Shown in pieces: positions 1-64,000 of a DNA stretch of 64,000 bases. The stretch spans positions 69,724-133,723 of the forward strand of contig JAHDXH010000002.1 of NCBI GenBank assembly GCA_023382875.1. Reading direction: 5' to 3'. The position numbers and the translations under genes were made by a program. The notes beneath the pieces are model-generated. The model had not been told where the DNA came from. It saw only the letters and a list, made by a program, of their open reading frames with translations, and did not search any database. Numbering within the stretch: the first letter of the stretch is position 1; the number at the start of each line of letters is the position of its first letter. The DNA comes from Patescibacteria group bacterium (GTDB lineage Bacteria > Patescibacteriota > Microgenomatia > UBA1400 > PJMF01).

Positions 1-629
1 TCATATGTTGGTCCGGTCACAGCCAAATAAGTTCCTTGGTGAATATTTTTCTTAAATTCCAAACTCGCCAAACTTAATTTTTGTCTGAGCTTTTCATCAT
101 AGGCGCCATTCATTGGTTGAAAGCGCTCGATTATTTGTCCGTTGTCGACTCTAGTAAATGCGAAATGTTGTCCCAAGAGAGGATTGGGCAAAAAGTTAAT
201 GTGAGATTTGATAATCATCAGATCCCCAACCTCGTAGTCGAGGTTGAGACCACCGGCTGCATTGGTAACAAAGTAGTTTTTGACACCAAGTTCTGCTAAA
301 AAATGAACGGCAAAAACGGTTTGTAATATACCTTCATTGTTAGGCAAATCGGCCACTTCGTAAAAGTGCTTGCGTCCTTTTAGACCAATTACGGGAATAC
401 CAGCTAGCTTGCCAATTATTAACTTGCCTTCATGCCCTGCCACAGTAGTAGTGGGGAAATGAGGAATTTCTGAATAATCAAATTCAGCAGTAACCTTAAT
501 TTTTTCTGCTAAATCACCTAAGCCAGAACCAAGCGTTAGGCCAAATTCAAGATTAAGGCCTTCTGTGTGTGGTCGTAAAAAATCACTTGCAGTTTTGACT
601 TTACTTAAATAATCAGATTGATAAGGCAT
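1..629 (-). CDS. purine nucleoside phosphorylase (PNP/MTAP family), N-terminal part; C-terminus lies beyond window start
   Basis: Reverse-strand translation from ATG at 627-629 gives MPYQSDYLSKVKTASDFLRPHTEGLNLEFGLTLGSGLGDL...PHFPTTTVAGHEGKLIIGKLAGIPVIGLKGRKHFYE, the hallmark PNP-I motifs. The frame stays open to position 1, which is why it is absent from the ORF track. Confidence 0.7.
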   Translation of the reverse strand, partial: MPYQSDYLSKVKTASDFLRPHTEGLNLEFGLTLGSGLGDLAEKIKVTAEFDYSEIPHFPTTTVAGHEGKLIIGKLAGIPVIGLKGRKHFYEVADLPNNEGILQTVFAVHFLAELGVKNYFVTNAAGGLNLDYEVGDLMIIKSHINFLPNPLLGQHFAFTRVDNGQIIERFQPMNGAYDEKLRQKLSLASLEFKKNIHQGTYLAVTGPTY

Positions 630-632
630 AGC

Positions 633-3458
633 TTATGCTAGCTTTAATCTTTCACCTTTTGCAAGTTTAGTTTTGGTTTTTTCTTCAATCGCTTGTTGCC
701 ATGCACTTGGCCACTCTGGACATTCAACTGTAACAATTTTGTTGACATCTAATCCAGCTTCTTTTCTTAAACTCTGAATAGAGCGCATTAGTTCTCTGGC
801 CTCACCCTCAGCTTTTAATTCTGGAGATAAATTGAAGTCGAGGTTGATAGAAATTTCTCCATCTTCGTTTTGCCAAACCACATCTTTGACATTGAGTTCA
901 CTCATTAATAACTCTTTGAGGTGAGAAAACTCTGCTGGCTGTGGGCCGGTCACCGTCAACAATGACAATGGTTGTCTTACTCTGACTCCCTGATCTCTCC
1001 TAGCACTATGGGTTAGCTCAGTAACTTTTTGGATTGTTTCCATTTGTTTGGTGAGTGATTCGTTTTTTAGTTGAGCATACGAGCTAAACTCTGGCCAATT
1101 GGTGTGATGAATAGAAGTTGTTTCATCTGTCATGCTTTGGTGTAAAGTTTCACTAAAGAATGGAGTAAATGGCGCATAAAGTTGAGCTAGAGTGTATAGG
1201 GTGTGTCCTAAAACTTGGCCAGCTTCTTTATTATCTTTTAATCTCTCGCGGGACAATCTTAAGTACCAATTAGACATATCAGCTATAAAATCGATCAACA
1301 AACGGCTAGATCTAACTAAATCATAATTGTTCATGTTGGTTGTAACTTCTTCAATCAAAGTAGCTAATCTAGCCAATAACCATTGATCCAAAATATGTTT
1401 TGGCTTAGCTGGCACGGCTTTGAAATCTAAACTTTGATCAGCAAAGCTTTGGTAGAAGCTGAAAACATTCCACCAAATTACAAAAACTTTGCGACGTAGG
1501 TCGGCCACTTCTTTTTCTGAAAAATTAAGATTTTCCGCTTTTAAAACTGGGGAGCTAGACATGTATAAGCGCAAACTATCTGCACCGTATTTATTGATCA
1601 CAACCGCAGGATCTGGATAGTTCATCAAGCGCTTGCTCATTTTTTTGCCATCTTCAGCTAAAACAATTCCGTTGACGATGACGTTTTTGAAGGCAGTGGA
1701 ATTTTTAATACCGCCAGCAATGACGTGTAAGTAATAAAACCAAGCTCTAGTTTGGTCAACACCTTCGCCGATGAACTCAGCAGGGAAGTTTTGCTCAAAA
1801 GTATCTTTGTTTTCAAAAGGATAGTGAGCTTGACCATAGGGCATAGATCCAGAGTCAAACCAAGTATCGATGACGTCAGGAACACGCTTCATTGTTTTGC
1901 CACACTTTTGGCATGGCATGGTAACTTTATCAACGATATGTTTGTGAAGATCAGTTACTTTTACACCAGAATCATTTTCAAGTTCGCTAACTGATCCATA
2001 AACTTTACTTTCACCACATTCACATTTCCAAATTGGAATGACGCTAGCCCAAAATCTTTGTCTAGAAATTGACCAATCTTTAGCACCTTTTAGCCAATTG
2101 CCCCAGCGGCCTGTTTTAATATGGTCAGGAGACCAATTAATATCTTCGGCTAATTTTAAGAGCTTATCTTTGATTTTAGTAACTGCTACAAAATAACTAC
2201 CTGTAGCATAATTAAGTAGTGGGGTGTCACATCGCCAGCAGTGTGGATAGGAGTGAGTGACTTTGAGTTTGCTCCACAATGAATCATGGTGTGCTAGATA
2301 TTTAATGATTTCAATGTCGGTTTGTTGCGGATTGTCTTTTGGCTTGACTTCTAGATCGGCAAAGTCAGTAACTTTGCTGACAAAGCGACCATTCATACCA
2401 ACATGTTGGATTAATTCAACGTTTTCAACTTTACCAACTTTGTAGTCGTCTTCACCAAAGCCAGGGGCGATGTGCACCACGCCAGTGCCATCTTCGCTGG
2501 AGACAAACTCAGCTCCAACCACACGGAAAGCATTAGCGGTGCCTTTGTAATATGGGAAAAGTGGCTCATAGTTTAGGTCAACCAAATTTTCTCCAGTAAG
2601 AGTTTTGATAACTTCAATCGCGTTTTGACCTTTGACAAATTTCATTCTTTCTTCGGCTGCTAAGTAGAAGTTTTCTTCATCGGCTTTTTTGAAGAGTACG
2701 TATTTCATTTTTGGATTAACCGCGAGCAAGAAGTTGCCTGGTAATGTCCATGGAGTAGTGGTCCAAGCCAAAACAAAAGTTGGTTTATCCAAATTAAGTT
2801 TTTCTTTGGCGTTGGTAACTTGAAATTTTGCGACGACAGAAATATCAGTGACATCTTTGTAGCCTTCGGTAACTTCAGACTGTGACAAAGTAGTTTCACA
2901 ACGAGGACAAATGTGCATGGAGCGGTGATCTTCATAAACAAGTCCATTGTCATAAAGTTCTTTAAAGACCCACCAGACTGATTCCATAAAACTTAAATCC
3001 ATGGTCTTGTAGTCATTTTCCATGTCTGCCCAGCGACCAAGTCGCTTGATCATGACTTTCCAATCACTGACGTAACTCAAAACTTTGGAGCGACAAACTT
3101 CGTTAAATTTATCCACACCCAACTCTACGATTTCTTTTTTTTGAGTGATGCCCAATTCTTTTTCAGCAATGTTTTCGATTGGTAAACCATGGCAATCCCA
3201 ACCCCATTTTCTTTCGACTCTTTTGCCGCGCATGGTCCAATAACGTGGTACTACATCTTTCATGGTACTGGCTAGTAAATGTCCATAGTGCGGCAGACCA
3301 GTAGCAAAGGGTGGTCCGTCATAAAAAACATAACCATTTTTGGGATCGCGCATTTCAATTGATTTTTCAAATGAATGATTATCTTCCCAATATTTTTGGA
3401 CTTCTTCTTCTAATTTAGAGAAGTCTGGTGTTTTGCTAAAGTCTGTTACTTTTGGCAT
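633..3458 (-). CDS. ileS: isoleucyl-tRNA synthetase, type 2 (archaeal/eukaryote-like)
   Basis: 941 aa with HYGH (PHYGHLL) and KMSKR (KMSKRLMNYPDP) class I motifs, an editing domain and an eukaryote-like C-terminal region. Stop TAA at 633-635. Confidence 0.95.
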   Translation of the reverse strand: MPKVTDFSKTPDFSKLEEEVQKYWEDNHSFEKSIEMRDPKNGYVFYDGPPFATGLPHYGHLLASTMKDVVPRYWTMRGKRVERKWGWDCHGLPIENIAEKELGITQKKEIVELGVDKFNEVCRSKVLSYVSDWKVMIKRLGRWADMENDYKTMDLSFMESVWWVFKELYDNGLVYEDHRSMHICPRCETTLSQSEVTEGYKDVTDISVVAKFQVTNAKEKLNLDKPTFVLAWTTTPWTLPGNFLLAVNPKMKYVLFKKADEENFYLAAEERMKFVKGQNAIEVIKTLTGENLVDLNYEPLFPYYKGTANAFRVVGAEFVSSEDGTGVVHIAPGFGEDDYKVGKVENVELIQHVGMNGRFVSKVTDFADLEVKPKDNPQQTDIEIIKYLAHHDSLWSKLKVTHSYPHCWRCDTPLLNYATGSYFVAVTKIKDKLLKLAEDINWSPDHIKTGRWGNWLKGAKDWSISRQRFWASVIPIWKCECGESKVYGSVSELENDSGVKVTDLHKHIVDKVTMPCQKCGKTMKRVPDVIDTWFDSGSMPYGQAHYPFENKDTFEQNFPAEFIGEGVDQTRAWFYYLHVIAGGIKNSTAFKNVIVNGIVLAEDGKKMSKRLMNYPDPAVVINKYGADSLRLYMSSSPVLKAENLNFSEKEVADLRRKVFVIWWNVFSFYQSFADQSLDFKAVPAKPKHILDQWLLARLATLIEEVTTNMNNYDLVRSSRLLIDFIADMSNWYLRLSRERLKDNKEAGQVLGHTLYTLAQLYAPFTPFFSETLHQSMTDETTSIHHTNWPEFSSYAQLKNESLTKQMETIQKVTELTHSARRDQGVRVRQPLSLLTVTGPQPAEFSHLKELLMSELNVKDVVWQNEDGEISINLDFNLSPELKAEGEARELMRSIQSLRKEAGLDVNKIVTVECPEWPSAWQQAIEEKTKTKLAKGERLKLA

Positions 3459-3480
3459 ATTTAAATTTTATGTAATTGCT

Positions 3481-3660
3481 AATAAAAAAATCCCTTGCTC
3501 AACACGAAATTCATGTTGACCAAGGGACCTTCTTTTTGAGGTGGTGCCACCCTAATTTTTTACTTATTCCTGCGATTACGGGCTTACCCGCAAAGTTCTA
3601 CTAAGCTGTTCGCCGTTCTTCTTTGACCTTACTCGTTGATAGCGAGTTCAATCGGTGTTA
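3481..3660 (-). promoter_or_regulatory. T-box riboswitch-like leader of ileS (Ile specifier candidate) with intrinsic terminator/antiterminator
   Basis: Minus-strand leader contains AAAUUAGGGUGGCACCACCUC, which matches the T-box consensus AAUUAGGGUGGNACCGCG. It is followed by the hairpin GGUCCCUUGG...CAAGGGA plus UUUUUUU, ending about 24 nt before the ileS ATG. An upstream GCUAUCAACGAGUAAGG carries AUC followed by A, a plausible Ile specifier, and AGUA. A minus-strand extended -10 TGCTATAAT sits at plus coordinates 3666-3674. Confidence 0.6.
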
Positions 3661-3693
3661 TAGGAATTATAGCACAGTGGATAGAGACAATTT

Positions 3694-4983
3694 TTATTGT
3701 CTTAAGAAGGCAGGAATTTCGAATTCTTCGCCAAAATCATCAGATTGATCGGTGGATTGACCAGAAGATTTTGGTTTTTGATCTTCTTGGTCATCTTTTT
3801 TTGATTGATTGAAGCTTTGGCTGGAAACAAAAGGACTGGTGGGTTTTGAGGTGTTAGTGGGATTGTTTTCACCGCTCATGGTCGGTTGAACAAAGCCTGT
3901 TGGAGCACGATCAATCTTTGGTGGTTCGGTTGGCTTGGAAGTGAAGGTAGCAGGGTTGTAACCCAAGCGACGATTAGCATCTTGAGTGAAAGCGCCAAAG
4001 AATGGTCGTTTGGCTGTGCCGTAGCCACTGTTTTCAAAACCGGTGGCGATAACAGAAATTTTGATGTTTGAACCCATTTCTTCGTTGATAGTAGCACCAA
4101 AAATAATGTTTGCGTCTGGATCAGCAGCGTTAGCGATGATAGCGGATGCATCAGCAACTTCTGACATCGACATATCAGAACTACCAATAATGTTGTAAAG
4201 AATGCCTTTGGCACCATCGATAGAAATTTCAAGGAGTGGAGAAGAAATTGCCATGCGAGCAGCGGTGACAGCGCGATTCTCACCTGAAGCCTCGCCAATA
4301 CCCATCAAGGCAGAACCAGAGTCAAGCATGATAGTTTTGACGTCAGCAAAGTCAACATTGATAAGACCGGGGACGGTAATGAGATCAGAAATTCCTTGCA
4401 CACCTTGTCCTAAGACATTGTCGGCAAGTTTGAAAGCTTCAAGAAGGGTCACTTTGTTGTTGACCACTTCCATGAGGCGTTGGTTAGGGATAACAATCAA
4501 GGTATCGACTTTGTCTTTGAGAGCGGCAATGCCTTCTTCGGCACTTTGCATGCGTCTAACACCTTCAAACATGAATGGCTTAGTGACGACAGCGACGGTC
4601 AGAGCGCCAGACTCTTTGGCGATTTCTGCAATGACAGAAGATGCGCCTGTGCCAGTGCCACCACCCATGCCGGCTGTGATAAAGACCATGTCAGTATCAA
4701 AAACTAAATCTTTGATTTTTTCTCGTGATTCTTCAGCGGCAGCACGGCCAACTTCAGGGTCGGCACCAGAGCCTAAGCCACGAGTAAAATTATTACCAAT
4801 TTGAACTTTGGTGTCAGCTTTTGATGTGAGTAAAGCCTGGGCATCTGTATTAACGGCGATGAACTCTACACCTTTGATAGCAGCTGACTCAATCATGGAA
4901 TTGACGGCGTTGCCACCACCACCTCCAACACCAATAACTTTGATTTTGGCGAATGTGGCGTTGTTTGGTTTAACGAGTCCCAT
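3694..4983 (-). CDS. ftsZ: cell division GTPase FtsZ
   Basis: GGGTGTG tubulin signature ([17 protein letters not shown]), N-terminal [13 protein letters not shown], and a C-terminal disordered tail. Confidence 0.95.
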
Positions 4984-5078
4984 GATAGTAATTTCCGTTT
5001 ATAAAATGAATGGTAATATCTTTTACCACAAAATTGTCTCAAAGTGTATCACTGCTTTTGATCGAGTAACGAGTAGAT

Positions 5079-6410
5079 TTAAGGAATAATTGATTTAAGA
5101 ATCTTTTTGATTTTTTCACCAAAAGAGCCCATGCCGGAAAGATTGATGCTGCTAAGTCCTTTGAAGACTGAGCCAAAATCCATTGATTTTTTAGGTTCAC
5201 TGATTGCACCCTGTGCCATAGCATATTCTACCAAGCCAAGACTGGTAGCAAAAGCTGGTCTAACTAGATCGCTGGTAACTCCTTCGACTTCTCTTGGCTT
5301 GCCGACTCTGGCTGGCAAGTTGAGGGTGCGTTTGGCTGTTTCGACCATGGCGACCGTTTCAGCGCCACCACCCGCAATGACTACTCCAGCAGGAATAAGA
5401 TTGAGCAAATTATTTTTCTCAAGATCAGTCCCAATCAAAGTAAAAATTTCTTTGATTCTGGGAATCATGATGCCTTCAATGATTTTGGATCGAGCGAGTT
5501 CTTTAGTTCCTTCTTCTTCAATGCCTAGTTTTTCTAGGTCAATTTTGTCGGCAACTTTGCGACGACGGTTGAGGTCCTCTTTTGATTCTCCGGGTTTGGG
5601 TTGAGGTAATTCAAAATCTTTGCTGGATAATTTGAGTTTTAATTTTTCTGCGGATTCAAGACTAATCGAACAACCAACCGCCATGTCTTTGGTGATGTGT
5701 TTGGCTCCAACAGGAATCGAAGTGGAGTATTCAAGGCAACCCTCGACGTAAACACAAATAGTACTGCAATCAGAACCAATATCAACCACGGCTACACCCA
5801 ACTCTTTTTCTGTTTCGGTAGCAACAGCCATGGCACTAGCTAGGCCAGAAAAAACGAAACCTTTGAGTTCGATGCCAAGGTCATTAACAGCCTTGTGAGT
5901 GTTTTTAAGAGAAGTTGTTAATCCAGAAATAATGTGAGCTTCCGATTCTAGGCGGATGCCAGTCATACCAACGGGATCTTTAATGCCTAATTGAGAATCA
6001 ACTTTGAAATCTCGAGGAACAACATGGATGATTTGACGGTCGTTGGGAAGAGTGACGGCACGAGCAGCTTCAATAACTTTGTCGACATCTTCTCTGGTAA
6101 TTTCACCAGTTGGTGAAGAAACGGCGACTACGCCTTTGGAATTTTGTGAGCGAATATGAAGTCCGGACACACTAACAAAGGCTTCAGTAATTTGAACACT
6201 TGCCATTCTTTCGGCTGCGTCTAAACTTTCGGTCAAAGTGGCAGAAACCTCTTCGAGGTTGATAATGGCACTTTTTTTAATACCTCTAGATTTGACAGCG
6301 GAAAAGCCAATAATTTGGAGTTTGTGTGTTTCTTCATTAACAGTAGCCACTAACGTGACACATTTGTCTGTTCCTAAATCAATAACGGCAACTATCGGTT
6401 TTTTCGACAT
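5079..6410 (-). CDS. ftsA: cell division protein FtsA (actin-like ATPase)
   Basis: MSKKPIVAVIDLGTDKCVTLVA N-terminus, ASKHA-fold motifs (VVDIGSDCSTICVY), and position immediately upstream of ftsZ. Confidence 0.9.
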   Translation of the reverse strand: MSKKPIVAVIDLGTDKCVTLVATVNEETHKLQIIGFSAVKSRGIKKSAIINLEEVSATLTESLDAAERMASVQITEAFVSVSGLHIRSQNSKGVVAVSSPTGEITREDVDKVIEAARAVTLPNDRQIIHVVPRDFKVDSQLGIKDPVGMTGIRLESEAHIISGLTTSLKNTHKAVNDLGIELKGFVFSGLASAMAVATETEKELGVAVVDIGSDCSTICVYVEGCLEYSTSIPVGAKHITKDMAVGCSISLESAEKLKLKLSSKDFELPQPKPGESKEDLNRRRKVADKIDLEKLGIEEEGTKELARSKIIEGIMIPRIKEIFTLIGTDLEKNNLLNLIPAGVVIAGGGAETVAMVETAKRTLNLPARVGKPREVEGVTSDLVRPAFATSLGLVEYAMAQGAISEPKKSMDFGSVFKGLSSINLSGMGSFGEKIKKILKSIIP

Positions 6411-6440
6411 CTTTACTTAAGCATAACAAATAGTTGAGGT

Positions 6441-7019
6441 TTATGCCTGTGGAATTTGTTTTTCCCAGTCTTGTCCATTCCATAAACCTAAAGCTAGTTT
6501 GACAATAATGGAATATTCTTCGGTACGATCCACAAAACCCTTGGTCACAACGCCAATGGCTCCTTGCTTTTGTTTGATTGAAGGATCGGCGAAAAGTTGG
6601 CCAACTGCTGGTCCCATTTCTTCACCTGCTAATAATTTTTCAGAAATAATTTTTGGTAGTTTGAACCTTGCGCCATTGCTTTCAAATTTTTGACCAGTTT
6701 GATCGGTGACACAGGCCCAAACAGTTGACCACAATTCTTGTGGTAGGTGTTCGTAAACACCACCTTCAAGTCCAACTCCTAAGATTTGGTTTTGGTGTTT
6801 TTCAAGCTGTGCTGGCGAGAGATTTTTTATGCCGGCCAGTAAAACATTAGCGGCTCGGTTTTGGGCACCAGTTCTAGTTTCTTCATCCGTTCGTGGTTGA
6901 GCATTAATGCCACTTTCGACTTCGATGCCAATTACTTCAGCATTTGGCCAAGAATTTTGACAAGCATTTTTGACTGCATTAATTTTAACTGGGTTAGTGG
7001 AGCCAACAAAGATGATCAT
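6441..7019 (-). CDS. non-canonical purine NTP phosphatase (inosine/xanthosine triphosphatase, YjjX family)
   Basis: MIIFVGSTNPVKINAVK...VESGINAQPRTDEETRTGAQNRAANV parallels E. coli YjjX ([25 protein letters not shown]). The start is chosen at the internal M, which gives a 4-bp ATGA overlap with the sufU stop. The ORF track extends it to 7076. Confidence 0.65.
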   Translation of the reverse strand: MIIFVGSTNPVKINAVKNACQNSWPNAEVIGIEVESGINAQPRTDEETRTGAQNRAANVLLAGIKNLSPAQLEKHQNQILGVGLEGGVYEHLPQELWSTVWACVTDQTGQKFESNGARFKLPKIISEKLLAGEEMGPAVGQLFADPSIKQKQGAIGVVTKGFVDRTEEYSIIVKLALGLWNGQDWEKQIPQA

Positions 7020-7399
7020 TTTTTCTGGTTTTCGCTTAATAAGTTTTGAACGGCTGTGAGGCCAATCATCATGCATTTTAATCTTCCAGGGGCAATAGAT
7101 TCTAGGTCCAAAAGCCCTAGCATTTCCCGATGTGTCAGTTGAAGAATTCGGGTGATTGGTTTACCGATAATTTCCTGTGATAGCAAGCTCATTGCTGCCA
7201 TGCTAATACTGCAACCTTGACCAGTCCATTTTAGATCTTCCAAGACTTGTTTTTGATCATCAATTCTTAAAGTGATTTGAATCATGTCGCCACAAGACGG
7301 ATTGTACTTGGCTGTTTTTAAATGATTGCCAGTTAAGGCTCCATAGTGAGCGGGGTTTTTGGCTTCGTCTAAAATAATTTGGGTAAAAAGATCAGACAT
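7016..7399 (-). CDS. sufU: SufU/IscU-like Fe-S cluster assembly scaffold / sulfur acceptor
   Basis: Three conserved Cys contexts (NPSCGD, GQGCSIS, RLKCMM) typical of the SufU/NifU N-terminal domain. Adjacent to sufS. Confidence 0.8.
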   Translation of the reverse strand: MSDLFTQIILDEAKNPAHYGALTGNHLKTAKYNPSCGDMIQITLRIDDQKQVLEDLKWTGQGCSISMAAMSLLSQEIIGKPITRILQLTHREMLGLLDLESIAPGRLKCMMIGLTAVQNLLSENQKK

Positions 7400-7409
7400 T
7401 TATGATTTT

Positions 7410-8633
7410 TTATTTAAAAATGGTTTTTACTTTTTTGAGGGCCAAAATTAATTTATCAATATCTTCGGTCGTGGAATAAACACTAAAACTGGCTCTAACA
7501 GTGGCCACCCAGCCACAGCTTAAATGGAGAGGCATAGTGCAGTGGTGGCCACTTCTAACTGCCACTTCATCTTGGTTTAAAACTTGAGCCACATCATGAG
7601 CGTGAACACCATCATAAACAAAGGCGACTGAGCTTAATCTTTTTTCTGGATCCAGTGGGCCAATAATTTTGATTTCTGGAATTTTGCTTAATTCTTGCAA
7701 GGCATAGTTTGTTAATTGTCGCTCATGATCTTCAATTTTATCCATGCCAATCTTTTCTAAATAATCACAGGCTGCCGCCAAACCTACTACTGAGGCAACA
7801 TCTGGTGTACCAGCCACAAATCTTTCACTTAAATCACTATTAAAAATTGTTTGATCTTGATAAACAGATTCAATCATCCCACCTCCAAAAAGCCAAGGTT
7901 TCATCTCCTCACTTTGGAGTAATTCTTCTTTGACAAGTAGGCCTCCCACTCCCATCGGACCCAACATTTTATGGCCAGAAAAGGCATAAAAGTCGACACC
8001 CATCTTGGAAAAATTGATCTTGAGATGAGGAGCAGATTGAGCACCGTCGATAGCAATGCGACAGTTAATTTTATATTTTTTGATTAAGGTCACGATTTCA
8101 CCAATTGGATTTAGTGTACCAAGTGTATTGCTGACGTGAATCAAAGAAACTAGCTTAATTTTTTCTTTGAAAGTATTGAGTTTGTTTTCAAAGTCAGCCA
8201 AGTCGATTTGTCCATCTGCTGTTAGATTGATAAAAACTAATTTAGTGTGATTTCTTTTGCTTAATTCTTGCCATGGCACAATATTGGCATGGTGTTCCAT
8301 TAGTGAAACTAAAATGACGTCTTCGGCATGTAAGTTATATGAAGCCCAGCCGTAGGCAATGCCGTTAAGAGCCTCAGTGGCATTACGAGTAATAATCAAT
8401 TCGTGATTTTTTGCGCCAAAAAAAGTGGCGATTTTTTCTTTACTTTGGTCAAAAGCGGTGGTGCTTAAATCAGAAAGCAGGTGAACTCCACGATGAACAT
8501 TAGCACAAGAAGTGGCGTAATAATTGTTCATGGCATCTAAAACCGCTTGTGGTTTTTGGGTAGTTGCTGAGTTATCCAAGTATGCTAGCTGTGGATAGGT
8601 TTTGAAGATTGGGAAATCTTGTTTGTAAGACAT
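7410..8633 (-). CDS. sufS: cysteine desulfurase SufS (class V aminotransferase, group II)
   Basis: PLP-lysine context SGHKMLGP and the group II active-site Cys loop RSGHHCTMPL. 407 aa. Confidence 0.9.
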   Translation of the reverse strand: MSYKQDFPIFKTYPQLAYLDNSATTQKPQAVLDAMNNYYATSCANVHRGVHLLSDLSTTAFDQSKEKIATFFGAKNHELIITRNATEALNGIAYGWASYNLHAEDVILVSLMEHHANIVPWQELSKRNHTKLVFINLTADGQIDLADFENKLNTFKEKIKLVSLIHVSNTLGTLNPIGEIVTLIKKYKINCRIAIDGAQSAPHLKINFSKMGVDFYAFSGHKMLGPMGVGGLLVKEELLQSEEMKPWLFGGGMIESVYQDQTIFNSDLSERFVAGTPDVASVVGLAAACDYLEKIGMDKIEDHERQLTNYALQELSKIPEIKIIGPLDPEKRLSSVAFVYDGVHAHDVAQVLNQDEVAVRSGHHCTMPLHLSCGWVATVRASFSVYSTTEDIDKLILALKKVKTIFK

Positions 8634-8640
8634 ATAGGTA

Positions 8641-9285
8641 TTATATGTTAGTAAATTGAGTTTTCAGCACCGGCAATTTGAACCGTGTGTCAATTTCTTT
8701 AATCGATGCATCGACTTGCCCCTTGATGTCAATATGATCAAGAGTAGTTTTGAGCCTGTAAATACCTGTGACAATATCTTGCTTGTCGATTAGCGCTCTA
8801 TATTCACTGCCACGGTTTTCAAAATAGACAATTAAAACTTGATTGATAAATTCAATTTTGTTGAAATTAATTTGAGCTTTTTTAAGCTCATTAGTCAAAT
8901 TATTGGCGAGTTCAGTTACTTGCGGATCGTGGTTTTCATAGTCTGATTTTTTAATTTCACTGCCAACTAAATTGAAATAATCTCGATTTTCTTCTTTTAA
9001 AGTAACAACCAAAGTGTTGGGAAGTTTTTTTTGGATTTTCACTTCTGAAAATTGCCCAGAAATTTGATCAAGATCGCTAAAAAATAATGATTGATTTTTT
9101 AGTTTGGAAATTTTTTCGAGAGTTTGGGTGGTGCACTGAGAGTTTTGACTATAGCACTCAATATTTTTAATAGAAAAAAAAGAATTAGCTAAGAAAAGTA
9201 GTGAGCCAAAAATAAATAAAAAAAGTAAGGGTCTAACTTTGCTTAATCGGTTTTTTTCTAGAGGAGAGGTTTGATGAGGTTCCAT
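8641..9285 (-). CDS. ftsQ: cell division protein FtsQ/DivIB-like (POTRA domain)
   Basis: N-terminal TM helix, then a POTRA-like beta-rich region. Position between murG and ftsA. Family assignment rests on context plus topology; sequence similarity is weak. Confidence 0.55.
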   Translation of the reverse strand: MEPHQTSPLEKNRLSKVRPLLFLFIFGSLLFLANSFFSIKNIECYSQNSQCTTQTLEKISKLKNQSLFFSDLDQISGQFSEVKIQKKLPNTLVVTLKEENRDYFNLVGSEIKKSDYENHDPQVTELANNLTNELKKAQINFNKIEFINQVLIVYFENRGSEYRALIDKQDIVTGIYRLKTTLDHIDIKGQVDASIKEIDTRFKLPVLKTQFTNI

Positions 9286-10379
9286 AATTTGGCAGCTCCA
9301 TTGGTATTGGGTTTATGGGTTTCTAATTTTCTTCTCATCGATTTTTGCATTTTTTTCAACTGATTGATTTTGTCTATCAATGTTTCAGCACTTAAGTTTT
9401 TTTGCTCTAGTAAGATAGCCGCGCCAGTATCAGTTAAAGTTCTAGCGTTGAGAAGCTGTTCGTTGCCCTTGGCAAAAGGTAAGGGAATAAAGATGGTGGG
9501 AATTTGCGCGAAGGCAATTTCTTGAACGGTATTAGCACCAGCTCTCGAAACAGCTCCGTCGGCAATGTTGTAAACCCAAGCCATCTCGCTCGTGGTGAGC
9601 CACTCTTTGACAATGTAGTTCTTGCGATGACCGGCGGGTAAGCTTTGTTTAATTTTTTCCAGTTCTATAGTGTAGTTGATAGAACTAGTGGGATTGCCGC
9701 AGGCATGGATAATATTCCAGTTATGAATAATTTTGGGCAAAATTTGTGAAACAGTAGTATTGATAATATAAGAGCCCTGGTTGCCACCTGTAATCAATAA
9801 GGTTGGTTTTTCTTGGTTAAGGTCGTTTGACCACTCGGGTCTTTGGGGTTTGGTGGAAATTAGGTCGGGGCGAATTGGGTTGCCTGTGACAACACTTTTA
9901 TTTTTGGGAAAAAACTTCAAGCTTTCTTTATGGGAAACAGCCACAATTTTGGCGAATTTGGCTAGGAATAAGTTGGCTTGGCCGGCAGAAACTGTTTGTT
10001 CGTGAGTAATAACAGGAATACCAGAAATCCATGCAGCCAACCCCAGTGGTACCGCCAAATATCCGCCAAAAGAAACAAAAACTTTTGGTCGATGTCTAAC
10101 CATGATTGAGAATGCTTTTAAAATTGAGATGGCAAGCTTTGGTCCAACTAAAACTTTTTCTAAAATATTAGTGGCAGGTCGGGGAGCGTCGAAGCTAACA
10201 AATTTTATTTGTCTTTTTTCTACTTCGGTTTTTTCTTGAGCTTTCTGTTTGTCGATGTCTTGGCTGTAAATTCTTCCGGCAAAAATTACTTCTAATTCTT
10301 CAACCTTATTGTCTTTAAGATAGTCAATTAATGCTAGAGCTGGAGTTAGATGCCCTCCAGAGATCAAGATTCTTTTCAT
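9258..10379 (-). CDS. murG: undecaprenyldiphospho-muramoylpentapeptide beta-N-acetylglucosaminyltransferase MurG
   Basis: MKRILISGGHLTPALALIDYL N-terminus, a GT28 C-terminal domain (GANTVQEIAFAQIPTIFIPLP), and a 4-bp overlap with ftsW. Confidence 0.9.
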   Translation of the reverse strand: MKRILISGGHLTPALALIDYLKDNKVEELEVIFAGRIYSQDIDKQKAQEKTEVEKRQIKFVSFDAPRPATNILEKVLVGPKLAISILKAFSIMVRHRPKVFVSFGGYLAVPLGLAAWISGIPVITHEQTVSAGQANLFLAKFAKIVAVSHKESLKFFPKNKSVVTGNPIRPDLISTKPQRPEWSNDLNQEKPTLLITGGNQGSYIINTTVSQILPKIIHNWNIIHACGNPTSSINYTIELEKIKQSLPAGHRKNYIVKEWLTTSEMAWVYNIADGAVSRAGANTVQEIAFAQIPTIFIPLPFAKGNEQLLNARTLTDTGAAILLEQKNLSAETLIDKINQLKKMQKSMRRKLETHKPNTNGAAKLWNLIKPLL

Positions 10380-11473
10380 GAAGCCTCACTACTTTTTGCC
10401 AATTTAATTAGGATACCTGTGGCTAACATTATCATAACTAGGGCCGAACCTCCAGATGAGAAGAGGGGCAAGGGGATGCCCGTTAATGGGACTAGTGCCA
10501 CTACTGCCGCAATATTCAATAAAGTTTGAGCACTGAACCAGATGGTAATTCCTAGTCCTAATAAATATTCAAAGCTACCTACTTCGTATTTTAGAGAAAT
10601 TCTAAAGCCCGTAATAATGTAGGCCAAATAAATAAAGCTAATGGTGATTACTCCCACAAAACCAATTTCTTCGGCAACAATGGCCAGAATAGAGTCTGAA
10701 CTGGCTTCGGGAATATAGTTGTGTTTTTGTTTTGATTCTCCAATACCTTGTCCAAACCATCCGCCCTGTCCTAGAGCTAAAGTAATCTGTCTGATGTGAA
10801 AGCTTGAGCCCAGAGGGTCAAGTTCTGGGTTGAAAAAAGTTGTCACTCTTTGTAGGCGATATGGTGAGGAGAAAATAGCGATGGTCACAAAAAGTAAGCC
10901 CACCGCAGCGATAGTGAAAATGTATTTCATTTCTCCACCTGCCACAAAATACATGCCAAAGGCTATGGCAAGAAAAATCAAAGTTGAGCCAAGGTCTGGT
11001 TGCAAGATAAGTAGTAGAGTTGGCATTGAAGTCAAAAAAGCAAACGGCATTAGGCGTTGATGCTTAGTCATCCAAGTCGCAAAAAAAGTTACCAAAGCCA
11101 ATTTGGCAAATTCCACCGGTTGAATAGTTACTAAACCAAATAAACTAAACCAACGATTGGCGCCATTCAACTTAAGACCAATGTGGGGGATGAAAACCAA
11201 AACAAGCGTGATAAGTGCGCCAAAGAAAAAAATGGGCGAAAACTTCTTCCACAGTTTGATTGGGGTGAAACTGGCGACGAATAAAATGACATATCCCAAA
11301 ACTAACCACATAGCTTGAGATTTTACGTAGTGATAAGCAGTGCCAAAAGTTAAGAAACTCTCTGCAACCGAACTTTCAAAAACAAACAGTAGGCCAAGCG
11401 ATGAAATTAAAACGGTTAGTAAAAATAAAACCACAGCACTGCTAACAAATCGTTTTTCTTTTTTTTCGGTCAT
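10376..11473 (-). CDS. ftsW: SEDS-family peptidoglycan glycosyltransferase FtsW/RodA
   Basis: About 10 TM helices, with SEDS motifs (GLKLNGANRWF, IPEASSDSILA). Lies in the division cluster. Confidence 0.85.
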   Translation of the reverse strand: MTEKKEKRFVSSAVVLFLLTVLISSLGLLFVFESSVAESFLTFGTAYHYVKSQAMWLVLGYVILFVASFTPIKLWKKFSPIFFFGALITLVLVFIPHIGLKLNGANRWFSLFGLVTIQPVEFAKLALVTFFATWMTKHQRLMPFAFLTSMPTLLLILQPDLGSTLIFLAIAFGMYFVAGGEMKYIFTIAAVGLLFVTIAIFSSPYRLQRVTTFFNPELDPLGSSFHIRQITLALGQGGWFGQGIGESKQKHNYIPEASSDSILAIVAEEIGFVGVITISFIYLAYIITGFRISLKYEVGSFEYLLGLGITIWFSAQTLLNIAAVVALVPLTGIPLPLFSSGGSALVMIMLATGILIKLAKSSEAS

Positions 11474-11490
11474 TTCGTTCTTGCTTGTGA

Positions 11491-14202
11491 TTAAAGTTCG
11501 ATGATCGGTGAAGGTGATGGGACTGGTGAAACTATCGGCGTTGGACTAGGACTTGGTGATGGCGTTGGGCTTGGAGCTGGTTCTCGCCAATCTTCACCAC
11601 CAGTGCCGATTTTAACTTCACCGGTACTGGCCCATTTTCCTGATCGAGATAATGCTTTGGCCTGAATTTTGTAACGACCTCTATCTAGTTTAATCTTGCC
11701 TTTGTAGCTTCTGTTATTGATGGTTTCTTTTAATGACCCATTGACCCAAAGCTCAATTTTTTCGATACCATCACCACTATCGGCATCAATATTAACCTCA
11801 ATTTCTGTTTCCTGATAGTTCTTTTCGTTCTCTGGTTTGGTGATGCGAATGGCGATGTCGCTATTTTCACCGCAATATTCAGTTGGTGGTTTATAAAGAT
11901 CACCTTGAGCGTTCACCCAAGCATTAATTCCTTCTTGCCAGCGATTTTTACCATCTTGGCTGACAGGATCTTCTTCTCTTAGGGCAATGAATTCTTTTTC
12001 TTCATAATCGCCCACGCCAATTTTGGCATCAGTGGCGAGTTTCCTTTGATCATCACGACAAACTTTGAGCTTGGAGTGAATTGGATCCGGAGTGGTTGGT
12101 TTGGTTCCTTTGATGTAGTAGTCAAAGCGAGATTCAAAGCCATCGTGAGATGGGTAGCCGGAAATTTTATCCACTTCAACTTGTTCTACGCCTTCTGGCA
12201 CTTTCCATTCTTCAGAAACATAGCCCTCATCGATGGCTTTTTTAATAATATTTCTCCAAATTGGTGAGGCACCAGTAACACCAGAAGCGACGTGTTTCAT
12301 GGGTCTATTGTCATTATTACCAACCCAAGTACCGACAATAATATTTTTGTTCCAACCAATAGTCCAGTTGTCGCGTTGATCGTTGGTGGTACCAGTTTTG
12401 ACTGAGACACCTTTGCCCATATTGAGCAGTGAGTTTGGTCCGAAAGCTAATGAACGAGCGTCATTGTCAGCCAAAACATGATTGATTAAGAAAGCTTCGG
12501 ATTCGGTAATAACGCTTGGTCCTTTGGCTGGTTTGTATTCGTAAAGGGTTTGACCATTGAGATTTTCGACTTTTAAAATTGAAACAGGCTCGACTTTGGT
12601 ACCTAGGTTGGCGAAGCTTGAATAAGCGGTAACAGTGTCAATTAAGTGAACCTCAGCACCACCTAAAGTTGCTGATAAGCCAAAGCGCTTCATGTTTTCT
12701 GCAGTTGGCTCGAGTGTAGGGAAGCCCATTTTGAAAGCCAATTCTAAGAAGTTATCAACGCCCACGATGGCTAGAGATTTAACGGCAGGAATGTTGAGTG
12801 AGCTACCTAGAGAAGTTCTCAAGCTAACTGGTCCGTGGAATTTGCCGTCGTAGTTTTTGGGTTGATAGGGCTTGTCAGCAGTTTCGTTAGGAGTAAATGT
12901 AGTTTCAACGTCAGTGATCATTGAGGCAGGCGAGTAACCTTTTTGGAACATGGCTAAATAGGTCAACGGCTTGATCGAAGAACCCGGTTGTCTCAAACCA
13001 TCAACAACTACATTATATTGACCACCAATAGATGAGTCTGAGTAATCTTTACTTCCCACCATGGCCAAAATTTCTCCAGTATTGGGGTTCATGGCTAAGG
13101 CAGCGCCATTGGAAATATCGTAGTTTTTGATTTTTTCCAATTCGTCGTAAACAATTTGTTGGCTGTCCTTTTGCAGTTCTAAGTCCAAGGTAGTGGTAAC
13201 TTTAAGACCACCTCGTTTGAGCATGTCTTCGCCAAACATTTCATCCAATTGATCTTCGATATAAAAAACAAAGTGTGGAGCATTGATGCTGGTTTGCTGT
13301 CTAGTGAAGGTCATTTGATCCATTTGGGCTAATGCTTCTTCACGGGCGAGTTCAGTAATATAGCCATCTTCTACCATTCTTCTCAAAACGCCTTCGGCTC
13401 TGAGTTTCCAAAGTAACTTGCCATCTTCATCAGTTTTGCCAAGGAATGGTGAGTAAGCAGAGGGTCTTTGGGGTAAGCCAGCTAAGATTGCTGATTCAGC
13501 CAAAGTTAATTCTGAAACTTTTTTATTAAAGTAACTCTCACTGGCTGCGCCTACACCAATAGAAACGCCACCGTAGGGCACTTCATTCAAATACATTTCC
13601 AAAATTTGATCTTTGGTGAATTTTCTCTCAATTTGCAAAGACAAAACTAACTCTTTGAATTTACGAGTAATAGTTCTTTCGTTAGTCAAAAGAACCGTTT
13701 TGACTAATTGTTGGGTAAGGGTGGAACCACCCACAACTCGACCGCCTTTGAATATATAGTTATAAGGAATACGGATGATGGTTAAAAAATCAAAGCCTTT
13801 GTGTTTGTAAAAATCTTTATCTTCAACAGCGACAGTGGCTTGTTTTAAGTAGGTTGGCATTTGGTCAACAGCAACCGGTTCTCTTTTTTCCGCCTGATAA
13901 AGATCATGAATAAGATTGCCATTTCTATCTAGAAGTTGGGTGTTGAAGCCTTCGGTACGGACAATTTGGCCGGGTTTGGGGAGATTTCTAGATACCCAGG
14001 CAAAAGTAATAAAGAAGAGAACAATGGCTGCGACAGTTCCAGCTAGAGCTAAAATAGTGAGAAATCTTGCCCAACGGATGAGCTTGAGTTTTTTCTCAGC
14101 CGGAGTCAGCCTACTGTAGTTAAGTCTCGAGAAGCGGCGGTTAGTGAATTGTCTTTTCAGTTTATTCCAGCTTCTAGTGAGATTGATCTTCATAAAAAAC
14201 AT
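11491..14202 (-). CDS. class A penicillin-binding protein (GT51 transglycosylase + transpeptidase) with C-terminal beta-sandwich extension and Pro/Thr/Ser linker
   Basis: GT51 motifs EDKDFYKHKGFD and GGSTLTQQLVK. Transpeptidase SxxK (GSSIKP), SLN and KTGT. C-terminal tail PAPSPTPSPSPSPTPIVSPVPSPSP. Confidence 0.9.
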   Translation of the reverse strand: MFFMKINLTRSWNKLKRQFTNRRFSRLNYSRLTPAEKKLKLIRWARFLTILALAGTVAAIVLFFITFAWVSRNLPKPGQIVRTEGFNTQLLDRNGNLIHDLYQAEKREPVAVDQMPTYLKQATVAVEDKDFYKHKGFDFLTIIRIPYNYIFKGGRVVGGSTLTQQLVKTVLLTNERTITRKFKELVLSLQIERKFTKDQILEMYLNEVPYGGVSIGVGAASESYFNKKVSELTLAESAILAGLPQRPSAYSPFLGKTDEDGKLLWKLRAEGVLRRMVEDGYITELAREEALAQMDQMTFTRQQTSINAPHFVFYIEDQLDEMFGEDMLKRGGLKVTTTLDLELQKDSQQIVYDELEKIKNYDISNGAALAMNPNTGEILAMVGSKDYSDSSIGGQYNVVVDGLRQPGSSIKPLTYLAMFQKGYSPASMITDVETTFTPNETADKPYQPKNYDGKFHGPVSLRTSLGSSLNIPAVKSLAIVGVDNFLELAFKMGFPTLEPTAENMKRFGLSATLGGAEVHLIDTVTAYSSFANLGTKVEPVSILKVENLNGQTLYEYKPAKGPSVITESEAFLINHVLADNDARSLAFGPNSLLNMGKGVSVKTGTTNDQRDNWTIGWNKNIIVGTWVGNNDNRPMKHVASGVTGASPIWRNIIKKAIDEGYVSEEWKVPEGVEQVEVDKISGYPSHDGFESRFDYYIKGTKPTTPDPIHSKLKVCRDDQRKLATDAKIGVGDYEEKEFIALREEDPVSQDGKNRWQEGINAWVNAQGDLYKPPTEYCGENSDIAIRITKPENEKNYQETEIEVNIDADSGDGIEKIELWVNGSLKETINNRSYKGKIKLDRGRYKIQAKALSRSGKWASTGEVKIGTGGEDWREPAPSPTPSPSPSPTPIVSPVPSPSPIIEL

Positions 14203-14255
14203 TCTACCAAGATTGTCGATACCATGCTACCAAAAAATCATGTTATGATGATTTT

Positions 14256-15038
14256 ATGCAACTAAAATCTCTTTTAATCAAGCTTTTAACAGTTGTGCTC
14301 TTGAGCGGAGCAGGCGTTCTCACAGTTGTGATCGTCATGAAATTCTTTGGTCCATTGCCACTTTCTATCAACTCTACTGTTTCTCAAAAAGCTTCACTTT
14401 TCTATAGTGAAGGTAAGAGTGAAATGGAAGTAGTTCCAGATGAAGCCAAAGTTTCCTTGGGTATTAACATTCAAAAAGATACTGTTGGAGTAGCTCAAGA
14501 TGAAGCTAATAAAGTTATCAATGCTATTACTGCAAAATTAGCTGAACTGGGAATCGATAAAGAAGATGTCAAAACTTCCAATTATTCGATTTATCCAAAC
14601 TACGATTACACCAATGGCACCAACCGTATTATTGGTTACAACATCAACTCTAACTTAGAGGTGACAATTTCTGACTTTGATAAGCTCAATTCTGTGATTG
14701 ATTTGGCTACTGCAGAAGGCGCCAACCAAGTTGGTGGTGTCCAATTTACTTTGAGCAAAGAAAAAGAAGCCGAGCTTAAACAACAAGCTAGACAAGAAGC
14801 TATTAAAGATGCACAAGAAAGTGCTCAGGAGTTAGCGAGATTGAGTGGTATTAGATTAGGTCGAGTCGTCGATGTCAGTGAAAGTAGAATGGATACTTGG
14901 CCAGTTTCTCCAATGTACAGAAGTGCTGAAGTTATGATGAATAAAGATGCTTACGGCTCTGGCGGTGAATCCACTAGTATCGAGCCAGGTAGCACTACCT
15001 ATTCTTACGTAGTTAACTTAAGCTACGAAACTTTCTAA
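14256..15038 (+). CDS. SIMPL/DUF541 family protein (YggE-like, signal-anchored)
   Basis: N-terminal TM, then the DUF541 pattern (KVSLGINIQKDTV...EANKVINAITAKL...GYNINSNLEVTISDFDK..GANQVGGVQFTLS). An extended -10 TGTTATGAT sits immediately 5' of the ATG. Confidence 0.65.
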   Translation: MQLKSLLIKLLTVVLLSGAGVLTVVIVMKFFGPLPLSINSTVSQKASLFYSEGKSEMEVVPDEAKVSLGINIQKDTVGVAQDEANKVINAITAKLAELGIDKEDVKTSNYSIYPNYDYTNGTNRIIGYNINSNLEVTISDFDKLNSVIDLATAEGANQVGGVQFTLSKEKEAELKQQARQEAIKDAQESAQELARLSGIRLGRVVDVSESRMDTWPVSPMYRSAEVMMNKDAYGSGGESTSIEPGSTTYSYVVNLSYETF

Positions 15039-15062
15039 GTTAGCAAAAAATATTGAGATTTA

Positions 15063-16709
15063 TTAAATCACCGCTTCGATTGATCGAGCGGTGATTTGCG
15101 TTGTGGTGCGTCCGCGCCATTCATTAAGGCTTAATTCTCCCGCAACCTTGATGAGTTGTCCGCTGGTGAGAGTTTCTGCTAAATAGCCTTTCTTCCAACC
15201 AATGATATTTAGATATTGGCCGTCTTCATCGCTTACAGCCAATCTGAGGTGCTGACTTTCTTGCCCCATGGTTTTAATGCTGATTATTTTCAGTTGGTCG
15301 AAGCCAAAGATCGGCGTTGGATTTTTGACACCAAATGGCTCAAAAGTTTTGAGTAAATGATGGGTTTTATCGGTGGCTAGTTTGACTGGTAATAAACATT
15401 CAACTTCGAGTTTTCTCTCAAAAAGTTCGTCGTCATATTTTTGTGCTAGGGCTTGAAGTTTTTTCTTGATGAGGTCGATTTTACTGATTTCTACGCTAAA
15501 ACCAGCAGCCATGGGGTGACCACCAGCAGCAAGTAAATCACTTTTCACTTCTCTAATGAGTTCAATAATATTGATACCAGCTATAGAACGAGCTGAGGCT
15601 TTGCCAGTTGTTTCGTTTAAAGAAATGACGATGACCGGCTTGTTGAATTGTTCAGTGAGTTTGCCCGCAATCAGACCAATTACACCTTCATGAAAGCTAT
15701 GTTCTTGAACAATCAAAAGTTTTTCTTGAGCTTGCGCCTCGACCTGCTCCATTGCTGATTCAATCTGTTGAGCTGTTAAGTCTTGTCTTTCTACATTTGT
15801 GTTTGAGAGTTCTTGGGCCAAGTTCGCGGCTTGTTCCTGATTGGTGGTGCAAAGAAGTCGTAGTGCTTGCAGGCCATTTTTCAATCTACCCATGGCGTTA
15901 ATACGAGGGGCAATGGCGTAGTTGATAATATTGGAGTCAATCAAAGATTGGTTGATGGAAGAATTTTTAATTAGTTCGGTCAAGCCAAGTCGAGTGGTGT
16001 TTTTGAGTGATTTGATGCCCCAAGCTGCAAAGCTTCTATTAAACTGCGTTAATGGCATTTGGTCAGCAATGGTGGCGATGCCAGCTAAATCTAGCTGTTT
16101 GCTGATTAGTTGATCATTGTCTGCTGAAAAATGACGAATTATTTCTCTAGCAAAAAGCCAGGAGACGCCTGCCCCACATACTTTGGTGGAGTGAAAAATA
16201 GCATCAGCCTTCGGCAATTCTTCTTCAGGTAAGTGGTGGTCGGTCAAAATTATTGGGCAATTTTTTTTGTTTAAATAATCAACGGCTTCATGAGCAACAA
16301 TACCGTTGTCGACAGTAATGAGTAGCTCGGGGGTAGCGGTAGTAAAAATTTCGTCCAATGCTTTAGTGGTCAGTCCATAGCCATGATTCAAGCGGTCTGG
16401 AATAAAAGGTTTGGCGTTAAAGCCAAGATTATGAAGCACGCGCCATAAAATGGCAGTGGCGGTAATGCCATCTGCGTCATAGTCGCCAAAAATAACGATT
16501 AGGCCTTGAGTATTTTTAACTTTGTTTAAGATTTCTAATGATTTTTTTAGAGCAGCTTGATCAATGTTAAGTTCTTCTATTTTGAAGGTGGTGGGTTTTG
16601 GGGGATTAAACCACTGCTGTTCGTCTACAACCTGGCGGTTTTCAAGGAGGATTTTTTTGAGTTCAGTTTGATTTTCGGCGAGCGCAGAGTTTTTGATAAG
16701 CCACTTCAT
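15063..16709 (-). CDS. recJ: single-stranded-DNA-specific exonuclease RecJ
   Basis: DHH motifs (IVIFGDYDADGITATAIL; DHHLP) and a DHHA1 region (GGHPMAAGFS). Start chosen at MKWLIKN, where TAATG overlaps the stop of the upstream small ORF. The ORF track extends it to 16778. Confidence 0.85.
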   Translation of the reverse strand: MKWLIKNSALAENQTELKKILLENRQVVDEQQWFNPPKPTTFKIEELNIDQAALKKSLEILNKVKNTQGLIVIFGDYDADGITATAILWRVLHNLGFNAKPFIPDRLNHGYGLTTKALDEIFTTATPELLITVDNGIVAHEAVDYLNKKNCPIILTDHHLPEEELPKADAIFHSTKVCGAGVSWLFAREIIRHFSADNDQLISKQLDLAGIATIADQMPLTQFNRSFAAWGIKSLKNTTRLGLTELIKNSSINQSLIDSNIINYAIAPRINAMGRLKNGLQALRLLCTTNQEQAANLAQELSNTNVERQDLTAQQIESAMEQVEAQAQEKLLIVQEHSFHEGVIGLIAGKLTEQFNKPVIVISLNETTGKASARSIAGINIIELIREVKSDLLAAGGHPMAAGFSVEISKIDLIKKKLQALAQKYDDELFERKLEVECLLPVKLATDKTHHLLKTFEPFGVKNPTPIFGFDQLKIISIKTMGQESQHLRLAVSDEDGQYLNIIGWKKGYLAETLTSGQLIKVAGELSLNEWRGRTTTQITARSIEAVI

Positions 16710-17074
16710 TAGGAAATGATATAAATGATTCTGAATAAAGCCAGAACCAAAACGACTTGAACTACCACCGTTGACCAAGAGAAAAGGATTACTAGTAATC
16801 TATCGCTATTTGCAATTGATTTGGTAATAGCAACATGAACTAAGGTGCTAGCCAAAGCTAAGCCAGGAAATAAAAAGAGCCATTCTTTTGCAGCCAAGTG
16901 TTGAGCTGGTTCAGGCAATGAGTAAAATAAAGGAATTTGTGGTTGCGATCTGAAGTAGAAAACTAAAGTTGCCAAAGCAGAGGTTAAAGTCAAAAGGTAA
17001 ACAATTAAAAACGGTGTTTTAACAAACTTTGGTAGAAGAAAAAAATTGTTTTGTGAGCGTGATCCAAATTGCAT
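16709..17074 (-). CDS. small hypothetical membrane protein (3 predicted TM helices)
   Basis: 121 aa and hydrophobic. Translationally coupled to recJ (TAATG) and located 10 nt downstream of the peptidase gene. Confidence 0.4.
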   Translation of the reverse strand: MQFGSRSQNNFFLLPKFVKTPFLIVYLLTLTSALATLVFYFRSQPQIPLFYSLPEPAQHLAAKEWLFLFPGLALASTLVHVAITKSIANSDRLLVILFSWSTVVVQVVLVLALFRIIYIIS

Positions 17075-17084
17075 GACATTACCA

Positions 17085-18902
17085 TTATATAACTAAGTTT
17101 ATTAAATTGATGGTTTTAAGTAAGTTGGTTGTTATTTCTTCTGACAACGGAGTTCTGGAGAAGGTTTCAATGATTTGTTGTTTGATGTTGAATTGTTGTG
17201 GTAGGTCAGAAATTTCAGCTTGTTTGGCTTTGGTAAGAAGATAATCAAAAACTGGCCAAAATTTTCCAAAAGGGTTTGAATAATAGTTTTCAAGTTTGTC
17301 AATTAATTCTTTCCATTGGCTATTGTTTTCACTTTCAGCATTCGGACTTGGGTTGACCATTGTTTCGCTGGCGGGATCAAAATTAAGTTGCCACGTTTTA
17401 GTGCTTTCATTTTCAACGACTAGCTCATCGGTCAAAACTTGACCTGATTGACTGTAACTATAAAAACTTACATTTGTTGTTTCTAGAGAATGGTTAACAA
17501 TTTCAATTTTGTAATTACCTTGTTTTGGTTTTCTAATTTGAGTGATTTTCCAGTTAGTTTCTTGACCAGAAATTGGGTCAACAATTTTTTCTTCAAATTG
17601 TTCTATTTCCAGTGTAGTAGCGGGATCAGTGTTGATTATTATTTCAACATCTGGTTTTGTGACAAAGAGTAAATAACTTAAATCTGTATAGCTTGGTGTA
17701 AAAAGTCTGGATGATAGCAATTCTTTTCCATGTTGTTTGAAGTTTCTAAAAATATAATAAGGATCGAGGATAGTAAAATCTTGATTTTCTTGGTTATAAC
17801 CATTGGCAACCAAAAAGTGACCAGTAATGTTAAAAATGAGGGGTAAATTTTGAGTAAGTGCTTCGACTTGTTTTGTGAGATCACTGCCCACCAATCGTTG
17901 GTATTCTAATTTTGGCGTTCCATATCTAAGGTGAATGGCGGTGCTGAGTCTGGAGATTGCTAGCCAATTTAGCAAGCCATCACCGATATAGCCGTCGATT
18001 TGGTTTTTTAGCCATTCATTTAAACTGGCCGGTGTTATTTCTTGACCATCAGGTAAAAAATTTAATTGATAATAACGCATGACCATAGCCGCGGCAGTTA
18101 AAGCACAACCCCATCTGTCGATGGTTGGATTTGGTGACCAGAGTTTGGCAGAATCATATTCAAGTTGCGACCATTTGACATCGGTTTGTTTGAGTAGGGG
18201 AACTTCTAATTCATCTGTCAGTGTTTGAGGTAGAGAAAAAACTTGCAAGTTATCAAACGAAGACACAGATCTCTTGCTACCCAAGCTAGTTTTTAAGGCA
18301 ATGGTTTTGCTTCCTGCTGCCAGTGGCTGTTGATCGTAAACATTGAGAACTTTTTGGCCATTAATAAAAACAATTAAGCGCTGATTTTGATACTTAATGG
18401 TAAAGTGATAAATTTCATTGGCCAAAAATGGGAAGGTAGTGTGATTATTTTCCAGTGGTTGAGAAAGCCCCGCGACCACTTTTTGAGCTGTAATGCCTGT
18501 GCCATAGAGTTTGAGGTCATACCAATTGTCCTTATCTTGCCACCACCAAACAAAATTCCGATCCATGTTGATTGACTCATCAAGTCTCCAATCGAAATCG
18601 ACTTGCCAATTCGGCGAAGAGATTATTTGATTTGAGCTTGGTGTTATTGCAAGAGTACAGCCAACGCCATCAACAACAAGTTTTGCCCAGCCGTTTTCAA
18701 TTTGCCATTTGGCAGGCGATAAAACATCCAAACAATGATTCCAGCCACCCGAACCTTCATTTTGAGCAACGACCCAAGGGCTAATGCTAGCTCTGTCAAA
18801 CTGGTCAACTACTAGAGTAGTGTTTGCCCTTATAATAGGTGCGTAAAGATGACTAAAAAATTCTACGACCAGCAAGGTAAATAAAACGGCGATTGGTCTC
18901 AT
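17085..18902 (-). CDS. secreted multidomain protein: concanavalin/LamG-like N-terminal domain + C39-like papain-fold cysteine peptidase domain
   Basis: Signal peptide MRPIAVLFTLLVVEFFS. Cys motif RWGCALTAAAMVMRYYQ and His motif NITGHFLVANGY, matching peptidase_C39-like catalytic contexts. N-terminal W-rich jelly-roll-like segment. Confidence 0.55.
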   Translation of the reverse strand: MRPIAVLFTLLVVEFFSHLYAPIIRANTTLVVDQFDRASISPWVVAQNEGSGGWNHCLDVLSPAKWQIENGWAKLVVDGVGCTLAITPSSNQIISSPNWQVDFDWRLDESINMDRNFVWWWQDKDNWYDLKLYGTGITAQKVVAGLSQPLENNHTTFPFLANEIYHFTIKYQNQRLIVFINGQKVLNVYDQQPLAAGSKTIALKTSLGSKRSVSSFDNLQVFSLPQTLTDELEVPLLKQTDVKWSQLEYDSAKLWSPNPTIDRWGCALTAAAMVMRYYQLNFLPDGQEITPASLNEWLKNQIDGYIGDGLLNWLAISRLSTAIHLRYGTPKLEYQRLVGSDLTKQVEALTQNLPLIFNITGHFLVANGYNQENQDFTILDPYYIFRNFKQHGKELLSSRLFTPSYTDLSYLLFVTKPDVEIIINTDPATTLEIEQFEEKIVDPISGQETNWKITQIRKPKQGNYKIEIVNHSLETTNVSFYSYSQSGQVLTDELVVENESTKTWQLNFDPASETMVNPSPNAESENNSQWKELIDKLENYYSNPFGKFWPVFDYLLTKAKQAEISDLPQQFNIKQQIIETFSRTPLSEEITTNLLKTINLINLVI

Positions 18903-18951
18903 GTGAAGATTTTGACAAACAAATCTTTCATTAACCTAAAATCAAATCAAC

Positions 18952-20043
18952 ATGGCAAAAATTATTCATTTAGCTAGATATTACGAACCACATGTTGGCG
19001 GTGTGGAAACACACCTGAGTGAATTAAATAAACGTTTACTGGCGAATGGTGATGAGGTCACGGTTTTTTGTGAAGAGCACGATAAATCCTTGCCTGCTGA
19101 AGAAATCATTGATGACGTTAAAGTCATGAGAATGCCTGCACTTTCTTTTAAGTCTAGACTTTTGTTTTTTGGCTTTTTAAATAAAATTTATTTCAAAATA
19201 AAAGTTTGGACCTGGATTGCGAGTAAAAGTAAGCTGCTGATTGAGGCCGATGTTATTCAAGTTCATGATGTTTTTTGGTGGATTTGGCCTGTTTATTCTT
19301 TTGTTTATTACAAAACATATTTAACTTTTCACGGATGGGATGGAAAATATCCGATTTCAATTTTGGCTAAAGCACACCGTTATTACAATGCGATGGCAGC
19401 TAAAAAAACACTCCATGTTGGTAAATTTATTCAAAAATTTTATTGGGACAAGCCAACCGATGTTATTTTTGGAGGAGCCAAAAGTTCGCTATTAAACGAG
19501 TCTTTGCCTAAGCAAAAAAATACCAATGATTTATTTATCGGTAATGATTCGCATTTGGTTTTTATCGGTAGATTGGAAGATGTGAATGAAATTGAAAGGG
19601 TTCTTGAATTTTTAAAGTTAATGAAAGAAAAACATCCTAAAATTAAGATTGCTTTTGTGGGAGATGGGGCTTGGAGGAAAGAGTGTGAGGAATTGGGTCG
19701 GGTTACAGGTTTTGTCAAAAATACAGAGCGTTATTTACATGAAGCAGATGTCGTTGTGGCTAACTCATATCTATCAATTTTGGATAGCCAAGCTTTGGGT
19801 AAACTTGTTTGTGCTTTTTATTCAAATCCGGTTAAAGAAAGTTATCTAAAAACTTTTGTGGGAGCCCGATATATGTTTATAGAAACTAAACCAGAGAAAA
19901 TGGTTTTGCATCTGGAAAAATTAAGTTGGAAACAAGCATCTTTTATTGCTAAAAAAGTTAAAGCTTTTGCTCAGGAACAAACTTGGGAAAACGTGACAAA
20001 AATATATCAAAAACTATGGCAAACACCTCAGGAAAAAAATTAA
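18952..20043 (+). CDS. glycosyltransferase (GT-B fold, GT4-like)
   Basis: N-terminus ARYYEPHVGGVETHLSEL is typical of the GT4 N-domain. The C-terminal domain is divergent. Confidence 0.5.
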   Translation: MAKIIHLARYYEPHVGGVETHLSELNKRLLANGDEVTVFCEEHDKSLPAEEIIDDVKVMRMPALSFKSRLLFFGFLNKIYFKIKVWTWIASKSKLLIEADVIQVHDVFWWIWPVYSFVYYKTYLTFHGWDGKYPISILAKAHRYYNAMAAKKTLHVGKFIQKFYWDKPTDVIFGGAKSSLLNESLPKQKNTNDLFIGNDSHLVFIGRLEDVNEIERVLEFLKLMKEKHPKIKIAFVGDGAWRKECEELGRVTGFVKNTERYLHEADVVVANSYLSILDSQALGKLVCAFYSNPVKESYLKTFVGARYMFIETKPEKMVLHLEKLSWKQASFIAKKVKAFAQEQTWENVTKIYQKLWQTPQEKN

Positions 20044-21656
20044 ATCTTGGTTGCGGTAAGGATTATAGACAAGGTTGGGTCAATTTAGACGCTGTAGCCT
20101 CTGTGAAACCTGATGTAGTTCACGACATTAGTAAACCATTACCATTCAAAGATCAAAGTTTTGATTTTATTTTAGCTCAAGATATTTTGGAACACTTTAC
20201 CAAAGAAGATGTTGTTTTGGTGATTGGTGAAATCGCTCGGACTTTGAGAGTTGGAGGACAAGTAGAGATTAGAGTACCCAATGTCACCGACATTGTTAAT
20301 AGATTTGCCGACGATGAAGAAACTAGAAACGAATTTTTATATGGCACTACCTTTGAAACTGGAGTTTTTGGGGCACATAAAGTTGGCTTTACTGCTGTGT
20401 GTTTGGTTTCCATGATGAGTTTAGCTAACTTGGAATTGGTCAGTCTGAAAGAAGAAGAAACAAATTTTGTTGGTATTTTCAAAAAGGTTTTGCCTTCAAA
20501 AAAGACTAAACAGCTTGTTTATGTAAATCAAACTCTGGGTATGGGTGGTGCAGAAGTATTTATGGCTGATTTGCTAGGTGCGTTGCAAAAAAATAATTGG
20601 AGTGTGGTTGTTTATACAAACAACCAATCTTTCGCTCACTTACTTGAACAAAAGCAGATTGTGGTTAAAAAAATAACTACGATTGTTGATGTCATTGGCG
20701 ATTGGAAAGGCTTGATTAAAGGTGTCTTCTTGTGGCCAAAGCTCTTAGCAGAGTATTGGAAGGTTGTTAGAAAACATCATAACGCCGATTTATTTTTAAT
20801 GTCAGGTTTTATTGAAAAAATCTTAGTTTCGCCCTTGCTAGTGTTAGTCAAAAAACCAGCTTGTTGGATTGAGTTTGGTCCTATGGAGACAATTTTTGCC
20901 AAGTTTTTCCGCTTGCCTAAGGTTTTGTATTTTTTGGTCAAATCATTGCCAGAAAAAGTTGTTACTTCGAGTTACCACTCGCGTCGCAGTCTGACAAGTT
21001 CGGCTCGGATTTCTTTGGCTAAGTTGAGGATTGTTCCGTGTGGTAGAAATGTTGAAAGTCAAAATGTAGGAGCGACCAAAAGTTCAACTATTGTTTGTGT
21101 GTCACGTTTGGAACCAGGCAAAGGTCAGGATTTATTAATCGACGCTTTTTCTCTGATTGCCAAAAAAAATCCCCAATTAAAATTGAAAATTGTAGGTGAG
21201 GGTGACTTCTTGCCAATTTTGCAAGAAAAAGTGAACCAAAATAATTTACAAGAAAGAGTTGTCTTTGCTGGTAGAGTCAAAAATGCTTTACAGGAAATGG
21301 TCAGTGCAGAGGTCGTTGTTTTTCCCTCAGTTTGGCCTTTAGAAGGTTTTGGTTTGGTGATGATTGAAGCAATGAGTCTTGGCAAACCAATTGTGGCTTT
21401 TGATAGAGGTCCTGGTAATGAAATTATTGAGGATGAGAAAACCGGCCTTTTGGCTAAAGATGGTGATATTGTAGATTTGGCGAAAAAAATAGAAAAACTT
21501 TTGCATGATAAAAAGTTGGCTGAGTCGTTAGGAAAAACTGCCCAACAAAGTTATCTATCCAAATACCAAATTGAGTCAGTCGCTGATCACTATGAACAAA
21601 TTTTCCATGAAGCAATAGCCGATCACAAAGCCAAATCTGTCCTAACCCAAAATTAG
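20016..21656 (+). CDS. fusion protein: class I SAM-dependent methyltransferase (N) + GT4 glycosyltransferase (C)
   Basis: KLNLGCGKDYRQGWVNLD...DQSFDFILAQDILEHF...LRVGGQVEI are MTase motifs I to III. C-terminal EGFGLVMIEAMSLGKPIVAFDRGPGNEII is the GT4 EX7E motif. The start may instead be 19983, and either choice overlaps the upstream GT. Confidence 0.65.
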   Translation: MANTSGKKLNLGCGKDYRQGWVNLDAVASVKPDVVHDISKPLPFKDQSFDFILAQDILEHFTKEDVVLVIGEIARTLRVGGQVEIRVPNVTDIVNRFADDEETRNEFLYGTTFETGVFGAHKVGFTAVCLVSMMSLANLELVSLKEEETNFVGIFKKVLPSKKTKQLVYVNQTLGMGGAEVFMADLLGALQKNNWSVVVYTNNQSFAHLLEQKQIVVKKITTIVDVIGDWKGLIKGVFLWPKLLAEYWKVVRKHHNADLFLMSGFIEKILVSPLLVLVKKPACWIEFGPMETIFAKFFRLPKVLYFLVKSLPEKVVTSSYHSRRSLTSSARISLAKLRIVPCGRNVESQNVGATKSSTIVCVSRLEPGKGQDLLIDAFSLIAKKNPQLKLKIVGEGDFLPILQEKVNQNNLQERVVFAGRVKNALQEMVSAEVVVFPSVWPLEGFGLVMIEAMSLGKPIVAFDRGPGNEIIEDEKTGLLAKDGDIVDLAKKIEKLLHDKKLAESLGKTAQQSYLSKYQIESVADHYEQIFHEAIADHKAKSVLTQN

Positions 21657-21673
21657 GTTATACTATCTCCAGA

Positions 21674-23461
21674 ATGAGTCAGATTAAAAAAGTTAAAGAA
21701 GCTTCAGATATTGTTGAGATTATTGGTGAGAGGTTGACTTTGCAACGCGCAGGAACAAATCTCAAAACCAATTGTCCTTTTCATGGCGAAAAAACTCCGT
21801 CATTTTTTGTTAATGAAGTAATGCAGCGCTATCGCTGTTTTGGCTGTGGTGAAACTGGCGATGTGATTAATTTTTTAGAGAAGTATGAAGGGATGACTTT
21901 TGGTGAAGCTCTTGAATATTTGGCTGAAAGAGCTGGCATCAAACTGGAAAAATACGTCAAAAGTCAGCAAGATGATCTCCATGATCAATTGTTGGATGTT
22001 TTAGATTTGGCTCGCCAATACTATGGCTATCTTCTCAAAGAACATCAGCTGGGACAAATTGCTCGAGATTATTTGAGCAAAAGAAAAATTAACCAAGAAT
22101 CAATCAATTTATTTCAGCTGGGTTATTCCTTAGATGAATGGGATGGCTTGATTAAGTTTCTCCACCATAAAAAAAAGTATTCATTACAAATACTGGAAGA
22201 AGCGGGATTAGTTATCAATAAAGGCGATCGTTATTATGACCGCTTTCGTGGTCGCTTAATGTTTCCTTTAAAAAATCATCGTGGCCAAGTCGTGGGTTTT
22301 TCTGGTCGAACTTTGGTACCTGGAGAAAAAGATGCCAAATATATTAATTCCCCAGAAACAGCTTTGTACCACAAATCAGAGATGTTGTTTGGTTTTTCCG
22401 AACTTTATCAAGAAATTCGCAAGAAAAAAGAAATCATAGTTTGTGAGGGTGAAATTGACGTTATTTCTAGCGCCCAAGCTCATGTTAACAATGTGGTAGC
22501 GGTTAAAGGTTCGGTGTTAACCAAAGAGCACGTTAAGCTAATTTTGAGAGTGGCCAATAAAGCAATTTTATCTTTGGATAGAGATAGTGCGGGAATTGAA
22601 GCGACCAAAAGAGCTATTTTGATTGCCAAAGATAGTGGTTTAGAGCTAAGAGTCGCCAACTTATCTTTGGTTAAAGAACAAGGTTTTGATTTAAAAGATC
22701 CTGATGATATTGCTCGCGAACAACCAAAGCTATGGCGCGAAGCAGTTAAAGGCTCAATTTCTGTTTATGAATTTTTGATTCAAGTAGCACAAGCTAAATA
22801 TCATTTAGATACACCAGAAGGTCGAAGGGATTTTATTGAAGAAGTAGGTCCAATTCTCAATTACATCAGTCATGCGGTGGAAAAAGATTTTTACATCAAA
22901 AAAGTGGCCACGCTTTTGTCAGTGAAGAAAGAATTGGTTGAGGAAGATTTGAAAAAACTTCAATCACCCGTGGCTAAATTAGCGCCACCAGAAACCACAG
23001 TAAAAGCTCCAAAAGTTAGATTAACTTCACAGCAAAAACTGGAAAGATATTTAATTTTTCTGTTAATGAATTTTGAGCCTCACGAAATTCAGGACAAAGC
23101 GATTTCTTTGGCACAATTTGAGTTTTCACACTCAGAACTCAAGGTATTTATCCAGGCAATTTTACAAGCAAAAACAGTGGTCTTGAAAAATATAGTGGCC
23201 AGTTTGCCTGATGATGTTAGAGAGGTGGTGGCAGAAATTTCTCTTAATCCCAACTATGAGTCATACATCAAAGACCTCAATATTCAAACCGAGTGGGAAT
23301 CAGTTTTTGTGAGATTGCAAAAAGCATATGTGACCACTATGGTTGATAAAATTTCCACGGAGCTTAATGAACTTGACCAAAAAGTTATGTTGAGTCCAGA
23401 GGAAGAGCAGCGACGTGACGAATTGCTGCGAATGATTGTAGAATTAAGAAGAAAATCATAA
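21674..23461 (+). CDS. dnaG: DNA primase DnaG
   Basis: CHC2 zinc finger (CPFHGEKTPSFFVN...CFGCGETGD) and a Toprim domain (EGEIDVIS...DRDSAG). Confidence 0.9.
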   Translation: MSQIKKVKEASDIVEIIGERLTLQRAGTNLKTNCPFHGEKTPSFFVNEVMQRYRCFGCGETGDVINFLEKYEGMTFGEALEYLAERAGIKLEKYVKSQQDDLHDQLLDVLDLARQYYGYLLKEHQLGQIARDYLSKRKINQESINLFQLGYSLDEWDGLIKFLHHKKKYSLQILEEAGLVINKGDRYYDRFRGRLMFPLKNHRGQVVGFSGRTLVPGEKDAKYINSPETALYHKSEMLFGFSELYQEIRKKKEIIVCEGEIDVISSAQAHVNNVVAVKGSVLTKEHVKLILRVANKAILSLDRDSAGIEATKRAILIAKDSGLELRVANLSLVKEQGFDLKDPDDIAREQPKLWREAVKGSISVYEFLIQVAQAKYHLDTPEGRRDFIEEVGPILNYISHAVEKDFYIKKVATLLSVKKELVEEDLKKLQSPVAKLAPPETTVKAPKVRLTSQQKLERYLIFLLMNFEPHEIQDKAISLAQFEFSHSELKVFIQAILQAKTVVLKNIVASLPDDVREVVAEISLNPNYESYIKDLNIQTEWESVFVRLQKAYVTTMVDKISTELNELDQKVMLSPEEEQRRDELLRMIVELRRKS

Positions 23462-24114
23462 TGCAAATTTTTATTGATGAGTCAGGTGACCCTGGTTTTT
23501 TAATTGAAGGTGGTTCGAGTCGCTTTTTTGTGGTGGCAGTGATTATCTTTGAGGACGATACTCAAGCTAGTCAAGCAAGATTAGCTCTAGAAGACCTGGG
23601 TCGAAGATGGTCAAAACCTAAAAAGTTCGAACTTAAATTTTCCAAATTGTCAGAATCTGAGCGCGTAGAGGCTTTGCATTTAGCCACCAAGTTTTCTTTT
23701 AAAATTCGTGCTGTGATTTTTGATAAGGTGCGGATGAATGAGTTGCAACTTCAGCACTTCAAGAAAAATTATTATCAGTATGCGATTAGATCTCTTTTGG
23801 ATCGACCAGATAGTCACCTTACACATTCAACAATGAAAATCGATACTTTCGGTGAAGATGCTTACCGTCAAAGACTTGTCGATTACTTTGCTGAGCACGT
23901 TTGTAACCCTGACGACCACACCAAGTGTCAATTGGTTTTTCAGGATTCAAAATATGATGCTTTGATTCAATTGGCAGACTTGGTAGCAGGTGCACTTCGC
24001 AAAAGTTTTGAAATCACACAAGATGATTCACAAATTTACCGTGAAGTTATTGCTGACCACGAAGAGGACATTAAAGTTTTTCATTCAGTGCTTCATACTA
24101 GAAAGCTTGGTTAA
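23461..24114 (+). CDS. DUF3800 family protein (putative RNase H-like fold hydrolase)
   Basis: N-terminus MQIFIDESGDPG and C-terminal IQLADLVAGAL match the DUF3800 signatures. Start ATG overlaps the dnaG TAA (TAATG). Confidence 0.65.
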   Translation: MQIFIDESGDPGFLIEGGSSRFFVVAVIIFEDDTQASQARLALEDLGRRWSKPKKFELKFSKLSESERVEALHLATKFSFKIRAVIFDKVRMNELQLQHFKKNYYQYAIRSLLDRPDSHLTHSTMKIDTFGEDAYRQRLVDYFAEHVCNPDDHTKCQLVFQDSKYDALIQLADLVAGALRKSFEITQDDSQIYREVIADHEEDIKVFHSVLHTRKLG

Positions 24115-24144
24115 TAGCTGAGTTTTTCAGGTATAATACGCTTT

Positions 24145-24939
24145 ATGGCAGAAGCAAAAACCCAACCAGCAAATTCTAATCAAGCAAAATCAAAACCAGC
24201 TGGTGGCCCAGTTGATAGAAGTCGTTATCCCAAAATTCAAGCTTATATTGCAAAGTTGGGAGTAATGTCTCGTCGCCATGTTGAAGATTTGATTAGAGAG
24301 AAAAAAGTTCAGGTAAATGGTGTTTTGGCTAAAATTGGTCAAAGAATTAAAGCGGGCGAAGATATCATTGTAGTGGACGGTAAGAAAATAGAAACCAAAA
24401 GACCACCACAACCGATTTATATTTTGATTTATAAGCCCGTTGGCTATGTTTCTACTGCTAACGATGACCAAAGTCGACCAACAGTTTTGAGTTTGGTTCC
24501 AGAAATTAAAGACAGACTTTATCCCGTTGGTAGATTAGATATGGATTCAGAGGGCTTGATGATTTTGACCAACGATGGTGATTTAACTTTTGCTTTGACT
24601 CACCCATCACATGAAATTTCTAAAGTTTATAAAGTCTTGTTAAGAGGTGTGCCTTCAACTCCCGCCCTCAATTTGTTACAAAAGGGCGTAAAACTCAAAG
24701 AGGGTTTTTTCACTCCTGATGAAATGAGAATTCTCGGCCATGAAAATGGCAATACTTGGTTGGAATTAGTTATTCATGAAGGTAAAAACCGTTTGATTCG
24801 TCGTATGATGAGAAGAATCGGTTACGACGTCATGAGATTAATTCGCGTAGAAATCGGACCGTTTGATGTAAGTATGCTTGGCGGAAAAAGATACATTCAG
24901 CTCTCCAAAGAGCAGGTACAAAAGCTCATCTCCAAATAA
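24145..24939 (+). CDS. rluB: pseudouridine synthase, RsuA/RluB family (S4 domain + catalytic domain)
   Basis: S4 region with catalytic motif PVGRLDMDSEGLMILTNDGDL. Lys/Ala-rich N-terminal extension. Confidence 0.75.
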   Translation: MAEAKTQPANSNQAKSKPAGGPVDRSRYPKIQAYIAKLGVMSRRHVEDLIREKKVQVNGVLAKIGQRIKAGEDIIVVDGKKIETKRPPQPIYILIYKPVGYVSTANDDQSRPTVLSLVPEIKDRLYPVGRLDMDSEGLMILTNDGDLTFALTHPSHEISKVYKVLLRGVPSTPALNLLQKGVKLKEGFFTPDEMRILGHENGNTWLELVIHEGKNRLIRRMMRRIGYDVMRLIRVEIGPFDVSMLGGKRYIQLSKEQVQKLISK

Positions 24940-25004
24940 ATTCTGAGGATTTCACTTGCTCGCCGTTCTGGCATTTGACCGCCTAAAAATGATAAACTGT
25001 TTTT

Positions 25005-27017
25005 ATGCCCAGAGCGCTTGTCCTTGGAAATGGTGAAACATTAGTTTGTCTTGATAAATTCGGTTTTGTCCGAGATTTTTATTTTCCTTATGTTGGTTTA
25101 GAAAATCACGTGTCAGGTAATAAACATCGGATTGGTGTTTGGGTTGACGATCAATTTTCTTGGCTTGATGATGGTAACTGGTCCGTCAAAATTGCTTACA
25201 AACCAGAAACAATGGTTGGTTATTTGGTGTGTAAAAACGAAAACCTCCAGTTATCAGTGGTGATGGAGGATTGTGTTTATAACGAAGCTAATGTTTTTTT
25301 ACGCCAAGTAGATGTTTATAACCATCAAGAGCAAACGAGAAATATTAGAATCTTTTTCCATCAAGTGTTTATGATTGCCGAGAATAAAAAGCGAAATACG
25401 GCATTTTTTGACCCAACTCATAATGCCATCGTTCACTATCGCGGTCGTCGTTTGTTTATCGTTAATGGTCGAACTAGTGATGGTAAAACCATGGATGATT
25501 TTGCGGTGGGTGCATATAACTTTGAAGGGAAAATGGGCACATACAAAGATGCTGAAGATGGTGAGCTGGGTAAGAATGGTGTTGAGCACGGGAGTGTTGA
25601 TAGCACAATTCGCTTTTGCGTTAGCGCCGAGGGTAAGAAAAAAACATCACTTCATTATTGGATTTGTGCAGCCAAAACTTTAGACGATGTTTATGCTTTA
25701 AACAGCATGGTGATGAACAAAACACCTGAGGGCATGCTTCATTCAACGGAGGATTTTTGGCATGCGTGGCTTGATCGACAAAATTATTCTTTTGACTTTT
25801 TGACTCCAGAGCAAAAAAAATTGTTTAACACCTCACTTTTTATTCTTCGCGCCCATGCCGACAATCGGGGAAGTATTATTGCTTCTGCAGATTCGGCTAT
25901 GATCGAGTACGGCAAAGACGACTATGCTTATATGTGGCCCAGAGATGCTGCTTTTATTGTCAGTGCTTTGGACTCAGCTGGTTTTCATGAGGTGACTAAA
26001 AATTTCTTTTTATTTTGCCAAAGTGTTTTGCATCCCGATGGTTATCTTCATCACCGTTTTAATTCCGACCAAAGCTTGGGTTCCACTTGGCATTCACCGT
26101 CCGCACAATTTGAGTGGCTCAAGGACAAAAAATTGCAGTTGCCAATTCAAGAAGACGAGACAGCTTCTGTGATTTTTGCATTATGGCATCACTATCAAGT
26201 GACTAAAGATATTGAATTCATTGAGGATTTATTCAAGCCTTTTATTGAAAAAGCGGCTGATTTCTTGGTTGATTTTCGTAACAAAACTACCATGTTGCCA
26301 CTGCCATCTTATGATTTGTGGGAAGAAGTCATTGGAGTATCAACTTATACCTGTGCGAGTGTTTATGGAGGGTTGATGGCAGCAGCCAATTTTGCAGAGC
26401 TACTTGGAAAACGCAATCATATGCGCAAATACAAGCAGGCGGCCAAAGAAATTAAAAAAGCCACTATCGATTATCTTTTTAGCGAACAACAATCGAGTTT
26501 TGTTCGTTTTGCCAAATATAGTGGTGACAAAGTAGAAAGGGTTGAGATTATCGATGCCAGCTCATTATTTGGCCTGTGGTACTTTGGCATGTTTGAACAA
26601 AGTGATCCTTATTTCAAGAGAACTCATGAGCAAGTCATGAAGCGTTTGTCTAATCCAGGTGCAACCGCTGGTTTTATTCGTTATGAAAATGATGCTTATT
26701 TTAGAAGTGGTGATTTATCCAATCCCTGGTTTATTACCACGCTGTGGGAAGTTGAGAGGCGTTTGACATCTGACACGGTTAATCATGAAGATTTAGATTT
26801 TGCCAAAGATGTATTTTCATGGATCCAAAACCACCAATACTTATCTGGAGTTTTGTCCGAGCAATTAGATCCACAAACAGGCACTTCAGAATCAGCTACG
26901 CCACTAGTTTGGTCACATGCAGAATTTGTTCGTTCGGTCTTGCTCTATCAGCAGGCGCTTGTTAAGCTGAAGCTGGTAGAGGTTAAAACGCCAGAAAGCG
27001 TAATTCACGAACTATGA
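25005..27017 (+). CDS. glycoside hydrolase family 15 (glucoamylase/glucodextranase/trehalase-like)
   Basis: (alpha/alpha)6 barrel motifs SIIASADSAMIEYGKDDYAYMWPRDAAFIVSAL and LWEEVIG. 670 aa with an N-terminal beta-sandwich domain. Confidence 0.8.
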   Translation: MPRALVLGNGETLVCLDKFGFVRDFYFPYVGLENHVSGNKHRIGVWVDDQFSWLDDGNWSVKIAYKPETMVGYLVCKNENLQLSVVMEDCVYNEANVFLRQVDVYNHQEQTRNIRIFFHQVFMIAENKKRNTAFFDPTHNAIVHYRGRRLFIVNGRTSDGKTMDDFAVGAYNFEGKMGTYKDAEDGELGKNGVEHGSVDSTIRFCVSAEGKKKTSLHYWICAAKTLDDVYALNSMVMNKTPEGMLHSTEDFWHAWLDRQNYSFDFLTPEQKKLFNTSLFILRAHADNRGSIIASADSAMIEYGKDDYAYMWPRDAAFIVSALDSAGFHEVTKNFFLFCQSVLHPDGYLHHRFNSDQSLGSTWHSPSAQFEWLKDKKLQLPIQEDETASVIFALWHHYQVTKDIEFIEDLFKPFIEKAADFLVDFRNKTTMLPLPSYDLWEEVIGVSTYTCASVYGGLMAAANFAELLGKRNHMRKYKQAAKEIKKATIDYLFSEQQSSFVRFAKYSGDKVERVEIIDASSLFGLWYFGMFEQSDPYFKRTHEQVMKRLSNPGATAGFIRYENDAYFRSGDLSNPWFITTLWEVERRLTSDTVNHEDLDFAKDVFSWIQNHQYLSGVLSEQLDPQTGTSESATPLVWSHAEFVRSVLLYQQALVKLKLVEVKTPESVIHEL

Positions 27018-27931
27018 ACTATTATTTAGCAGTTGATGGTGGTGGCACCAAGACTCAGGTTTTGTGTGCTGATGAAAATGGAGAAATTGTTGGCGAAGGT
27101 TTGTCTGGTCCGACGAGTTTGACCGTAGTTAACTCTGGAGCAGCCGGATTTGCTCTAAGAGAGGCAATCCGTCAAGCAACTGAGAATTTACCACCGGGGT
27201 TTGTGGTTACTAGATTGGTGATGGGCTTGGCTGGGCTAGATACTCCAGAAGAAATTTCAAGAGCAGAGTCCTCATTTAAACAAGTTATCGCTGATATTCA
27301 GGTTAAAGATTTTGTTTTAATTAACGATATTATGATTGCTCTTCGTGCTGCCAGTGACAAACAAGACGCTATGGCACTTATTGCTGGAACGGGTTCAAAT
27401 TGTTTTGGTATTAATGCCGAAGGAGAATCAGCTAAAGCTGGGGGATTAGATTTTTTGTTATCGGATGAAGGCTCTGGTTATTCTATTGGCGCTAAAGTTT
27501 TAAAGGCAGCGGCGATGAGTTTTGATGGTCGCGGTGCAAAGACAAGATTGGAGCAATTGACAAATGATTATTTTGAAACCAGTAGTATTCCTGAAGTAAA
27601 GCACCATATTTATAATCCAGTTTTGACTAAAATGCAGGTTGCGGGCTTGGCTAAGTTGGCTTTTGATGCCTTGGAAGAAGGTGATGAAGTAGCCCATCAA
27701 ATTGTCGATCGCGCTGCAGATGATTTGTTTGTAATGGCTAAGGTAGTAATTGAAAAACTAAGGTTGAACGAAAGACCGAGTGACTGTGTTTTCTCGGGCA
27801 AAGTTTTATTGTCTGATTATCTCAAGAATAAGCTCAAGGAAAAAATCAATCAAGAATATCCTAATATTCAAGTTTTGATTCCCGAAGATGAGCCAGTCTA
27901 TGGGGCGCTAAAGATCGCCTTGAGTAGTTGA
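27014..27931 (+). CDS. BadF/BadG/BcrA/BcrD-type ATPase (N-acetylglucosamine/glucose kinase-like ASKHA sugar kinase)
   Basis: N-terminus YYLAVDGGGTKTQVL plus LIAGTGSNCFG, which are ASKHA phosphate-binding motifs. 4-bp overlap with the GH15 gene. Confidence 0.7.
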   Translation: MNYYLAVDGGGTKTQVLCADENGEIVGEGLSGPTSLTVVNSGAAGFALREAIRQATENLPPGFVVTRLVMGLAGLDTPEEISRAESSFKQVIADIQVKDFVLINDIMIALRAASDKQDAMALIAGTGSNCFGINAEGESAKAGGLDFLLSDEGSGYSIGAKVLKAAAMSFDGRGAKTRLEQLTNDYFETSSIPEVKHHIYNPVLTKMQVAGLAKLAFDALEEGDEVAHQIVDRAADDLFVMAKVVIEKLRLNERPSDCVFSGKVLLSDYLKNKLKEKINQEYPNIQVLIPEDEPVYGALKIALSS

Positions 27932-27946
27932 TTTTTTTCAGATGAG

Positions 27947-29128
27947 TTGTTGACGAAGGCGAGTTTTCTCGCCATACTTATTCCCATGAAGCTTTCATCT
28001 TTTTCCTTGAAACGAACACTAATTCCTTTTTTTGTTTTGTCATTATTTTTTATGGTTGTGGGGGTGGGAGTTGCAGGTACTTTAGTCTTGGAGTCCGACT
28101 ATAGCTGTGACAACATTACTGATCTGGATGACTACACGGTTTTGGTGCGCGATAAGCGCTTGAGTACTCGAAAGTTATCAATCCTTTTTAAAGAATGGGG
28201 TAGTCGGGGTTTATCTAATTCAGCAGATTGCTCAGGAAAAGCAGTAACGGCTAATAACGGTGGGTACGGTGGGCCAGGAGGCACTACTCCAACACCAAGT
28301 CCCACTCCGGTAGTTTCGCCAACAACGACACCAACCCCAGCAACCACAACAAGTCCAAGTCCATCGCCTTCCAGTAAACCAAGTCCCTTCAACTTGAGTG
28401 ATGCAAATTTGGTGGCATATATGCCGATGGAAGAGACAGCGGGATCTTTGACCAATAAAAAAACTAGCAACGCGGTTGCCAACCTTATTCCCAACGGCAG
28501 TGTTCAATATCGCCAAACTGGCAAAGTGGGTTATGGGGTAAAGGTTAATGGTATTGGCAATGCTTTTTGTAGTGGCTCTGGCACAGCCTGTAAAGATGTA
28601 AAGGCTTATGACTTTACTGGTGATTACACTTTGGGCATGTGGGTTAAATTAGATCAAGGTAGCGCCTATTTATTCAGAAAATGGGATCAAGAAAAAGGTA
28701 ATTACTCCTACTTTGCTTTGGATAGCAATATTTTCTTGGCAGCTTTGTCACATCCACACCCAGATTATCTCTTTGGTTATGATCATGGTTTGAGAGCAGG
28801 TCAGCCAACTGGACGAAGTTATGTAGAAGGCTACATGGATTTAAATGTTGATAACAAATTGCATGATTGGCACCACATAACTGTAGTTCGCGATACTAAA
28901 GCAAAAACTGTTCACCTTTATGTTGATGGTAAAAAACAAGATACGCACCCAGGTCAAATCAAACAAGCGAATGGTAGCGTAGTAACCTCGGTAATGAGAG
29001 CTGACAACCAAGTGAGCGCTGATCCATTCCGACTAGGTGAATTAGTTGGAACAATCGATGAGTTTTTTGCTTACAAAAAAGCTTTGACTGAGGCCGAAGT
29101 AAAAGCAATTTATGAGGCGGGCAAATAA
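27947..29128 (+). CDS. membrane-anchored surface protein: Pro/Thr/Ser linker + LamG-like (Laminin_G_3, concanavalin A-like) domain
   Basis: N-terminal TM region. Linker GGTTPTPSPTPVVSPTTTPTPATTTSPSPSPSSKPSP. C-terminal IDEFFAYKKALTEAEVKAIYEAG matches the Laminin_G_3 C-terminal signature. Confidence 0.65.
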   Translation: MLTKASFLAILIPMKLSSFSLKRTLIPFFVLSLFFMVVGVGVAGTLVLESDYSCDNITDLDDYTVLVRDKRLSTRKLSILFKEWGSRGLSNSADCSGKAVTANNGGYGGPGGTTPTPSPTPVVSPTTTPTPATTTSPSPSPSSKPSPFNLSDANLVAYMPMEETAGSLTNKKTSNAVANLIPNGSVQYRQTGKVGYGVKVNGIGNAFCSGSGTACKDVKAYDFTGDYTLGMWVKLDQGSAYLFRKWDQEKGNYSYFALDSNIFLAALSHPHPDYLFGYDHGLRAGQPTGRSYVEGYMDLNVDNKLHDWHHITVVRDTKAKTVHLYVDGKKQDTHPGQIKQANGSVVTSVMRADNQVSADPFRLGELVGTIDEFFAYKKALTEAEVKAIYEAGK

Positions 29129-29129
29129 T

Positions 29130-30458
29130 ATGAAGAAAAATTTTAAATTTTCCAACCTTAAAATGAAGTCACTTTTTAGAGCGGCTGGCGTTTTCTTTTT
29201 ATTGTTTGCGGTTTTTTCTGGAATTTTTGCTGGTTTATTGAATCAACAAGATATTAGACAAAGAGCTAGTGAAGGCTATGGTAATGTGGAAATTGTTTTG
29301 GTTCCTTCAACAACACCTCTTCAAACCAATAATTTATCAACAGTTTTTGTTCGCCTAAACACTAAGGGTGAAGAAATCGATGGTGTTCAAGTCGTTTTTG
29401 ACCTTTTGACTCAAGTGACCAATGATGTCACTGTGCGGGTCAACGAAAGTACGGGTCTTAAGTGGGCATGGGATAGAGTTGAGGGTATTCAGGGTGGTAG
29501 AAAAGTTAGTTTTGCTGCTATTACTAGCGATCCTTATAAGCCATTTAAAAGTAATTCTCCGGTTGATGTAGCAGAAATCACGTTTGTGGCTAAAAATCCT
29601 GGCCCATTAACCATGGTTTTCGATGGTTTTATGACCAAGGCTAACAAACATCAACAATTGAGAAATGTCTTGAAACCAATCATCGTTCAAGAATACGATG
29701 TGAAAGTTGCGCCTTCGCCAACCCCCTCACCGACTCCAAAGCCGGTGGTTTCTTCTGGTGGTAGTTCAAGTTCTGGCGGAACAAAGGGTGGTCAGACAAA
29801 CCCAGCTCCTTCACCGACTCCATCGAGTGTTACTGCCAACGTAGTAGTTAATAGTGTAGGTGGTACTCAGACAATAGATCGTGGTCAGTGTAACGTTGCT
29901 TGTTCGTACTCTAGTCAATGTGACTCTGGTTTTCTTTGTTACGAAGGAAAATGTCGTTTATCAACCAACCTGACCAGCTCGACATGTCAAGATATTAGTA
30001 CCAGAAGCAAGATTTGTAACGATACTTGTACTCAGTCTAGCGAATGTCAGCTTGGTTTGACCTGTTATTCTGGGCAATGTCGATCTACAACTAATCCACA
30101 AAGTCAAACCTGCCAGAATGATGGCACAGTTACCGCTGGTGTGGAAAAGATGTGTGGTCAAACTTGTACTAGTAATAGTGACTGTGGTGATTCTTTGAGT
30201 TGCTATGTTGGTCAATGCCGTTTGGCTACCAATCCCACCAATCCAGAATGTAATGATAAACAGGTTGTAGTCACTAATTTAGGTGGATCAACTGGTTCTC
30301 CCGAGCCATCGCCAGCTCCTGCAAGTTCTGGTCGCTCTTTGGGATTACTGACACAAATTGTTATTGCTTTGGGTGCGACTGTGATTGTTGGCTTTATTGG
30401 TGTAGTTATCTATACCTTGCTAAATAGTCGTAACAGACAGAGAGATCAACAGTTGTAG
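29130..30458 (+). CDS. membrane/surface protein with N-terminal beta-domain, Pro/Thr/Ser linkers, three to four tandem Cys-rich modules and C-terminal TM anchor
   Basis: Repeated module C-x3-C-x5/6-C-x5-C-Y-x2-G-x-C-R-x-[ST]-T-N-x6-C, with three clear copies. Linker PSPTPSPTPKP. C-terminal helix LLTQIVIALGATVIVGFIGVVIY. Start may instead be 29112. Confidence 0.5.
   Translation: MKKNFKFSNLKMKSLFRAAGVFFLLFAVFSGIFAGLLNQQDIRQRASEGYGNVEIVLVPSTTPLQTNNLSTVFVRLNTKGEEIDGVQVVFDLLTQVTNDVTVRVNESTGLKWAWDRVEGIQGGRKVSFAAITSDPYKPFKSNSPVDVAEITFVAKNPGPLTMVFDGFMTKANKHQQLRNVLKPIIVQEYDVKVAPSPTPSPTPKPVVSSGGSSSSGGTKGGQTNPAPSPTPSSVTANVVVNSVGGTQTIDRGQCNVACSYSSQCDSGFLCYEGKCRLSTNLTSSTCQDISTRSKICNDTCTQSSECQLGLTCYSGQCRSTTNPQSQTCQNDGTVTAGVEKMCGQTCTSNSDCGDSLSCYVGQCRLATNPTNPECNDKQVVVTNLGGSTGSPEPSPAPASSGRSLGLLTQIVIALGATVIVGFIGVVIYTLLNSRNRQRDQQL
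29880..30250 (+). repeat. diverged tandem coding repeats (about 120 nt unit, 3 copies) encoding Cys-rich modules
   Basis: The periodic protein motifs CNVACSYSSQCDSGFLCYEGKCRLSTN, CNDTCTQSSECQLGLTCYSGQCRSTTN and CGQTCTSNSDCGDSLSCYVGQCRLATN. Confidence 0.5.
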
Positions 30459-30482
30459 GGAAGAGTGTTATAATTTCTGCCC

Positions 30483-30986
30483 ATGCCAGTTCTAACTCAC
30501 TTTGCCATCAAAAAAGCTCTGGAAACAGGCGAGATTAAAATTACCCCCAATATCAGCGATGATCAGATTAGCGTTGCCTCTGTTGACTTGACTTTGGGTA
30601 ATGATTTCTGGGTGTATGAAAAACAATTAGGTCCAATTCCAATTAAAGAATCAACCAATTATCTAGATCTAACTAGACACATTCAGTCAGAAGAAATGGT
30701 CATTAAACCTCAGGAGACACTCATTGGTATTACTAAAGAAAAAATTACTTTGCCTGGAAACATCTGTGGTTGGTTGGAAGGTCGAAGTCGTTTTGCCCGT
30801 TTGGGTTTATTGATTCATATTTCTGCTGGTTTAATTCAACCAGGTGTGGATAATCATCAGGTCTTGGAAATTACCAATTTAAGCCCGAATATTTTAACTC
30901 TTCATGCTGGTGAGAGGATTTGCCAGCTGGCATTTCAACGCTGTGAGGGCGAAGCTAAATACAGTGGCAAATTTAAGTCACAATAG
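30483..30986 (+). CDS. dcd: dCTP deaminase (dUTPase superfamily)
   Basis: MPVLTHFAIKKALETGEI N-terminus and RSRFARLGLLIH. An extended -10 TGTTATAAT at 30466-30474 suggests a leaderless mRNA. Confidence 0.75.
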   Translation: MPVLTHFAIKKALETGEIKITPNISDDQISVASVDLTLGNDFWVYEKQLGPIPIKESTNYLDLTRHIQSEEMVIKPQETLIGITKEKITLPGNICGWLEGRSRFARLGLLIHISAGLIQPGVDNHQVLEITNLSPNILTLHAGERICQLAFQRCEGEAKYSGKFKSQ

Positions 30987-31032
30987 CTTATTTGTTCCGA
31001 TAAAAGTTACTTTTGCCAAGATTTTAGGATGA

Positions 31033-31041
31033 TGATATAAT
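31033..31041 (+). promoter_or_regulatory. extended -10 promoter element (TGATATAAT) upstream of rplU; RBS AAGGAG at 31053-31058
   Basis: Sequence match to TGnTATAAT, 30 nt upstream of the rplU start. Confidence 0.4.
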
Positions 31042-31070
31042 TAGACCTCGTTTTATTAAGGAGAAATTAC

Positions 31071-31397
31071 ATGTCAGAAACTCAACACTACGCCATTATC
31101 CAATTGCTCGGCAAACAGCTTCGAGTTACCGCTGGTGAAAAATTAGTGGTAGATCGCTTAGTTGATCATGCTGAAGGCGAAACCTTTGAGGTTAAGGAAG
31201 TCCTCATGGTAGCCAATGGCGACGATGTGAAGATTGGTCAACCTCTGGTCGAAAAAGCCAGTGTGACCTTGAAGGTTTTGGAACATGGCAGAGGCGATAA
31301 AATTAGAGTGGCTGTTTACAAGTCCAAATCTAAATATCGCAAAGCCAATGGCCACCGCCAACATCAAAGCACCGTCGAAGTGGTTAAGATTGCCTAA
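31071..31397 (+). CDS. rplU: 50S ribosomal protein L21
   Basis: MSETQHYAIIQLLGKQLRVTAGEKLVVDRL...VKVLEHGRGDKIRVAVYKSKSKYRK. Confidence 0.95.
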   Translation: MSETQHYAIIQLLGKQLRVTAGEKLVVDRLVDHAEGETFEVKEVLMVANGDDVKIGQPLVEKASVTLKVLEHGRGDKIRVAVYKSKSKYRKANGHRQHQSTVEVVKIA

Positions 31398-31424
31398 TCT
31401 TAATCTTGAGCTGGTATACTTTAT

Positions 31425-32558
31425 TTGATGTCTAAATATTTATTCCTATTTGGGAATACCCCTAAATTATCATGGTTAGAACTTAGTTCTTTAGTGCCAT
31501 CAAGTGAGTTGGTACGTGAGAACGTGGCCCAAACCGACTTGGACAGTGAAGAAGCACAGCAAATTTTTGCTAAACTTGGTGGTTCAGTTAAATTAATTGA
31601 GATAACTACTAATCTTAATCCTGACGCCAAAGGTGCTTTATCGCAAATTGCCGAATTTTTGGCCAGCAAAAAATCGTCTGGAAAAATTACTTTTAGTCTT
31701 GGCATTTTAGGCCAAGATTTACTGGATATTTCTGAAACTGATATCAAAAAATATCTTCGAGATAAAATGTCCTTATCCTCTCGTTTTATTGAGCACAAGC
31801 AAAGTGGTTTATCCGCCAGTGTATTGTTACATCAAGAAAAAGTCATTGAAGTAATTTTACTTGAGGTTGATGGTCAAGTTTGGCTTGGCCAAACAGTTGC
31901 GGTTCAAGATATTGATGACTGGACCAAGCGCGACCGTAGAAAACCTTACGCTGACCGCAAAAAAGGTATGTTGCCTCCAAAAGTTGCCAGAATGATGGTT
32001 AATATTGCCGGCACAGAGGCAAAAACTATTTATGATCCATTCTGTGGTACCGGTACAGTTTTGGCAGAGGCATTGATGACTGGTCACGACCTAGTGGTCG
32101 GTTCTGACTTGGATGGTGACGCTACTGCTGGTGCAGAAAAAAACTTAGCTTGGCTCAAAAAAGAGTACGGTTTGTCTGGTGAGGTGAAAATTTTCCTTTC
32201 CGATGTTACTCAAATCAATAAATACTCTGACCTTAAAAATAACCAAGTTGATGCAATCGTGACTGAGCCTTTCTTAGGCAAACCCAGACCACAAATTGAA
32301 CAACTGGATAATATTTATAAGGGCTTAGAAAAGCTTTATTTGGGCGCCTTTAAGGTCTTCAAAGAGGTTTTAAAAAATGGTGGTAAGGTTGTTATTGTTT
32401 TTCCAATGGTTCAAACCTATAAAACAACTTATAGTTTGGAAAATTTGATTGACAAGCTCGAGCAATTGGGTTACACTACTACCTCTGAACCAGTACTATA
32501 TGCAAGAGAAAATGCAGTGGTTCAAAGACAAGTCTTTGTTTTTAAATTAACTAAATAA
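31425..32558 (+). CDS. putative tRNA/rRNA guanine-N2 methyltransferase (Trm11/RlmL-type class I SAM MTase with N-terminal THUMP-like region)
   Basis: DPFCGTGTVLAEAL is motif I and VDAIVTEPFLGKP is the motif IV (D/N/T)PP(Y/F) variant. Confidence 0.6.
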   Translation: MMSKYLFLFGNTPKLSWLELSSLVPSSELVRENVAQTDLDSEEAQQIFAKLGGSVKLIEITTNLNPDAKGALSQIAEFLASKKSSGKITFSLGILGQDLLDISETDIKKYLRDKMSLSSRFIEHKQSGLSASVLLHQEKVIEVILLEVDGQVWLGQTVAVQDIDDWTKRDRRKPYADRKKGMLPPKVARMMVNIAGTEAKTIYDPFCGTGTVLAEALMTGHDLVVGSDLDGDATAGAEKNLAWLKKEYGLSGEVKIFLSDVTQINKYSDLKNNQVDAIVTEPFLGKPRPQIEQLDNIYKGLEKLYLGAFKVFKEVLKNGGKVVIVFPMVQTYKTTYSLENLIDKLEQLGYTTTSEPVLYARENAVVQRQVFVFKLTK

Positions 32559-32573
32559 AATAATTAACCCGAT

Positions 32574-32834
32574 ATGTCACACGTCAAAGCTTCAGGTAAA
32601 GTTGCACAACATGCTCAAGGCAAGCGCCACGGCAAACGTTTAGGTCTCAAAAAATCTGGTGGTGAAAAGATCCAAGTTGGTCAAATCATCGTCAAACAAC
32701 GAGGTGCTAAATACAAAGTCGGCAAGGGCGTTGGTATGGGTAAAGACCACACTATCTTCGCTATGATTGATGGTTTGGTTAAATTTGGCAAACGCTTTGG
32801 TAAAACTACCATTAGTGTTGTCGCTAAAAACTAA
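32574..32834 (+). CDS. rpmA: 50S ribosomal protein L27
   Basis: [51 protein letters not shown]. Confidence 0.95.
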
Positions 32835-32915
32835 TTTTCCCCCGATTCATTTTTCAGATCAATTGCGTGAAATTCCGCTTGTGAAATAGTGATTTGTTTG
32901 TGTTATATATGGTGT

Positions 32916-33734
32916 ATGTCTAACCTAAGAACACTTCCCATTGATCAATTACAAGCCAATCCTTTTCAGCCTCGCGACAAAGTCAAAACTGAAGATATTC
33001 AAGATTTAGCCAAATCAATTAAAACTTATGGTGTTTTAGAGCCATTGGTGGTTGCCGAAACTCCAGCTGGTTTTCAAATTATTGCTGGGGAAAGACGTTG
33101 GCGCGCTTCTAAGTTGGCTGGTTTAACTGAGGTCCCTGTTCACATCAAGAAAACCACCCCTAAGGGTATGTTGGAAATGGCAATTGTGGAAAATGTTCAA
33201 AGAAGCAATTTGTCGGCTTTGGAGCGAGCTCAAGCTTTCCAACGATTGGCACAAGAGTTTACACTTACCAACGAACAAATTGGTGAAAGGGTAGGTAAAT
33301 CTCCATCTTACGTTTCCAACACGATGAGACTGCTAAGACTTCCTGATGCGATTAAAGATGCCCTAACCGATGGTGAAATCTCTGAGGGTCACGCTAGAGT
33401 TTTAGTTTCTTTTGATGATGAAAAGTTGGCGATGAAGGTTTTTAGGCAAATTGTCAAAGAAAAAGCTTCCGTTCGCCGAGCTGAGGAATTAGTTCGTCAC
33501 TATAAAAGCCAAGAAAAAGTTGCTGAGGAGAAAAAAGTTGAAGAGCCAGCAAATATTGATTACGAAAAAGTCGAAAAAGTCAGAGAAAGCTTGCAAAGAA
33601 GAATTCACTCGCCAGGACAAATTAAATTATCTAGATCAAATAGACAAACCAGAATCATTATTACTTTGAGAGGTGACCAAGCTAAGACTCAAGCAGATAT
33701 GGATCGAATAATGGAAATAATTGGCGAGAATTAG
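32916..33734 (+). CDS. parB: chromosome partitioning protein ParB/Spo0J
   Basis: ParB box GERRWRASKLAGL and an HTH region. Start chosen at MSNLRTLPIDQL; the ORF track starts at 32889. Confidence 0.85.
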   Translation: MSNLRTLPIDQLQANPFQPRDKVKTEDIQDLAKSIKTYGVLEPLVVAETPAGFQIIAGERRWRASKLAGLTEVPVHIKKTTPKGMLEMAIVENVQRSNLSALERAQAFQRLAQEFTLTNEQIGERVGKSPSYVSNTMRLLRLPDAIKDALTDGEISEGHARVLVSFDDEKLAMKVFRQIVKEKASVRRAEELVRHYKSQEKVAEEKKVEEPANIDYEKVEKVRESLQRRIHSPGQIKLSRSNRQTRIIITLRGDQAKTQADMDRIMEIIGEN

Positions 33735-34479
33735 CAAACAATTGTTCGCGAGAAATTTCAAAATTTTCTTCAATGTAGTCAGCGGTGAGAGTTAACATCC
33801 ACGGTTCGCAGGTTTTGCCGCGATGGGGCATGGGTGGTAAAAATGGAGCGTCTGTTTCAATAACCACTCTGTTTGAAGGAACTTTTTTCAAGATTTGTCT
33901 GATTAAGTCTGCATTTTTATAAGTCGCATTGCCATCGAAACCAAACCAAGCATTATTTTTTATCATGGCATCAATATAAAAATCTGGGCCAGAAACACAG
34001 TGCAAAACAAAGTTATTTTTGGGTGGTGTTGCGGCTAAAATGTTAATTAAGTCTTGATAGGCCTCATTTTGATCGTCTCTAACATGAAGTGAAAGCGGCA
34101 AATTGAGCTCATTTGCTAATTCTAATTGCGCTTTGAAGCCAGCAATTTGCTGTTCTTTTATGATGGTAGTTTGGGGGTCATTTCTATCTAAACGGAAATA
34201 GTCTAAGCCAATCTCGCCAATAGCGACAACTTTTGGTTTCATGGCCAACATTTTTAGTCTTTTCAGATCCAAATCAGCAATGTCATGCGGATGAACTCCA
34301 ACTGTGGCAAAAAACCCTTTCTCTTCTTGCGCCAGTTGAACGACTTCTTCTGACGATTCCATGTTGGTGCCAATTTGAATAGCATGAGTAACACCTCGAC
34401 TTTGAGCAATTTGCCAATGACTACGCCAATTTTCTTTCAAGCCTTCAAAGTTATAGTGGGTATGAGTATCAATCAACAT
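33682..34479 (-). CDS. tatD: TatD-family metal-dependent DNase/hydrolase
   Basis: MLIDTHTHYNF N-terminus and conserved His/Asp/Glu positions (LHVRDD, IETDAPFL). Confidence 0.85.
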   Translation of the reverse strand: MLIDTHTHYNFEGLKENWRSHWQIAQSRGVTHAIQIGTNMESSEEVVQLAQEEKGFFATVGVHPHDIADLDLKRLKMLAMKPKVVAIGEIGLDYFRLDRNDPQTTIIKEQQIAGFKAQLELANELNLPLSLHVRDDQNEAYQDLINILAATPPKNNFVLHCVSGPDFYIDAMIKNNAWFGFDGNATYKNADLIRQILKKVPSNRVVIETDAPFLPPMPHRGKTCEPWMLTLTADYIEENFEISREQLFANSRQLFPLFDPYLLES

Positions 34480-35894
34480 TAGATGCGGGGGAAAAGTGGA
34501 GTCATAGCTCCAATTTTTTCCTGACTAAAATGTTTGAGGATGGTCTCACTTGTTTGAGGCATGAATGGCTTTAAAAGTGTGGCAATCAAGACAATCTGAG
34601 TAATTGCTTGCTTAAGGATTTGTTGCTGCTCTTCACCAGATTTTGTCCAAGGTTTTTGTTCACTTAAGTATTGGTCAGCTTGACTAATCAAATCAATGAT
34701 TAAGCTTAAAGCGGTTTTAAGTTCAAAACTATTCATGGCTGCTTGGTAAGCTTCGGGTTTAACTGGTGGGGTGAATTGATTGGTTAATTCTGATTTTTCA
34801 GCTAACTTGGCTACCCGTGAGCACAAATTTCCCAGACCATTGGCTAAATTAGCAGTATAGGCGATATCGAGTTTTTCCCAAGAAGTATCCATGTCAGTGC
34901 CAATTGGACCTAAGAACATCAGTAAAAATCTAGTGCCATCAGTGCCATATTTGCTAACCATTTCCGATGGTGAAATAACATTACCCAAAGACTTGCTCAT
35001 TTTTTGCCCATCAATACTGATAAAGCCATTGATTAAAATCTGCTTGGATGGTGGTAAGTTGGCAGCCATTAACATGGCTTGCCACATGGCAGATTGTTGA
35101 CGAAGATTGTCTTTGCCAGCAATCTGTACTCCTGGCCAGAATTCATCGTATTCAGAGCCTGGCTTGGGCCAACCCAAAGTGGAAATATAATTGACTAATG
35201 CGTCGAACCAAACGTACATAACGTGGTCTGGGTCGTTGGGCACAGAAACACCCCAAGGCATTTTTTCTTTGAGACGGGAGATTGAGAAGTCTTGCAAGCC
35301 GCCTTTGACAAATGCGGTAATTTCTTTGAATTTACTAGCTGGTTTGACAAATTCAGGGTTATTTTCGTAATGCTCCAGTAATTGTTTTTCAAAGGCAGAG
35401 AATTTGAAAAAATAGTTTTCTTCTTCTCTTAGTTCTAATTCTTTATTGGGGTGAAGTGGGCATAGCCCATCAACTAGTTCTGAATCTTGTTTTTCCAATT
35501 CACAACCAACACAGTATTTAACTTTATACATTTTTTTGTAAATGTAGCCATTTTGATCACAAATACGCCAAAATTCCTGAGCCGCTTGTTTGTGTTCTGG
35601 ATTGGTAGTACGAATGAAGTGGGTGTAATTTAGATTGAAAATCTTTTTGAGATCTTCAAATTTGGCAGCATAAAAATCAGTATAGGCTTGAGGGTCTTGT
35701 TTGTTTTCTAAGGCTTTTTCGTAGATTTTTTGACCATGCTCATCAGTACCAGTGTTGAAAATAACTGAGTAACCCATCTCACGCATGTGACGGGTAATTA
35801 CGTCAGCAGCAACAATTTCTAAACCAAAGCCGATGTGAGGTTCTGCATTCACATACGGCAGTGTTGTAGTGAGGTAGAAATTATTATTTTTCAC
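34479..35894 (-). CDS. metG: methionyl-tRNA synthetase (short form)
   Basis: HIGH-like PYVNAEPHIGF, KMSKSLGN, and a Cys knuckle (CVGCELEKQD...CPLH). Confidence 0.9.
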   Translation of the reverse strand: MKNNNFYLTTTLPYVNAEPHIGFGLEIVAADVITRHMREMGYSVIFNTGTDEHGQKIYEKALENKQDPQAYTDFYAAKFEDLKKIFNLNYTHFIRTTNPEHKQAAQEFWRICDQNGYIYKKMYKVKYCVGCELEKQDSELVDGLCPLHPNKELELREEENYFFKFSAFEKQLLEHYENNPEFVKPASKFKEITAFVKGGLQDFSISRLKEKMPWGVSVPNDPDHVMYVWFDALVNYISTLGWPKPGSEYDEFWPGVQIAGKDNLRQQSAMWQAMLMAANLPPSKQILINGFISIDGQKMSKSLGNVISPSEMVSKYGTDGTRFLLMFLGPIGTDMDTSWEKLDIAYTANLANGLGNLCSRVAKLAEKSELTNQFTPPVKPEAYQAAMNSFELKTALSLIIDLISQADQYLSEQKPWTKSGEEQQQILKQAITQIVLIATLLKPFMPQTSETILKHFSQEKIGAMTPLFPRI

Positions 35895-35957
35895 CTGGTT
35901 ATTGTAACACGCAAAGCCCCACTAGACCTTGGTATCAATTTTTTGTAGGCTAAGGTT

Positions 35958-36320
35958 ATGAATCTTCTTAAGCCTTTTATTGCTACAGCTTTGACATTGG
36001 TAGTTTTGAGCTATTTTTTGCCGAATGTCAGTTTTATGCATTGGACCACTTTGATTATTGCCGCCATTGTCATTACCTTGCTCAATAAAATAGTTAGACC
36101 AATTCTTAAGATCTTGTTCTTGCCGATTAACATTGTAACCTTAGGTTTATTTTCGGTGGTTATTCATGTGGGTTTGTTGTGGTTGGCGACTTATTTGGTG
36201 CCAGGTTTTCAGATCAACAATTTAAATTTGTTTGGTACAGAATTAAATCAGTTTTCTAGTTTGCTTGTAGTGTCGATTATCCTTGGATTTATTCAAGGAT
36301 TGTTTGGCTTAATCCTTTAA
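35958..36320 (+). CDS. DUF360/YvlD-like small membrane protein (phage-holin-4_2 superfamily)
   Basis: Four TM helices and an LWLATYLVPGFQI motif. Confidence 0.5.
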   Translation: MNLLKPFIATALTLVVLSYFLPNVSFMHWTTLIIAAIVITLLNKIVRPILKILFLPINIVTLGLFSVVIHVGLLWLATYLVPGFQINNLNLFGTELNQFSSLLVVSIILGFIQGLFGLIL

Positions 36321-36359
36321 TTTTTTGTTCTGAACAGTTAATTAAGATATAATATCGGT

Positions 36360-37310
36360 ATGTTGAAAAAAAATGGCTGGTTACTAATTTTTTCCTTTGT
36401 CTTTCTTCTGGCGGGAGCAATTTTGGCGCGCCCAGCTTTGGCTCAAAAATCACTCCTTCAAGCTGAGTTGGAAATTATTAATGATGAAGCAACTGATGCG
36501 GCTCAGGCCACTAGTGAAGGTACTTTGGCCACCCCTTCGGCTGAGGTGGTAGAAAAAATTCAGAAAAAAACTGAAGAAGATATTACTCAGCCTACCGTTA
36601 AGCAAAAAAGCAAACTTGCACAATATCTCGATGACACTCCAGTTGGTCCATTAAGTTGGAATAACTTTCTTCAACATGCTATCCGCAACGCTATTGCTGA
36701 TGGTGTAGCACCAAATATTATTGTGTTGGTTTTGCTTTTCCCACTGGTTGCTTCTTTAATTGCTGCTTCAAGACACATTATTGGTTTGAGAGGCTTTGGT
36801 ATTTATATTCCTGCTGTTTTAGCTGTGGCTTTGGTATCAACGGGCATTATGGAGGGTTTGGCCATTTTTGGTGCGATTGTGGTGGTGGCTATTTTTTCTA
36901 AAAAATTCCTTAGAAAAACCAAGCTATCTTACTTGCCTAGAACGGCCATGTTGCTTTGGTTGATTTCGATGGGTATTTTCGCAGTTATATTGCTTTCGCC
37001 AACCTTTGGTTTGGTTTCATTGATGAGTATTAACATCTTCCCGATTTTGATTTTAGTGCTCTTGTCGGAAAACTTCTTAGATGCACAATCTCGTTCTAAG
37101 CAGTCAGAAGCGATTGCTTTGACTGTTGAAACTTTAGCTTTGGCCTTTGCCTCAAGTTTGCTTTTGCGCTGGGATATTATGCAAAAATTTGCCTTAACTG
37201 AGCCAGAGCTTTTAATTTTTACTATTGCTTTGATGAACGTGATCATTGGCAAATTTACCGGTTTAAGACTTAAAGAGTGGTTTAGATTCCGATCATTGAT
37301 CGAAGAATAA
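36360..37310 (+). CDS. polytopic membrane protein (signal peptide + acidic periplasmic segment + ~6-7 TM helices); candidate partner of the ATP-grasp/QEGLA module
   Basis: MLKKNGWLLIFSFVFLLAGAILARPALA, then a hydrophobic core GLRGFGIYIPAVLAVALV... It lies 3 nt upstream of the ATP-grasp gene. Resemblance to the 7TM domain usually fused to an inactive transglutaminase is inferred from context and was not verified. Confidence 0.45.
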   Translation: MLKKNGWLLIFSFVFLLAGAILARPALAQKSLLQAELEIINDEATDAAQATSEGTLATPSAEVVEKIQKKTEEDITQPTVKQKSKLAQYLDDTPVGPLSWNNFLQHAIRNAIADGVAPNIIVLVLLFPLVASLIAASRHIIGLRGFGIYIPAVLAVALVSTGIMEGLAIFGAIVVVAIFSKKFLRKTKLSYLPRTAMLLWLISMGIFAVILLSPTFGLVSLMSINIFPILILVLLSENFLDAQSRSKQSEAIALTVETLALAFASSLLLRWDIMQKFALTEPELLIFTIALMNVIIGKFTGLRLKEWFRFRSLIEE

Positions 37311-37312
37311 AC

Positions 37313-38599
37313 ATGTCAGTCAAACCATCCCATATTTTGGGACACAATGCCAGAAATACCTATACAAAGCTCAATACTTTTGCAGCTAAAAAATACGGTT
37401 TTTCTAAATTAAGAACCAAAGAATTACTTCGCGAGCACAACATTCCCACTGCTAGTGTCTATCATATTTTTGAATCAATTAACGATGTCCAAGAAGTTAA
37501 CTGGAACAACTTTCCATTACCTTTCGTCGTTAAACCAGCTTCGGGTAGTGCGGGCAAAGGCATTGTTTTGTTAATCAAAAAAACTGCAGATGGTAAAAGT
37601 TGGATTGATAATGAAGGTCATGAGTGGAGTAGAGAAGATTTAAACCTTCATGTATCTAACATTCTTGATGGGGAGTTCAGTACTTGGGGTGAGAATCACA
37701 AAGCAATTGTGGAGGAAATGATTACACCTCATCCTGCCTTAGCTAAGTATGCTTATAGAGGTACTCCAGATATTAGAGTGGTGGTTTTCAATAGTGTGCC
37801 TGTGATGGCAATGACCAGAATCCCTACTAAAATGTCTCAAGGCAAGGCTAATTTGGATTTGGGTGCGATTGGATTGGGTATCGATATGGCCACAGGTGTA
37901 ACGACTTATGGGGTTAGTGGGAAAGCAGAAAAAATTACTCACTTTCCCAATTCCAAGAAAAAAGTTAACGGTATTCTAATTCCAATGTGGAGCAGAGTTT
38001 TGGAAGTAGCAGTTCAAGCTGCTAACGCTGCTGGCTATACCTTCATGGGAGCTGATCTTTTTATCCATCAAGAAAAGGGTCCAATGATTGTGGAGCTTAA
38101 CGGTTTTCCTGGTCTATCAATTCAGTTGGCCAATCGAGCTGGACTTAAAAAAAGATTGGATAGAGTAGAAGGTATTGAAGTTCGAGACGCCAAGCATGGT
38201 GTGAAAATTGCCCAAGCTTTATTTGCAGAAAATTTTGCTGACAAAATTAAAATTGAAGAGGGGCTCAAAATTATTTCTACCAATCCCACTGTTTCAGTTC
38301 ATGGTGATGACAAGAAATGGTATTCGGCCGAAGGCAGAGTCAACACTGGTCGTTATCGTTCGGCTATTTCAGAGGATTTGGCTGACCAGTTGGGCCTAGT
38401 CGATATCGAGGACTTACTATGGAGACAGCAAGAAGGTTTGGAGGGTAAGTTGCCAGTTGTTGAAGTACAATTCAGTCTCAAGGGTGTTAAACATAACACG
38501 GCTATGGTGGTGACTAAATCGCTTAATAAAACCAAGTATCAGGTGGAGCTGGGACGAAGAGATCTCCAGGGTTATTTGATTGGTGAAATTGAAAGTTAG
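37313..38599 (+). CDS. ATP-grasp enzyme, alpha-L-glutamate ligase-related (RimK-like) with ~130 aa C-terminal extension
   Basis: PFVVKPASGSAGKGIVLLIKK and an ATP-grasp core (MIVELNGFPGLS). 428 aa. Confidence 0.7.
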   Translation: MSVKPSHILGHNARNTYTKLNTFAAKKYGFSKLRTKELLREHNIPTASVYHIFESINDVQEVNWNNFPLPFVVKPASGSAGKGIVLLIKKTADGKSWIDNEGHEWSREDLNLHVSNILDGEFSTWGENHKAIVEEMITPHPALAKYAYRGTPDIRVVVFNSVPVMAMTRIPTKMSQGKANLDLGAIGLGIDMATGVTTYGVSGKAEKITHFPNSKKKVNGILIPMWSRVLEVAVQAANAAGYTFMGADLFIHQEKGPMIVELNGFPGLSIQLANRAGLKKRLDRVEGIEVRDAKHGVKIAQALFAENFADKIKIEEGLKIISTNPTVSVHGDDKKWYSAEGRVNTGRYRSAISEDLADQLGLVDIEDLLWRQQEGLEGKLPVVEVQFSLKGVKHNTAMVVTKSLNKTKYQVELGRRDLQGYLIGEIES

Positions 38600-38610
38600 A
38601 ACTATTTTCT

Positions 38611-39576
38611 ATGTTAACTTTGGCCAAATTAGTTCCAATCAACTTGGAATCGGAAAAACAAAGATTTTTTGCCGAAAATGGTAACTATAATCCTCAGTTT
38701 GAGTATGAAGAGAATTTTCATTCTGACGAGCTCTTGGTTCATGGTTTGCCCGAAAAGGACTTGTCAGCTTTAGCCGACAAGATTGTTCATGAAGATGTGG
38801 CTGTACAATTAGCAGCAGATGCTAAAGAAAAAGTTGACGGACTTTTATCTCAGGAAGCGGTGACTAAAAAGGTGGAAGCCTTTTTGCAATTACACGACTT
38901 AGCAGAGCGGTATTCCATTACGTGGTCGAGCAGTTTTGTTGCGAGAACTTCAATTACGGCTACAAATATTAAGCTAAGAATTCCGGCTGCCTTTAGAAGC
39001 CAAGAAGATTTGTTAGGTATGCTTTATCATGAGGTAGGCACTCATGCTTTGCGCCGAGTTAATTATGAAAAACAACCTTGGTTCAAAAAGAAAAAACAAT
39101 TTGGTTTTGGCAGTTATTTGAGAACTGAAGAAGGTTTGGCCAGCTTGCATTCACTTTTGCCCTTAAAAAATAAATCAGCTTATGGTTCAGCGCTGAGGTA
39201 TTTGGCGGTCGCTCATGCTCAAAAAGAAGGGTTTGCTGACACTTATAAATTTGTTAGTCAGTACGTTGATGATCCAGAGCGACGTTGGGCTATTACCTTC
39301 AAGCAAAAAAGAGGGTTGACCGATACTAGTTTGCCCGGTGGTTATACCAAAGATTTGGTCTATTTTGCAGGCTTAGTGGAAGTGTGGCGTTATTTAAACG
39401 AGCGCAACTTTGAAGTCGATGGTCTCTATTTTGGTAAGTTGGCCAAAGAAGACGTGGAAAAAGCTAAGGAAATAAATCCCGCTTTTGAACCATTGTTGCC
39501 AAGTTTTTATGTTGCTGATAAAGATAATTATCGCCTAAAAATGCAAGAAATTGGTCAAATTAACCATTTGTTTTAG
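38611..39576 (+). CDS. DUF1704 / QEGLA-motif protein (zincin-like putative metallopeptidase; flavohemoglobin expression-modulating family)
   Basis: MLYHEVGTHALRRVN is an HExxH-type motif, and TEEGLASLHS is the QEGLA-motif equivalent. Confidence 0.6.
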   Translation: MLTLAKLVPINLESEKQRFFAENGNYNPQFEYEENFHSDELLVHGLPEKDLSALADKIVHEDVAVQLAADAKEKVDGLLSQEAVTKKVEAFLQLHDLAERYSITWSSSFVARTSITATNIKLRIPAAFRSQEDLLGMLYHEVGTHALRRVNYEKQPWFKKKKQFGFGSYLRTEEGLASLHSLLPLKNKSAYGSALRYLAVAHAQKEGFADTYKFVSQYVDDPERRWAITFKQKRGLTDTSLPGGYTKDLVYFAGLVEVWRYLNERNFEVDGLYFGKLAKEDVEKAKEINPAFEPLLPSFYVADKDNYRLKMQEIGQINHLF

Positions 39577-40420
39577 TTAAAAACTTCATGATTTCTTGAA
39601 CCACATCGATATTGGTGCAGGCTTCAAAGCCTTTATATTGCGGGCTGCGATTAACTTCCATCACTGACCACTGTTGACTCTTTTGGTCAAAAATTAAATC
39701 GACACCAGCAATATCGTAACCAACAGCTTTGGCAGCTAAAACAGCTAATTTTGATAGTTCATCATTGAGTGGATATTCCTCAGCACTACCACCCAAGGAA
39801 ACATTATTGCGGAATTCTTCTGGATCGTTGCTGCTTCTTTTTATGGCTGCCAATGGTTTTGAGCCAATGACAATCACTCTTAGATCGCCATCATTGGGTA
39901 GGAAGGGTTCAAAAACTAAAACTTCATCGTTGTATTCTTCGACGACTTTTTGCGCTTCTTCTTTAGTTTTACACAAGAAAACACCTTTGCCTTGGTTGAG
40001 TGCGCCTCTTTTGATAATAAGGGGATATGAAGTGTTGGTACTTCGCCCAGTCTCACCAACTGCCACCACTGATGGGACGATGGGTAAGCCATGTCGACTC
40101 AGTTCAAAAAGCTCATAGCTTTTGCTGTCAATCCAACTTAAACCGTTTTCTAGAACTTGGTCGAAAACAGCAATTTGGTGGAGTTTGGCATACTTGGCAA
40201 TTAAAGTAGCTATCTCTTCTCGACCACTTAAGGTTCTCAAATAAATGGCGTCAAAATTGGTCAAATCCTGACCCTTAACTTGAATTGTTATTTCTTTATT
40301 CAAGTTAACAACTACTTCTTTGTAGTTGGCCAAAGTAACGTGATGACCCATTTTTTCGCCTTCAGTTTGGTAGCGAGTGGTAGTAGGTCGATTAAATTTT
40401 TCCAGAATCAATATTTGCAT
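39560..40420 (-). CDS. rimK: RimK-family ATP-grasp ligase (ribosomal protein S6 glutamate ligase-like)
   Basis: LIIKRGALNQGKGVFL, DLRVIVIG, GVDLIFDQKSQQWSVMEVNRSP. Start chosen at MQILILEKF; the ORF track extends to 40459. Convergent with the DUF1704 gene and overlaps it by 17 nt. Confidence 0.8.
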   Translation of the reverse strand: MQILILEKFNRPTTTRYQTEGEKMGHHVTLANYKEVVVNLNKEITIQVKGQDLTNFDAIYLRTLSGREEIATLIAKYAKLHQIAVFDQVLENGLSWIDSKSYELFELSRHGLPIVPSVVAVGETGRSTNTSYPLIIKRGALNQGKGVFLCKTKEEAQKVVEEYNDEVLVFEPFLPNDGDLRVIVIGSKPLAAIKRSSNDPEEFRNNVSLGGSAEEYPLNDELSKLAVLAAKAVGYDIAGVDLIFDQKSQQWSVMEVNRSPQYKGFEACTNIDVVQEIMKFLTKTNG

Positions 40421-40462
40421 GCGCGTATTATATCGAAAATTTCGTTTATATAGTGACAATCT

Positions 40463-40471
40463 TGGTATAAT
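40463..40471 (+). promoter_or_regulatory. extended -10 promoter TGGTATAAT upstream of mnmA (likely leaderless, ATG 7 nt downstream)
   Basis: Same nonamer as upstream of tRNA-Leu and tRNA-Gly. Confidence 0.45.
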
Positions 40472-40477
40472 ACCCCT

Positions 40478-41575
40478 ATGGAAAGAAAAAAAGTCGCCTT
40501 GGGAATGTCAGGCGGAGTTGATTCATCACTTTGTGCCCACCTGCTTAGAGAGCAGGGTTTTGAGGTGACTGGCGTTTATTTAGAGTGTTGGCGAGCTCCG
40601 GGTTGTCGAAGTGAGGAGGATCGCAAAGATGCGCTCCAAGTGGCTTTGTCATTAAATTTGCCGTTCAAAGTTTTAGATTTCAAACAAGCCTATCGGGACC
40701 GTGTGGTTGAATATTTTTTTAATGAATATGAAGCTGGCCGTACTCCAAATCCAGATGTCATGTGCAACAAAGAAATTAAGTTTGGCTTGTTTTATGACTG
40801 GGCAATGGAAAATGGTTTTGACTATGTGGCAACTGGTCACTATGCAAAGTCAGAAGCAGGACTTTTAAAAATTCCTAAGGATCAGCACAAAGATCAAACA
40901 TATTTTTTGTGCCAATTAACCAAAGATCAAGTCGAACATACGCTTTTCCCGTTGGCTAATATCTTGAAAGATGACGTGAGAAAAGAAGCTAAACTAAGGA
41001 ACCTTCATGTTAGTGATAAAAAAGATTCTGTAGGAATTTGTTTTATTGGCGACATTAATGTTCACGAGTTTTTGCATGAAAGATTGGGTGAAAATCCAGG
41101 AGAGGTTATTAATACCAAGGGTGAAGTGATTGGCCGACACGAGGGTTTGTGGTTTTACACCATTGGTCAACGTCATGGTTTTGAAATTGATAAGAAAACT
41201 GTGGTTAAACTTGATAACGGTGAGACCATTATTAAACAAAATATTCCACCTTTTTATGTGATCAAAAAGTTGCCAGCTACCAATCAGTTGGTTGTGGGTT
41301 TTGGCGCTGAAACTTATGCCGATGAGTTGAGAGTGACTCAGTTACATTGGATTGATGATAATATGGCAGAATCAATTTTAGAAAAAAATTTAATGGTCAG
41401 AATTAGACATACGGGCAAGCTGATTGATTGTAGTTTGGTTAGAAACGAAGATGATACTTGGTTGGCCAAACTATCAGAGCCAACCAAGGGAATTGCTGAA
41501 GGTCAGGCTGCAGTTTTTTATCATCAAGGTGATGATGGAGTTGTTTGCTTGGGTGGTGGAATTATCTCCTCATAG
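40478..41575 (+). CDS. mnmA: tRNA-specific 2-thiouridylase MnmA
   Basis: PP-loop LGMSGGVDSS, catalytic Cys contexts (VMCNKEIKFG; GICFIGD). Confidence 0.9.
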   Translation: MERKKVALGMSGGVDSSLCAHLLREQGFEVTGVYLECWRAPGCRSEEDRKDALQVALSLNLPFKVLDFKQAYRDRVVEYFFNEYEAGRTPNPDVMCNKEIKFGLFYDWAMENGFDYVATGHYAKSEAGLLKIPKDQHKDQTYFLCQLTKDQVEHTLFPLANILKDDVRKEAKLRNLHVSDKKDSVGICFIGDINVHEFLHERLGENPGEVINTKGEVIGRHEGLWFYTIGQRHGFEIDKKTVVKLDNGETIIKQNIPPFYVIKKLPATNQLVVGFGAETYADELRVTQLHWIDDNMAESILEKNLMVRIRHTGKLIDCSLVRNEDDTWLAKLSEPTKGIAEGQAAVFYHQGDDGVVCLGGGIISS

Positions 41576-42648
41576 TTTATAATGACTTTGTGTCATTAAA
41601 ACTTTTTTTAAAAGCACAATTATTCGTTCTATTTTTTCTAAGCATTTTCTTTGGTTTGACTGCTCTTGGTTTGGGTGCGATTGCTTATGGTAAATTCCGC
41701 CAGTTTTCTGCTGCTTCTGGACTCTCTTTGACTCAAGTTAAAGACATTGTAAAGCAGGGTTGGAATCAAACTCCTACATCCACCAATGGTCGCGTTAGCT
41801 TTTTGATTTTGGGCTTGGATAGTTTGAAAACTAGGGGAGATGTGCCACCCCTTACAGACACCATGATGATGGTTAGTCTTAATCTTGCTAATGGCCAAAT
41901 TAACACTTTATCTTTCCCCAGAGATCTTTGGCATGAAGGTTATCAAACCAGAATTAATGCCTTATATTTCTATGGTCAAGAGCGATATCCCGATCATCCA
42001 GAGCAATTCTCTAAAGAAGTTTTGTCAGAAATGACTGGTGTGCCTATTCATTACACGGTCGTGCTTTCGTTTGAGCAAGTTAGTCAACTCATTGACTTAC
42101 TGGGTGGGGTAGAGATTGATGTGCCGACAGCCTTTATGGATGAGAGCTTTCCTCGCACAGATGTGGATGTGACCGTTGTGAAAGATCCTAAACTTCTTTA
42201 TAAAACTGTATCCTTTGCTCAAGGAAAGCAAGTTATGTCAGGTGAAAAAGCTTTAGAGTATATGCGCTCTCGTAAAAGCGGTGACGATGAAGGAACTGAC
42301 GTGGCCAGAGGAGCAAGGCAGCAGTTAGTTTTGGATTCAGTGTTGGCCAAATTAAAACAAAAGAACACTTTGACTAATCCACAGTTATTAGGCAATATTT
42401 ATAAATATTACGAACAAAATTTCTCAAGTGTTGTAGGTCCAAGTGAGGTAGTATCTTTGGTTAAGGCACTTTATCCGGTAAGAAATCAAATAGTGACCAC
42501 CAATCATAATGTTAGTATTTACCCTGATGACGAAGCGGGGGTGATTTTTCACCCTGAGCCTAGAAAATATAAAGGTGAGTGGATTTATGTGATTAAGGAA
42601 GCTCAGTTGTTTATGTCGTTTGTTCAAGATAAATTGGGTATTAAATAA
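41545..42648 (+). CDS. LytR-CpsA-Psr (LCP) family cell-wall glycopolymer transferase
   Basis: N-terminal TM, then VSFLILGLDSLKTRGDVPPLTDTMMMVSLN...NTLSFPRDLW. The ATG start overlaps mnmA by 31 nt, and a GTG at about 41590 is an alternative. Confidence 0.75.
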   Translation: MLGWWNYLLIVYNDFVSLKLFLKAQLFVLFFLSIFFGLTALGLGAIAYGKFRQFSAASGLSLTQVKDIVKQGWNQTPTSTNGRVSFLILGLDSLKTRGDVPPLTDTMMMVSLNLANGQINTLSFPRDLWHEGYQTRINALYFYGQERYPDHPEQFSKEVLSEMTGVPIHYTVVLSFEQVSQLIDLLGGVEIDVPTAFMDESFPRTDVDVTVVKDPKLLYKTVSFAQGKQVMSGEKALEYMRSRKSGDDEGTDVARGARQQLVLDSVLAKLKQKNTLTNPQLLGNIYKYYEQNFSSVVGPSEVVSLVKALYPVRNQIVTTNHNVSIYPDDEAGVIFHPEPRKYKGEWIYVIKEAQLFMSFVQDKLGIK

Positions 42649-42848
42649 TGAAAAAGTATTTAAGTGAAAAGAATTTAATTCGAAGTTTGTTAGTCTTGAT
42701 CGTGTTGTTGGCATTGGGGGCTGGTTATTATCACGCCAAGTATGAAGCAGAAAAACTCAAATACTTGAGATTAGAAGATAAATTCGTTAGAGTAAGGGGA
42801 CAGTTGGGTCGTGAGGAGACACAAAGACTTATCGACGACTCTTATTAG
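42648..42848 (+). CDS. small hypothetical protein with N-terminal TM helix and coiled-coil tail
   Basis: 66 aa. Coupled to the LCP stop and followed by rfbB. Confidence 0.35.
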   Translation: MKKYLSEKNLIRSLLVLIVLLALGAGYYHAKYEAEKLKYLRLEDKFVRVRGQLGREETQRLIDDSY

Positions 42849-42856
42849 AAATAAAT

Positions 42857-43879
42857 ATGACAAAACAAACACTTTTAGTTACAGGCGGAGCAGGTTTTAT
42901 TGGTTCAAACTTCGTTCACTATTGGATGAAGAAAAATCCTCAAGATACCATTATCAACTTAGATGCTTTGACTTACGCTGGTAATAGGGAGTCACTTGCT
43001 GACCTCGAAGGTCAACAAAATCATGTGTTTGTGGAGGGTAATATTATTGACCGCGAGTTGGTTAATAAAATTATGGCTGATGTTGATACGGTGGTCCATT
43101 TTGCCGCTGAATCACATGTCGATCGTTCGATTCTAAATCCAGACATTTTCTTGGAAACCAATGTGATGGGTACTCAAGTTTTACTTGATGCAGCCTTGAA
43201 AAACAAGGTCAAACGCTTCCATCATATCTCTACTGATGAGGTTTTTGGTTCTTTAGAACTTGGTAGTAGTGAAAAATTCAATGAGCACACTCCCTATGAT
43301 CCAAGAAGTCCATATTCAGCCGCCAAGGCTGGATCTGACCATTTGGTCAGGGCTTATGGTGAAACTTATGGATTGCCTTTTACTTTGACTAACTGTTCTA
43401 ATAACTATGGTGAATACCACTTCCCAGAAAAGCTTTTCCCTTTGGCTATTACTAATTTGATCGATGGTTTGAAAGTGCCAGTGTATGGTGATGGTTTGAA
43501 TGTTCGCGATTGGTTGTATGTTCAAGATCACTGTTCGGCAATTGATAGAGTTTTGACTGATGGCAAGGACGGTGAGACATACTTGATTGGTGGTTTGACC
43601 AAAGATATTTCCAATTTGGAAGTTGTTAAAATGATTTTGAGCTTGATGAATAAATCCGAAGCAGAAATTGAATTCATCGCTGATCGAAAGGGTCATGACC
43701 GTCGTTATTCAGTTGATTGGACTAAGATTAATCGTGAGCTGGGTTGGGAGCCAAGCGTAGATTTGGAAGAAGGTTTGCGAAGAACTATCGCTTGGTATGA
43801 AAATAATCAAGCTTGGTGGAGACCACTTAAAGAACAAGCAAAAGACTTTTTCAAAGCTAACTATAAAAAAGAAAACTAA
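42857..43879 (+). CDS. rfbB: dTDP-glucose 4,6-dehydratase
   Basis: LVTGGAGFIGSNFVHY Rossmann motif, YSAAKAGSD catalytic YxxxK, HISTDEVFG. Confidence 0.9.
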   Translation: MTKQTLLVTGGAGFIGSNFVHYWMKKNPQDTIINLDALTYAGNRESLADLEGQQNHVFVEGNIIDRELVNKIMADVDTVVHFAAESHVDRSILNPDIFLETNVMGTQVLLDAALKNKVKRFHHISTDEVFGSLELGSSEKFNEHTPYDPRSPYSAAKAGSDHLVRAYGETYGLPFTLTNCSNNYGEYHFPEKLFPLAITNLIDGLKVPVYGDGLNVRDWLYVQDHCSAIDRVLTDGKDGETYLIGGLTKDISNLEVVKMILSLMNKSEAEIEFIADRKGHDRRYSVDWTKINRELGWEPSVDLEEGLRRTIAWYENNQAWWRPLKEQAKDFFKANYKKEN

Positions 43880-43882
43880 GAT

Positions 43883-44767
43883 ATGAACGAAGGTGTCGTT
43901 GGTTCAGTAATTACGACTGGTCTGAGCGGACTAGTTGGTTCGAAGTTTGAACAGTTATTTTCTGACAAATATAGTTTTGATCGCATGGATGCATCTTCCA
44001 AAGAGAATCCGATCGATATTACTAACTTTTCCCAAGTCATGGAAGTTTTCCAAAAGTCTTCTGCCAAGAGTGTCGTTCACTTGGCCGCCTATACTAATGT
44101 AACGGGCGCTTGGGAACAGACTGATGATAAAACTGGTCCTGCTTATTTAGTTAATGTTGAAGGCACTAAAAATATTGTTAGGGCTTGTGAAGAAACGGGC
44201 AAGCATCTAATTCACGTTTCGACTGCCTATGTTTTTAATGGTGAAAATGATGGTTTATATCTAGAAACTGATTCAATGTCACCAATTGAGTGGTATGGTC
44301 AAACTAAGGCATGGGCTGAAGAAGTTGTTTCTAGTTCCAAAACTCCTTGGACTATTTTTAGAATAGATCAGCCTTTTCGCTCCGATTCATTTCCCAAAGT
44401 TGATGTGGTGCACAAGATTATTAATGGCTTGAATGAGGGTACTCTTTATCCGCAATTTACTGACCATTTCTTTGGCCCGACTTTTATTGATGACTTCGCT
44501 AAAGTCATTGATTGGTCTATCAGAACTCAAACTACTGGCTTGTTTCATGCTAGCTCTGGTGAAAAATGGTCTGACTTTGACTTTTCAACATTGATTAAAG
44601 AAACTCATGGCTTGAATGGTGAAGTTAAGGCGGGCATGCTTAGCGATTATCTCAAAACCTTAGTAAGACCTTATCAGCGCAATACGGCTTTGAACAGTGA
44701 AAAACTCCGTAGCGCATTAGATTTTTCTTTGCTGCCAATCAGTGAGGCAATAAAATTGGTTAAATAG
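43883..44767 (+). CDS. rfbD: dTDP-4-dehydrorhamnose reductase-like NAD(P)-dependent sugar epimerase/reductase
   Basis: N-terminal Rossmann fold (ITTGLSGLVGSKF), YGQTKAWAE YxxxK, SDS-reductase architecture, and adjacency to rfbB. Confidence 0.65.
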   Translation: MNEGVVGSVITTGLSGLVGSKFEQLFSDKYSFDRMDASSKENPIDITNFSQVMEVFQKSSAKSVVHLAAYTNVTGAWEQTDDKTGPAYLVNVEGTKNIVRACEETGKHLIHVSTAYVFNGENDGLYLETDSMSPIEWYGQTKAWAEEVVSSSKTPWTIFRIDQPFRSDSFPKVDVVHKIINGLNEGTLYPQFTDHFFGPTFIDDFAKVIDWSIRTQTTGLFHASSGEKWSDFDFSTLIKETHGLNGEVKAGMLSDYLKTLVRPYQRNTALNSEKLRSALDFSLLPISEAIKLVK

Positions 44768-44770
44768 CAA

Positions 44771-44798
44771 TTCGCCGCCCTTTGGGAGCGGCGGCGAA
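44771..44798. terminator. GC-rich hairpin (9-bp stem TTCGCCGCC/GGCGGCGAA) between convergent genes; probable bidirectional terminator
   Basis: Perfect inverted repeat at 44771-44779 and 44790-44798 with a 10-nt loop. The minus-strand side is followed by a T-rich tract. Confidence 0.5.
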
Positions 44799-44817
44799 AA
44801 GTGTAATGATGTTGCTA

Positions 44818-45207
44818 TCAGTGAATTGGTTCTTCGTAGAACAAATGAAAGATAGTGTGTGGTTTACCGCGATACCAGAACGTGATTTTTTGTGGTTTCC
44901 CCTCAATATCAAGGATTCCTAAATCAGGTTCCAGCGTCATTGGTAAATCGCTGTTTTGTGACCACTGCCATTTATAGTGTTCGCTGATGTTTCGTACATC
45001 AAAAGCAAGCTTGCCTTTGACTGAAACCTCGACATGCCCCAGCAGTGGCATTGTGGGTGGCATATCGTACTCTCCGACAAAGTAGCACTCAGGAAAATGC
45101 CGAAGCATGTCGCTGGGGTCTACGCATAGGAGTTGGTCTCTCATATCGCCTCTGCAGGCAATAACGGGAGCCAAAGCTATCCAATCCGTACCAAAGAGAG
45201 GGATCAA
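44818..45207 (-). CDS. hypothetical protein (no recognisable motifs), locally higher GC (~47%)
   Basis: 129-aa ORF with His/Cys/Trp-rich composition. It precedes the hairpin terminator and is divergent from elp3. Confidence 0.4.
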   Translation of the reverse strand: MIPLFGTDWIALAPVIACRGDMRDQLLCVDPSDMLRHFPECYFVGEYDMPPTMPLLGHVEVSVKGKLAFDVRNISEHYKWQWSQNSDLPMTLEPDLGILDIEGKPQKITFWYRGKPHTIFHLFYEEPIH

Positions 45208-45299
45208 GCTCTAACCTTTCTTGTGTGGCTTACGCCCGAATTGAGAAAATGCTCGTATATTATAACATTTTTGTCCCATAATTTGGTAGAATAGCGCCC

Positions 45300-47108
45300 A
45301 TGCGACTGGATAATTTTAAAATTGAAGAGCATCAAGACCGACTGGTAAAGCTGATCGGCTTGCTTTTGGTGGAAAAAAAGCTGACGCAGGAAAAATATTT
45401 GCAAGTCATTAAAAGAGTAACAAAAGAAGATGGACAGCAGTTTTCCAAAGATGAGTTGATTTTGGCTTATCCAAAACTGGCGGGAAAACATGGTTTGCCA
45501 GAGTTTGATCAAGCATTCATTAATAAGATTAAAATGAAGCCTGTCCGTACCCAATCGGGCGTGACGCCGGTCACAGTTTTAACCAAACCTTTCCCTTGTC
45601 CAGGTCAGTGTATTTTTTGTCCTTCTGATATCAGAATGCCTAAGAGTTATTTGAGTGATGAACCTGGAGCGCAGCGCGCAGAGAGAAACTGGTTTGATCC
45701 ATATCTGCAGGTCTACAATCGCTTGCAAGCTTTAACTAATATTGGCCATCACACTGATAAAGTTGAAATCATTATTTTGGGTGGGACTTGGTCTTATTAT
45801 CCAGAGGTTTACCAGATTTGGTTTATTAAGGAATGTTTTAGAGCACTCAATGAATTTGGTTTTTCCGATGGCCGATCGGAAGTTTTGGCAAAATATGATG
45901 ACTTGAAGCAAAGCGGCAAGTGGTCAAACGATCCTAAGGAAAATGCTCAGATTTCAGAAGATTTACTGATTGTGGGCGGGGAAAAAGAAAAATATAACCA
46001 AGTTATTTCTAACGCCTATTTGGAGCCAGAAAAGAAAGTTGGTTTGGATCAAGTGCAAACAGCAGAATGGTCAGATTTGGAGCGAGAGCAAGTGATTAAT
46101 GAAAATGCTAATTGTCGGTGTGTGGGGTTGGTGGTGGAAACGAGGCCTGACCATATTAGCGAAAAAGAAGTGACCAAAATTAGGAAACTTGGCTGTACTA
46201 AAACCCAAATCGGTGTGCAAAGTTTGAGTGATGATGTTTTGCAAAAAAACCATCGCGGCCACGCAGTAGCTGCTACAAGAAGAGCTTTTAAATTATTGAG
46301 ATTGGCTGGATTCAAGATTCACGCACACATGATGGCCAACTTGTATGGCTCAACTCCAGAGAGAGATATTGAAGATTTTAAATCACTATTTAGCGATCCA
46401 GATTTTAAACCAGATGAATTAAAGCTTTATCCTTGTAGTTTGATTGGCTCAGCGGAGCTGATGGCTTATTACAAGGATGGCCGTTGGAAACCATATAATC
46501 ACGAAGAACTGTTAAGTGTGGTTTCGGCTTCGATGGCAAATACTCCAGAGTACTGTCGTTTGACCAGAGTGATTCGCGATATTCCTTCACCAGATATTGT
46601 GGTGGGCAATAAGTTGACTAACTTTAGACAAATCGCTGAAAATAAAATGCAAGAGACTGGTGATATTAGTCACGATATTCGGGCTAGAGAAATTAAGAAT
46701 GCTGAATTTGATCCAGATAAAATCGAGCTTAAAATCGTCGATTACACTACTAGTGTTAGCAAGGAAAAGTTCTTGCAATATGTAGTCGATGTCGATGGAG
46801 TAGAAAAGATTTTGGGCTTTTTGCGTTTGAGTTTGCCAACAATTGAGCCTTATATTGAAGAATTAAAGGGTGGAGCCATGATTCGTGAAATTCACGTTTA
46901 TGGAGGGTTGGTGCAAATCGGCAAACAAGGCCATGCTAAAGCACAGCATTTGGGTTTGGGAACTAAGTTGATTAATCACGCTAGAAAAATTGCTAGCGAA
47001 GCTGGTTACAAAAAACTAAGTGTAATTAGTGCCATTGGTACCAAAGAATATTACAGGAAAAAAGGTTTTTCTGACGGCCAGCTATATCAGTATATGGATT
47101 TAGATTAA
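45300..47108 (+). CDS. elp3: Elp3-like radical SAM + GNAT acetyltransferase (tRNA uridine-34 modification enzyme homologue)
   Basis: Radical SAM CPGQCIFCP, with colinear Elp3 blocks: DPYLQVYNRLQALTNIGHHTDKVEIIILGGTW, VVETRPD, GCTKTQIGVQS, HRGHAVAATRRAF. C-terminal GNAT (HLGLGTKLINHARKIASEAGYKKLSVISAIGTKEYYRKKGF). An extended -10 TGGTAGAAT sits upstream. Confidence 0.85.
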   Translation: MRLDNFKIEEHQDRLVKLIGLLLVEKKLTQEKYLQVIKRVTKEDGQQFSKDELILAYPKLAGKHGLPEFDQAFINKIKMKPVRTQSGVTPVTVLTKPFPCPGQCIFCPSDIRMPKSYLSDEPGAQRAERNWFDPYLQVYNRLQALTNIGHHTDKVEIIILGGTWSYYPEVYQIWFIKECFRALNEFGFSDGRSEVLAKYDDLKQSGKWSNDPKENAQISEDLLIVGGEKEKYNQVISNAYLEPEKKVGLDQVQTAEWSDLEREQVINENANCRCVGLVVETRPDHISEKEVTKIRKLGCTKTQIGVQSLSDDVLQKNHRGHAVAATRRAFKLLRLAGFKIHAHMMANLYGSTPERDIEDFKSLFSDPDFKPDELKLYPCSLIGSAELMAYYKDGRWKPYNHEELLSVVSASMANTPEYCRLTRVIRDIPSPDIVVGNKLTNFRQIAENKMQETGDISHDIRAREIKNAEFDPDKIELKIVDYTTSVSKEKFLQYVVDVDGVEKILGFLRLSLPTIEPYIEELKGGAMIREIHVYGGLVQIGKQGHAKAQHLGLGTKLINHARKIASEAGYKKLSVISAIGTKEYYRKKGFSDGQLYQYMDLD

Positions 47109-47455
47109 ACTTCCTCAGCTTTTTCTGGACCATCCATTTCGAAGCGAGAGCGAGTGTATTCAATTTTTCTCTTCATTACTTCTTCAATGTCGATGTTAAG
47201 TTCAAGTCCAAGGAGGATGAGTGATCCCATCACGTCTGCAAATTCATCTTCAACATTTTGACGACTAAACTTGGCGATTTTGCTGTCGCGTTGGAGGTTC
47301 ATGCTGGTCAAGATTTCGTCTGATAGTTCACCCAACTCTTCCACAATTTTCATGGTCCGAGCAAAAACTTTATGGTCTTGGTCTTTGAGCGGCCATCGTG
47401 TGTTGAGGAAGTTGCTAATTTGTTGGTATTGATCAACTAAATTTTGAATAGTCAT
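47105..47455 (-). CDS. MazG-like nucleoside triphosphate pyrophosphohydrolase (all-alpha NTP-PPase)
   Basis: EELGELSDEI and EFADVMGSLILLG, the MazG EExxE/D motifs. 4-bp overlap with recQ. Confidence 0.7.
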   Translation of the reverse strand: MTIQNLVDQYQQISNFLNTRWPLKDQDHKVFARTMKIVEELGELSDEILTSMNLQRDSKIAKFSRQNVEDEFADVMGSLILLGLELNIDIEEVMKRKIEYTRSRFEMDGPEKAEEV

Positions 47456-48900
47456 ATGGTGTGTATTATATCATTGGCCAAGAGATTGGCTAAATTTTGG
47501 CCAACGCCAGCAATTTTTCTTAGTTGATTGGTGGATTTTGGTGACACAATAGCAGTCAAAACTATGACTTGGTCGGTAATTGGTGGAATGTTTTGCGAGT
47601 GAATCTGCTGGCGGCGCCAGTTTTTGAGTTTCTCAATTTTTGTTTTAAGCTCTGGTGAAAGCGTAATGGTTTTGGGTTGGCAAAGCTGGCATTTTTGACA
47701 GTGGATTTGTTCGTATGAGTCATAGGCTGAAAAGTAGCGGTTTAAGCTATCGTGAAGACAGTTTCTGGTAGTGAAAAGTTTTAGTAATTGCTTGGCTTTG
47801 AGTTGGCGAACTTTAGTTTGTGGGGTGTTGTTTTGACTGATCAATGACCACATGGTGAGCCAATCTTCGCGACGGTAAAGTAAGTAACAATTGGCAGGTT
47901 GTTGATCGCGTCCAGCTCGACCAATTTCTTGATAATAATTTTCGATAGAAGTAGATGGCCCATAGTGAATGACAAATCTAATATTGGGCTTATCAACTCC
48001 CATGCCAAAAGCAGTGGTGGCCACAATCAATGAGATTTTTCCACTTATAAAATCTACTTGAATCTGCGATCGTTGGTTTTTGTCTAATCCAGCGTGGTAG
48101 GCAGCGACTTTTATTTTTGGTAAATAATGAGCAATGAGCTGGGCAATATATTCGGTTTTTTCTCTTGTTGTGGCATAAATAATGCCATCTTCATGTTGGT
48201 GCTTGTTAAGCAGTAAAAATAAATTTATTTCTTGGGAAATTTGATTATGGTAGGAATAGAAAAATAAAGATAAATTTGGCCGGTAGGGTGAGTTGGTGAA
48301 AATTTTTGGCCCGTTGAGTTTCAGCTTGCGGCAAATTTCGATGCGTGTTTGGGGTGTGGCAGTGGCAGTTAGGGCAATTTTGACGGGCTGCTTTTTTAAG
48401 TTTTGCAAATTGGTAGCAATGTCTAAATATGGTGGCCTAAAATCATGTCCCCATTCACTAATGCAGTGAGCTTCGTCGATAGCGACTAAATCAATATTTA
48501 AACTTGCTGATATTTTTTGCCAGTCTCGGCTTATCAATCTTTCCGGCGTCAAATAAATAAATTTATAGCTGCTGATATTTTGCAAACGACTTTGTAGTTC
48601 TTTTTGGTTTAATGATGAACTTAAATAAGTAGCGCTAATATTTTTTCTTTCTAAAGCTTGAACTTGGTCTTCCATTAGTGACAAAAGCGGGGTGATGACC
48701 AAAGTTTGTCCGGTAAAAATTAAACCAGGAATTTGATAACAAAGTGATTTGCCGCCACCAGTGGGCAAGACTACTAAAGTATCGTGTCCTTCTAAAACTG
48801 ACTGAATTATTTCGGCTTGCGGTGATCTAAAACTGTTATAACCAAAATACTTTTTGAGGGTTTGGAGGGCAGTTTTTATAGGTGTGGAGTTGTCTGACAC
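47452..48900 (-). CDS. recQ: ATP-dependent DNA helicase RecQ (core, no HRDC)
   Basis: LVVLPTGGGKSLCYQIP Walker A, DEAH (AIDEAHCISEWGHDFRP), and a zinc-binding RQC region (CQKCQLC). Confidence 0.85.
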   Translation of the reverse strand: MSDNSTPIKTALQTLKKYFGYNSFRSPQAEIIQSVLEGHDTLVVLPTGGGKSLCYQIPGLIFTGQTLVITPLLSLMEDQVQALERKNISATYLSSSLNQKELQSRLQNISSYKFIYLTPERLISRDWQKISASLNIDLVAIDEAHCISEWGHDFRPPYLDIATNLQNLKKQPVKIALTATATPQTRIEICRKLKLNGPKIFTNSPYRPNLSLFFYSYHNQISQEINLFLLLNKHQHEDGIIYATTREKTEYIAQLIAHYLPKIKVAAYHAGLDKNQRSQIQVDFISGKISLIVATTAFGMGVDKPNIRFVIHYGPSTSIENYYQEIGRAGRDQQPANCYLLYRREDWLTMWSLISQNNTPQTKVRQLKAKQLLKLFTTRNCLHDSLNRYFSAYDSYEQIHCQKCQLCQPKTITLSPELKTKIEKLKNWRRQQIHSQNIPPITDQVIVLTAIVSPKSTNQLRKIAGVGQNLANLLANDIIHTI

Positions 48901-48925
48901 TCCGCTATTGTGTCGAAGAAATCTG

Positions 48926-50095
48926 TCAGGAAGCTGACTTTTTGAGGTATTTTTTGTCCTTTAATTTTTCTGGCAGCAAACTTTTGTTTGAATACATTTC
49001 GTAGCCTTTGCTGTAGCCAAGGCCTTTCATTAAATCGGTAGGAGCGTTTCTTAACTCCATGGGGATGGGTAAATTGCCTAATTTTTCTACATCGCGGAGA
49101 GCAGAGAAGTAAGCATCATAGGCAGAGCGGTCTTTATTACATTTGGCCAAATAGGCAGCGCCATGAGCGAGGTTGATTTGGGCTTCAGGATAACCAACTT
49201 TATGGACAGCATCAAAAACTGCATTGGCAACGACCAAGGCCGTGGGTTGTGCTAAGCCAATATCTTCACTGGCAAAAATGACCATTCTTCTAGCGATAAA
49301 CTTGGGGTCTTCGCCACCTGCCACCATTCTCGCTAAGTAATAAAGCGCACCATCAACATTACTAGCACGCATTGATTTGATGAAGGCAGAAATAGTGTCG
49401 TAGTGCTCTTCGCCTTTTTTGTCGTAGTTTAAGTGCGATGACTGGAGGGTGTCTTTGAGATGGGTAAGCTCTAAGTCGCCATACAAAATCAAAGTATTGT
49501 CGATGATGGTTAGAAGTTTTCTGGCATCACCATTGGAAAAGGTGACTAGCCAATCTTCTGCTTCTTTGGTGATTTTTTGTTTGGTGTTTTTGATGATTTG
49601 ACGAAGGTTATCCTCGCTCAATTTTTTGAGCACAAAGATTCTGGTTCGTGAGAGCAATGCTGAGATGACTTCAAAGCTGGGGTTTTCTGTTGTTGCACCG
49701 ATCAAAATCAAAGTACCATCTTCAACAAAAGGGAGTAAATAATCCTGCTGAGCTTTATTAAAGCGGTGAATTTCATCTAAAAATAAAATGGGAGGTAAGT
49801 AGGTCGCGGTCAATGATTGCTGACTAGCTTCGGCTTTTTGAACAATTTCTCGAATATCAGCCTTACCAGCAGAAACGGCTGAAAGTTCATAAAAATCCCT
49901 GTTATTTTCTCTCGCGATAATTTTGGCCAAGGTGGTTTTCCCAACCCCCGGTGGTCCCCAAAAAATCATCGAAAAAGCCTGCTTGTTTTCAATAACTCTT
50001 CGTAGTGGTTTGTCTGGTCCAACCAAGTGTTCTTGACCAATAAAGTCATCAAGGGTTTGGGGGCGAAGCTGGGCGGCAAGTGGTTGCATAAGCAA
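48926..50095 (-). CDS. rarA: replication-associated recombination protein A (RarA/MgsA AAA+ ATPase)
   Basis: FWGPPGVGKTTLAKIIA Walker A, LFLDEIHRFNKAQQD, and a MgsA C-terminal domain. Confidence 0.9.
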   Translation of the reverse strand: MLMQPLAAQLRPQTLDDFIGQEHLVGPDKPLRRVIENKQAFSMIFWGPPGVGKTTLAKIIARENNRDFYELSAVSAGKADIREIVQKAEASQQSLTATYLPPILFLDEIHRFNKAQQDYLLPFVEDGTLILIGATTENPSFEVISALLSRTRIFVLKKLSEDNLRQIIKNTKQKITKEAEDWLVTFSNGDARKLLTIIDNTLILYGDLELTHLKDTLQSSHLNYDKKGEEHYDTISAFIKSMRASNVDGALYYLARMVAGGEDPKFIARRMVIFASEDIGLAQPTALVVANAVFDAVHKVGYPEAQINLAHGAAYLAKCNKDRSAYDAYFSALRDVEKLGNLPIPMELRNAPTDLMKGLGYSKGYEMYSNKSLLPEKLKDKKYLKKSAS

Positions 50096-50154
50096 TCCTA
50101 ACTTAGCAAAGTTTTGGGTTTAGTTCTAGTGGTTGATTTGATACACTTGCCCTT

Positions 50155-50718
50155 ATGACAGAAGTAAAAGCTTGGAAATTAATAAGTAAAAAAGATGCTT
50201 CAGTAGGCAAGTGGTTTCCGCTTGAAGAACGAACCTACGAACTGCCTGATGGTCGAATTATTGATGATTTTACTGTCACCACTTTGTCCGACGTGTCGAT
50301 GGTAATTCCTTTCACTCCTGAGGGTAAAGTGATTATGTGTCATCAGTTCAAACCTGGCGCTGATGAATTAACTTATGAATTTCCAGGCGGCAGAATTGAA
50401 GATCGTCACGCTGATTTTGAAGCAGTGGCCAAGGCAGAGTTGGTTGAAGAAACTGGAATTGTTGCCGACCAAGTTTACTTTTTTGGTGAGACAGTGACTT
50501 TCCCAACCAAGGCTAGTGAAAGAGTTAAAAATTATTATGTTTTAAATGCGGTAGTGAGTCGTGAGCCAGAGTTTGATGAGACAGAAAATATCGAGTTGGT
50601 GTATTTCACACCTAGCGAAATTGATGAAAAGATTAAAGCGGGGGAAATTAATACAGCGCCATCATTGTCGGCTTGGTTGCAATTGAAATTAAAACACCCA
50701 GAGTTGCTACGCCAATAA
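50155..50718 (+). CDS. Nudix hydrolase (ADP-ribose pyrophosphatase-like)
   Basis: Nudix box GGRIEDRHADFEAVAKAELVEETGI. Confidence 0.8.
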   Translation: MTEVKAWKLISKKDASVGKWFPLEERTYELPDGRIIDDFTVTTLSDVSMVIPFTPEGKVIMCHQFKPGADELTYEFPGGRIEDRHADFEAVAKAELVEETGIVADQVYFFGETVTFPTKASERVKNYYVLNAVVSREPEFDETENIELVYFTPSEIDEKIKAGEINTAPSLSAWLQLKLKHPELLRQ

Positions 50719-50744
50719 AAGCGGTTGGACACGAATAGTGCTCT

Positions 50745-51707
50745 TTATTTTTTGAGAATTTGCCAAACCTTGTCTTTGAGTTCTTCAGTGATAGACAATT
50801 TGACCATGCCTTTATTGGGTTGGCCGTAATAAAGAATGGCAGAAAGTGGCAGGGTGAGAATTAAAGCGGCGGTAATCAAATCTTCTTCGCCTTCAACTAA
50901 AATGTGATTTTTTTCTGTCAAATCTAAACTAGAAAGCTTGGTGAAAACTTCACCTGAAATTGCACCAGCGGGGTTGGAGATTTCCAAAGTGGGCGTGATT
51001 TTGGCTAACAATTCGTGGACAAATGGTTCGCGCTGAGTTTTGCCATCATAAACACCAACCTGGTAAGTCCAGTCTTTAAGTAGGAATTGTGATAAAGCAT
51101 AATCACCAACGACAGCGACCAAATCCTTGGGTGAGTGGTTGGCCACGCTGACAATTGGTCCAAGTGGTTTGGAGAAAAATTGGCGCTGTTTGGGGTCGAT
51201 GGTTACACCTTCGGGAAAACCACCTGCAAAAAATTCACCATTTCTATTGACTTGTCCGGATCTAATTTTAGTTGAGTGAAGTGGAGTATTGGTTTCGTCA
51301 TTAAGCAGCGGCGCTAAATAAATCGGTAACGGTCTTAAGCCCATAGCCTCACGAATTTCATTGATTTTGTCAGCGCCTTTTTCTGTTTCTGTGGTGGCAC
51401 ACAAACTATCAATACCTTTGAAGTCTTTATCAATTGTGGGTCCGTAGGGATCAGTCAGTTCGACAATTTCGCAGTTAATGTTGTTTTGTCGGCAAAAGTT
51501 GAGAACGTGTTTTACTCTGATTTTGTAAGGTTGGATTGATTTAGCCGCTGCTTTGCCATTCACAAACTTATCTGCCATAACACCGATGAGAAGTTTTTCG
51601 CTAAAAGAATCAGCGTACTTCAAAAAACTTTCATGACCAATATGAAAATGGTCGAAAGTCCCGCCCATGGCCATTAAGTGAAAACGTTTTTTTAGTTTTG
51701 GCAACAT
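50745..51707 (-). CDS. fusion: archaeal-type phosphopantetheine adenylyltransferase (COG1019-like) + DUF359 domain (putative GTP-dependent dephospho-CoA kinase, archaeal type)
   Basis: N-terminus MAMGGTFDHFHIGH...TDPYGPT...PLHSTKIRSG has the cytidylyltransferase HxGH and archaeal PPAT pattern. C-terminal VVGDYALS...DGKTQREP...LVEGEEDLITAAL resembles the DUF359 consensus, from memory. Start moved to the internal M at 51707 so the gene does not overlap tRNA-Leu. The ORF track extends to 51821. Confidence 0.55.
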   Translation of the reverse strand: MLPKLKKRFHLMAMGGTFDHFHIGHESFLKYADSFSEKLLIGVMADKFVNGKAAAKSIQPYKIRVKHVLNFCRQNNINCEIVELTDPYGPTIDKDFKGIDSLCATTETEKGADKINEIREAMGLRPLPIYLAPLLNDETNTPLHSTKIRSGQVNRNGEFFAGGFPEGVTIDPKQRQFFSKPLGPIVSVANHSPKDLVAVVGDYALSQFLLKDWTYQVGVYDGKTQREPFVHELLAKITPTLEISNPAGAISGEVFTKLSSLDLTEKNHILVEGEEDLITAALILTLPLSAILYYGQPNKGMVKLSITEELKDKVWQILKK

Positions 51708-51740
51708 TACGATATTATACTTCCTTCTAGGCGAAATGAG

Positions 51741-51749
51741 GTGGTATAA
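51741..51749 (+). promoter_or_regulatory. extended -10 promoter TGGTATAAT, 13 nt upstream of tRNA-Leu
   Basis: Exact TGnTATAAT. The identical nonamer precedes tRNA-Gly at the same spacing. Confidence 0.5.
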
Positions 51750-51762
51750 TTGGAGTCTTATT

Positions 51763-51848
51763 CGCCGCGGTGGTGAAATGGTAGACACGCGAGACTTAAA
51801 ATCTCGTGATAGCAATATCATGCGGGTTCGAGTCCCGCCTGCGGCACC
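51763..51848 (+). tRNA. tRNA-Leu (anticodon TAA), CCA encoded
   Basis: Cloverleaf folds. 7-bp acceptor GCCGCGG/CTGCGGC with one G-T wobble. Anticodon loop CTTAAAA. Long variable arm. T-arm GCGGGTTCGAGTCCCGC. Confidence 0.9.
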
Positions 51849-51905
51849 AGTGAGAAGTTAGAGATTAAAAATTGAATTATAGCCAGCCAAATTTTTGGCA
51901 AAGAT

Positions 51906-51979
51906 CGGGGAATAGCTCAGATGGCTAGAGCGCGCGGTTTGGGACCGCGAGGCCGCAGGTTCGAGCCCTGTTTCCCCGA
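51906..51979 (+). tRNA. tRNA-Pro (anticodon TGG)
   Basis: Acceptor CGGGGAA/TTCCCCG, anticodon stem CGCGG/CCGCG with loop TTTGGGA, T-arm GCAGGTTCGAGCCCTGT. No encoded CCA. Confidence 0.9.
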
Positions 51980-51987
51980 CATAATAA

Positions 51988-52013
51988 AGAATCCAGCATT
52001 GCTGGATTTTTTA
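51988..52013 (+). terminator. intrinsic terminator after tRNA-Pro (stem ATCCAGC/GCTGGAT + T6)
   Basis: Hairpin at 51991-52007 followed by TTTTTT. Confidence 0.7.
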
Positions 52014-52117
52014 TTATCTTGGAGATAATTGTGAAAACCTTTGGTTCTGCCGGCGAGCGAGACTGGTGGCTTTGTTGCTTTGGAATCACGAAGCGCCCGC
52101 CTAATCCTTGGAAAGGG

Positions 52118-52139
52118 GAGCCCTGTTTCCCCGACATAA
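52118..52139 (+). repeat. direct repeat of tRNA-Pro(TGG) 3' end (GAGCCCTGTTTCCCCGACATAA), 155 bp downstream of the intact copy; att-like scar
   Basis: 22/22 nt identical to 51963-51984. Like the original, the copy is followed by its own hairpin and T-run. Confidence 0.8.
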
Positions 52140-52145
52140 AAAAAG

Positions 52146-52168
52146 ACAGCCTTAGGGCTGTTTTTTTA
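52146..52168 (+). terminator. second hairpin + T7 terminator following the tRNA 3' repeat
   Basis: ACAGCC-TTAG-GGCTGT followed by TTTTTTT. Confidence 0.6.
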
Positions 52169-52247
52169 TTTCTCTAGCAAAAACCTCCGCATTTGAGGGC
52201 GGAGGTTTGCTTGTGCATCAGAGCAGAGCGTGTTTGGAAATTTTTGA

Positions 52248-53030
52248 TTAAAGGTCAGGTTGTTCGGCACGGCAGTTGCGCCAGACCGGTCCCAGCGCCG
52301 CCAGACCTTCAAATTCCGTGTAGCTGGTTGAGTTGCCTACCCGAATTTGGACGGTGTAATGACCATCCATGCTGGCTTCCTGAGAAAGGGACTCACTGTT
52401 ACAGCCCAGATAGGTTGCCTGTAACATGAGGGTCGAGTGTGAGGTTTCGTATCCCGGGCCGGGAACCTCAAAAATTCTGGCAATTTTAGTGTTGCCATCA
52501 TAATTGCCCACAGCCACGTATCTATCACCCTCCCAGCGATTGCTGACGTACATGGTCGAAAATCCACCCGACTGCAACAATTCCAATTCGTCATTGGTAA
52601 TGTTGTAGGCATACAGCAGTGGATAATCGTCGGCAGTGCGAATGGCGGTAAAAACCATCCAGTCGCCCGAAATTGCGGCATTGGTGCAGACCACATCGCC
52701 TTGCTCACAGCGAGAGACGGTGTTGATTTCAAAGTCCGCATCGTCAAACTCCACCCAAGCGGCAATGCCGAGGGGGATGTTATTGCGAATGGGAACTTCG
52801 TCAACGATGATGAATGAAATATACATCCCATCAGCAGACCATGAGGGTGAAGTCGCGTTCTCTTCAAGGTCGCTGGTGACATTGAGGGTAGTTTGGCTTT
52901 GCGCTTCAACTGCCAAAATTTCACCGCTATCTTCTACGAGAAACCACGAGGGTCGAGTGTCACCGGCTTGCGCCAGTGACCCTCCAGCCAGCAGGCTGAA
53001 GAACAGGGTCAAAAAGAACAGGCGTTTCAT
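52248..53030 (-). CDS. secreted protein with PD40/TolB-like beta-propeller repeats; high-GC (~52%) island gene
   Basis: Signal peptide MKRLFFLTLFFSLLAGGSLAQA. Repeated SPSWSADGMYISF, ISGDWMVFTA and VAVGNYDGNTKIA motifs resemble PD40 blades. GC is clearly above the roughly 40% flanks. Confidence 0.45.
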   Translation of the reverse strand: MKRLFFLTLFFSLLAGGSLAQAGDTRPSWFLVEDSGEILAVEAQSQTTLNVTSDLEENATSPSWSADGMYISFIIVDEVPIRNNIPLGIAAWVEFDDADFEINTVSRCEQGDVVCTNAAISGDWMVFTAIRTADDYPLLYAYNITNDELELLQSGGFSTMYVSNRWEGDRYVAVGNYDGNTKIARIFEVPGPGYETSHSTLMLQATYLGCNSESLSQEASMDGHYTVQIRVGNSTSYTEFEGLAALGPVWRNCRAEQPDL

Positions 53031-53262
53031 AGCTTTAGGTCTCCTTGCTTAACCAATTAGCTCTACCGAATCTTTAAGTTCGGACTAATAAAAACACCAA
53101 AAAATGTTCTTATTAGTCCAAACTAAGTTATCGGCTCTGATGTTAATGTGCCTGCGAACATAAAGTTTCGCAGACCCTAACTATAACAGAAAAAAGACTA
53201 AATGTAAAGTTATAGGACGTATAATATCTGAACTTTTAAATAAATTGACTGGTAGATTTTCC

Positions 53263-53290
53263 TTGACTCATGGCAGTTTTATCCTATAAT
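53263..53290 (+). promoter_or_regulatory. near-consensus sigma70-type promoter TTGACT-16 nt-TATAAT driving the 53324 gene
   Basis: TTGACT at 53263-53268 and TATAAT at 53285-53290, with a second TTGACT at 53245-53250. Confidence 0.5.
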
Positions 53291-53323
53291 TACCTGTCCG
53301 CAAAATAGCAGAGGAGTAAGCTC

Positions 53324-53683
53324 TTGGAAATAAAAGGTACGATTGCGTTAATCGTTGACCCTCAGGATTCTTTGTTCTGGGGTGGCTGGATGGAGCATTT
53401 GCGCGAAGATGGTTGGGAAATCGCCATGTTCAAGCACCCGTCATGGATTCAGCCTGATTCAACCTCGCCGTTGCCCGAAGGGGTGATGGAAGCTAACGTG
53501 CTGATGGTGTATGGTCTGGGTGTGCAAGATTGGTGGGTTGAGGCGCTAACTGCTGCCAATAAGCCAACCGTCTATATCACTTCCATTGGTACGCCGAACC
53601 TGAAGCTCGATAAGCTGGCAGTGGTCGATGGCTTCTTCCGCTATGAGGAACTGTTGGCGGCAGTGGAGAAAGTTGCCGCCTAA
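53324..53683 (+). CDS. hypothetical protein (119 aa), high GC (~52%), no recognisable motifs
   Basis: ORF preceded by a strong promoter and followed by a bidirectional terminator. The IALIVDP N-terminus hints at a flavodoxin/receiver-like fold, but the diagnostic residues are not evident. Confidence 0.4.
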   Translation: MEIKGTIALIVDPQDSLFWGGWMEHLREDGWEIAMFKHPSWIQPDSTSPLPEGVMEANVLMVYGLGVQDWWVEALTAANKPTVYITSIGTPNLKLDKLAVVDGFFRYEELLAAVEKVAA

Positions 53684-53696
53684 CAATCACAGAAAA

Positions 53697-53725
53697 ACGA
53701 CAGGGTTCAAAGCCTGTCGTTTTTG
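53697..53725. terminator. bidirectional intrinsic terminator (stem ACGACAGG/CCTGTCGT) between convergent 53324 gene and eamA
   Basis: 8-bp stem with an 8-nt loop. T-run on the plus strand and an A-run on the 5' side that gives a U-run for the minus strand. Confidence 0.7.
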
Positions 53726-54598
53726 CTAGAGCGCGGTTGTGATAATTCCACAGACAGTGAGAATAATGCCTAAACCTTGAACTTTGTTAATTTTTTCGCT
53801 GGAAAAAACCATCGCTAAGCCGACAGTAACAATTGTGAGTGCTGAGGCAATTGGAGTGACGATAATGCCATCGCCATAAGCTTGGCCAAAGCTAGCACTT
53901 AGTACACCAATCGCTTCAAAAATACCAACTGCAGCGATCAAAGCCACAAGTTTTTTATTTGGTTTGCTGATGCTTAAAGATTGTTTTCTAAATTTGGCAA
54001 TTAAAAAAACAACGCCAATAGCGACGAGCTTAACCAAAAAACTGACCAAAATCCAATCGGTTTGTTCAACAATGAATTCATTAACTGGCCAGTAAAAAAT
54101 GCCAAAAATTACTGCAGCGATGAGAGTTTCTTTGACTCCAGTTAAAAGAGCTAGACTGCCTTTTTTCAAATCAATAAAGTTGACGCTGACTAGCAAAATG
54201 CCGAACAAAAGCAGAGCAATGGCGGGAACTTGCAATCTTGATAATTCTTGACCTCTAATGAAAAAAGAAATGGCGATCACAAATAAAACTTGAATATTGA
54301 TTGTCGCGGAGATAACAGAAACATTACCGATTTCAAAGCCTTTATAAAAAAATAAGTAGCCAACTGCATACATAATTCCACAAAAGACAGTCAGGGCCAA
54401 AAGTGGAGCGGAGATAGCGAAGCTACCAGAAACAAAAAACAAGAAAAAGCCCATTAAAAATAAGCCCGCTATTTGGGACCAAAAAAGGGTTTTGTTGTGA
54501 CCAACTTTTTCTGAAGCAGCATTGGCAAAGAAATCAGAAGTTCCCCAACCAACCATGCCGCCCAAGCCACTTAAAATGCTGAGTAAGGTTTTATCCAT
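53726..54598 (-). CDS. EamA/DMT-superfamily transporter (10 TM)
   Basis: Two EamA-like halves (GMVGWGTSDFFANAASEK...; ...GVLSASFGQAYGDG). Confidence 0.7.
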   Translation of the reverse strand: MDKTLLSILSGLGGMVGWGTSDFFANAASEKVGHNKTLFWSQIAGLFLMGFFLFFVSGSFAISAPLLALTVFCGIMYAVGYLFFYKGFEIGNVSVISATINIQVLFVIAISFFIRGQELSRLQVPAIALLLFGILLVSVNFIDLKKGSLALLTGVKETLIAAVIFGIFYWPVNEFIVEQTDWILVSFLVKLVAIGVVFLIAKFRKQSLSISKPNKKLVALIAAVGIFEAIGVLSASFGQAYGDGIIVTPIASALTIVTVGLAMVFSSEKINKVQGLGIILTVCGIITTAL

Positions 54599-54659
54599 AT
54601 TTAAATCTAACTAAGTTAGTTTAACAGATGTTTAATCATGTTAAACTAGATTTATCATT

Positions 54660-55781
54660 ATGTTCAACGAAGCACTTCCACTACCACATCATGAGTCACC
54701 AAAATTACCAAAAGTGCCAGAGGGTCACGTGGAGCTAGAACAACTCAAAGAATTACTGGAAGAACATCGAGAGGAATTGGCGCAATTAGTGGAAAGATCT
54801 AATACTTCGCCATATTTACCACAAGGAGAAAGCGGTCTGGTTGGGGAAGTAAAATTTGTGGTGGATAAAAGATTGGGCAAACAGCAGCCAGTAAGAATTA
54901 TTTCGCTAACTTTTCCTAATGGCAGTACTGCTGAGGTAGTGATGAGACCAACTCAAAGACATTTTTCTGAGTATCAAGAAAAATATGAGGCAGTTAAAAA
55001 ATATTTTCCACAACTGCTTTTGAGTTTGCCTGCACCTGATGGCGATGAGGTTTTATTTTTAGAAAAAATTACAGGTTTGGAACAAAAAACTGATGAAGCT
55101 GGTTGGTATGAATATGTTGGCCATGGTGAAAATTTCAGAAAAACTAATAGTGACTTCTTTAGAATCATGGATGAGGTTTTGGAAGCTCCACTTATTTTGA
55201 ATGATATCCAACCGCAGGAAGGTCATAATGTTTTTTTGAATTCAAAAACTGGAGAAATACAACTTTTTGATGTAGATACTTTGCTTCCATCTGATGAAAG
55301 CCATGAGTGGAAATTTATTGTTTGTGTAGGAGGCATGATTAGCTCAAGTCCTTTTGAAGGTCAATCAAATTTTAAATTGGCTTTTCAATTTGAATTGCTA
55401 AGACAATATTTGGAGAAATACTCTGAAGCTGTTTTTGAAAAAGTAGAAGAACCTCGAACTTTGCGAAGATTGGTTTATCTTAATCCAGATGATGAAATTG
55501 AAAACCCCGATCAATACTTGCGAATTTTAAAGCCAACTGACGGTGACTATGGAAATGTTTTTCGTCAATATTCTGCTGGGGGCACCAGAATGTGGAAGGT
55601 AATGAATTTCGGCAAACCATTGCCAGTAATTGCTGAGCTGCAAATGTTTTCTCGTAAAAAAATGAGATTGCGATCAGACATTAGACAAGCTGTGGAAAAT
55701 GGAGACTTTGTTGGTTTTAGAAATTGCTTGCAAAAAAATATTCAAATCATTGAAGAAGTAGAAGAGAAGGTTGAGCGCTAA
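54660..55781 (+). CDS. hypothetical protein; possible atypical protein-kinase-like fold
   Basis: LILNDIQPQEGHNVFLNSKTGEIQLFDVDT resembles an HxD..N catalytic loop followed by a DFG-like DVD. No Gly-rich loop is identifiable. Confidence 0.3.
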   Translation: MFNEALPLPHHESPKLPKVPEGHVELEQLKELLEEHREELAQLVERSNTSPYLPQGESGLVGEVKFVVDKRLGKQQPVRIISLTFPNGSTAEVVMRPTQRHFSEYQEKYEAVKKYFPQLLLSLPAPDGDEVLFLEKITGLEQKTDEAGWYEYVGHGENFRKTNSDFFRIMDEVLEAPLILNDIQPQEGHNVFLNSKTGEIQLFDVDTLLPSDESHEWKFIVCVGGMISSSPFEGQSNFKLAFQFELLRQYLEKYSEAVFEKVEEPRTLRRLVYLNPDDEIENPDQYLRILKPTDGDYGNVFRQYSAGGTRMWKVMNFGKPLPVIAELQMFSRKKMRLRSDIRQAVENGDFVGFRNCLQKNIQIIEEVEEKVER

Positions 55782-57431
55782 TTAAATTTTCTCTGCGTCT
55801 TTGGTATCGATCAGTTGTTGTGGTGTCATGAAGTAGAGATCGATCATTTTTTGCTTTTGTTCTTCGGTAAGATTTTGTAGTTTTTCTGTTCTGACCATGA
55901 TTTTGGTTTCGCGACCATCAAGTCTCTTGAGTCTTGTATATTCGCGGTCAAGTTTGGGTTTAATAGCTTCATGGAAGCCATTTTCAGAATCGGGATCGAA
56001 CAACACATAAGTTGGCGGATTATTCATGAGCATGGTTTGATAATTAGCTCTAATTTCTGGAGAACGCCACGCCCAAGGAAGATGGAAAAGTTCTTTTCCA
56101 GCAATCGGAACGTCGGCAATGATGTTGATATAGCCAGCGCCATCAGGTCCGGTTAGTAAGGTGTCAGTTGGTTCTTTGAGAACTTTAATAATGTCGGCGG
56201 TAGATTGGAAATCTCCGTAACCGATGAAGTGTTCTTCTAATTTATTTTTCTTTTCCAAAATCCACGGCGAAATTTGACCAATCAAAATTACAGGAATGAT
56301 GAAATAAATTAACATCAGCCAAGTTTTTTTGGATTTCGACCATGACCAAAGTAAGAATTGAGCAATCAACATTCCCCACGCAGCAATGAATGGGTAAAGG
56401 TGAAAGCCGGTATAGAACATGGTGGGAAAGACGAAGACACGATTGTTGAGACTTAAAACTAAGATAAAAAGTAAAAGCCATTTTGACCAGTCACTCAATT
56501 TGCTTTTGTTTGATTTGAGAGCAAAAATTACGCCCAAAACAATTAAAACATTTTGCCAAATAAAGAATTTACCCAAGCTGGTTTCAGCATGAAGGAAGGC
56601 TTGGAAAGGGTAAGTATAAGCAGTGAAGCTGTCTTGCCAAGTTTTGGCACCATGAATATCGACCACATATTTCATGACATTGCGGATACTTTCTTTGTAC
56701 CAGCCAATGGGAGAAACAATAATAAAGACGAATGATAATAAAATAATGTAAGTAGAAGCTAGAGAAATCTTTTGTTCTTTGTCTGAATACCAGGCATAAG
56801 CTAATCCAGAAATAAAAACATATGGCCAAAGCGGTGAGAGTGACATAGTGATCCAAGCTGAAGCTAGGGCAAAAAGTGCTGGATCGACCCAGGATAATTT
56901 CTTTTTTAACCCCAAGTGGTCATCGCTTTTTTGTTTAAAGATTTTTTCAATCAAAAGCCCAAGACTAAGGGCTAGGGCGGGAGCGGCTAAAGTTTCGCCT
57001 AATAAATACCAACCAAAGAATAGGTAAGAGGTACTTGCCAAAATCGCTGAGACAAATAGTCCTCGCCATCTAAATCTCCACGTCAAAACAAAAAGCCAGC
57101 TGGCCATCAAAATAAATAAAGCGACTCTAATTCTCTCTACCAATAAAAATAGAGTGTTGTAAGGAATGAGTTTGGTAATGAGGGCGCCAAGTAAAAATGG
57201 CAAGGGCTGATGATTGACTGACAGATCAGTATAGAGACCTTTATTGTATTTCCACATCATCCAGCCATTGGTGAGATGGTCGGTTTCGTCTTGGAAGTAC
57301 CACGACTGACTATGTTTCTTGAGTCCATAAAAAGTCACCGCCAAAATAACTGCCAAAACAGCGAGGGGTAAAAAATAGCTAATGATTTGGCGTAGTGAAA
57401 ACTTGCCAAATAAAATTGGACGGTCAAACAT
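55782..57431 (-). CDS. GT-C fold membrane glycosyltransferase (ArnT/PMT-like, GT39/GT83-like)
   Basis: About 12 TM helices. First-loop motif FQDETDHLTNGWMMW resembles the DE..H/Y acidic motif of GT-C enzymes. Large C-terminal periplasmic domain. Confidence 0.55.
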   Translation of the reverse strand: MFDRPILFGKFSLRQIISYFLPLAVLAVILAVTFYGLKKHSQSWYFQDETDHLTNGWMMWKYNKGLYTDLSVNHQPLPFLLGALITKLIPYNTLFLLVERIRVALFILMASWLFVLTWRFRWRGLFVSAILASTSYLFFGWYLLGETLAAPALALSLGLLIEKIFKQKSDDHLGLKKKLSWVDPALFALASAWITMSLSPLWPYVFISGLAYAWYSDKEQKISLASTYIILLSFVFIIVSPIGWYKESIRNVMKYVVDIHGAKTWQDSFTAYTYPFQAFLHAETSLGKFFIWQNVLIVLGVIFALKSNKSKLSDWSKWLLLFILVLSLNNRVFVFPTMFYTGFHLYPFIAAWGMLIAQFLLWSWSKSKKTWLMLIYFIIPVILIGQISPWILEKKNKLEEHFIGYGDFQSTADIIKVLKEPTDTLLTGPDGAGYINIIADVPIAGKELFHLPWAWRSPEIRANYQTMLMNNPPTYVLFDPDSENGFHEAIKPKLDREYTRLKRLDGRETKIMVRTEKLQNLTEEQKQKMIDLYFMTPQQLIDTKDAEKI

Positions 57432-57839
57432 TTATCGAGTTGTCTGTAGTTTGTAATGTTCTTTTTTCATGCACTCATCCATGATTACAATCATGCCTGC
57501 TTGCTCGGCTTTGGCTTTTGCTTCTGGTGCAATCACGCCTTCCTGAAGCCAGAGGATGGGTTTGATGTTGAGACTTAAAATTTCATCAACAATTTCCATG
57601 ACGGCTTCTGGTTGACGAAAAACATCAATAATGTCAATTTCTTCTGGGTTGGGAATTTGGGAAAGGCTGGCAAAAGCGGTAAGACCAAAAACTTCTTTGA
57701 TCATGGGATTAACGGGGATAATTTCAAAACCATTTTCCATTAAGTATTTGGATACACCGTGACTGGGTCGAATCGGATTATCAGAAAGACCAATGACGGC
57801 AATTCTTTTGGGAGGGTTCAAAATTTCGGCTTTCGTCAT
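57432..57839 (-). CDS. CoA-binding domain protein (YccU/COG1832 family)
   Basis: IAVIGLSDNPIRPSHGVSKYLMENGFEIIPVNP is the Rossmann CoA-binding motif. Start chosen at MTKAEIL; the ORF track extends to 57893. Confidence 0.7.
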   Translation of the reverse strand: MTKAEILNPPKRIAVIGLSDNPIRPSHGVSKYLMENGFEIIPVNPMIKEVFGLTAFASLSQIPNPEEIDIIDVFRQPEAVMEIVDEILSLNIKPILWLQEGVIAPEAKAKAEQAGMIVIMDECMKKEHYKLQTTR

Positions 57840-57950
57840 GCTGACATTTAAGCAAAAAAGCGAGGTAAGGGCAACCAGACAATAGAAGTTCAATTTTTCG
57901 AGGAGTAAAATAGCAATTTGTTGATGGATATTCTTTGAAGAATGATTAAA

Positions 57951-58023
57951 CGGAGTATAGCGCAGATGGTAGCGCGCAGCGTTCGGGACGCTGAGGCCAT
58001 CGGTTCGAGTCCGATTACTCCGA
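57951..58023 (+). tRNA. tRNA-Pro (anticodon CGG)
   Basis: Acceptor CGGAGTA/TACTCCG, anticodon stem CAGCG/CGCTG with loop TTCGGGA, T-arm ATCGGTTCGAGTCCGAT. Confidence 0.9.
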
Positions 58024-58057
58024 CAAAATTTGCCAAACTTTTTTTTATTTTAAAGCT

Positions 58058-58066
58058 TGGTATAAT
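58058..58066 (+). promoter_or_regulatory. extended -10 promoter TGGTATAAT, 13 nt upstream of tRNA-Gly
   Basis: Identical element and spacing as upstream of tRNA-Leu. Confidence 0.5.
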
Positions 58067-58078
58067 CTAATTCATCTT

Positions 58079-58150
58079 GCGGGTGTAGCTCAACGGTCAG
58101 AGCTCCAGTTTTCCAAACTGGTGACGAGGGTTCGACTCCCTTCACCCGCT
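58079..58150 (+). tRNA. tRNA-Gly (anticodon TCC)
   Basis: Acceptor GCGGGTG/CACCCGC, anticodon stem CCAGT/ACTGG with loop TTTCCAA, T-arm GAGGGTTCGACTCCCTT. Confidence 0.9.
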
Positions 58151-58201
58151 CCCAAACTGATCGATTTGCGCAATATTTCCAACAATTTAAAATGAAATTA
58201 T

Positions 58202-58855
58202 ATGTTGGCCAATCAGCTTCAATTAAATAAAGAGTTTGATCGACAAGTTGAAAATCTCCTTCAAAAGGGTTATCCAGGTTTGGCAAGTCTTAATAATGAT
58301 GATTTTTTGAACATAGTTAAGCCTTTAAAAAAAAGTTTGGAAAATTTAACGTTCGTGCTTCCTCAAATCGATTTAGATAAAGGTACTTTACCTTTTGTTA
58401 TCGTTATTAAAAGTGATTTAATTCCTTCGGAAAATATGATGGAATTAGTCGAAAAAAATGGAAGAAATGGTGTAACTATTTTGCGACCTCATTCCTCCAT
58501 AAATTTCAAAACAATTGATGAGGTAGGTTTGCCTAACAGCAATGCTTACTTACTTATAGATATTGATCGAGGTCAGGAAAATATTAATTTGCCACCCAGC
58601 GAAGCAATGAAGCTGATAAAAAATGCCTCTAGATCGCCACTGACTGTCGATGAGGGAATTGCAATTGTGACGCAATTTCCTGATTTTTTGATTAAGAACA
58701 ACTGTTTTTCTTTATTGGCTTCTAGAACTGGCAGCGACCAGCGAGTTCCGGCTATTTGGATTAATGCGAAAAAAGAACCTAACCTCGGTTGGTGTTGGGA
58801 TGGCAATCCTCATACTTGGTTGGGTTCTGCGTCTTGTAAACAAAGACTGGGTTAA
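58202..58855 (+). CDS. hypothetical protein (217 aa), no recognisable family
   Basis: ORF only. Overlaps the convergent small membrane ORF by 4 nt. Confidence 0.4.
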   Translation: MLANQLQLNKEFDRQVENLLQKGYPGLASLNNDDFLNIVKPLKKSLENLTFVLPQIDLDKGTLPFVIVIKSDLIPSENMMELVEKNGRNGVTILRPHSSINFKTIDEVGLPNSNAYLLIDIDRGQENINLPPSEAMKLIKNASRSPLTVDEGIAIVTQFPDFLIKNNCFSLLASRTGSDQRVPAIWINAKKEPNLGWCWDGNPHTWLGSASCKQRLG

Positions 58856-59166
58856 AAAACAAATTCAACTAATTTCGACACCACATCCACAGCTAGCTCG
58901 GTCCAAACTAATAAAAACAAAGCCACAATTCCTAAAATAAGCATTAGTCTATGAAAAGGATTGGCAAATTTTCTAATTGTTAGATCAATTCCTATGCCAG
59001 CGACAAATAATAATGTTCCCATGATGACAAAATCCATCACACCCCAGTTCCAACTATCGACGGTAAAGTTGCCAAGAAATGCAGCTAATAAAAGAATACT
59101 GACGACTTTACCAACTTTGAACACACTATTTTTTAGTTGATTTGATCCAGCTTTTTTTGTTTTCAT
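58852..59166 (-). CDS. small hypothetical membrane protein (3 TM)
   Basis: 104 aa and hydrophobic. Confidence 0.4.
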   Translation of the reverse strand: MKTKKAGSNQLKNSVFKVGKVVSILLLAAFLGNFTVDSWNWGVMDFVIMGTLLFVAGIGIDLTIRKFANPFHRLMLILGIVALFLLVWTELAVDVVSKLVEFVF

Positions 59167-59220
59167 ATTTAGATTTTAGTATAGCAAATCTTTGTGTAAA
59201 ATAGCCTTATACAAAAAAAT

Positions 59221-59583
59221 ATGAAAACCGAAATTCAATCTGTCGATCAATATATTGGCTCTTTTCCAGAAGAAATCCAAAAAAGGCTGGAGCAAGTGAG
59301 GGCTATCATTAAGTCTGTCGCCCCATTGGCCAAAGAAGCGATTAGTTATGGAATACCTGGTTACAAGTTTCATGGACAACTAATTTACTTTTCTGGTTTC
59401 AAAAGTCATATTGGCCTTTATCCTATGTCTGATCAAATGGTAGAAGCTATTCCTGAGGTGGCTCAGTTTAGAACTTCCAAGGGGACAGCACAGTTCAAGC
59501 ACGATCAGCCACTCCCACTCGAGCTAGTCAAAAAGATTGTCAAATTCCGTTTGGAGGAAAATTTAGCCAAGGCTAAGAGCTAG
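59221..59583 (+). CDS. DUF1801 (YdhG/YdeI-like) domain protein
   Basis: SVDQYIGSFPEEIQKRLEQVRAIIKSVAPLAKEAISYGIPGYKFHGQLIYFSGFKSHIGLYP matches the DUF1801 pattern. Confidence 0.55.
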   Translation: MKTEIQSVDQYIGSFPEEIQKRLEQVRAIIKSVAPLAKEAISYGIPGYKFHGQLIYFSGFKSHIGLYPMSDQMVEAIPEVAQFRTSKGTAQFKHDQPLPLELVKKIVKFRLEENLAKAKS

Positions 59584-59659
59584 TCTTATTTAGCTCGAGG
59601 TTGTAAAATTGCCCCTGCTAGATAGCAACCGACTTTGACGAAGACGTCAGAGACAATTG

Positions 59660-59735
59660 GCCAGAGTAACTCAGTTGGTAGAGTAGCGGTATCGTAAACC
59701 GCAAGTCGCGGGTTCGATCCCCGCCTCTGGCTCCA
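59660..59735 (+). tRNA. tRNA-Thr (anticodon CGT), CCA encoded
   Basis: Acceptor GCCAGAG/CTCTGGC, D-arm ACTCAGTTGGTAGAGT, anticodon stem GCGGT/ACCGC with loop ATCGTAA, T-arm GCGGGTTCGATCCCCGC. Confidence 0.85.
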
Positions 59736-59796
59736 GATTAAAATAAGCCTTTTTCTTCCGCCAACTTTGGCATTCATCTGTTAGAATCAAGCTACT

Positions 59797-60348
59797 ATGT
59801 ACAACTTCTCAGACGTTACTCAAAAATTCGAAAAAACTATTGCCCATCTCCAACAAGAGCTTGGTAGCTTGAGGACAGGCAAGGCTACACCCTCACTCTT
59901 GGACTCAGTTTTGGTCGATGCTTATGGCACTAAAATGCGGGTCAATGAATTGGCTAATGTTTCGGCACCAGATCCAAATATGTTGATTGTTTCTCCATGG
60001 GACAAGTCTCTTTTGGAAACACTGGAAAAATCTATTGCTTCAGCTTCTTTAAACCTTAATCCAATTGTTGATGGCGATATGATTAGAATTGTCGTCCCAG
60101 CTTTGACCGAAGAGAGACGCAAAGAAATGGTTAAAGTTTTACATCAAAAAATCGAAGGTGGAAAAGTCATGCTTCGCAATATTCGCACTGATGCTAAAAA
60201 AGAAATTGAAGATCAAGATGGATCAGAGGGTGTGAGTGAAGACGATATTAAAGCTGAAATCGAAGAGCTCGATAAAATGGTTAAAGAATACATGGTGAAA
60301 CTTGATGAGCTCGCTAAGAAAAAAGAAACAGACCTCATGACGGTCTAA
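59797..60348 (+). CDS. frr: ribosome recycling factor
   Basis: Full-length RRF pattern (SLRTGKATPSLLDSVLVDAYG...LNLNPIVDGDMIRIVVPALTEERRKEMVK). An extended -10 TGTTAGAAT lies upstream. Confidence 0.95.
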   Translation: MYNFSDVTQKFEKTIAHLQQELGSLRTGKATPSLLDSVLVDAYGTKMRVNELANVSAPDPNMLIVSPWDKSLLETLEKSIASASLNLNPIVDGDMIRIVVPALTEERRKEMVKVLHQKIEGGKVMLRNIRTDAKKEIEDQDGSEGVSEDDIKAEIEELDKMVKEYMVKLDELAKKKETDLMTV

Positions 60349-60358
60349 AATCTAAAGT

Positions 60359-61498
60359 ATGCCGCTAATTTTGCAAATTATTATCTTTGTTTTGGTGTTG
60401 TCCTTTTTGGTGATTATTCACGAATTGGGTCATCTTTTTGCGGCCAAATGGGCCAAGATTAAAGTTGAAGAATTTGGCGTTGGTTATCCACCACGAGCAT
60501 TTAAGCTTTTTTCTTGGGGCAAAATTATCTTTTCCCTCAACTGGATTCCAGTTGGCGGTTTTGTCAAAATGCTAGGTGAAGAAGGACCAGAGGATGAAGC
60601 TAATCAAAAAGGTGAAGATGAAGATGGTTTGGCACCATTTTATAAAAGATCTAGGAAAAAAAGATTGGTAGTGATTTTAGCCGGTGTGGCTGTTAATTTA
60701 CTCTTTGGACTTCTCGCTTTTGCTTTAATTTTCTTTATTAAAGGTATTCCGACTCCGATTGAAGGCGCTCGCATTGGCTTGATTGCTCCCAATTCACCTG
60801 CGGCAAATGCTGGCATGATTGTGGAGAGTCAAATTACACAGTTGGCTTTCAAAGAAGAAACCAAAGAGGTAAAAACAGCTCGAGATGCAAGTGAGTTCAT
60901 TAATGCCCACAAAGGTAATGAAGTGGTTGTTACCACCACTTTGGCTTGTGAGAGCACTAAATGTCCAAGTGAAACAAAGCAATTTGTAGTTAAGTTAAGA
61001 ACCGATGAAGAAATTCCTCAAGGTGAAGGTTCGTTGGGCATTGGTTTCACTGACTTTGTTTATGTTCATTACCCATGGTATGAAATGCCATTTAGAAGTA
61101 TGTGGTTTGGTGTCAATCAAGCTTTGTTTATGGTGTTGATGATCGTGATGGCCTTGGTGACCATGGTGGGTCAACTCTTTAGTGGAGTAGTTCCCCAGGA
61201 TGTGGCTGGGCCAATTGGTATCATTGATCAGGCGGCTAGCAGCGGTTTGTTTTCTGAAGGATTTTTGGCAATTTTAAATTTTGCTGCCATGATTTCTATT
61301 AATTTAGCAGTTATGAATCTCTTACCAATTCCTGCGCTTGATGGGGGCAGAGCCTTGTTCATTTTCCTGGAAAAATTTTTGGGCAAAAAGAAAGTCAATA
61401 AAATTGAGGGTTATGCAAATTATGGTGGAATGATTCTCTTGCTTCTCTTAATTGTCCTTATTACAATTGCCGATGTCACGAAAATTATTCGCCGCTAA
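60359..61498 (+). CDS. rseP: RseP-like site-2 protease (M50 zinc metalloprotease with PDZ domain)
   Basis: HELGH in TM1 (IIHELGHLFAAKW), a PDZ-like middle region, and a C-terminal LDGG motif (NLLPIPALDGGR). Confidence 0.85.
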   Translation: MPLILQIIIFVLVLSFLVIIHELGHLFAAKWAKIKVEEFGVGYPPRAFKLFSWGKIIFSLNWIPVGGFVKMLGEEGPEDEANQKGEDEDGLAPFYKRSRKKRLVVILAGVAVNLLFGLLAFALIFFIKGIPTPIEGARIGLIAPNSPAANAGMIVESQITQLAFKEETKEVKTARDASEFINAHKGNEVVVTTTLACESTKCPSETKQFVVKLRTDEEIPQGEGSLGIGFTDFVYVHYPWYEMPFRSMWFGVNQALFMVLMIVMALVTMVGQLFSGVVPQDVAGPIGIIDQAASSGLFSEGFLAILNFAAMISINLAVMNLLPIPALDGGRALFIFLEKFLGKKKVNKIEGYANYGGMILLLLLIVLITIADVTKIIRR

Positions 61499-61752
61499 TG
61501 TCTATTAAAAGAACGCGCAAGCAAAAACAACAAGCTGAAATGCGTCATGAGTCAGTTTTAACTTACTCTTTGAAAGACATCGGAGATGGTCAAAAAACGA
61601 AGGAAGTTGTTTTACAAAAGCAAAAAGCAGAAGCTCAGCAACTCAAAGAAATCTTTGATCCATCATTTATTAAAAAGGATTTACTCAAAACTTTCTTAGT
61701 GACGGCGCTGGTGTCAGGAGTTTTGATCGCGTATACTTTCTATCAGCGTTAA
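61498..61752 (+). CDS. small hypothetical tail-anchored membrane protein
   Basis: 84 aa with Lys/Gln-rich N-terminus and a C-terminal TM helix. Coupled to the rseP stop. Confidence 0.35.
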   Translation: MSIKRTRKQKQQAEMRHESVLTYSLKDIGDGQKTKEVVLQKQKAEAQQLKEIFDPSFIKKDLLKTFLVTALVSGVLIAYTFYQR

Positions 61753-61763
61753 ATTTTTAAATT

Positions 61764-62960
61764 ATGCAAAAGAAAAGTCTCATCTTATTCGCAATTTTAT
61801 ATTTGGTTTCAGCTGTTGGTTCTTACGCTGGTTTCAAAGCTGTTTTTAAAGATGGGACTACTGGCCCTGTTGGCGGACAACAAGAGCAAACCGGTGACGG
61901 CGAAACACTTTTGTCACAACTTTTAACAATCGATCCTTCCGAACCAAAAGATCAAGTCTGTCCATTGAACGGTAAGTTTTACACCAATACAGAAAAAATG
62001 GCTTGGGAAAAGAAACGTCCTTTGGCTGTCATGATCGAAAATACCCCAGACTCCAGACCACAATCTGGTATGTCACAAGCTGATGTAGTTTTTGAAGCTA
62101 TCGCTGAGGGTGGTGTAACTCGTTTTATGGGCTTGTTCTATTGTGACGTTCAAAGAAACGACACTACTTTAGCTCCAATTCGTTCCGCTAGAACTTACTT
62201 CATTGATTATGCATCTGGCTTCAACTTGCCACTTTATGTTCACGTTGGTGGTGCTAACGTCCCTGGACCAACCGATGCCCTTGGCCAGCTTGGTGATTAT
62301 GGTTGGAATGGTCAAAATGACCTCAACCAGTTCTCAATTGGTTATCCAACTTTCGTTCGTGACTACAATCGTATTCCTGGTAAAGAAATTGCCACTGAGC
62401 ACACCATGGTGACTTCCACTGAAAAATTATGGGAAGTTGGTACTGAAAGAGGTTGGACAAATATGTCTCCAGACCGCAAAGTTGGTAAAAACGTTGTCGC
62501 TGGTACTGATTGGAAAGCTGGATTCACTGGTTGGAAATTTGAAGATAAGCCAGGTGAAACAGGCACAGTTAACAAAATTTCATTTGAATTCTGGACAGGT
62601 TATTCTGACTATGGTGTCAGTTGGGACTTTGACCCAGCTACCAAAACCTACTTAAGAACTCACGGTGGCGAAAAGCATCTTGATATGAACAATGATAAGC
62701 AAGTTGCTGCCTCTAATGTGATTGTGCTTTTGACTACTGAAAAAGGACCAATCAACGAAAAGAAACACATGCTTTATACCACCACTGGTACAGGCGATGC
62801 TTTGCTCTTCAAAAATGGTCAAGCTATGGAAGTTACTTGGTCAAAAAAGACTAGAACTGATGAGCTTCAATTCAAAGACAGTAAAGGTAAAGACATTGAA
62901 TTAGCTCGTGGTTTAACCTGGATCAGCATTGTCAGTGACGACACCAAAGTTAACTATTGA
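61764..62960 (+). CDS. DUF3048 family protein (YerB-like, signal-anchored/lipoprotein-like)
   Basis: PLAVMIENTPDSRPQSGMSQADVVFEAIAEGGVTRFMGLF resembles the DUF3048 N-terminal core. N-terminal signal/TM. Confidence 0.6.
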   Translation: MQKKSLILFAILYLVSAVGSYAGFKAVFKDGTTGPVGGQQEQTGDGETLLSQLLTIDPSEPKDQVCPLNGKFYTNTEKMAWEKKRPLAVMIENTPDSRPQSGMSQADVVFEAIAEGGVTRFMGLFYCDVQRNDTTLAPIRSARTYFIDYASGFNLPLYVHVGGANVPGPTDALGQLGDYGWNGQNDLNQFSIGYPTFVRDYNRIPGKEIATEHTMVTSTEKLWEVGTERGWTNMSPDRKVGKNVVAGTDWKAGFTGWKFEDKPGETGTVNKISFEFWTGYSDYGVSWDFDPATKTYLRTHGGEKHLDMNNDKQVAASNVIVLLTTEKGPINEKKHMLYTTTGTGDALLFKNGQAMEVTWSKKTRTDELQFKDSKGKDIELARGLTWISIVSDDTKVNY

Positions 62961-62992
62961 GCAAATTTGGTATTCAAATTAGAATCAGGTCA

Positions 62993-63598
62993 ATGGCAAA
63001 CTCACTTAAAGATTTCATGATCTCGAAAACGAGAGTCAAGATGTTCGAACTGTTCTTCACTAAACCTGAAGAGATGTATTATGTTCGCGAAATCACCCGT
63101 GAGACCAATGAAGAAATCAACGCAGTTCGAAGAGAATTAGACCGCATGCTTGATTATGGTTTACTCAAAAGTGAACAACGTGGCAACCGAGTTTATTACT
63201 CATTGAATAATCGCTACGTTTTCTTTGATGAGTTGCAAAAAATGGTGGCTAAGACTGTTGGTCTTGGTAAAAAAATCCGCCAACTTCGTCGTAAATTGGG
63301 CGAGCTTGAATTTGTCATGTTTTCAGGAAAGTTTGTTCGTGGCATTAAGCCTCATCGCGATGAGGTGGACTTGTTGGTGATTGGTGACGTAGTTTTGCCA
63401 GAGTTAGAAGCGTTGGTTAAAGAAGAGCAAGTTAAATTGGGCAGAGAAATTAACTATGCCGTTTTTGATGCTCAAGAATTTGATTTTAGAAAAACCAGAC
63501 GTGATCCATTTATTATGGATATTCTAATGAATTCTCGTGTCATGATTATTGGCAGCAGTGAGGATTTTGCAGAGAGAAAGATGCCTGGAGTAAGTTAA
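62993..63598 (+). CDS. winged-helix DNA-binding domain fused to minimal nucleotidyltransferase-like domain
   Basis: N-terminal wHTH (MYYVREITRETNEEINAVRRELDRMLDYGLLKSEQRGNRVYYSL). Then FSGKFVRGIKPHRDEVDLLVIG fits the MNT GS...DxD pattern. Start may instead be 62957, which overlaps the DUF3048 stop by 4 nt. Confidence 0.45.
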   Translation: MANSLKDFMISKTRVKMFELFFTKPEEMYYVREITRETNEEINAVRRELDRMLDYGLLKSEQRGNRVYYSLNNRYVFFDELQKMVAKTVGLGKKIRQLRRKLGELEFVMFSGKFVRGIKPHRDEVDLLVIGDVVLPELEALVKEEQVKLGREINYAVFDAQEFDFRKTRRDPFIMDILMNSRVMIIGSSEDFAERKMPGVS

Positions 63599-63618
63599 TA
63601 CTTTCTGGTGGGGAAATT

Positions 63619-64000
63619 ATGTTTAAACAGCTTAGAATTTTTTTATTGATTATAGTATTAACTTTGGTGGCAGCTTTTATTGCTTTGCCCGATAGTTTCC
63701 CTTTGCGTTTTAAAGTTGGTAATTTTGCTGTTGACCGTGAATTTGCCAAACCTCCGATTGATATTAATATTTTGGGCAAAAATTTTGCGCCAAATTGGCA
63801 ACTTAAACAAGGTCTAGATATTCAGGGTGGTGTTCAAGTGGTCTTGAAGGCAGATATGTCGGAAATTGCTGAAGTAGATCGACCAACAGCTTTGGAATCT
63901 GCCCGCGAAATTATTTTGCGCCGGGTTGACCTTTTTGGTATCAACGAGCCGGTAGTGCAAACATCTGTTAATGGTAACGACTATCGTATTTTGGTGGAAT
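63619..64000 (+). CDS. secD: protein translocase subunit SecD, N-terminal part (continues beyond window)
   Basis: MFKQLRIFLLIIVLTLVAAFIALP TM, then LKQGLDIQGGVQVVLKADM...ALESAREIILRRVDLFGINEPVVQT, the SecD N-terminal signature. No stop in window. Confidence 0.75.
   Translation, partial: MFKQLRIFLLIIVLTLVAAFIALPDSFPLRFKVGNFAVDREFAKPPIDINILGKNFAPNWQLKQGLDIQGGVQVVLKADMSEIAEVDRPTALESAREIILRRVDLFGINEPVVQTSVNGNDYRILVE

Follow-up and report, generated by a model that had tools for sequence, protein, structure and literature searches.

The closest described counterparts of the leader treated here are the actinobacterial ileS T-boxes with an ultrashort Stem I. These elements were reportedly described by Sherwood et al. 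in 2015 for M. tuberculosis, M. smegmatis, and N. farcinica. PDB entries 6UFG and 6UFM, together with the "class II" of TBDB, are taken here to represent the same element.

In M. tuberculosis and N. farcinica, the ileS T-box consists of a Stem I built on a K-turn, a Stem II with an S-turn, a IIA/B pseudoknot, an F-box, and a RAG linker (PMC10651847, PMC11297988, PMC12647780, PMC7583486). A short Stem I with a K-turn and an apical specifier loop is the published description of the ultrashort-Stem-I ileS type (PMC10651847). The M. tuberculosis element has a 3-bp pseudoknot between loop and linker, and its F-box reads CGUCA (PMC11297988). The short-Stem-I (class II) model of TBDB was searched in Actinobacteria only, according to the methods of that database.

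Three general statements about T-boxes are important for what follows. Transcriptional T-boxes generally need the elbow platform of a long Stem I for fast tRNA capture, Stem III is held to be indispensable for binding of the tRNA 3' end, and a G.U wobble closing A2 has been described as a steric sensor (PMC7583486).

A search of the literature returned no relevant paper joining T-boxes with Patescibacteria or the candidate phyla radiation (CPR). It also returned no paper on natural T-boxes without Stem III, of which there may be an earlier mention in older T-box work. Terminator-type leaders with an ultrashort Stem I may have an earlier mention in the older T-box literature as well.

The window, meaning the whole 64-kb stretch of DNA that was analysed, contains a leader of this kind upstream of ileS. 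Judged by its sequence and its relatives, it is a real and conserved ultrashort-Stem-I ileS T-box that appears to be coupled to a terminator, lacks Stem III, and lies in a phylum in which none was found reported.

The ileS Locus

A gap of 235 nucleotides (3693-3459, minus strand) separates ftsZ (3694-4983) from ileS (633-3458), as the earlier note had it. The ileS product resembles MupA/MupB and ends in a C-terminal domain of the DUF5915 type. It scores approximately 700-750 bits against eukaryotic cytoplasmic IleRS, the IleRS of T. thermophilus (1ile), and IleRS2 of P. megaterium (8c8u), compared with approximately 300 bits against type-1 enzymes, and the PDB entries nearest to it are IleRS of type 2 and of eukaryotes. 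On these scores the enzyme is assigned to type 2, in agreement with the earlier note.

In the reference genome collection, all of the 80 closest ileS loci belong to metagenome-assembled genomes of Patescibacteria. The upstream neighbour of ileS is ftsZ in only six of these 80 loci, and the leader is therefore considered to belong to ileS rather than to be a terminator of ftsZ.

The type of the enzyme had been put forward as a further reason for interest in the leader. The M. tuberculosis IleRS, which lies behind the best-studied reduced T-box, is also of the eukaryote-like type. Since reduced ileS T-boxes already known lie before this type of enzyme as well, the pairing is not in itself unusual. 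Likewise, leaders of the same architecture in high-GC sequences, described below, precede ileS genes whose products are 40-55% identical to the enzyme of the window. What is notable is the combination of a reduced anatomy with a terminator, and the phylum, not the enzyme type.

Anatomy of the Leader

The stretch from 3656 to 3484 on the minus strand is read, from its sequence, as the non-canonical T-box leader of the type-2 ileS gene. Its parts, with the extended -10 element upstream and the gene downstream, are as follows.

3674-3666, minus strand: extended -10 element TGCTATAAT, read from the sequence, with presumed promoter activity
3656-3626, minus strand: Stem I module, from covariation and the leave-one-out model, with all pairs standard
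3656-3654 and 3628-3626, minus strand: basal helix of 3 bp, ACC with GGU, 97-100% paired in the family
3653-3648 and 3630-3629, minus strand: K-turn-like internal loop, GAUUGA opposite AA
3647-3643 and 3635-3631, minus strand: Stem I helix of 5 bp, ACUCG with CGAGU
3642-3636, minus strand: apical specifier loop of 7 nt, CUAUCAA
3640-3638, minus strand: AUC as specifier codon (Ile), with A3637 as the conserved purine after it, within GCUAUCAACGAGUAAGG
3625-3591, minus strand: Stem II, from conserved blocks and compensatory changes
3625-3621 and 3595-3591, minus strand: proximal helix of Stem II, CAAAG with CUUUG, 98-99% paired, with compensatory changes in 5 of 5 pairs
3620-3616 and 3602-3596, minus strand: S-turn-type internal loop of Stem II, AAGAA opposite AGUAGAA
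3590-3571, minus strand: compact Stem IIA/IIB pseudoknot, from family pairing
3590-3588 and 3581-3579, minus strand: IIA, CGG with CCG, 98-100% paired, within CGGGUAAGCCCG (3590-3579)
3584-3582 and 3573-3571, minus strand: IIB, pairs G3583-C3572 and C3582-G3573, with an A3584.A3571 mismatch
3580-3576, minus strand: F-box-like CGUAA
3570-3554, minus strand: single-stranded linker GGAAUAAGUAAAAAAUU, unpaired in the fold and made of A, U, and G only
3565-3563, minus strand: RAG triplet AAG, conserved and followed by A-rich sequence
3553-3523, minus strand: antiterminator, computed at -5.5 kcal/mol
3553-3550 and 3526-3523, minus strand: helix A1, AGGG with CCCU
3549-3543, minus strand: T-box bulge of 7 nt, UGGCACC
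3542-3539 and 3530-3527, minus strand: helix A2, ACCU with AGGU, closed by the loop CAAAAAGA
3527-3484, minus strand: intrinsic terminator hairpin with U7, core hairpin at -24.6 kcal/mol
3527-3511, 3510-3508, 3507-3491, and 3490-3484, minus strand: 5' arm, loop AUU, 3' arm, and U7 of the terminator
633-3458, minus strand: ileS, type-2 isoleucyl-tRNA synthetase of 941 aa, TIGR00392 at 869.6 bits

The extended -10 element, already pointed out in the earlier note, predicts a transcription start at approximately 3659-3657, 1-3 nt ahead of the basal helix. In three relatives (L001, L004, and L141), TGnTATAAT also precedes the basal helix, at a distance of 9-17 nt. A simple promoter scan of the leader region gave no match to a -35 hexamer, and the simple promoter and terminator scan of the leader as a whole gave nothing. 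This blank result is attributed to the missing -35 hexamer and to a G.G mismatch in the terminator stem.

Stem I is reduced to a 5-bp hairpin on a 3-bp basal helix. The basal helix covaries in the family, with the variants AGC/GCU, ACC/GGU, AUC/GAU, GGC/GCC, and AAC/GUU. The specifier AUC matches the downstream gene, ileS, and is invariant in alignments A3 and A7. It had been proposed that Stem I would fold with AUC in its specifier loop. A hairpin presenting AUC is indeed found, and it covaries, with the codon in the terminal loop instead of the internal specifier loop of a long Stem I.

Stem II combines a well-paired proximal helix with a short and variable distal hairpin. The blocks AAGAA and AGUAGA are conserved in the family, and AGUAG aligns to the Stem II AGUA of the Rfam T-box model RF00230. 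Of the specifier region GCUAUCAACGAGUAAGG as originally outlined, AUC and its purine were retained, and the AGUA of CGAGUAAGG was dropped as the S-turn element. Relatives do not share that AGUA; what they conserve is the AGUAGAA that lies on the 3' side of Stem II (3602-3596).

The short GC hairpin noticed at the outset, CGGGUAAGCCCG, is present at 3590-3579 and contains IIA. IIB is the least supported helix of the leader. Two of its pairs do not vary; at the third, five of 12 sequences have A-U, three have G-C, and four are unpaired.

No Stem III is present: no hairpin can form in the 17-nt linker at 3570-3554, where the flanking purines are retained. The distance from IIA to A1 is 25 nt.

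Helices A1 and A2 are 96-100% paired in the family, with compensatory changes in 7-8 of their eight pairs, and UGG.ACC is invariant in the family alignment. The pair closing A2 is A-U and not a G.U wobble. The sequence AAAUUAGGGUGGCACCACC, which ends at 3541, had been recognised as the T-box sequence, an identification that stands. It had also been thought to overlap the 5' arm of the terminator; this overlap belongs instead to the 3' strands of the antiterminator, at 3530-3523.

The terminator stem comprises 7 + 9 bp, split by the G.G mismatch. The five nucleotides UCCCU (3527-3523) are common to the 3' strands of the antiterminator and the 5' arm of the terminator, such that the two structures, at -5.5 and -24.6 kcal/mol, exclude each other. 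The sensing part of the leader spans approximately 134 nt, and the leader folds with a z-score of -4.9. The hairpin and its U7 lie before ileS where they had been placed, except that the ATG, which starts at 3458, is 25 nt after U7 and not 24. In these 25 nt there is no Shine-Dalgarno sequence; the sequence after the terminator is AUUAGCAAUUACAUAAAAUUUAAAU.

Standard Models and Reduced Leaders

At the gathering score, Rfam detects no T-box anywhere in the window. With permissive filters, RF00230 gives a full-length match at 3660-3520 (minus strand). The match has 33.9 bits, under the curated gathering score of 93, with an E-value of 4.5e-6 locally and 8.1e-4 for the whole window searched with all 4227 families. 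It is the sole T-box-like match.

The alignment behind this score is informative. Ten nucleotides of the leader replace 86 Stem I positions of the model, and the Stem III positions 164-182 are deleted. The model aligns well to Stem II and its AGUA, to IIA and the F-box, and to AAUUAGGGUGGNACC, the T-box sequence, together with the antiterminator. The low score reflects the loss of most of Stem I and of the whole of Stem III, and relatives score similarly, at 34-39 bits. Because the permissive match is full-length with Stem I and Stem III deleted, the sub-threshold score was not taken as a refutation. The pattern instead points to a reduced variant, for which comparative data were required.

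The RF00230 search proposed in the earlier note thus fell short. The note had linked giving up the T-box reading to two findings together, namely a failed search and the lack of any specifier hairpin. Since the hairpin is present and covaries, the T-box reading stands.

Comparative Evidence across CPR Genomes

About half of the 80 CPR ileS loci have UGGUACC 40-260 nt upstream of ileS, with AGUAGA a further 50-130 nt before it. Twelve of these leaders with homologous ends were aligned with MAFFT, which is blind to structure, and a hand-written structure was scored on the alignment. In this test 93.3% of cells were paired, compared with 72.8% in shuffled alignments, none of which (0 of 500) scored as high. 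Both sides had changed in 19 of 26 pairs, and controls in which the structure was slid along the alignment gave 26-51%.

A covariance model (R1) built from the alignment of 12 leaders matches 39 of the 80 CPR loci, always upstream of ileS, and has a single match in the window. The resulting model alignment, with 44 sequences, has 94.0% of its cells paired and compensatory changes in 22 of 23 pairs; no shuffled alignment (0 of 500) reached the observed value in any of five measures. A second, leave-one-out model (R2) excluded the leader of the window. It recovers that leader with 97.9 bits, an E-value of 2.8e-22, and all 23 pairs standard, and the next match in the 64 kb has an E-value of 1.4. 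A structural alignment based on MAFFT alone was set aside: it misregistered Stem I, since the linker is either 2 or 3 nt long, and the covariance models corrected the register.

The members of the family share the specifier and vary in other parts. In 36 of 40 members, AUC lies in an apical loop of 7-8 nt on a hairpin of 3-8 bp, and A is the next nucleotide in all but one of those 36. Stem III is missing in 14 of the 40, across divergent lineages, and the others have short or very long insertions at this position. Accordingly, the distance from IIA to A1 is at most 28 nt in 14 of the 40 and 33-101 nt where a Stem III hairpin is present. One locus, L002, was considered as a candidate for tandem T-boxes and rejected; it has one T-box with a structured insertion of approximately 160 nt at the Stem III position.

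A crude finder detects a strong hairpin that starts inside the 3' strand of A1 and is followed by U5-8 in 21 of the 40 members, among them each of the six closest relatives of the leader. The equivalent hairpins of these six, at -18 to -26 kcal/mol, likewise begin within the 3' strand of A1 and lead into U6-8. The Shine-Dalgarno sequences of the closest relatives are further downstream of the U-run and are unpaired.

Metagenomes were scanned first with a pattern based on the S-turn and IIA and then with the model built from CPR leaders, which gave 55 leaders. Leaders of high GC content (60-72%) with a GCCAUCAC loop were found upstream of ileS at 30-67 bits with the CPR-only model, and none of them has a U-run. 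These high-GC leaders have the actinobacterial translational layout, which places the CPR and actinobacterial elements in one architectural class.

The central proposal of the earlier note, a T-box-type leader of ileS in a CPR lineage, is thus supported by conservation, covariation, and mutually exclusive helices.

A Model for the Control of ileS

The proposed function of the leader is that of a T-box riboswitch which would respond to tRNA-Ile and control ileS by transcription attenuation. This reading is given a probability of roughly 0.85.

In this model, transcription would start just 3' of the extended -10 element. The nascent RNA would then fold into a compact decoding module, in which the 5-bp Stem I on its K-turn base shows AUC in the apical 7-nt loop. 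Stem I would dock on the S-turn of Stem II, with the IIA/IIB pseudoknot acting as a hinge, and the anticodon GAU of tRNA-Ile would pair with the AUC specifier.

The outcome would depend on the charging state of the tRNA. With an uncharged tRNA, the 3' NCCA would pair with UGGC of the bulge and stabilise the weak antiterminator (A1 and A2), allowing readthrough into ileS. If the tRNA were charged or absent, the terminator hairpin would capture the strands at 3530-3523, and transcription would stop at U7.

The model draws its support from a conserved architecture, covariation of every helix, agreement between codon and gene, and the mutual exclusivity of two structures of unequal energy. The remaining steps, namely binding of the tRNA, recognition of its charging state, termination itself, and the start from the promoter, are inferred from the general scheme of T-boxes.

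Several features count against this as the best explanation. The RF00230 score is 33.9 instead of 93 bits, UGGC is an outlier, and the third IIB pair is A.A. The leader also has no Stem III, no distal Stem I platform, and an A-U pair closing A2.

Alternative Explanations

One alternative, raised in essence by the earlier note, is that the hairpin and its U-run terminate ftsZ, with ileS transcribed by readthrough or from a promoter elsewhere, and that the T-box motifs arose by chance. The sub-gathering score of RF00230 and the blank results of the simple promoter and terminator scans are in keeping with this. However, 39 of 80 CPR genomes have the leader upstream of ileS, while ftsZ is the neighbour in only six, and six helices upstream of the hairpin covary. 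The extended -10 element also lies between ftsZ and the leader, and the leave-one-out model finds the leader with its E-value of 2.8e-22. Together these observations effectively refute an ftsZ terminator. Alternatively, the hairpin may be a sequestrator of the ribosome binding site and the U-run incidental, which would make the leader a T-box that acts on translation, as the actinobacterial ileS elements do. The leader shares its decoding module with the translational class, and reviews tie the ultrashort Stem I to translational control (PMC7583486). A sequestrator, though, is hard to reconcile with a hairpin (3527-3491) that ends 33 nt before the ATG and includes neither a Shine-Dalgarno nor the start-codon sequence, or with the 25 nt from U7 to the ATG, where there is no Shine-Dalgarno either. 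The hairpin with its U7 has the form of a textbook intrinsic terminator. Among relatives, the closest retain U6-8 right after the stem, with their Shine-Dalgarno sequences unpaired downstream, whereas it is the high-GC leaders of the translational type that have no U-run. Translational control is accordingly regarded as very unlikely.

It is also conceivable, if improbable, that the leader is a decaying T-box or a relic that is constitutively off or on. The loss of Stem III and the change of U to C in the bulge would have disabled sensing, and the hairpin would merely set a basal level of readthrough. UGGC is indeed an outlier among the 40 CPR members, and the absent Stem III, the A.A at the third IIB pair, and the missing G.U sensor pair would fit such decay. 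Yet every helix of this copy is intact, as reflected in its 97.9 bits with a model made from other genomes. The loss of Stem III, seen in 14 of 40 members from divergent lineages, does not look like a one-off decay, and UGGC recurs in L141, where all other elements are kept. Finally, a terminator of -24.6 kcal/mol stands before an essential single-copy gene, so that some antitermination mechanism must work. Transcription attenuation by a tRNA-Ile-responsive T-box remains the preferred reading.

The UGGC Bulge and tRNA-Ile

Among the 40 CPR members, only the leader of the window has a UGGC bulge, and UGGU is found in 38 of the other 39. Counted among these 38 is L006, whose bulge reads UGGUAAC and not UGGUACC. 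For L034 the bulge was left unaligned by the model, and UGGUACC was read from its sequence.

Two further sequences bear on this difference. The leader is identical in a second public contig, GCA_048499515.1, with 100% identity over 6.4 kb; this is a weak confirmation of UGGC, as the contig may come from the same population or the same data. Better support is provided by L141, a related and distinct metagenomic leader. It has UGGC and also agrees with the leader of the window in the ACC/GGU basal helix and in GGAAUAAG, but it has a Stem III. The occurrence of UGGC in L141 indicates that it is a trait of the lineage and not an error.

In T-boxes, the N of UGGN is expected to complement the discriminator base (N73) of the cognate tRNA. 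With A73, the usual base in tRNA-Ile, the C of UGGC makes the fourth acceptor pair a C.A mismatch. The bulge sequence therefore predicts either a tRNA-Ile with G73 or a tolerated C.A mismatch. By the same reasoning, UGGU in 38 of the 39 other CPR members predicts A73. Searches for a tRNA-Ile gene in the window, in 60 related loci, and within approximately 10 kb past either end of the window on GCA_048499515.1 found none.

Implications

The leader extends T-box regulation to Patescibacteria, where the curated Rfam model misses CPR leaders. A broader proposal is that the CPR contains widespread and so far unrecognised minimal T-boxes. These would have a core of approximately 134 nt and would act by co-transcriptional termination without an elbow platform, about a third of them without Stem III; the UGGC bulge would predict a lineage with G73, as opposed to the near-universal A73. 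This proposal is considered to have an even chance of being correct.

With their function predicted, the CPR leaders are natural counter-examples to the need for an elbow platform and to the indispensability of Stem III. If they are functional, the platform and Stem III are not strictly required for kinetic capture of the tRNA or for sensing of aminoacylation. The RAG linker alone, or a CPR-specific trait of the tRNA or RNA polymerase, would then suffice. The findings also fit and strengthen a picture in which ileS is the ancestral or the most widely retained T-box target outside Firmicutes.

Structural and engineering work. A natural sensing core of 134 nt would suit such work as a minimal scaffold.

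CPR biology. Regulation in the CPR is almost unknown, and the leader offers a concrete and testable candidate, a regulatory RNA that would control an essential gene. It might also serve as a native switch in CPR genetic tools, the need for which has been noted (PMC11665869).

For riboswitch specialists the leader is of moderate to high interest, and its overall logic is ordinary.

Comparison with Known T-Boxes

By the general structural marks of a T-box, the leader has a specifier, a bulge, mutually exclusive helices, and Stem II and IIA/B with the F-box, which only glycine T-boxes lack; it does not have the Stem III hairpin, which conserved purines normally flank (5'-RRRxG-Stem III-AA-3').

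The actinobacterial ileS T-box shares with it the ileS target, the AUC specifier, and a very short Stem I that rises from a K-turn. In both, the specifier lies in an apical loop, and neither has a distal platform for binding the tRNA elbow. Also common to the two are the S-turn Stem II, the compact IIA/IIB pseudoknot with its F-box, the RAG linker, and the 7-nt UGGNACC bulge between A1 and A2. The ultrashort-Stem-I layout can be seen by setting the window's ACC-GAUUGA-ACUCG-CUAUCAA-CGAGU-AA-GGU beside GGC-GUUGAU-CCGG-CCAUCAC-CGGG-GA-GCC of the GC-rich leader L158.

The differences lie mainly downstream of this module. The actinobacterial element carries a Shine-Dalgarno sequestrator, whereas the leader of the window carries a hairpin of -24.6 kcal/mol with U7. 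In the M. tuberculosis structure Stem III is present and coaxially stacked, and in the window it is absent. The bulge is UGGU in the actinobacterial element and UGGC here, and the sensing part has 166 nt compared with 134 nt. Finally, one element belongs to Actinobacteria and the other to Patescibacteria.

Canonical class I T-boxes (RF00230; for instance, B. subtilis tyrS and S. aureus ileS) follow the same logic of a specifier codon and a UGGN bulge. As in the window, antiterminator and terminator compete for a shared strand ahead of a U-run. In contrast to the 5-bp hairpin of the window, however, their Stem I is long, with an internal specifier loop, an AG bay, and a platform of interdigitated T-loops in the distal loop (IDTM).

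Another instructive comparison is with the glyQS T-box. Like the leader of the window, whose function is predicted, it is a natural minimal variant that works by transcription attenuation. The two are reduced in opposite ways: glyQS keeps the elbow platform of a long Stem I and Stem III, and has no Stem II or IIA/B, while the leader of the window has lost the platform and Stem III and kept Stem II and IIA/B.

Gene Order and Genomic Surroundings

In the window, the genes preceding ileS (3694-7076) are, in order, one encoding a DUF84/ITPase-like NTPase, ftsA and ftsZ, with the T-box between ftsZ and ileS. This order is common only to the window and its six closest relatives. In other CPR (Patescibacteria) genomes, the same T-box leader is preceded by unrelated genes.

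On the source contig, queA and tgt, both queuosine genes, are found beyond the 5' end of the window (L203:15719-18011, in a sequence extending past that end). Directly beyond the 3' end is a mevalonate-pathway gene cluster (L202:15353-21197), which contains HMG-CoA reductase, an HMG-CoA synthase-like gene, thiolase, two GHMP kinases, and a diphosphomevalonate decarboxylase-like gene. A second public assembly, GCA_048499515.1, carries the same sequence in two separate contigs. The window therefore belongs to a less fragmented assembly of the same organism.

Variable Base of the T-box Bulge

At window position 3546, the bulge has C as its variable base (UGGC), as does that of a related metagenomic T-box leader (L141:1703-1709). 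Of the 39 other CPR members, 38 carry U here. UGGC predicts either that tRNA-Ile in this lineage has an unusual G73 discriminator or that the mismatch is tolerated.

An 8-kb part of the window (51764-59735) contains five tRNA genes, namely Leu-UAA, Pro-UGG, Pro-CGG, Gly-UCC, and Thr-CGU; no tRNA-Ile gene was found in the window. On the source contig, a gene for tRNA-Gly(CCC) is located outside the window, about 1.4 kb from its start (L203:14804-14875).

Predicted Nested Hairpins at the U-run

A subgroup of CPR ileS T-boxes has a predicted nested hairpin:

L010:2878-2950
L071:2855-2925
L019:1283-1362
L045:2862-2942
L076:2480-2575

In this subgroup, a run of seven or eight U residues occurs without a preceding hairpin that competes with the antiterminator. 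Instead, the segment before the run is complementary to the sequence immediately 5' of antiterminator helix A1 (for instance, GCACCA...UGGUGU). Because of this, helix A1, the bulge, and helix A2 are predicted to be nested in a single long hairpin abutting the U-run (-18 to -32 kcal/mol). One possibility is that docking of the RAG linker competes with formation of the basal helix, in which case tRNA binding could prevent termination.

Insertions in Stem III and the A2 Loop

The ileS T-box of a close relative has a strongly structured insertion of about 160 nt at the Stem III position (L002:2745-2905, -44 kcal/mol). Likewise, 89-101 nt are inserted there in L036, L041, L044, and L075, and short tandem repeats (AGCUAAGA and similar) make up some of these insertions. 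Stem III is therefore extremely labile across the CPR ileS T-box family, with lengths from zero (no Stem III) to over 150 nt.

The closest relative, L001, has an ileS T-box without Stem III. An additional hairpin, GUCACUAAUUAGUGAC, lies within the apical loop of its helix A2 (L001:2906-2928), and long A2 loops likewise occur in L037 and L008. Insertions in A2 have been noted for translational T-boxes (for a review, see PMC7583486).

Follow-up and report, generated by a model that had tools for sequence, protein, structure and literature searches.

A Patescibacteria-wide gene cassette related to RloB/RloC, with a candidate cycle of adding and trimming amino-acid tails on its own membrane protein

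What is the function of a compact set of genes for a polytopic membrane protein, an ATP-grasp ligase and a metallopeptidase-like protein in a Patescibacteria genome, and on which molecule would its enzymes act? The locus lies in a 64,000-nt stretch of contig JAHDXH010000002.1 (hereafter the window). An initial annotation had proposed that the ligase, the metallopeptidase and the membrane partner add or trim amino-acid tails, and this is still the best reading.

Results

Gene content and layout of the locus

The positions of all four previously described genes, here designated P1 to P4 (Table 1), were confirmed by the ORF list of the window, and the family assignments of all four proteins held, with Pfam and TIGRFAM profile matches far above chance. 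The 11-nt gap between P2 and P3 was as described, but P1 and P2 are separated by 2 nt (TAA-ac-ATG) and not by 3. The convergent P4 does overlap the 3′ end of P3, by 17 nt. Judging from their spacing, P1 to P3 are predicted to form an operon. The placement of the module in a reduced genome was supported, as a MAG labelled "Patescibacteria group bacterium" encodes a protein with 100% identity to P2, and relatives were labelled Pacebacteria, Paceibacterota or Patescibacteria. Some relatives bore "Pseudomonadales"-type labels, which we suspect to be wrong. Cell-wall genes (LCP, rfb, PBP) were also found nearby in the window.

Table 1. Genes, domains and motifs of the locus (positions in the window).
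Feature	Position (nt)	Strand	Size or residues	Remark
PF04020 ("Phage_holin_4_2", formerly DUF360) 4-TM protein	35958..36320	+	120 aa	Pfam 8.9e-23
P1, 7TM membrane protein	36360-37310	+	316 aa	
P1 C-terminal tail motif RFRSLIEE-COOH	37284..37307	+		Proposed ligase acceptor / carboxypeptidase substrate
P2, ATP-grasp ligase with C-terminal retropepsin-like domain	37313-38599	+	428 aa	
RloC-like ATP-grasp domain of P2	37313..38245	+	residues 1 to about 311	
Retropepsin-like C-terminal domain of P2	38246..38599	+	residues 312-428	RimB/RloA (DUF785) fold
NTG in P2	38342-38350		residues 344-346	Replaces catalytic DTG
P3, MATCAP-type (formerly DUF1704) metallocarboxypeptidase	38611-39576	+	321 aa	
HEVGTH in P3	39028-39045		residues 140-145	HExxxH motif
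TEEGLA in P3	39124-39141		residues 172-177	EEG motif
P4, RimK-type alpha-L-glutamate ligase	39560-40459	-	299 aa	From TTG

The 7TM protein and its oligo-Glu tail

P1 matched PF14402 (7TM_transglut; 4.6e-27) and was 26% identical to the 7TM domain of RloB in an alignment that reached the C-terminus. No transglutaminase domain was found in P1, and the NCBIfam RloB model (NF052267) matched in its C-terminal 7TM part only. From its N-terminus, P1 is predicted to have an anchor or signal at residues 8-26, an extracytoplasmic segment (residues 27-115) and seven TM helices, followed by a basic tail. The extracytoplasmic segment is acidic, as had been proposed, with 14 D/E vs 8 K/R. The C-terminal tail is predicted to be cytoplasmic, and 5 K/R occur among the last 20 residues of the protein.

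While analyzing the end of P1, we found a near-invariant oligo-Glu tail that had been missed in the initial annotation. The C-terminus, ...GLRLKEWFRFRSLIEE-COOH, is a candidate acceptor for P2. Runs of two to five Glu (E2-E5) terminate the protein in 118 of 120 clusters of 7TM homologs and in 50 of 52 sequences from cassette loci; the length of the run varies, whereas the preceding motif is fixed (RFRS[IL][IM], in wider form RF[RK]x[ILM][IMV]). The 7TM proteins of deep-branching cassettes end in ..DTEE, ..DSEEE or, with a single Glu, ..NNNNE, and that of locus L031 ends in ..DDQAE. Among unrelated, neighboring gene-like ORFs of the same loci, just 1 of 543 has an EE end, and P1 alone of the 65 ORFs in the window is E-terminated. 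The tail is absent from two proteobacterial RloB proteins (Aeromonas, Legionella). Given this tail, the 7TM protein itself appears to be a likelier target than the "surface or ribosomal target" suggested earlier.

An RloC-like ligase with a degenerate retropepsin-like domain

The best Pfam family for P2 was PF14397 (2.6e-56), which is named "sugar-transfer associated ATP-grasp". P2 also matched TIGR02291 (rimK_rel_E_lig; 5.6e-70, residues 6-304), with a score of 235.8 bits that is under the equivalog cut-off of 314.2. P2 retains intact ATP-grasp motifs (VVKPASGSAGKG and D..ELN), its residues 1-291 share 33-35% identity with the RloC proteins of Legionella and Aeromonas, and identity across Patescibacteria is 65-78%. 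The C-terminal extension, previously given as 130 aa, was found to span about 124 aa beyond the TIGR02291 match; what had gone unrecognized is that it constitutes a degenerate retropepsin domain of the RloA/RimB type, with fold matches to both DUF785 and P. aeruginosa PA0462, for which the annotation is periplasmic aspartic peptidase. The catalytic DTG is replaced by NTG in P2. About 90% of homologs likewise have another residue in place of the catalytic Asp, and the canonical DTG is left in 1 of 120. R36 and R38, which follow the NTG, are invariant in the domain. The domain is probably a pseudo-protease that binds acidic tails. The C-terminus of P2 is itself acidic (..GEIES; six orthologs end in EE), making it an alternative candidate acceptor. 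No signal peptide was found in the sequence of P2 or P3.

A MATCAP-type metallocarboxypeptidase

P3 matched both PF08014 (MATCAP; 3.5e-23) and TIGR02421 (QEGLA; 5e-25). Its score against the QEGLA model (88.5 bits) was well under the equivalog cut-off of 338.65 and was exceeded by its score against human MATCAP (129.7 bits). With phmmer, residues 4-319 of P3 were aligned to PDB entry 7z5g (human KIAA0895L/MATCAP; 1.8e-36), and blastp gave 32% identity to human MATCAP in 330 columns. The HEVGTH of P3, formerly read as HExxH-like, is an HExxxH motif in common with human MATCAP/TMCP1, and the "QEGLA-type" motif, although present, reads TEEGLA. H140, E141, H145 and E173/E174 were invariant in 30 aligned P3 homologs. 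The geometry of the metal site had been chosen beforehand as a test of the assignment, and by alignment it appears to be preserved: HExxxH and EEG correspond residue for residue to those of the solved human enzyme. In TMCP1 the EEG motif has been proposed as the source of a third metal ligand (PMC10499314). The MATCAP/TMCP family (DUF1704) comprises tubulin C-terminal carboxypeptidases and deglutamylases, which cleave off Tyr and Glu where an acidic residue precedes and also trim poly-Glu chains (PMC10499314).

Conservation of the cassette and its accessory ligase

The order PF04020 4TM, 7TM, ATP-grasp, MATCAP was kept in 57 species-level Patescibacteria genomes, in which the genes are on one strand and their coordinates overlap or nearly abut. 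The arrangement was recovered equally when the look-up was started from the 7TM protein instead of MATCAP, and it survives in deep-branching cassettes where MATCAP identity is only 32-36% and the flanks are different. The three co-directional genes of the initial annotation were found together in every related genome examined. Overlooked until now was the PF04020 gene, the immediate 5′ neighbor of the 7TM gene in almost every locus of the main set (L001-L057) with sufficient 5′ flank; it also precedes the 7TM gene in L063, L065, L066 and one further locus and is absent in L061 and L067. The 4TM protein is probably a fourth, upstream member of the cassette.

P4 matched PF08443 (RimK; 6e-32), Rimk_N and TIGR00768 (1.7e-38; 132.5 bits, cut-off 143.4), and was matched over its full length by RimK of Pseudomonas (7qyr; 4e-24) and of E. 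coli (1e-20). Since the RimK_N match begins at residue 14, translation probably starts at the ATG at 40420 instead (286 aa). P4 is present in the near-identical genome L066. RimK, included in the cluster as first described, is not a core but an accessory and variable member of the cassette: only about 15 of 49 loci have an extra ATP-grasp gene in this slot, and these genes come from more than one ATP-grasp family and can be on either strand.

Discussion

Relation to known systems

The class of system to which this cassette belongs is already known from rloABC (2025), RimK/RimB and TTL/MATCAP. Iyer, Abhiman, Burroughs and Aravind, in Mol Biosyst in 2009, are said to have predicted neighborhoods of TIGR02291, TIGR02421 (QEGLA) and 7TM-inactive-transglutaminase proteins in Proteobacteria by comparative genomics. 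The same three protein superfamilies occur here and the predicted role, peptide ligation and modification, is alike, but the scores of P2 and P3 fall far short of the TIGRFAM equivalog cut-offs and the domain architecture differs.

RimK adds alpha-linked Glu to the C-terminus of S6 (RpsF), which already ends in -EE, and the new residues are taken off again by a dedicated peptidase. P4 is of the RimK type, P2 shares the RimB fold in its C-terminal domain, and the proposed scheme likewise has a ligase adding to a protein C-terminus that ends in -EE and a peptidase trimming it. Here, however, the candidate acceptor is the tail of a membrane protein and not S6, the core ligase is an RloC-type paralog, and the trimmer is predicted to be an exo-acting, zinc-type carboxypeptidase rather than an aspartic endopeptidase.

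In the tubulin cycle (TTL/TTLL with MATCAP1/2, i.e., TMCP1/2 or KIAA0895L/KIAA0895), ATP-grasp ligases also oppose a peptidase. The similarity of P3 to human MATCAP extends over the whole catalytic domain and includes the motifs HE[IV]GTH ... TEEGLAS[L]HS, and detyrosinated alpha-tubulin has the same -EE end as the proposed substrate tail. TTL-type ligases add Tyr, not Glu. Unlike the tubulin system, the cassette contains no tubulin or microtubule-binding regions, its ligase is RimK/RloC-like and not TTL-like, and its genes are arranged as a predicted operon in a bacterium, with an activity that is predicted from sequence.

The initial annotation had described the association as biochemically uncharacterized. 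In fact, the 7TM/ATP-grasp pair corresponds to RloB/RloC, for which genetic work exists: the rloABC operon of P. aeruginosa has been studied genetically, and RloA cleaves poly-Glu (Lormand et al., mBio 2025, PMC12239564). The DUF1704 family, in turn, is MATCAP/TMCP (PMC10499314). Loss of the RloA proteases, which cleave poly-Glu, is suppressed when rloB or rloC is deleted (PMC12239564), which places ligase and 7TM protein in joint action upstream of a poly-Glu hydrolase. As with P1 and P2, the RloB 7TM domain adjoins the RloC ATP-grasp, and in both systems a ligase is opposed by a hydrolase acting on acidic tails, that of our cassette by prediction. The differences are considerable. P1 is devoid of the transglutaminase-like periplasmic domain. 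The retropepsin, a periplasmic protease in Proteobacteria (RloA; PMC12239564), is here fused to a cytoplasmic ligase and has lost its catalytic Asp. The hydrolase here is a cytoplasmic MATCAP-type protein, predicted to be active, whereas the Legionella and Aeromonas rlo operons that we examined contain a retropepsin-type gene (with a lipoprotein-type signal in Aeromonas and none on the Legionella ORF) and no MATCAP. The oligo-Glu C-terminus is found on P1-type proteins and not on Legionella or Aeromonas RloB. Finally, the hosts are Patescibacteria, whereas 96% of RloB hits were from Proteobacteria (PMC12239564).

A proposed cycle and its alternatives

We propose, with confidence that is evenly balanced, that the cassette is a Patescibacteria-wide variant of RloB/RloC which runs a cytoplasmic cycle of tail addition and trimming on its own membrane component. 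The basic tail of P1, in the cytoplasm, would present its genome-encoded run of 2-5 Glu, and P2, using ATP, would extend the free C-terminus by amino acids, most likely alpha-linked Glu by analogy to RimK acting on the -EE end of S6. The degenerate retropepsin domain of P2 may grip the acidic tail without cutting it, and P3 would strip C-terminal residues singly, as its eukaryotic relatives do with -EEY and poly-Glu tubulin tails. The length of the tail might in turn determine how active the 7TM protein and its PF04020 neighbor are in the envelope, or what they interact with, and extra ATP-grasp ligases, such as the convergent RimK, would be optional add-ons. Because RloA is periplasmic and RloB carries no E-tail in Proteobacteria, such use of the tail as substrate could not be an ancestral or general Rlo mechanism.

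The periplasmic location of the proteobacterial hydrolase also implies an exported substrate, and the real product could be something exported. In an alternative scheme, the ATP-grasp enzyme makes free cytoplasmic poly-alpha-glutamate or another short peptide, which the 7TM and PF04020 proteins export or anchor, and any excess is broken down by MATCAP from its C-terminal end; the E-tail would be merely a primer, a docking mimic or a pseudo-substrate. Free poly-alpha-Glu homeostasis and osmoprotection are raised as one possibility for Rlo by Lormand et al. (PMC12239564), and a polytopic 7TM protein beside a conserved 4TM neighbor resembles a translocator. We nevertheless think this scheme unlikely, given that MATCAP and the inactivated retropepsin domain are both predicted to be cytoplasmic, with nothing placed to process an exported polymer, and that it leaves unexplained why a variable-length E-run sits at the exact C-terminus in nearly all homologs.

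A soluble target seems rather improbable. According to this explanation, MATCAP and the ATP-grasps act in RimK/RimB fashion on S6 or another E-terminated soluble protein, and the membrane proteins regulate or localize them. A bona fide RimK-type ligase adjoins MATCAP here and in several relatives, and RimK and RimB do act on S6 (PMC12239564). Yet RimK-type genes are missing in about two thirds of loci, while the 7TM/ATP-grasp/MATCAP trio is constant, and besides P1 the window offers no E-terminated product, rpsF lying outside it.

Still less probable is an envelope amidoligase working at the membrane, where amino acids would be attached to a precursor of the cell wall or of a glycopolymer and MATCAP would edit stem-peptide-like C-termini. 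The Pfam name of the P2 family, the proximity of the LCP, rfb and PBP genes, and the defects of rlo mutants in cell shape, beta-lactam sensitivity and osmotic tolerance (PMC12239564) are consistent with such a role. Against it, the cassette is not accompanied by conserved envelope genes, MnmA and TruB being the sole genes that recur downstream, and each of the characterized relatives (RimK, RloA, MATCAP) has alpha-linked Glu or Tyr at protein C-termini as its site of action. Mere retention of gene order in Patescibacteria, without a functional link, would fit the equally syntenic housekeeping genes MnmA and TruB but is very improbable for a trio that persists between different flanks, with abutting or overlapping coordinates, and whose 7TM/ATP-grasp pair is an operon showing genetic epistasis in Gammaproteobacteria as well.

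If the proposed cycle on the membrane component is correct, the tiny Patescibacteria would possess a bacterial system for adding and trimming a protein tail, and one with an obvious candidate target.

Gene organization and surrounding sequence

All four open reading frames of the initial annotation were recovered at their positions, and profile matches bore out the families to which each had been assigned. The 11-nt gap between P2 (the ATP-grasp ligase) and P3 (the peptidase) stood, whereas the gap between P1 (the 7TM protein) and P2, given as 3 nt, measures 2 nt. P4, the convergent RimK-type ligase, probably starts at the ATG at 40420. The window derives from a Patescibacteria genome: P2 was 100% identical to a protein from a MAG deposited as 'Patescibacteria group bacterium', and assembly GCA_021462985.1 encoded a P1 homologue with 98% identity in the same gene order as the window. 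A scan for promoters and terminators returned fewer sites than shuffled controls, and transcription units were inferred from gene spacing alone. A perfect TATAAT hexamer that the consensus promoter scan did not list occurred 6 nt 5′ of the P1 ATG, within the 39-nt gap that follows the PF04020 gene, and was preceded by TTGTTC 17 nt further 5′. The two elements may constitute an internal promoter, in which case the P1 mRNA would be nearly leaderless. Elsewhere in the window, a 605-aa protein with a papain-fold domain was unrelated to the cassette by position, a GC bump at 52-54 kb lay directly downstream of the first tRNA pair, and no Rfam family other than tRNAs reached its gathering score.

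Coordinates of the cassette genes and of other features, in the window unless another locus is named
Feature	Position	Strand	Match or description
PF04020 gene	35958-36320	+	4-TM protein, probable upstream member of the cassette
TATAAT hexamer	36348-36353		upstream of P1
P1	36360-37310	+	PF14402 (4.6e-27), 7-TM module of the 'inactive transglutaminase' family alone
P2	37313-38599	+	PF14397 (2.6e-56); TIGR02291 (5.6e-70, residues 6-304); complete ATP-grasp
P2 acidic C-terminus	38585-38596		..GEIES
P3	38611-39576	+	PF08014 MATCAP, formerly DUF1704 (3.5e-23)
P4	39560-40459	-	RimK-type ligase; 17-nt overlap with the end of P3
605-aa protein	17085-18902	-	Peptidase_C39_2-like domain (3.4e-11)
Five tRNA genes (Leu-TAA, Pro-TGG, Pro-CGG, Gly-TCC, Thr-CGT)	51764-51980, 57951-58152, 59660-59735
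Separate Transglut_core gene	L063, 228-2135		two genes upstream of cassette
Separate Transglut_core gene	L065, 1208-3310		two genes upstream of cassette
Separate Transglut_core gene	JGI locus, 1454-3355		two genes upstream of cassette
P0300	L068, 188-3175		314-aa MATCAP homologue, with adjacent tubulin and RhoGEF/VPS9 genes
7TM_transglut-like segment	L060 (CP007061.1), 107115-107669		unannotated, within a 589-aa ORF

Conservation of the cassette

Scanning one genome per species for close P3 relatives yielded 57 loci, labelled Patescibacteria-type or carrying suspect labels. ORF-by-ORF BLAST showed that the order PF04020 4-TM, 7TM, ATP-grasp, MATCAP, as well as the strand, was kept in essentially all loci with sufficient flank. 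The cassette ATP-grasp was full-length (427-429 aa) across loci and the coordinates of neighboring genes abutted or overlapped, while the upstream flank varied and MnmA was usually found downstream at a variable distance. The 7TM/ATP-grasp/MATCAP trio also occurred in three deep-branching cassettes whose MATCAPs were 34% (L061), 32% (L063), and 36% (L067) identical to P3, and it was recovered likewise when the look-up began from P1 homologues. The neighborhood picked out in the window is kept in relatives; the variant forms a coherent set and occurs widely among Patescibacteria. Across loci the ligase was unusually well conserved (65-78% identity; MATCAP, 50-60%), and such identity in a lineage with ultra-small genomes suggests an important function in the envelope or in homeostasis.

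Many of the cassette-bearing MAGs have 'uncultured Pseudomonadales', 'Methylococcaceae', or 'Flavobacteriaceae' in their record titles. These are probably mislabels, and no evidence for Proteobacteria, since the loci share 45-55% identity and synteny with Paceibacteria loci and the isolate names include '...PATE-15/16'. The PF04020 gene was also considered as a mark of a prophage; this was rejected, as it is a fixed chromosomal neighbor amid housekeeping genes.

P4 had been counted as part of the cluster. It is adjacent in the window, but RimK was rejected as a core member because occupancy of its slot is variable. The slot between MATCAP and MnmA was often empty; where occupied, it contained TruB or else one or two additional ATP-grasp genes, either RimK-type or PF13535 (ATP-grasp_4), encoding ~400 aa on either strand. 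At least one extra ATP-grasp gene was present in about 15 of the 49 loci with enough downstream sequence, and L067 and the JGI locus, found from P1 homologues, had two or three. That unrelated ATP-grasp ligases turn up repeatedly in exactly this slot argues for a functional link, although the ligases are optional. P4 itself scored 132.5 bits against TIGR00768 (cut-off, 143.4), contained the pre-ATP-grasp domain, and was similar over its full length to the RimK proteins of Pseudomonas (7qyr; 4e-24) and E. coli (1e-20).

The 7TM protein ends in an oligo-glutamate tail

The membrane partner had been described as lacking a transglutaminase domain, and this held: the 7TM part alone was matched, with no transglutaminase match in residues 27-115. 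The NCBIfam RloB model (NF052267) aligned with P1 at positions 315-507 only, its last ~190, at 68 bits against a cut-off of 900, and a search for solved structural relatives of the 7TM fold returned none. None of ten large ORFs scanned in the window proved to be a transglutaminase gene. Several Paceibacteria genomes have, between uvrA and uvrC, a separate gene for a PF01841 (Transglut_core) protein of 633-700 aa, which might provide the 'missing' transglutaminase module in trans.

P1 terminates in ...RFRSLIEE, and a candidate acceptor peptide drawn from this tail is GLRLKEWFRFRSLIEE-COOH. Two to five terminal Glu residues were found in 50 of 52 P1 orthologues from the loci. At the level of homologue clusters, 118 of 120 ended in E2-E5 (EE, 38; EEE, 43; EEEE, 35; EEEEE, 2), the run always being preceded by RF[RK]x[ILM][IMV]; the two exceptions were a truncated fragment and a protein ending in ...EEEQE. 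In the deep-branching cassettes the 7TM protein ended in ..DTEE, ..DSEEE, or ..NNNNE. By comparison, only 7 of 549 other gene-like ORFs of the same loci ended in EE, six of them being the ligase, and P1 was the sole E-terminated ORF in the window (1/65). The invariant E-tail is thus, on sequence evidence, a probable target of selection. Hydropathy and charge, including five K/R among the final 20 residues, predicted that segment 27-115 faces outside and the tail inside. A tblastn search of plasmids with P1 gave three matches in all; one, on plasmid CP007061.1 of Halobacterium sp. DL1, aligned with P1 residues 129-312 (29% identity, 1e-6).

An RloC-like ligase fused to a degenerate retropepsin domain

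The ATP-grasp ligase scored 235.8 bits against TIGR02291 over the full domain (cut-off, 314.2), was 33-35% identical to RloC of two rloABC operons, and possessed an extra C-terminal domain of ~124 residues beyond the TIGR02291 match. A Pfam search with the single P2 extension gave no match, a profile of the extension returned only noise from PDB sequences, and an hhalign comparison with one RloA sequence fell short of significance. When homologous extensions were scanned singly, 16 of 22 matched retropepsin families, with retroviral proteases ranking later among the matches, and the domain can be placed in the retropepsin fold (clan AA, DUF785/RimB type). Judged by these matches, the ligase carries, as a fusion, the retropepsin module of the rlo/rim systems.

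The catalytic D-T/S-G triad is missing: the window P2 has NTG where DTG is expected, and among 120 homologues the position of the catalytic Asp was occupied by Asn in 104 and Ser in four, while 11 had DTK and one the canonical DTG. Two Arg residues that follow the motif (NTG-R-x-R-S) were invariant among the homologues. The same Asn substitution, D48N, served as the catalytically inactive control for RloA (PMC12239564). The domain is therefore a putative pseudo-protease, presumably retained for binding. P2 itself has an acidic C-terminus, and six orthologues (L007, L023, L026, L028, L053, L055) end in EE; this acidic end could be a site of auto-modification or a pseudo-substrate. The ligase ORFs of L016, L005, and L008 have a longer, low-complexity end (..GDVGEDNSKGQSSK, ..GDIEKDRNQGQNL) instead.

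The peptidase belongs to the MATCAP family

P3 matched PF08014 with 82.6 bits (gathering cut-off, 27), and its residues 4-319 aligned with the catalytic domain of human MATCAP as solved in 7z5g (phmmer, 1.8e-36; 32% identity). HEVGTH (140-145) and TEEGLA (172-177) of P3 aligned with HEIGTH and TEEGLA of 7z5g and were invariant in 30 homologues, the stretch TEEGLASLHS being identical in P3 and the human enzyme. The family is defined by a metal-binding, catalytic HExxxH motif with a third ligand in an EEG motif (PMC10499314). P3, which carries both, is a predicted metallocarboxypeptidase of this family; its metal motif had been read as HExxH, but HEVGTH is HExxxH. P3 is homologous to the TIGR02421 QEGLA proteins but falls outside this equivalog (88.5 bits; cut-off, 338.65); the score against human MATCAP, 129.7 bits, was higher than that against this bacterial model. 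Human MATCAP/TMCP1 and TMCP2 are members of the DUF1704 family; on tubulin tails, these enzymes take off first the C-terminal Tyr and next Glu, and they also trim poly-Glu side chains (PMC10499314).

When 1.84 billion representatives were searched exhaustively, 1,749 relatives emerged. Among them, long MATCAPs from eukaryotes, as much as 84% identical to the human enzyme, interleaved with ~315-aa proteins at 28-35% identity. One short homologue, P0300, shares 36% identity with human MATCAP; its contig is compact, looks eukaryotic, and carries tubulin and RhoGEF/VPS9 genes beside it. Some of the short, 'prokaryote-sized' representatives are therefore eukaryotic.

Comparison with known systems

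The association of a RimK-related ATP-grasp, a QEGLA protein, and a 7TM protein was reportedly predicted by Iyer et al. in 2009 from comparative genomics. In P. aeruginosa, the 7TM protein and the ATP-grasp correspond to RloB and RloC of the rloABC operon. RloB, unlike P1, combines an inactive transglutaminase domain with seven TM helices. RloA is a secreted retropepsin that cuts poly-Glu inside proteins and at C-termini (PMC12239564); its signal peptide, secretion, and catalytic DTG set it apart from the module found here. RloB from a Legionella and an Aeromonas rloABC operon aligned with P1 up to the C-terminus but ended in ..AKARS and ..PGKDK. In both operons MATCAP is absent and a retropepsin-type gene lies upstream of rloB, its product having a lipoprotein-type signal in Aeromonas and none visible in Legionella.

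In view of the rloABC and MATCAP studies, the statement that the association had not been characterized is outdated for the system class. It holds for the present architecture, as the literature collection searched contained no paper on the function of any bacterial MATCAP-family member. The class is already known from rloABC, RimK/RimB, and TTL/MATCAP, whereas four features are undescribed in these systems: a 7TM protein without transglutaminase, a ligase-pseudo-retropepsin fusion, a MATCAP-type trimmer, and an invariant oligo-Glu tail.

Discussion

The simplest model that gives each of the conserved features a role is one in which a tail is added to and trimmed, and we give it an even chance of being correct. 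The RloC-like ligase would lengthen the cytoplasmic E-tail of the 7TM protein, possibly with a residue other than Glu, while its dead retropepsin domain would grip the tail and MATCAP would shorten it. The optional extra ligases would diversify or speed up the additions, and the 7TM/PF04020 membrane module would be tuned by tail length. The acceptor of RimK on ribosomal protein S6 is a C-terminus ending in -EE. The same ending is the context of MATCAP action on tubulin (PMC10499314). Neither P2 nor P3 has a signal peptide. The membrane partner itself bears the E-tail, which is predicted to share a compartment with both putative tail-handling modules, and this provides a concrete substrate hypothesis. 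The authors of the 2025 rloABC study did not find a genome-encoded poly-Glu candidate (PMC12239564). In P. aeruginosa, RloB/RloC-type systems influence cell shape and biofilm formation as well as osmotic tolerance and antibiotic sensitivity, and a triple rloA mutant has osmotic, biofilm, antibiotic, and shape defects that are suppressed when rloB or rloC is deleted (PMC12239564). A possible link of the tail-editing model to osmotic or envelope homeostasis is taken over from these rlo phenotypes only.

Of four competing explanations, the most credible is that the enzymes make free poly-Glu that is then exported. Next in likelihood is that the target is ribosomal protein S6 or another soluble protein; rpsF, the S6 gene, lies outside the 64-kb window. 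Amidoligation in the envelope ranks third. Least likely is synteny alone; the neighbors of the L061, L063, and L067 cassettes differ from those of the other loci.

A bolder extension of tail editing, which we consider rather improbable, is that the tubulin 'tail code' of eukaryotes has in this cassette a prokaryotic counterpart, from which it may even have evolved. The -EE tail would be reversibly edited by ligase and MATCAP and read by the retropepsin domain, and its length, perhaps reporting cytoplasmic glutamate and ATP, would gate a hitherto unrecognized 7TM device of the envelope or of osmotic homeostasis. If true, a reversible C-terminal tail code would for the first time have been recognized on a bacterial membrane protein, and the orphan Rlo-type ligases would gain a candidate substrate.

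A bacterial MATCAP that goes together with an ATP-grasp enzyme and an -EE tail mirrors the tyrosination/glutamylation cycle of tubulin and bears on the origin of the eukaryotic enzymes. Together, the four variant features make the Rlo-type substrate question directly testable by experiment, and conservation of the ligase within minimal genomes suggests an important function in organisms that do not lend themselves easily to other study.

Follow-up and report, generated by a model that had tools for sequence, protein, structure and literature searches.

The window analysed here (the whole 64-kb stretch of DNA) carries a gene that, with a probability of roughly 0.8, encodes a single-chain archaeal-type two-step CoA synthase, the two activities being predicted from homology. 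In its 320-amino-acid (aa) product, a phosphopantetheine adenylyltransferase (PPAT) domain of the archaeal/eukaryotic type is followed by a DUF359 domain of the type found in archaeal dephospho-CoA kinases (DPCKs). The original prediction, made from the DNA letters, was of a PPAT-DPCK fusion built from archaeal-type parts, and both of its domains are upheld by profile HMMs, by sequence matches to solved structures and by the predicted fold.

By homology, the N-terminal domain would convert 4'-phosphopantetheine and ATP into dephospho-CoA and PPi, and the DUF359 domain would then phosphorylate the 3'-hydroxyl group of dephospho-CoA, yielding CoA and GDP. The phosphate donor is probably GTP, by analogy with the enzyme of Thermococcus kodakarensis. 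A benefit of the fusion may lie, e.g., in the hand-over of dephospho-CoA between the two sites, and the 4'-phosphopantetheine itself may come from a host or from the environment rather than from the organism's own synthesis. The features of the gene are as follows:

50745-51707, minus strand: gene of the predicted bifunctional PPAT / DUF359-type DPCK (intact 320-aa open reading frame, TAA stop codon at 50745-50747)
51234-51674, minus strand: archaeal/eukaryotic-type PPAT domain, aa 12-158 (profile, PDB sequence and Foldseek matches)
51633-51644, minus strand: H22-I-G-H25, the (H/T)xGH nucleotide-binding motif of the nucleotidyltransferase fold (alignment of 43 fused proteins)
51261-51278, minus strand: H144-S-T-K-I-R149, the ISSTxxR-type second nucleotide-binding motif (alignment of 43 fused proteins)
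50748-51233, minus strand: DUF359 / arCOG04076-type DPCK domain, aa 159-320 (profile, PDB sequence and Foldseek matches)
51102-51104, minus strand: D202 (in VVGDY), equivalent of the catalytic D48 of Tk-DPCK (alignment to PDB 8jvc)
51045-51047, minus strand: D221 (in YDGKT), equivalent of the catalytic D67 of Tk-DPCK (alignment to PDB 8jvc)
50880-50882, minus strand: D276 (in GEEDL), equivalent of D125 of Tk-DPCK (alignment to PDB 8jvc)

Reading frame and start of the fusion gene

All of the motifs on which the original prediction was based were located in the translation, both in the N-terminal half (GGTFDHFHIGH, aa 15-25; DPYGPT, aa 86-91; STKIRSG, aa 145-151) and in the C-terminal half (VVGDYALS, aa 199-206; DGKTQR, aa 221-226; LVEGEEDL, aa 270-277). 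The longest mechanically delimited open reading frame has its 5' end at 51821 and overlaps a tRNA-Leu(taa) gene located on the plus strand (51764-51849), and therefore a start at 51707 is reasonable. The start codon is ambiguous: in some orthologues the gene call begins at the Met that corresponds to M12 (51674), so the position of the start is uncertain by 11 codons. A promoter and terminator scan gave a number of sites not above the chance expectation. By eye, the hexamer TATAAT (51714-51719) and the heptamer AAGGAAG (51720-51726) are visible just upstream of the ATG at 51707. The GC content of the gene is 0.41 (vs 0.40 for the window), and that of the 52-54 kb region just upstream is raised to 0.47.

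The N-terminal half is an archaeal-type PPAT

The assignment of the N-terminal half to the archaeal type of PPAT, and not to bacterial CoaD, was confirmed at the level of profiles, sequences and structures. The archaeal-type PPAT model NF001985 of NCBIfam (PRK00777) matched aa 8-159 with 125.6 bits, above its curated cut-off of 104 (E 1.7e-36), while the Pfam family PF01467 (cytidylyltransferase-like) matched aa 14-150 (E 2e-10). The PPAT of A. fulgidus (PDB 3do8) was matched by sequence over aa 12-157 (E 6.5e-20) and by fold, with a Foldseek E-value of 1.4e-8, a TM-score on the target of 0.75-0.82 and an identity of 32-34% in comparison with the predicted model. For bacterial CoaD structures, the Foldseek E-values were approximately 1e-4 and the identity to the PPAT half was 10-16%. 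No bacterial CoaD model (TIGR01510-type) was present among the NCBIfam matches to the protein at E ≤1, and an approximate E. coli CoaD query (phmmer) gave no match to the fusion protein at E ≤0.01. Weak matches to the N-terminal half were also produced by fungal PPAT-like proteins.

The model of a different bifunctional architecture, the PPAT / NTP phosphatase NF002250 (PRK01170), aligned with the PPAT half alone (aa 13-158), and its 89.5 bits are far from the cut-off of 489. A standalone DUF84 gene is located elsewhere in the window (6441-7076).

In the alignment of 43 fused proteins, including the archaeal ones, residues G24, H25 and R149 of the PPAT half are invariant and H22 is conserved in at least 90% of the sequences. 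The family consensus at the second nucleotide-binding motif is ISSxRIRxGxINRxG.

The C-terminal half is a DUF359 domain resembling archaeal DPCK

The C-terminal half had been likened to DUF359 on the basis of short motifs, and the lack of a DUF359 match would have refuted the prediction. Such a match was obtained: Pfam placed aa 216-320 in PF04019 (DUF359) with 79.5 bits (E 2.1e-22), the gathering score being 25, and found no match in the fusion protein to PF01121, the P-loop CoaE family. The GTP-dependent DPCK of Thermococcus (PDB 8jvc) was matched by sequence over aa 184-318 (E 4.4e-13), and it was the top PDB match of the predicted model (Foldseek E 1.7e-11, TM-score on the target of 0.72, 170 aligned columns). 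The Thermococcales GTP-dependent DPCK equivalog model NF041125 was also matched (E 9.4e-15), with 54.5 bits, far below its cut-off of 300, which is order-specific and bears on close orthology and not on family membership. Orthology to the characterized Thermococcales DPCK is therefore distant (identity of approximately 27%).

Mutagenesis of the Thermococcus kodakarensis protein TK1697 showed that the substitutions D48A and D67A severely impair its function in vivo, with a milder effect of D125A (PMC6650551). The equivalent residues D202, D221 and D276 are invariant in the 43 fused proteins, as well as in a set of 10 sequences comprising CPR, DPANN and MGII fusions, standalone archaeal DPCKs and TK1697. 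The motifs GD, DxxTxR, GEEDL and YGQP are likewise invariant across the CPR, DPANN, MGII and standalone DPCK sequences. The resemblance of this half to DPCK, suggested originally, is thus backed by a match to 8jvc in both sequence and fold and by the retention of three Asp residues tested by mutagenesis.

The AlphaFold2 model of the fusion protein, which was built on the 43-sequence alignment, is confident (pLDDT 93.2, pTM 0.87), and its top two Foldseek matches in the PDB are 8jvc and 3do8, i.e. one for each half. Comparison with a 93%-identical homologue from an independent sequencing run gave a dN/dS of 0.042 for the whole gene; taken separately, the PPAT half has a value of 0.025 and the DPCK half one of 0.053. 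The dS is approximately 1, which is near saturation. Since dN/dS is low in each half, which indicates strong purifying selection, both are maintained as parts of a working protein.

These results bear on an alternative in which the PPAT half works as such, while the bacterial DUF359 half is another small-molecule kinase, a pyrophosphokinase, or a regulatory domain binding CoA or dephospho-CoA. The low identity to Tk-DPCK and the score far below the NF041125 cut-off leave some room for this, and thiamine pyrophosphokinases are distant relatives of the DUF359 family (PMC6650551). We consider it unlikely, however, given the invariance of the three tested Asp residues and of the four motifs listed above, the strong purifying selection on the DPCK half, and the fact that it is joined to the enzyme acting one step earlier, an architecture that correctly predicted the archaeal DPCK (PMC6650551).

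Distribution, database naming and evolution of the fusion family

Relatives of the fusion protein are encoded in at least 519 GTDB species genomes, as revealed by a genome scan. The top 80 of these originate from Paceibacterota and from Levy-, Woese-, Roizman-, Beckwith-, Chisholm-, Yanofsky-, Cerri- and Saccharibacteria. An exhaustive HMMER search of 1.84 billion representatives yielded 450 clusters (50% identity) at E ≤1e-30; the best 150 of them are all 303-396 aa in length, and in 148 one unbroken match extends from one end of the query to the other (the remaining 2 match in two stretches). A word-indexed search retrieved approximately 100 clusters carrying both domains. Some related metagenome-assembled genomes bear the title "uncultured Pseudomonadales", which is probably a taxonomic mislabel. 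The best GTDB species match (L001, Paceibacterota) shares only 57% identity with the fusion protein, so the source species itself is absent from GTDB.

In the databases, the name given to the fused proteins, "pantetheine-phosphate adenylyltransferase", covers just one half of the function, and the standalone haloarchaeal members now carry the name "GTP-dependent dephospho-CoA kinase family protein". In the open-access literature, no paper was found that connects CPR bacteria with DUF359, DPCK or archaeal-type PPAT, and the papers retrieved were archaeal only. The architecture itself is not new, having first been noted in archaea, and it is not peculiar to the present organism. A CoA-related role of DUF359 had been predicted from domain fusions by Makarova et al., and it was the PPAT-DPCK fusion of uncultured archaea that pointed the way to the archaeal DPCK (Shimosaka 2019, PMC6650551). 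According to that paper, PSI-BLAST retrieved members from archaea only (PMC6650551). The bacterial occurrence of the fusion appears to be undescribed, and the family is visible in the databases but under-annotated.

Archaeal fusions were recovered in this study as well. They comprise a cluster named Euryarchaeota/Thermoplasmatota (P0100) and a tight Aenigmatarchaeota-type clade (L065, L072 and L077), in which the flanks of L077 are truly archaeal, with genes for XPF/ERCC4, DUF460, a Hef-like helicase and a YGR210-type GTPase. An unrooted neighbour-joining tree of the full-length fusions (319 columns, 100 bootstraps) comprised three groups: (i) the MGII-type group (bootstrap 100%, mean within-group identity 63%), (ii) the Aenigmatarchaeota-type group (bootstrap 100%, 70%) and (iii) the CPR group, whose monophyly received a bootstrap of 41% and whose mean within-group identity is 35%. 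The bacterial sequences are placed outside both archaeal clades. Mean identity between the groups is 32% for CPR vs DPANN and 28% for CPR vs MGII. Subclades of the CPR group roughly track CPR lineages, with 99% support for a Paceibacteria-type group, and the neighbour-joining tree of the DPCK domain only (157 columns) is star-like at depth.

The low mean identity within the CPR group and between the groups indicates that the CPR fusion family is old and diverse. Because the bacterial fusion has its domain order in common with the archaeal fusions and its closest non-CPR relatives are archaeal, its most likely origin is an ancient transfer between bacteria and archaea, in either direction, of a gene whose two parts had already been joined.

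Host, gene neighbourhood and CoA pathway

The host of the fusion gene is plainly bacterial, as had been supposed, and belongs to the ultra-small Patescibacteria (CPR). Pfam and NCBIfam scans of 59 open reading frames of the window other than the fusion gene identified genes for cell division and wall synthesis (FtsZ, FtsA, FtsW, MurG, a class A PBP and LytR-CpsA-Psr), replication and repair (DnaG, RecJ, RecQ, MgsA/RarA and ParB), translation and tRNA modification (ribosomal protein L21, RRF, MetRS, a further class I tRNA synthetase of the I/L/M/V type and MnmA), as well as IscS/NifU and an M50 protease. The named homologues of the fusion protein are those of Pacebacteria, Levybacteria and other Patescibacteria.

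Directly upstream of the fusion gene, both here and in L001, there is a bacterial tRNA-Leu/tRNA-Pro pair, and independent contigs obtained in other sequencing runs show the same succession of genes (fusion, Nudix, MgsA, RecQ, MazG). Within 10 kb on either side of the fusion gene in the best 80 GTDB loci (of at least 519), MgsA and RecQ were each present in 29, Elp3 in 24 and a MazG-like protein in 16. Clustering of the open reading frames of these 80 loci revealed further housekeeping neighbours, namely GreA, VanW, a solute-binding protein, RmuC, TsaD, DUF192 and an EndoIII-like protein. No CoA-related neighbour genes and no linked transporter were found in the 10-kb flanks of the 80 loci, and therefore the genomic context gives no independent support for a function in CoA synthesis.

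Two candidates from the neighbourhood were rejected. The convergent Nudix gene (50155-50718) was considered as a CoA pyrophosphatase; it is present in only 1 of the 80 GTDB loci, though it is kept by close relatives, it gave only weak NCBIfam matches, the best of them NudE/ADP-ribose-like, and by eye the Nudix box is not preceded by a CoA-Nudix signature. An apparent second PPAT-DPCK, located 3-4 genes away in Levybacteria-type loci, is actually an unrelated cytidylyltransferase-like protein of approximately 160 aa.

None of the canonical genes coaA/X, coaBC, coaD and coaE is located within the 64-kb window, which is approximately 10% or less of the genome. A weak phmmer probe with approximate E. 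coli CoaD and CoaE queries revealed no CoaD- or CoaE-like open reading frame in the window or in approximately 1.2 Mb of related loci. Users of CoA are nevertheless encoded in the window, namely an Elp3 protein (TIGR01211, 480.9 bits), which belongs to a family that uses acetyl-CoA, and a CoA_binding_2 protein.

Canonical CoaD and CoaE, perhaps with the full pathway, might be encoded elsewhere in the genome, in which case the fusion would be redundant, an accessory duplicate acquired horizontally. The inspected DNA comprises the window and the 10-kb flanks of the relatives, and a coaE gene may lie beyond it. We regard such redundancy as quite improbable, since the family is deep and diverse in Patescibacteria (with a mean identity of approximately 35% across lineages), the conserved housekeeping block of MgsA, RecQ, Elp3 and MazG-like genes resembles the setting of a long-resident core gene, and the fusion gene is under strong selection; the weak probe for CoaE-like proteins points in the same direction.

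An assembly or binning error that attached an archaeal fragment to a bacterial contig, as the archaeal domain types and the raised GC content just upstream might suggest, is in effect refuted by the conserved synteny (the gene order repeated on independent contigs, MgsA and RecQ each in 29 of 80 GTDB loci, and the bacterial tRNA pair here and in L001), and the GC content of the gene matches that of the window.

With the fusion taken as a two-step CoA synthase, the supply of its substrate can be considered. Most Mycoplasma species possess only PPAT and DPCK, which has been interpreted as scavenging of 4'-phosphopantetheine (PMC8721197). This precedent for keeping the last two steps only, together with the lack of upstream CoA genes in the window, makes it reasonable to propose, as the original prediction did, that 4'-phosphopantetheine is salvaged by the present organism; by analogy, such salvage is plausible.

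Significance of the fusion for CPR bacteria

A broader and tentative proposal, to which we give somewhat less than even odds, is that most CPR bacteria are devoid of CoaD and CoaE and make CoA solely via the fused enzyme. An early ancestor of the CPR would have passed it on after exchanging the gene, already in its fused form, with archaea in the distant past, and these bacteria would depend on 4'-phosphopantetheine of their hosts. If this were true, a core family supposed to be specific for archaea would extend into one of the largest radiations of bacteria. The bacterial members correct the impression of DUF359/arCOG04076 as an archaea-only family (PMC6650551, PMC6393860).

Since database names are what metabolic reconstructions of CPR bacteria are built on, the final step of CoA synthesis would look missing in them. 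Recognition of the C-terminal half as a DPCK would close this gap for hundreds of CPR species and would predict a nutritional dependency of these bacteria, i.e. uptake of 4'-phosphopantetheine. The fusion also adds a clear case of a gene shared by CPR bacteria and archaea, and the Elp3 gene is located within the same conserved block. The compact protein would be convenient for asking whether GTP dependence and substrate hand-over are general in this type of enzyme. The main value of the finding lies in a corrected annotation and in a testable prediction of cofactor dependency for CPR bacteria.

Comparison with known systems

In the eukaryotic CoA synthase COASY, PPAT and DPCK are likewise combined on one polypeptide; its PPAT is of the archaeal/eukaryotic type, and its kinase belongs to the P-loop CoaE family (PF01121). 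A parallel with this enzyme was drawn in the original prediction, and it stands for the function, the same two consecutive reactions being joined, but not for the kinase fold, as the kinase half of COASY (P-loop CoaE) is unrelated to the Rossmann-like DUF359 domain. Because the C-terminal half matches PF04019 and has no match to PF01121, the fusion of the window is analogous to COASY and, judging from the domain assignments, not homologous to it in the kinase half.

Among the separate enzymes, the archaeal/eukaryotic-type PPATs (3do8 and the Pyrococcus abyssi and TK2128 enzymes cited in PMC6650551) share the HxGH and ISSTxxR motifs with the N-terminal half, but they are standalone proteins, whereas the PPAT of the window is fused to a DPCK. 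TK1697 (PDB 8jvc, 8jvf and 8jvg) shares its fold, its Pfam family and the three critical Asp residues with the C-terminal half. It is, in turn, a standalone protein of 177 aa with only approximately 27% identity, and a preference of the window protein for GTP would be assumed by analogy. The reduced-genome, host-dependent Mycoplasma species that possess only PPAT and DPCK (PMC8721197) also appear to keep the last two steps of CoA synthesis. Mycoplasmas use separate CoaD and CoaE of the bacterial type.

The archaeal PPAT-arCOG04076 fusions (e.g. AIF21550.1 of group II/III Euryarchaeota, PMC6650551) have both the domains and their order in common with the window protein. They are of similar length (323-377 aa vs 320 aa) and possess the same invariant motifs in both halves. 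They differ in that their identity to the bacterial protein is only 24-32% and in that the host of the window protein belongs to the Patescibacteria.

Genes surrounding the PPAT-DPCK fusion

The gene encoding the fusion of an archaeal-type PPAT with a DUF359 DPCK has the following features in its neighbourhood in the window:

50155-50718, + strand: Nudix hydrolase, convergent with the fusion gene (stop codons 26 bp apart)
51764-51980, + strand: two tRNA genes, tRNA-Leu(taa) and tRNA-Pro(tgg), on the strand opposite the fusion gene and immediately upstream of it
45300-47108, + strand: Elp3 homologue (602 aa; radical SAM and GNAT domains)

The Nudix gene is kept in two close relatives (loci L081 and L082) and was found in 1 of the 80 best-matching GTDB loci, drawn from at least 519 species genomes. 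Its product is weakly NudE/ADP-ribose-like and is not recognisable as a CoA pyrophosphatase. A matching tRNA-Leu(taa)/tRNA-Pro(tgg) layout is present at 9755-9935 of the Paceibacterota locus L001, whose fusion protein is 57% identical. The Elp3 homologue, which scores 480.9 bits with TIGR01211 (cut-off 350), shares a conserved block with the PPAT-DPCK gene in 24 of the 80 related loci. Elp3 is a tRNA U34 modification enzyme, here of the archaeal/eukaryotic type in a bacterial host.

The GC content rises to 0.47 at 52-54 kb of the window, compared with about 0.40 elsewhere, and the region 52001-57431 contains four ORFs that gave no match in Pfam or NCBIfam profile scans:

52248-53030, - strand: ORF with a hydrophobic, signal-peptide-like N-terminus
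53324-53683, + strand: ORF
54660-55781, + strand: ORF
55782-57431, - strand: ORF

A further cluster (36360-40459) comprises genes for a 7TM_transglut membrane protein, a sugar-transfer-associated ATP-grasp protein, a MATCAP-like carboxypeptidase and, in divergent orientation, a RimK-type ATP-grasp protein, and resembles a system that ligates or modifies peptides.

Related loci and their taxonomic labels

Many genomes with the CPR-type fusion gene (e.g. loci L002, L006, L008-L011, L018 and L029) bear the title 'uncultured Pseudomonadales', 'Gammaproteobacteria', 'Vitreimonas sp.', 'Limisphaerales' or 'Methylococcaceae'; in these public records, MAGs of Patescibacteria have probably been given the wrong taxonomic label.

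In Levybacteria-type loci (L032, L038, L039, L041, L044-L047, L052, L053, L055, L058, L061, L067 and L069), a separate cytidylyltransferase-like protein of ~160 aa with the motif GGCFDILHxGH is encoded 3-4 genes upstream of the fusion, adjoining VanW and solute-binding-protein genes. Among the related loci compared, a CoA-linked gene context was seen only in the archaeal Aenigmatarchaeota-type clade. In L077 (13954-17945), genes for a LuxC-like acyl-CoA reductase, a LuxE-like acyl-protein synthetase and a FIST-domain protein adjoin the fusion. Judging from ORF sizes and order alone, L072 of the same clade probably also carries this LuxC/LuxE/FIST cluster.

Other CoA- and PPAT-linked domains

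Two standalone proteins encoded elsewhere in the window contain such domains:

57432-57893, - strand: CoA_binding_2 protein (153 aa; PF13380, E 5.4e-37)
6441-7076, - strand: DUF84/NTPase_I-T inosine/xanthosine triphosphatase, adjoining NifU/IscS

The former is similar to the N-terminal CoA-binding domain of the alpha subunits of ADP-forming acetate-CoA ligases. Apart from DUF359, the domain known to occur fused to archaeal PPAT is DUF84, as in the bifunctional PPAT/NTP phosphatase model NF002250; in the window it is unfused.
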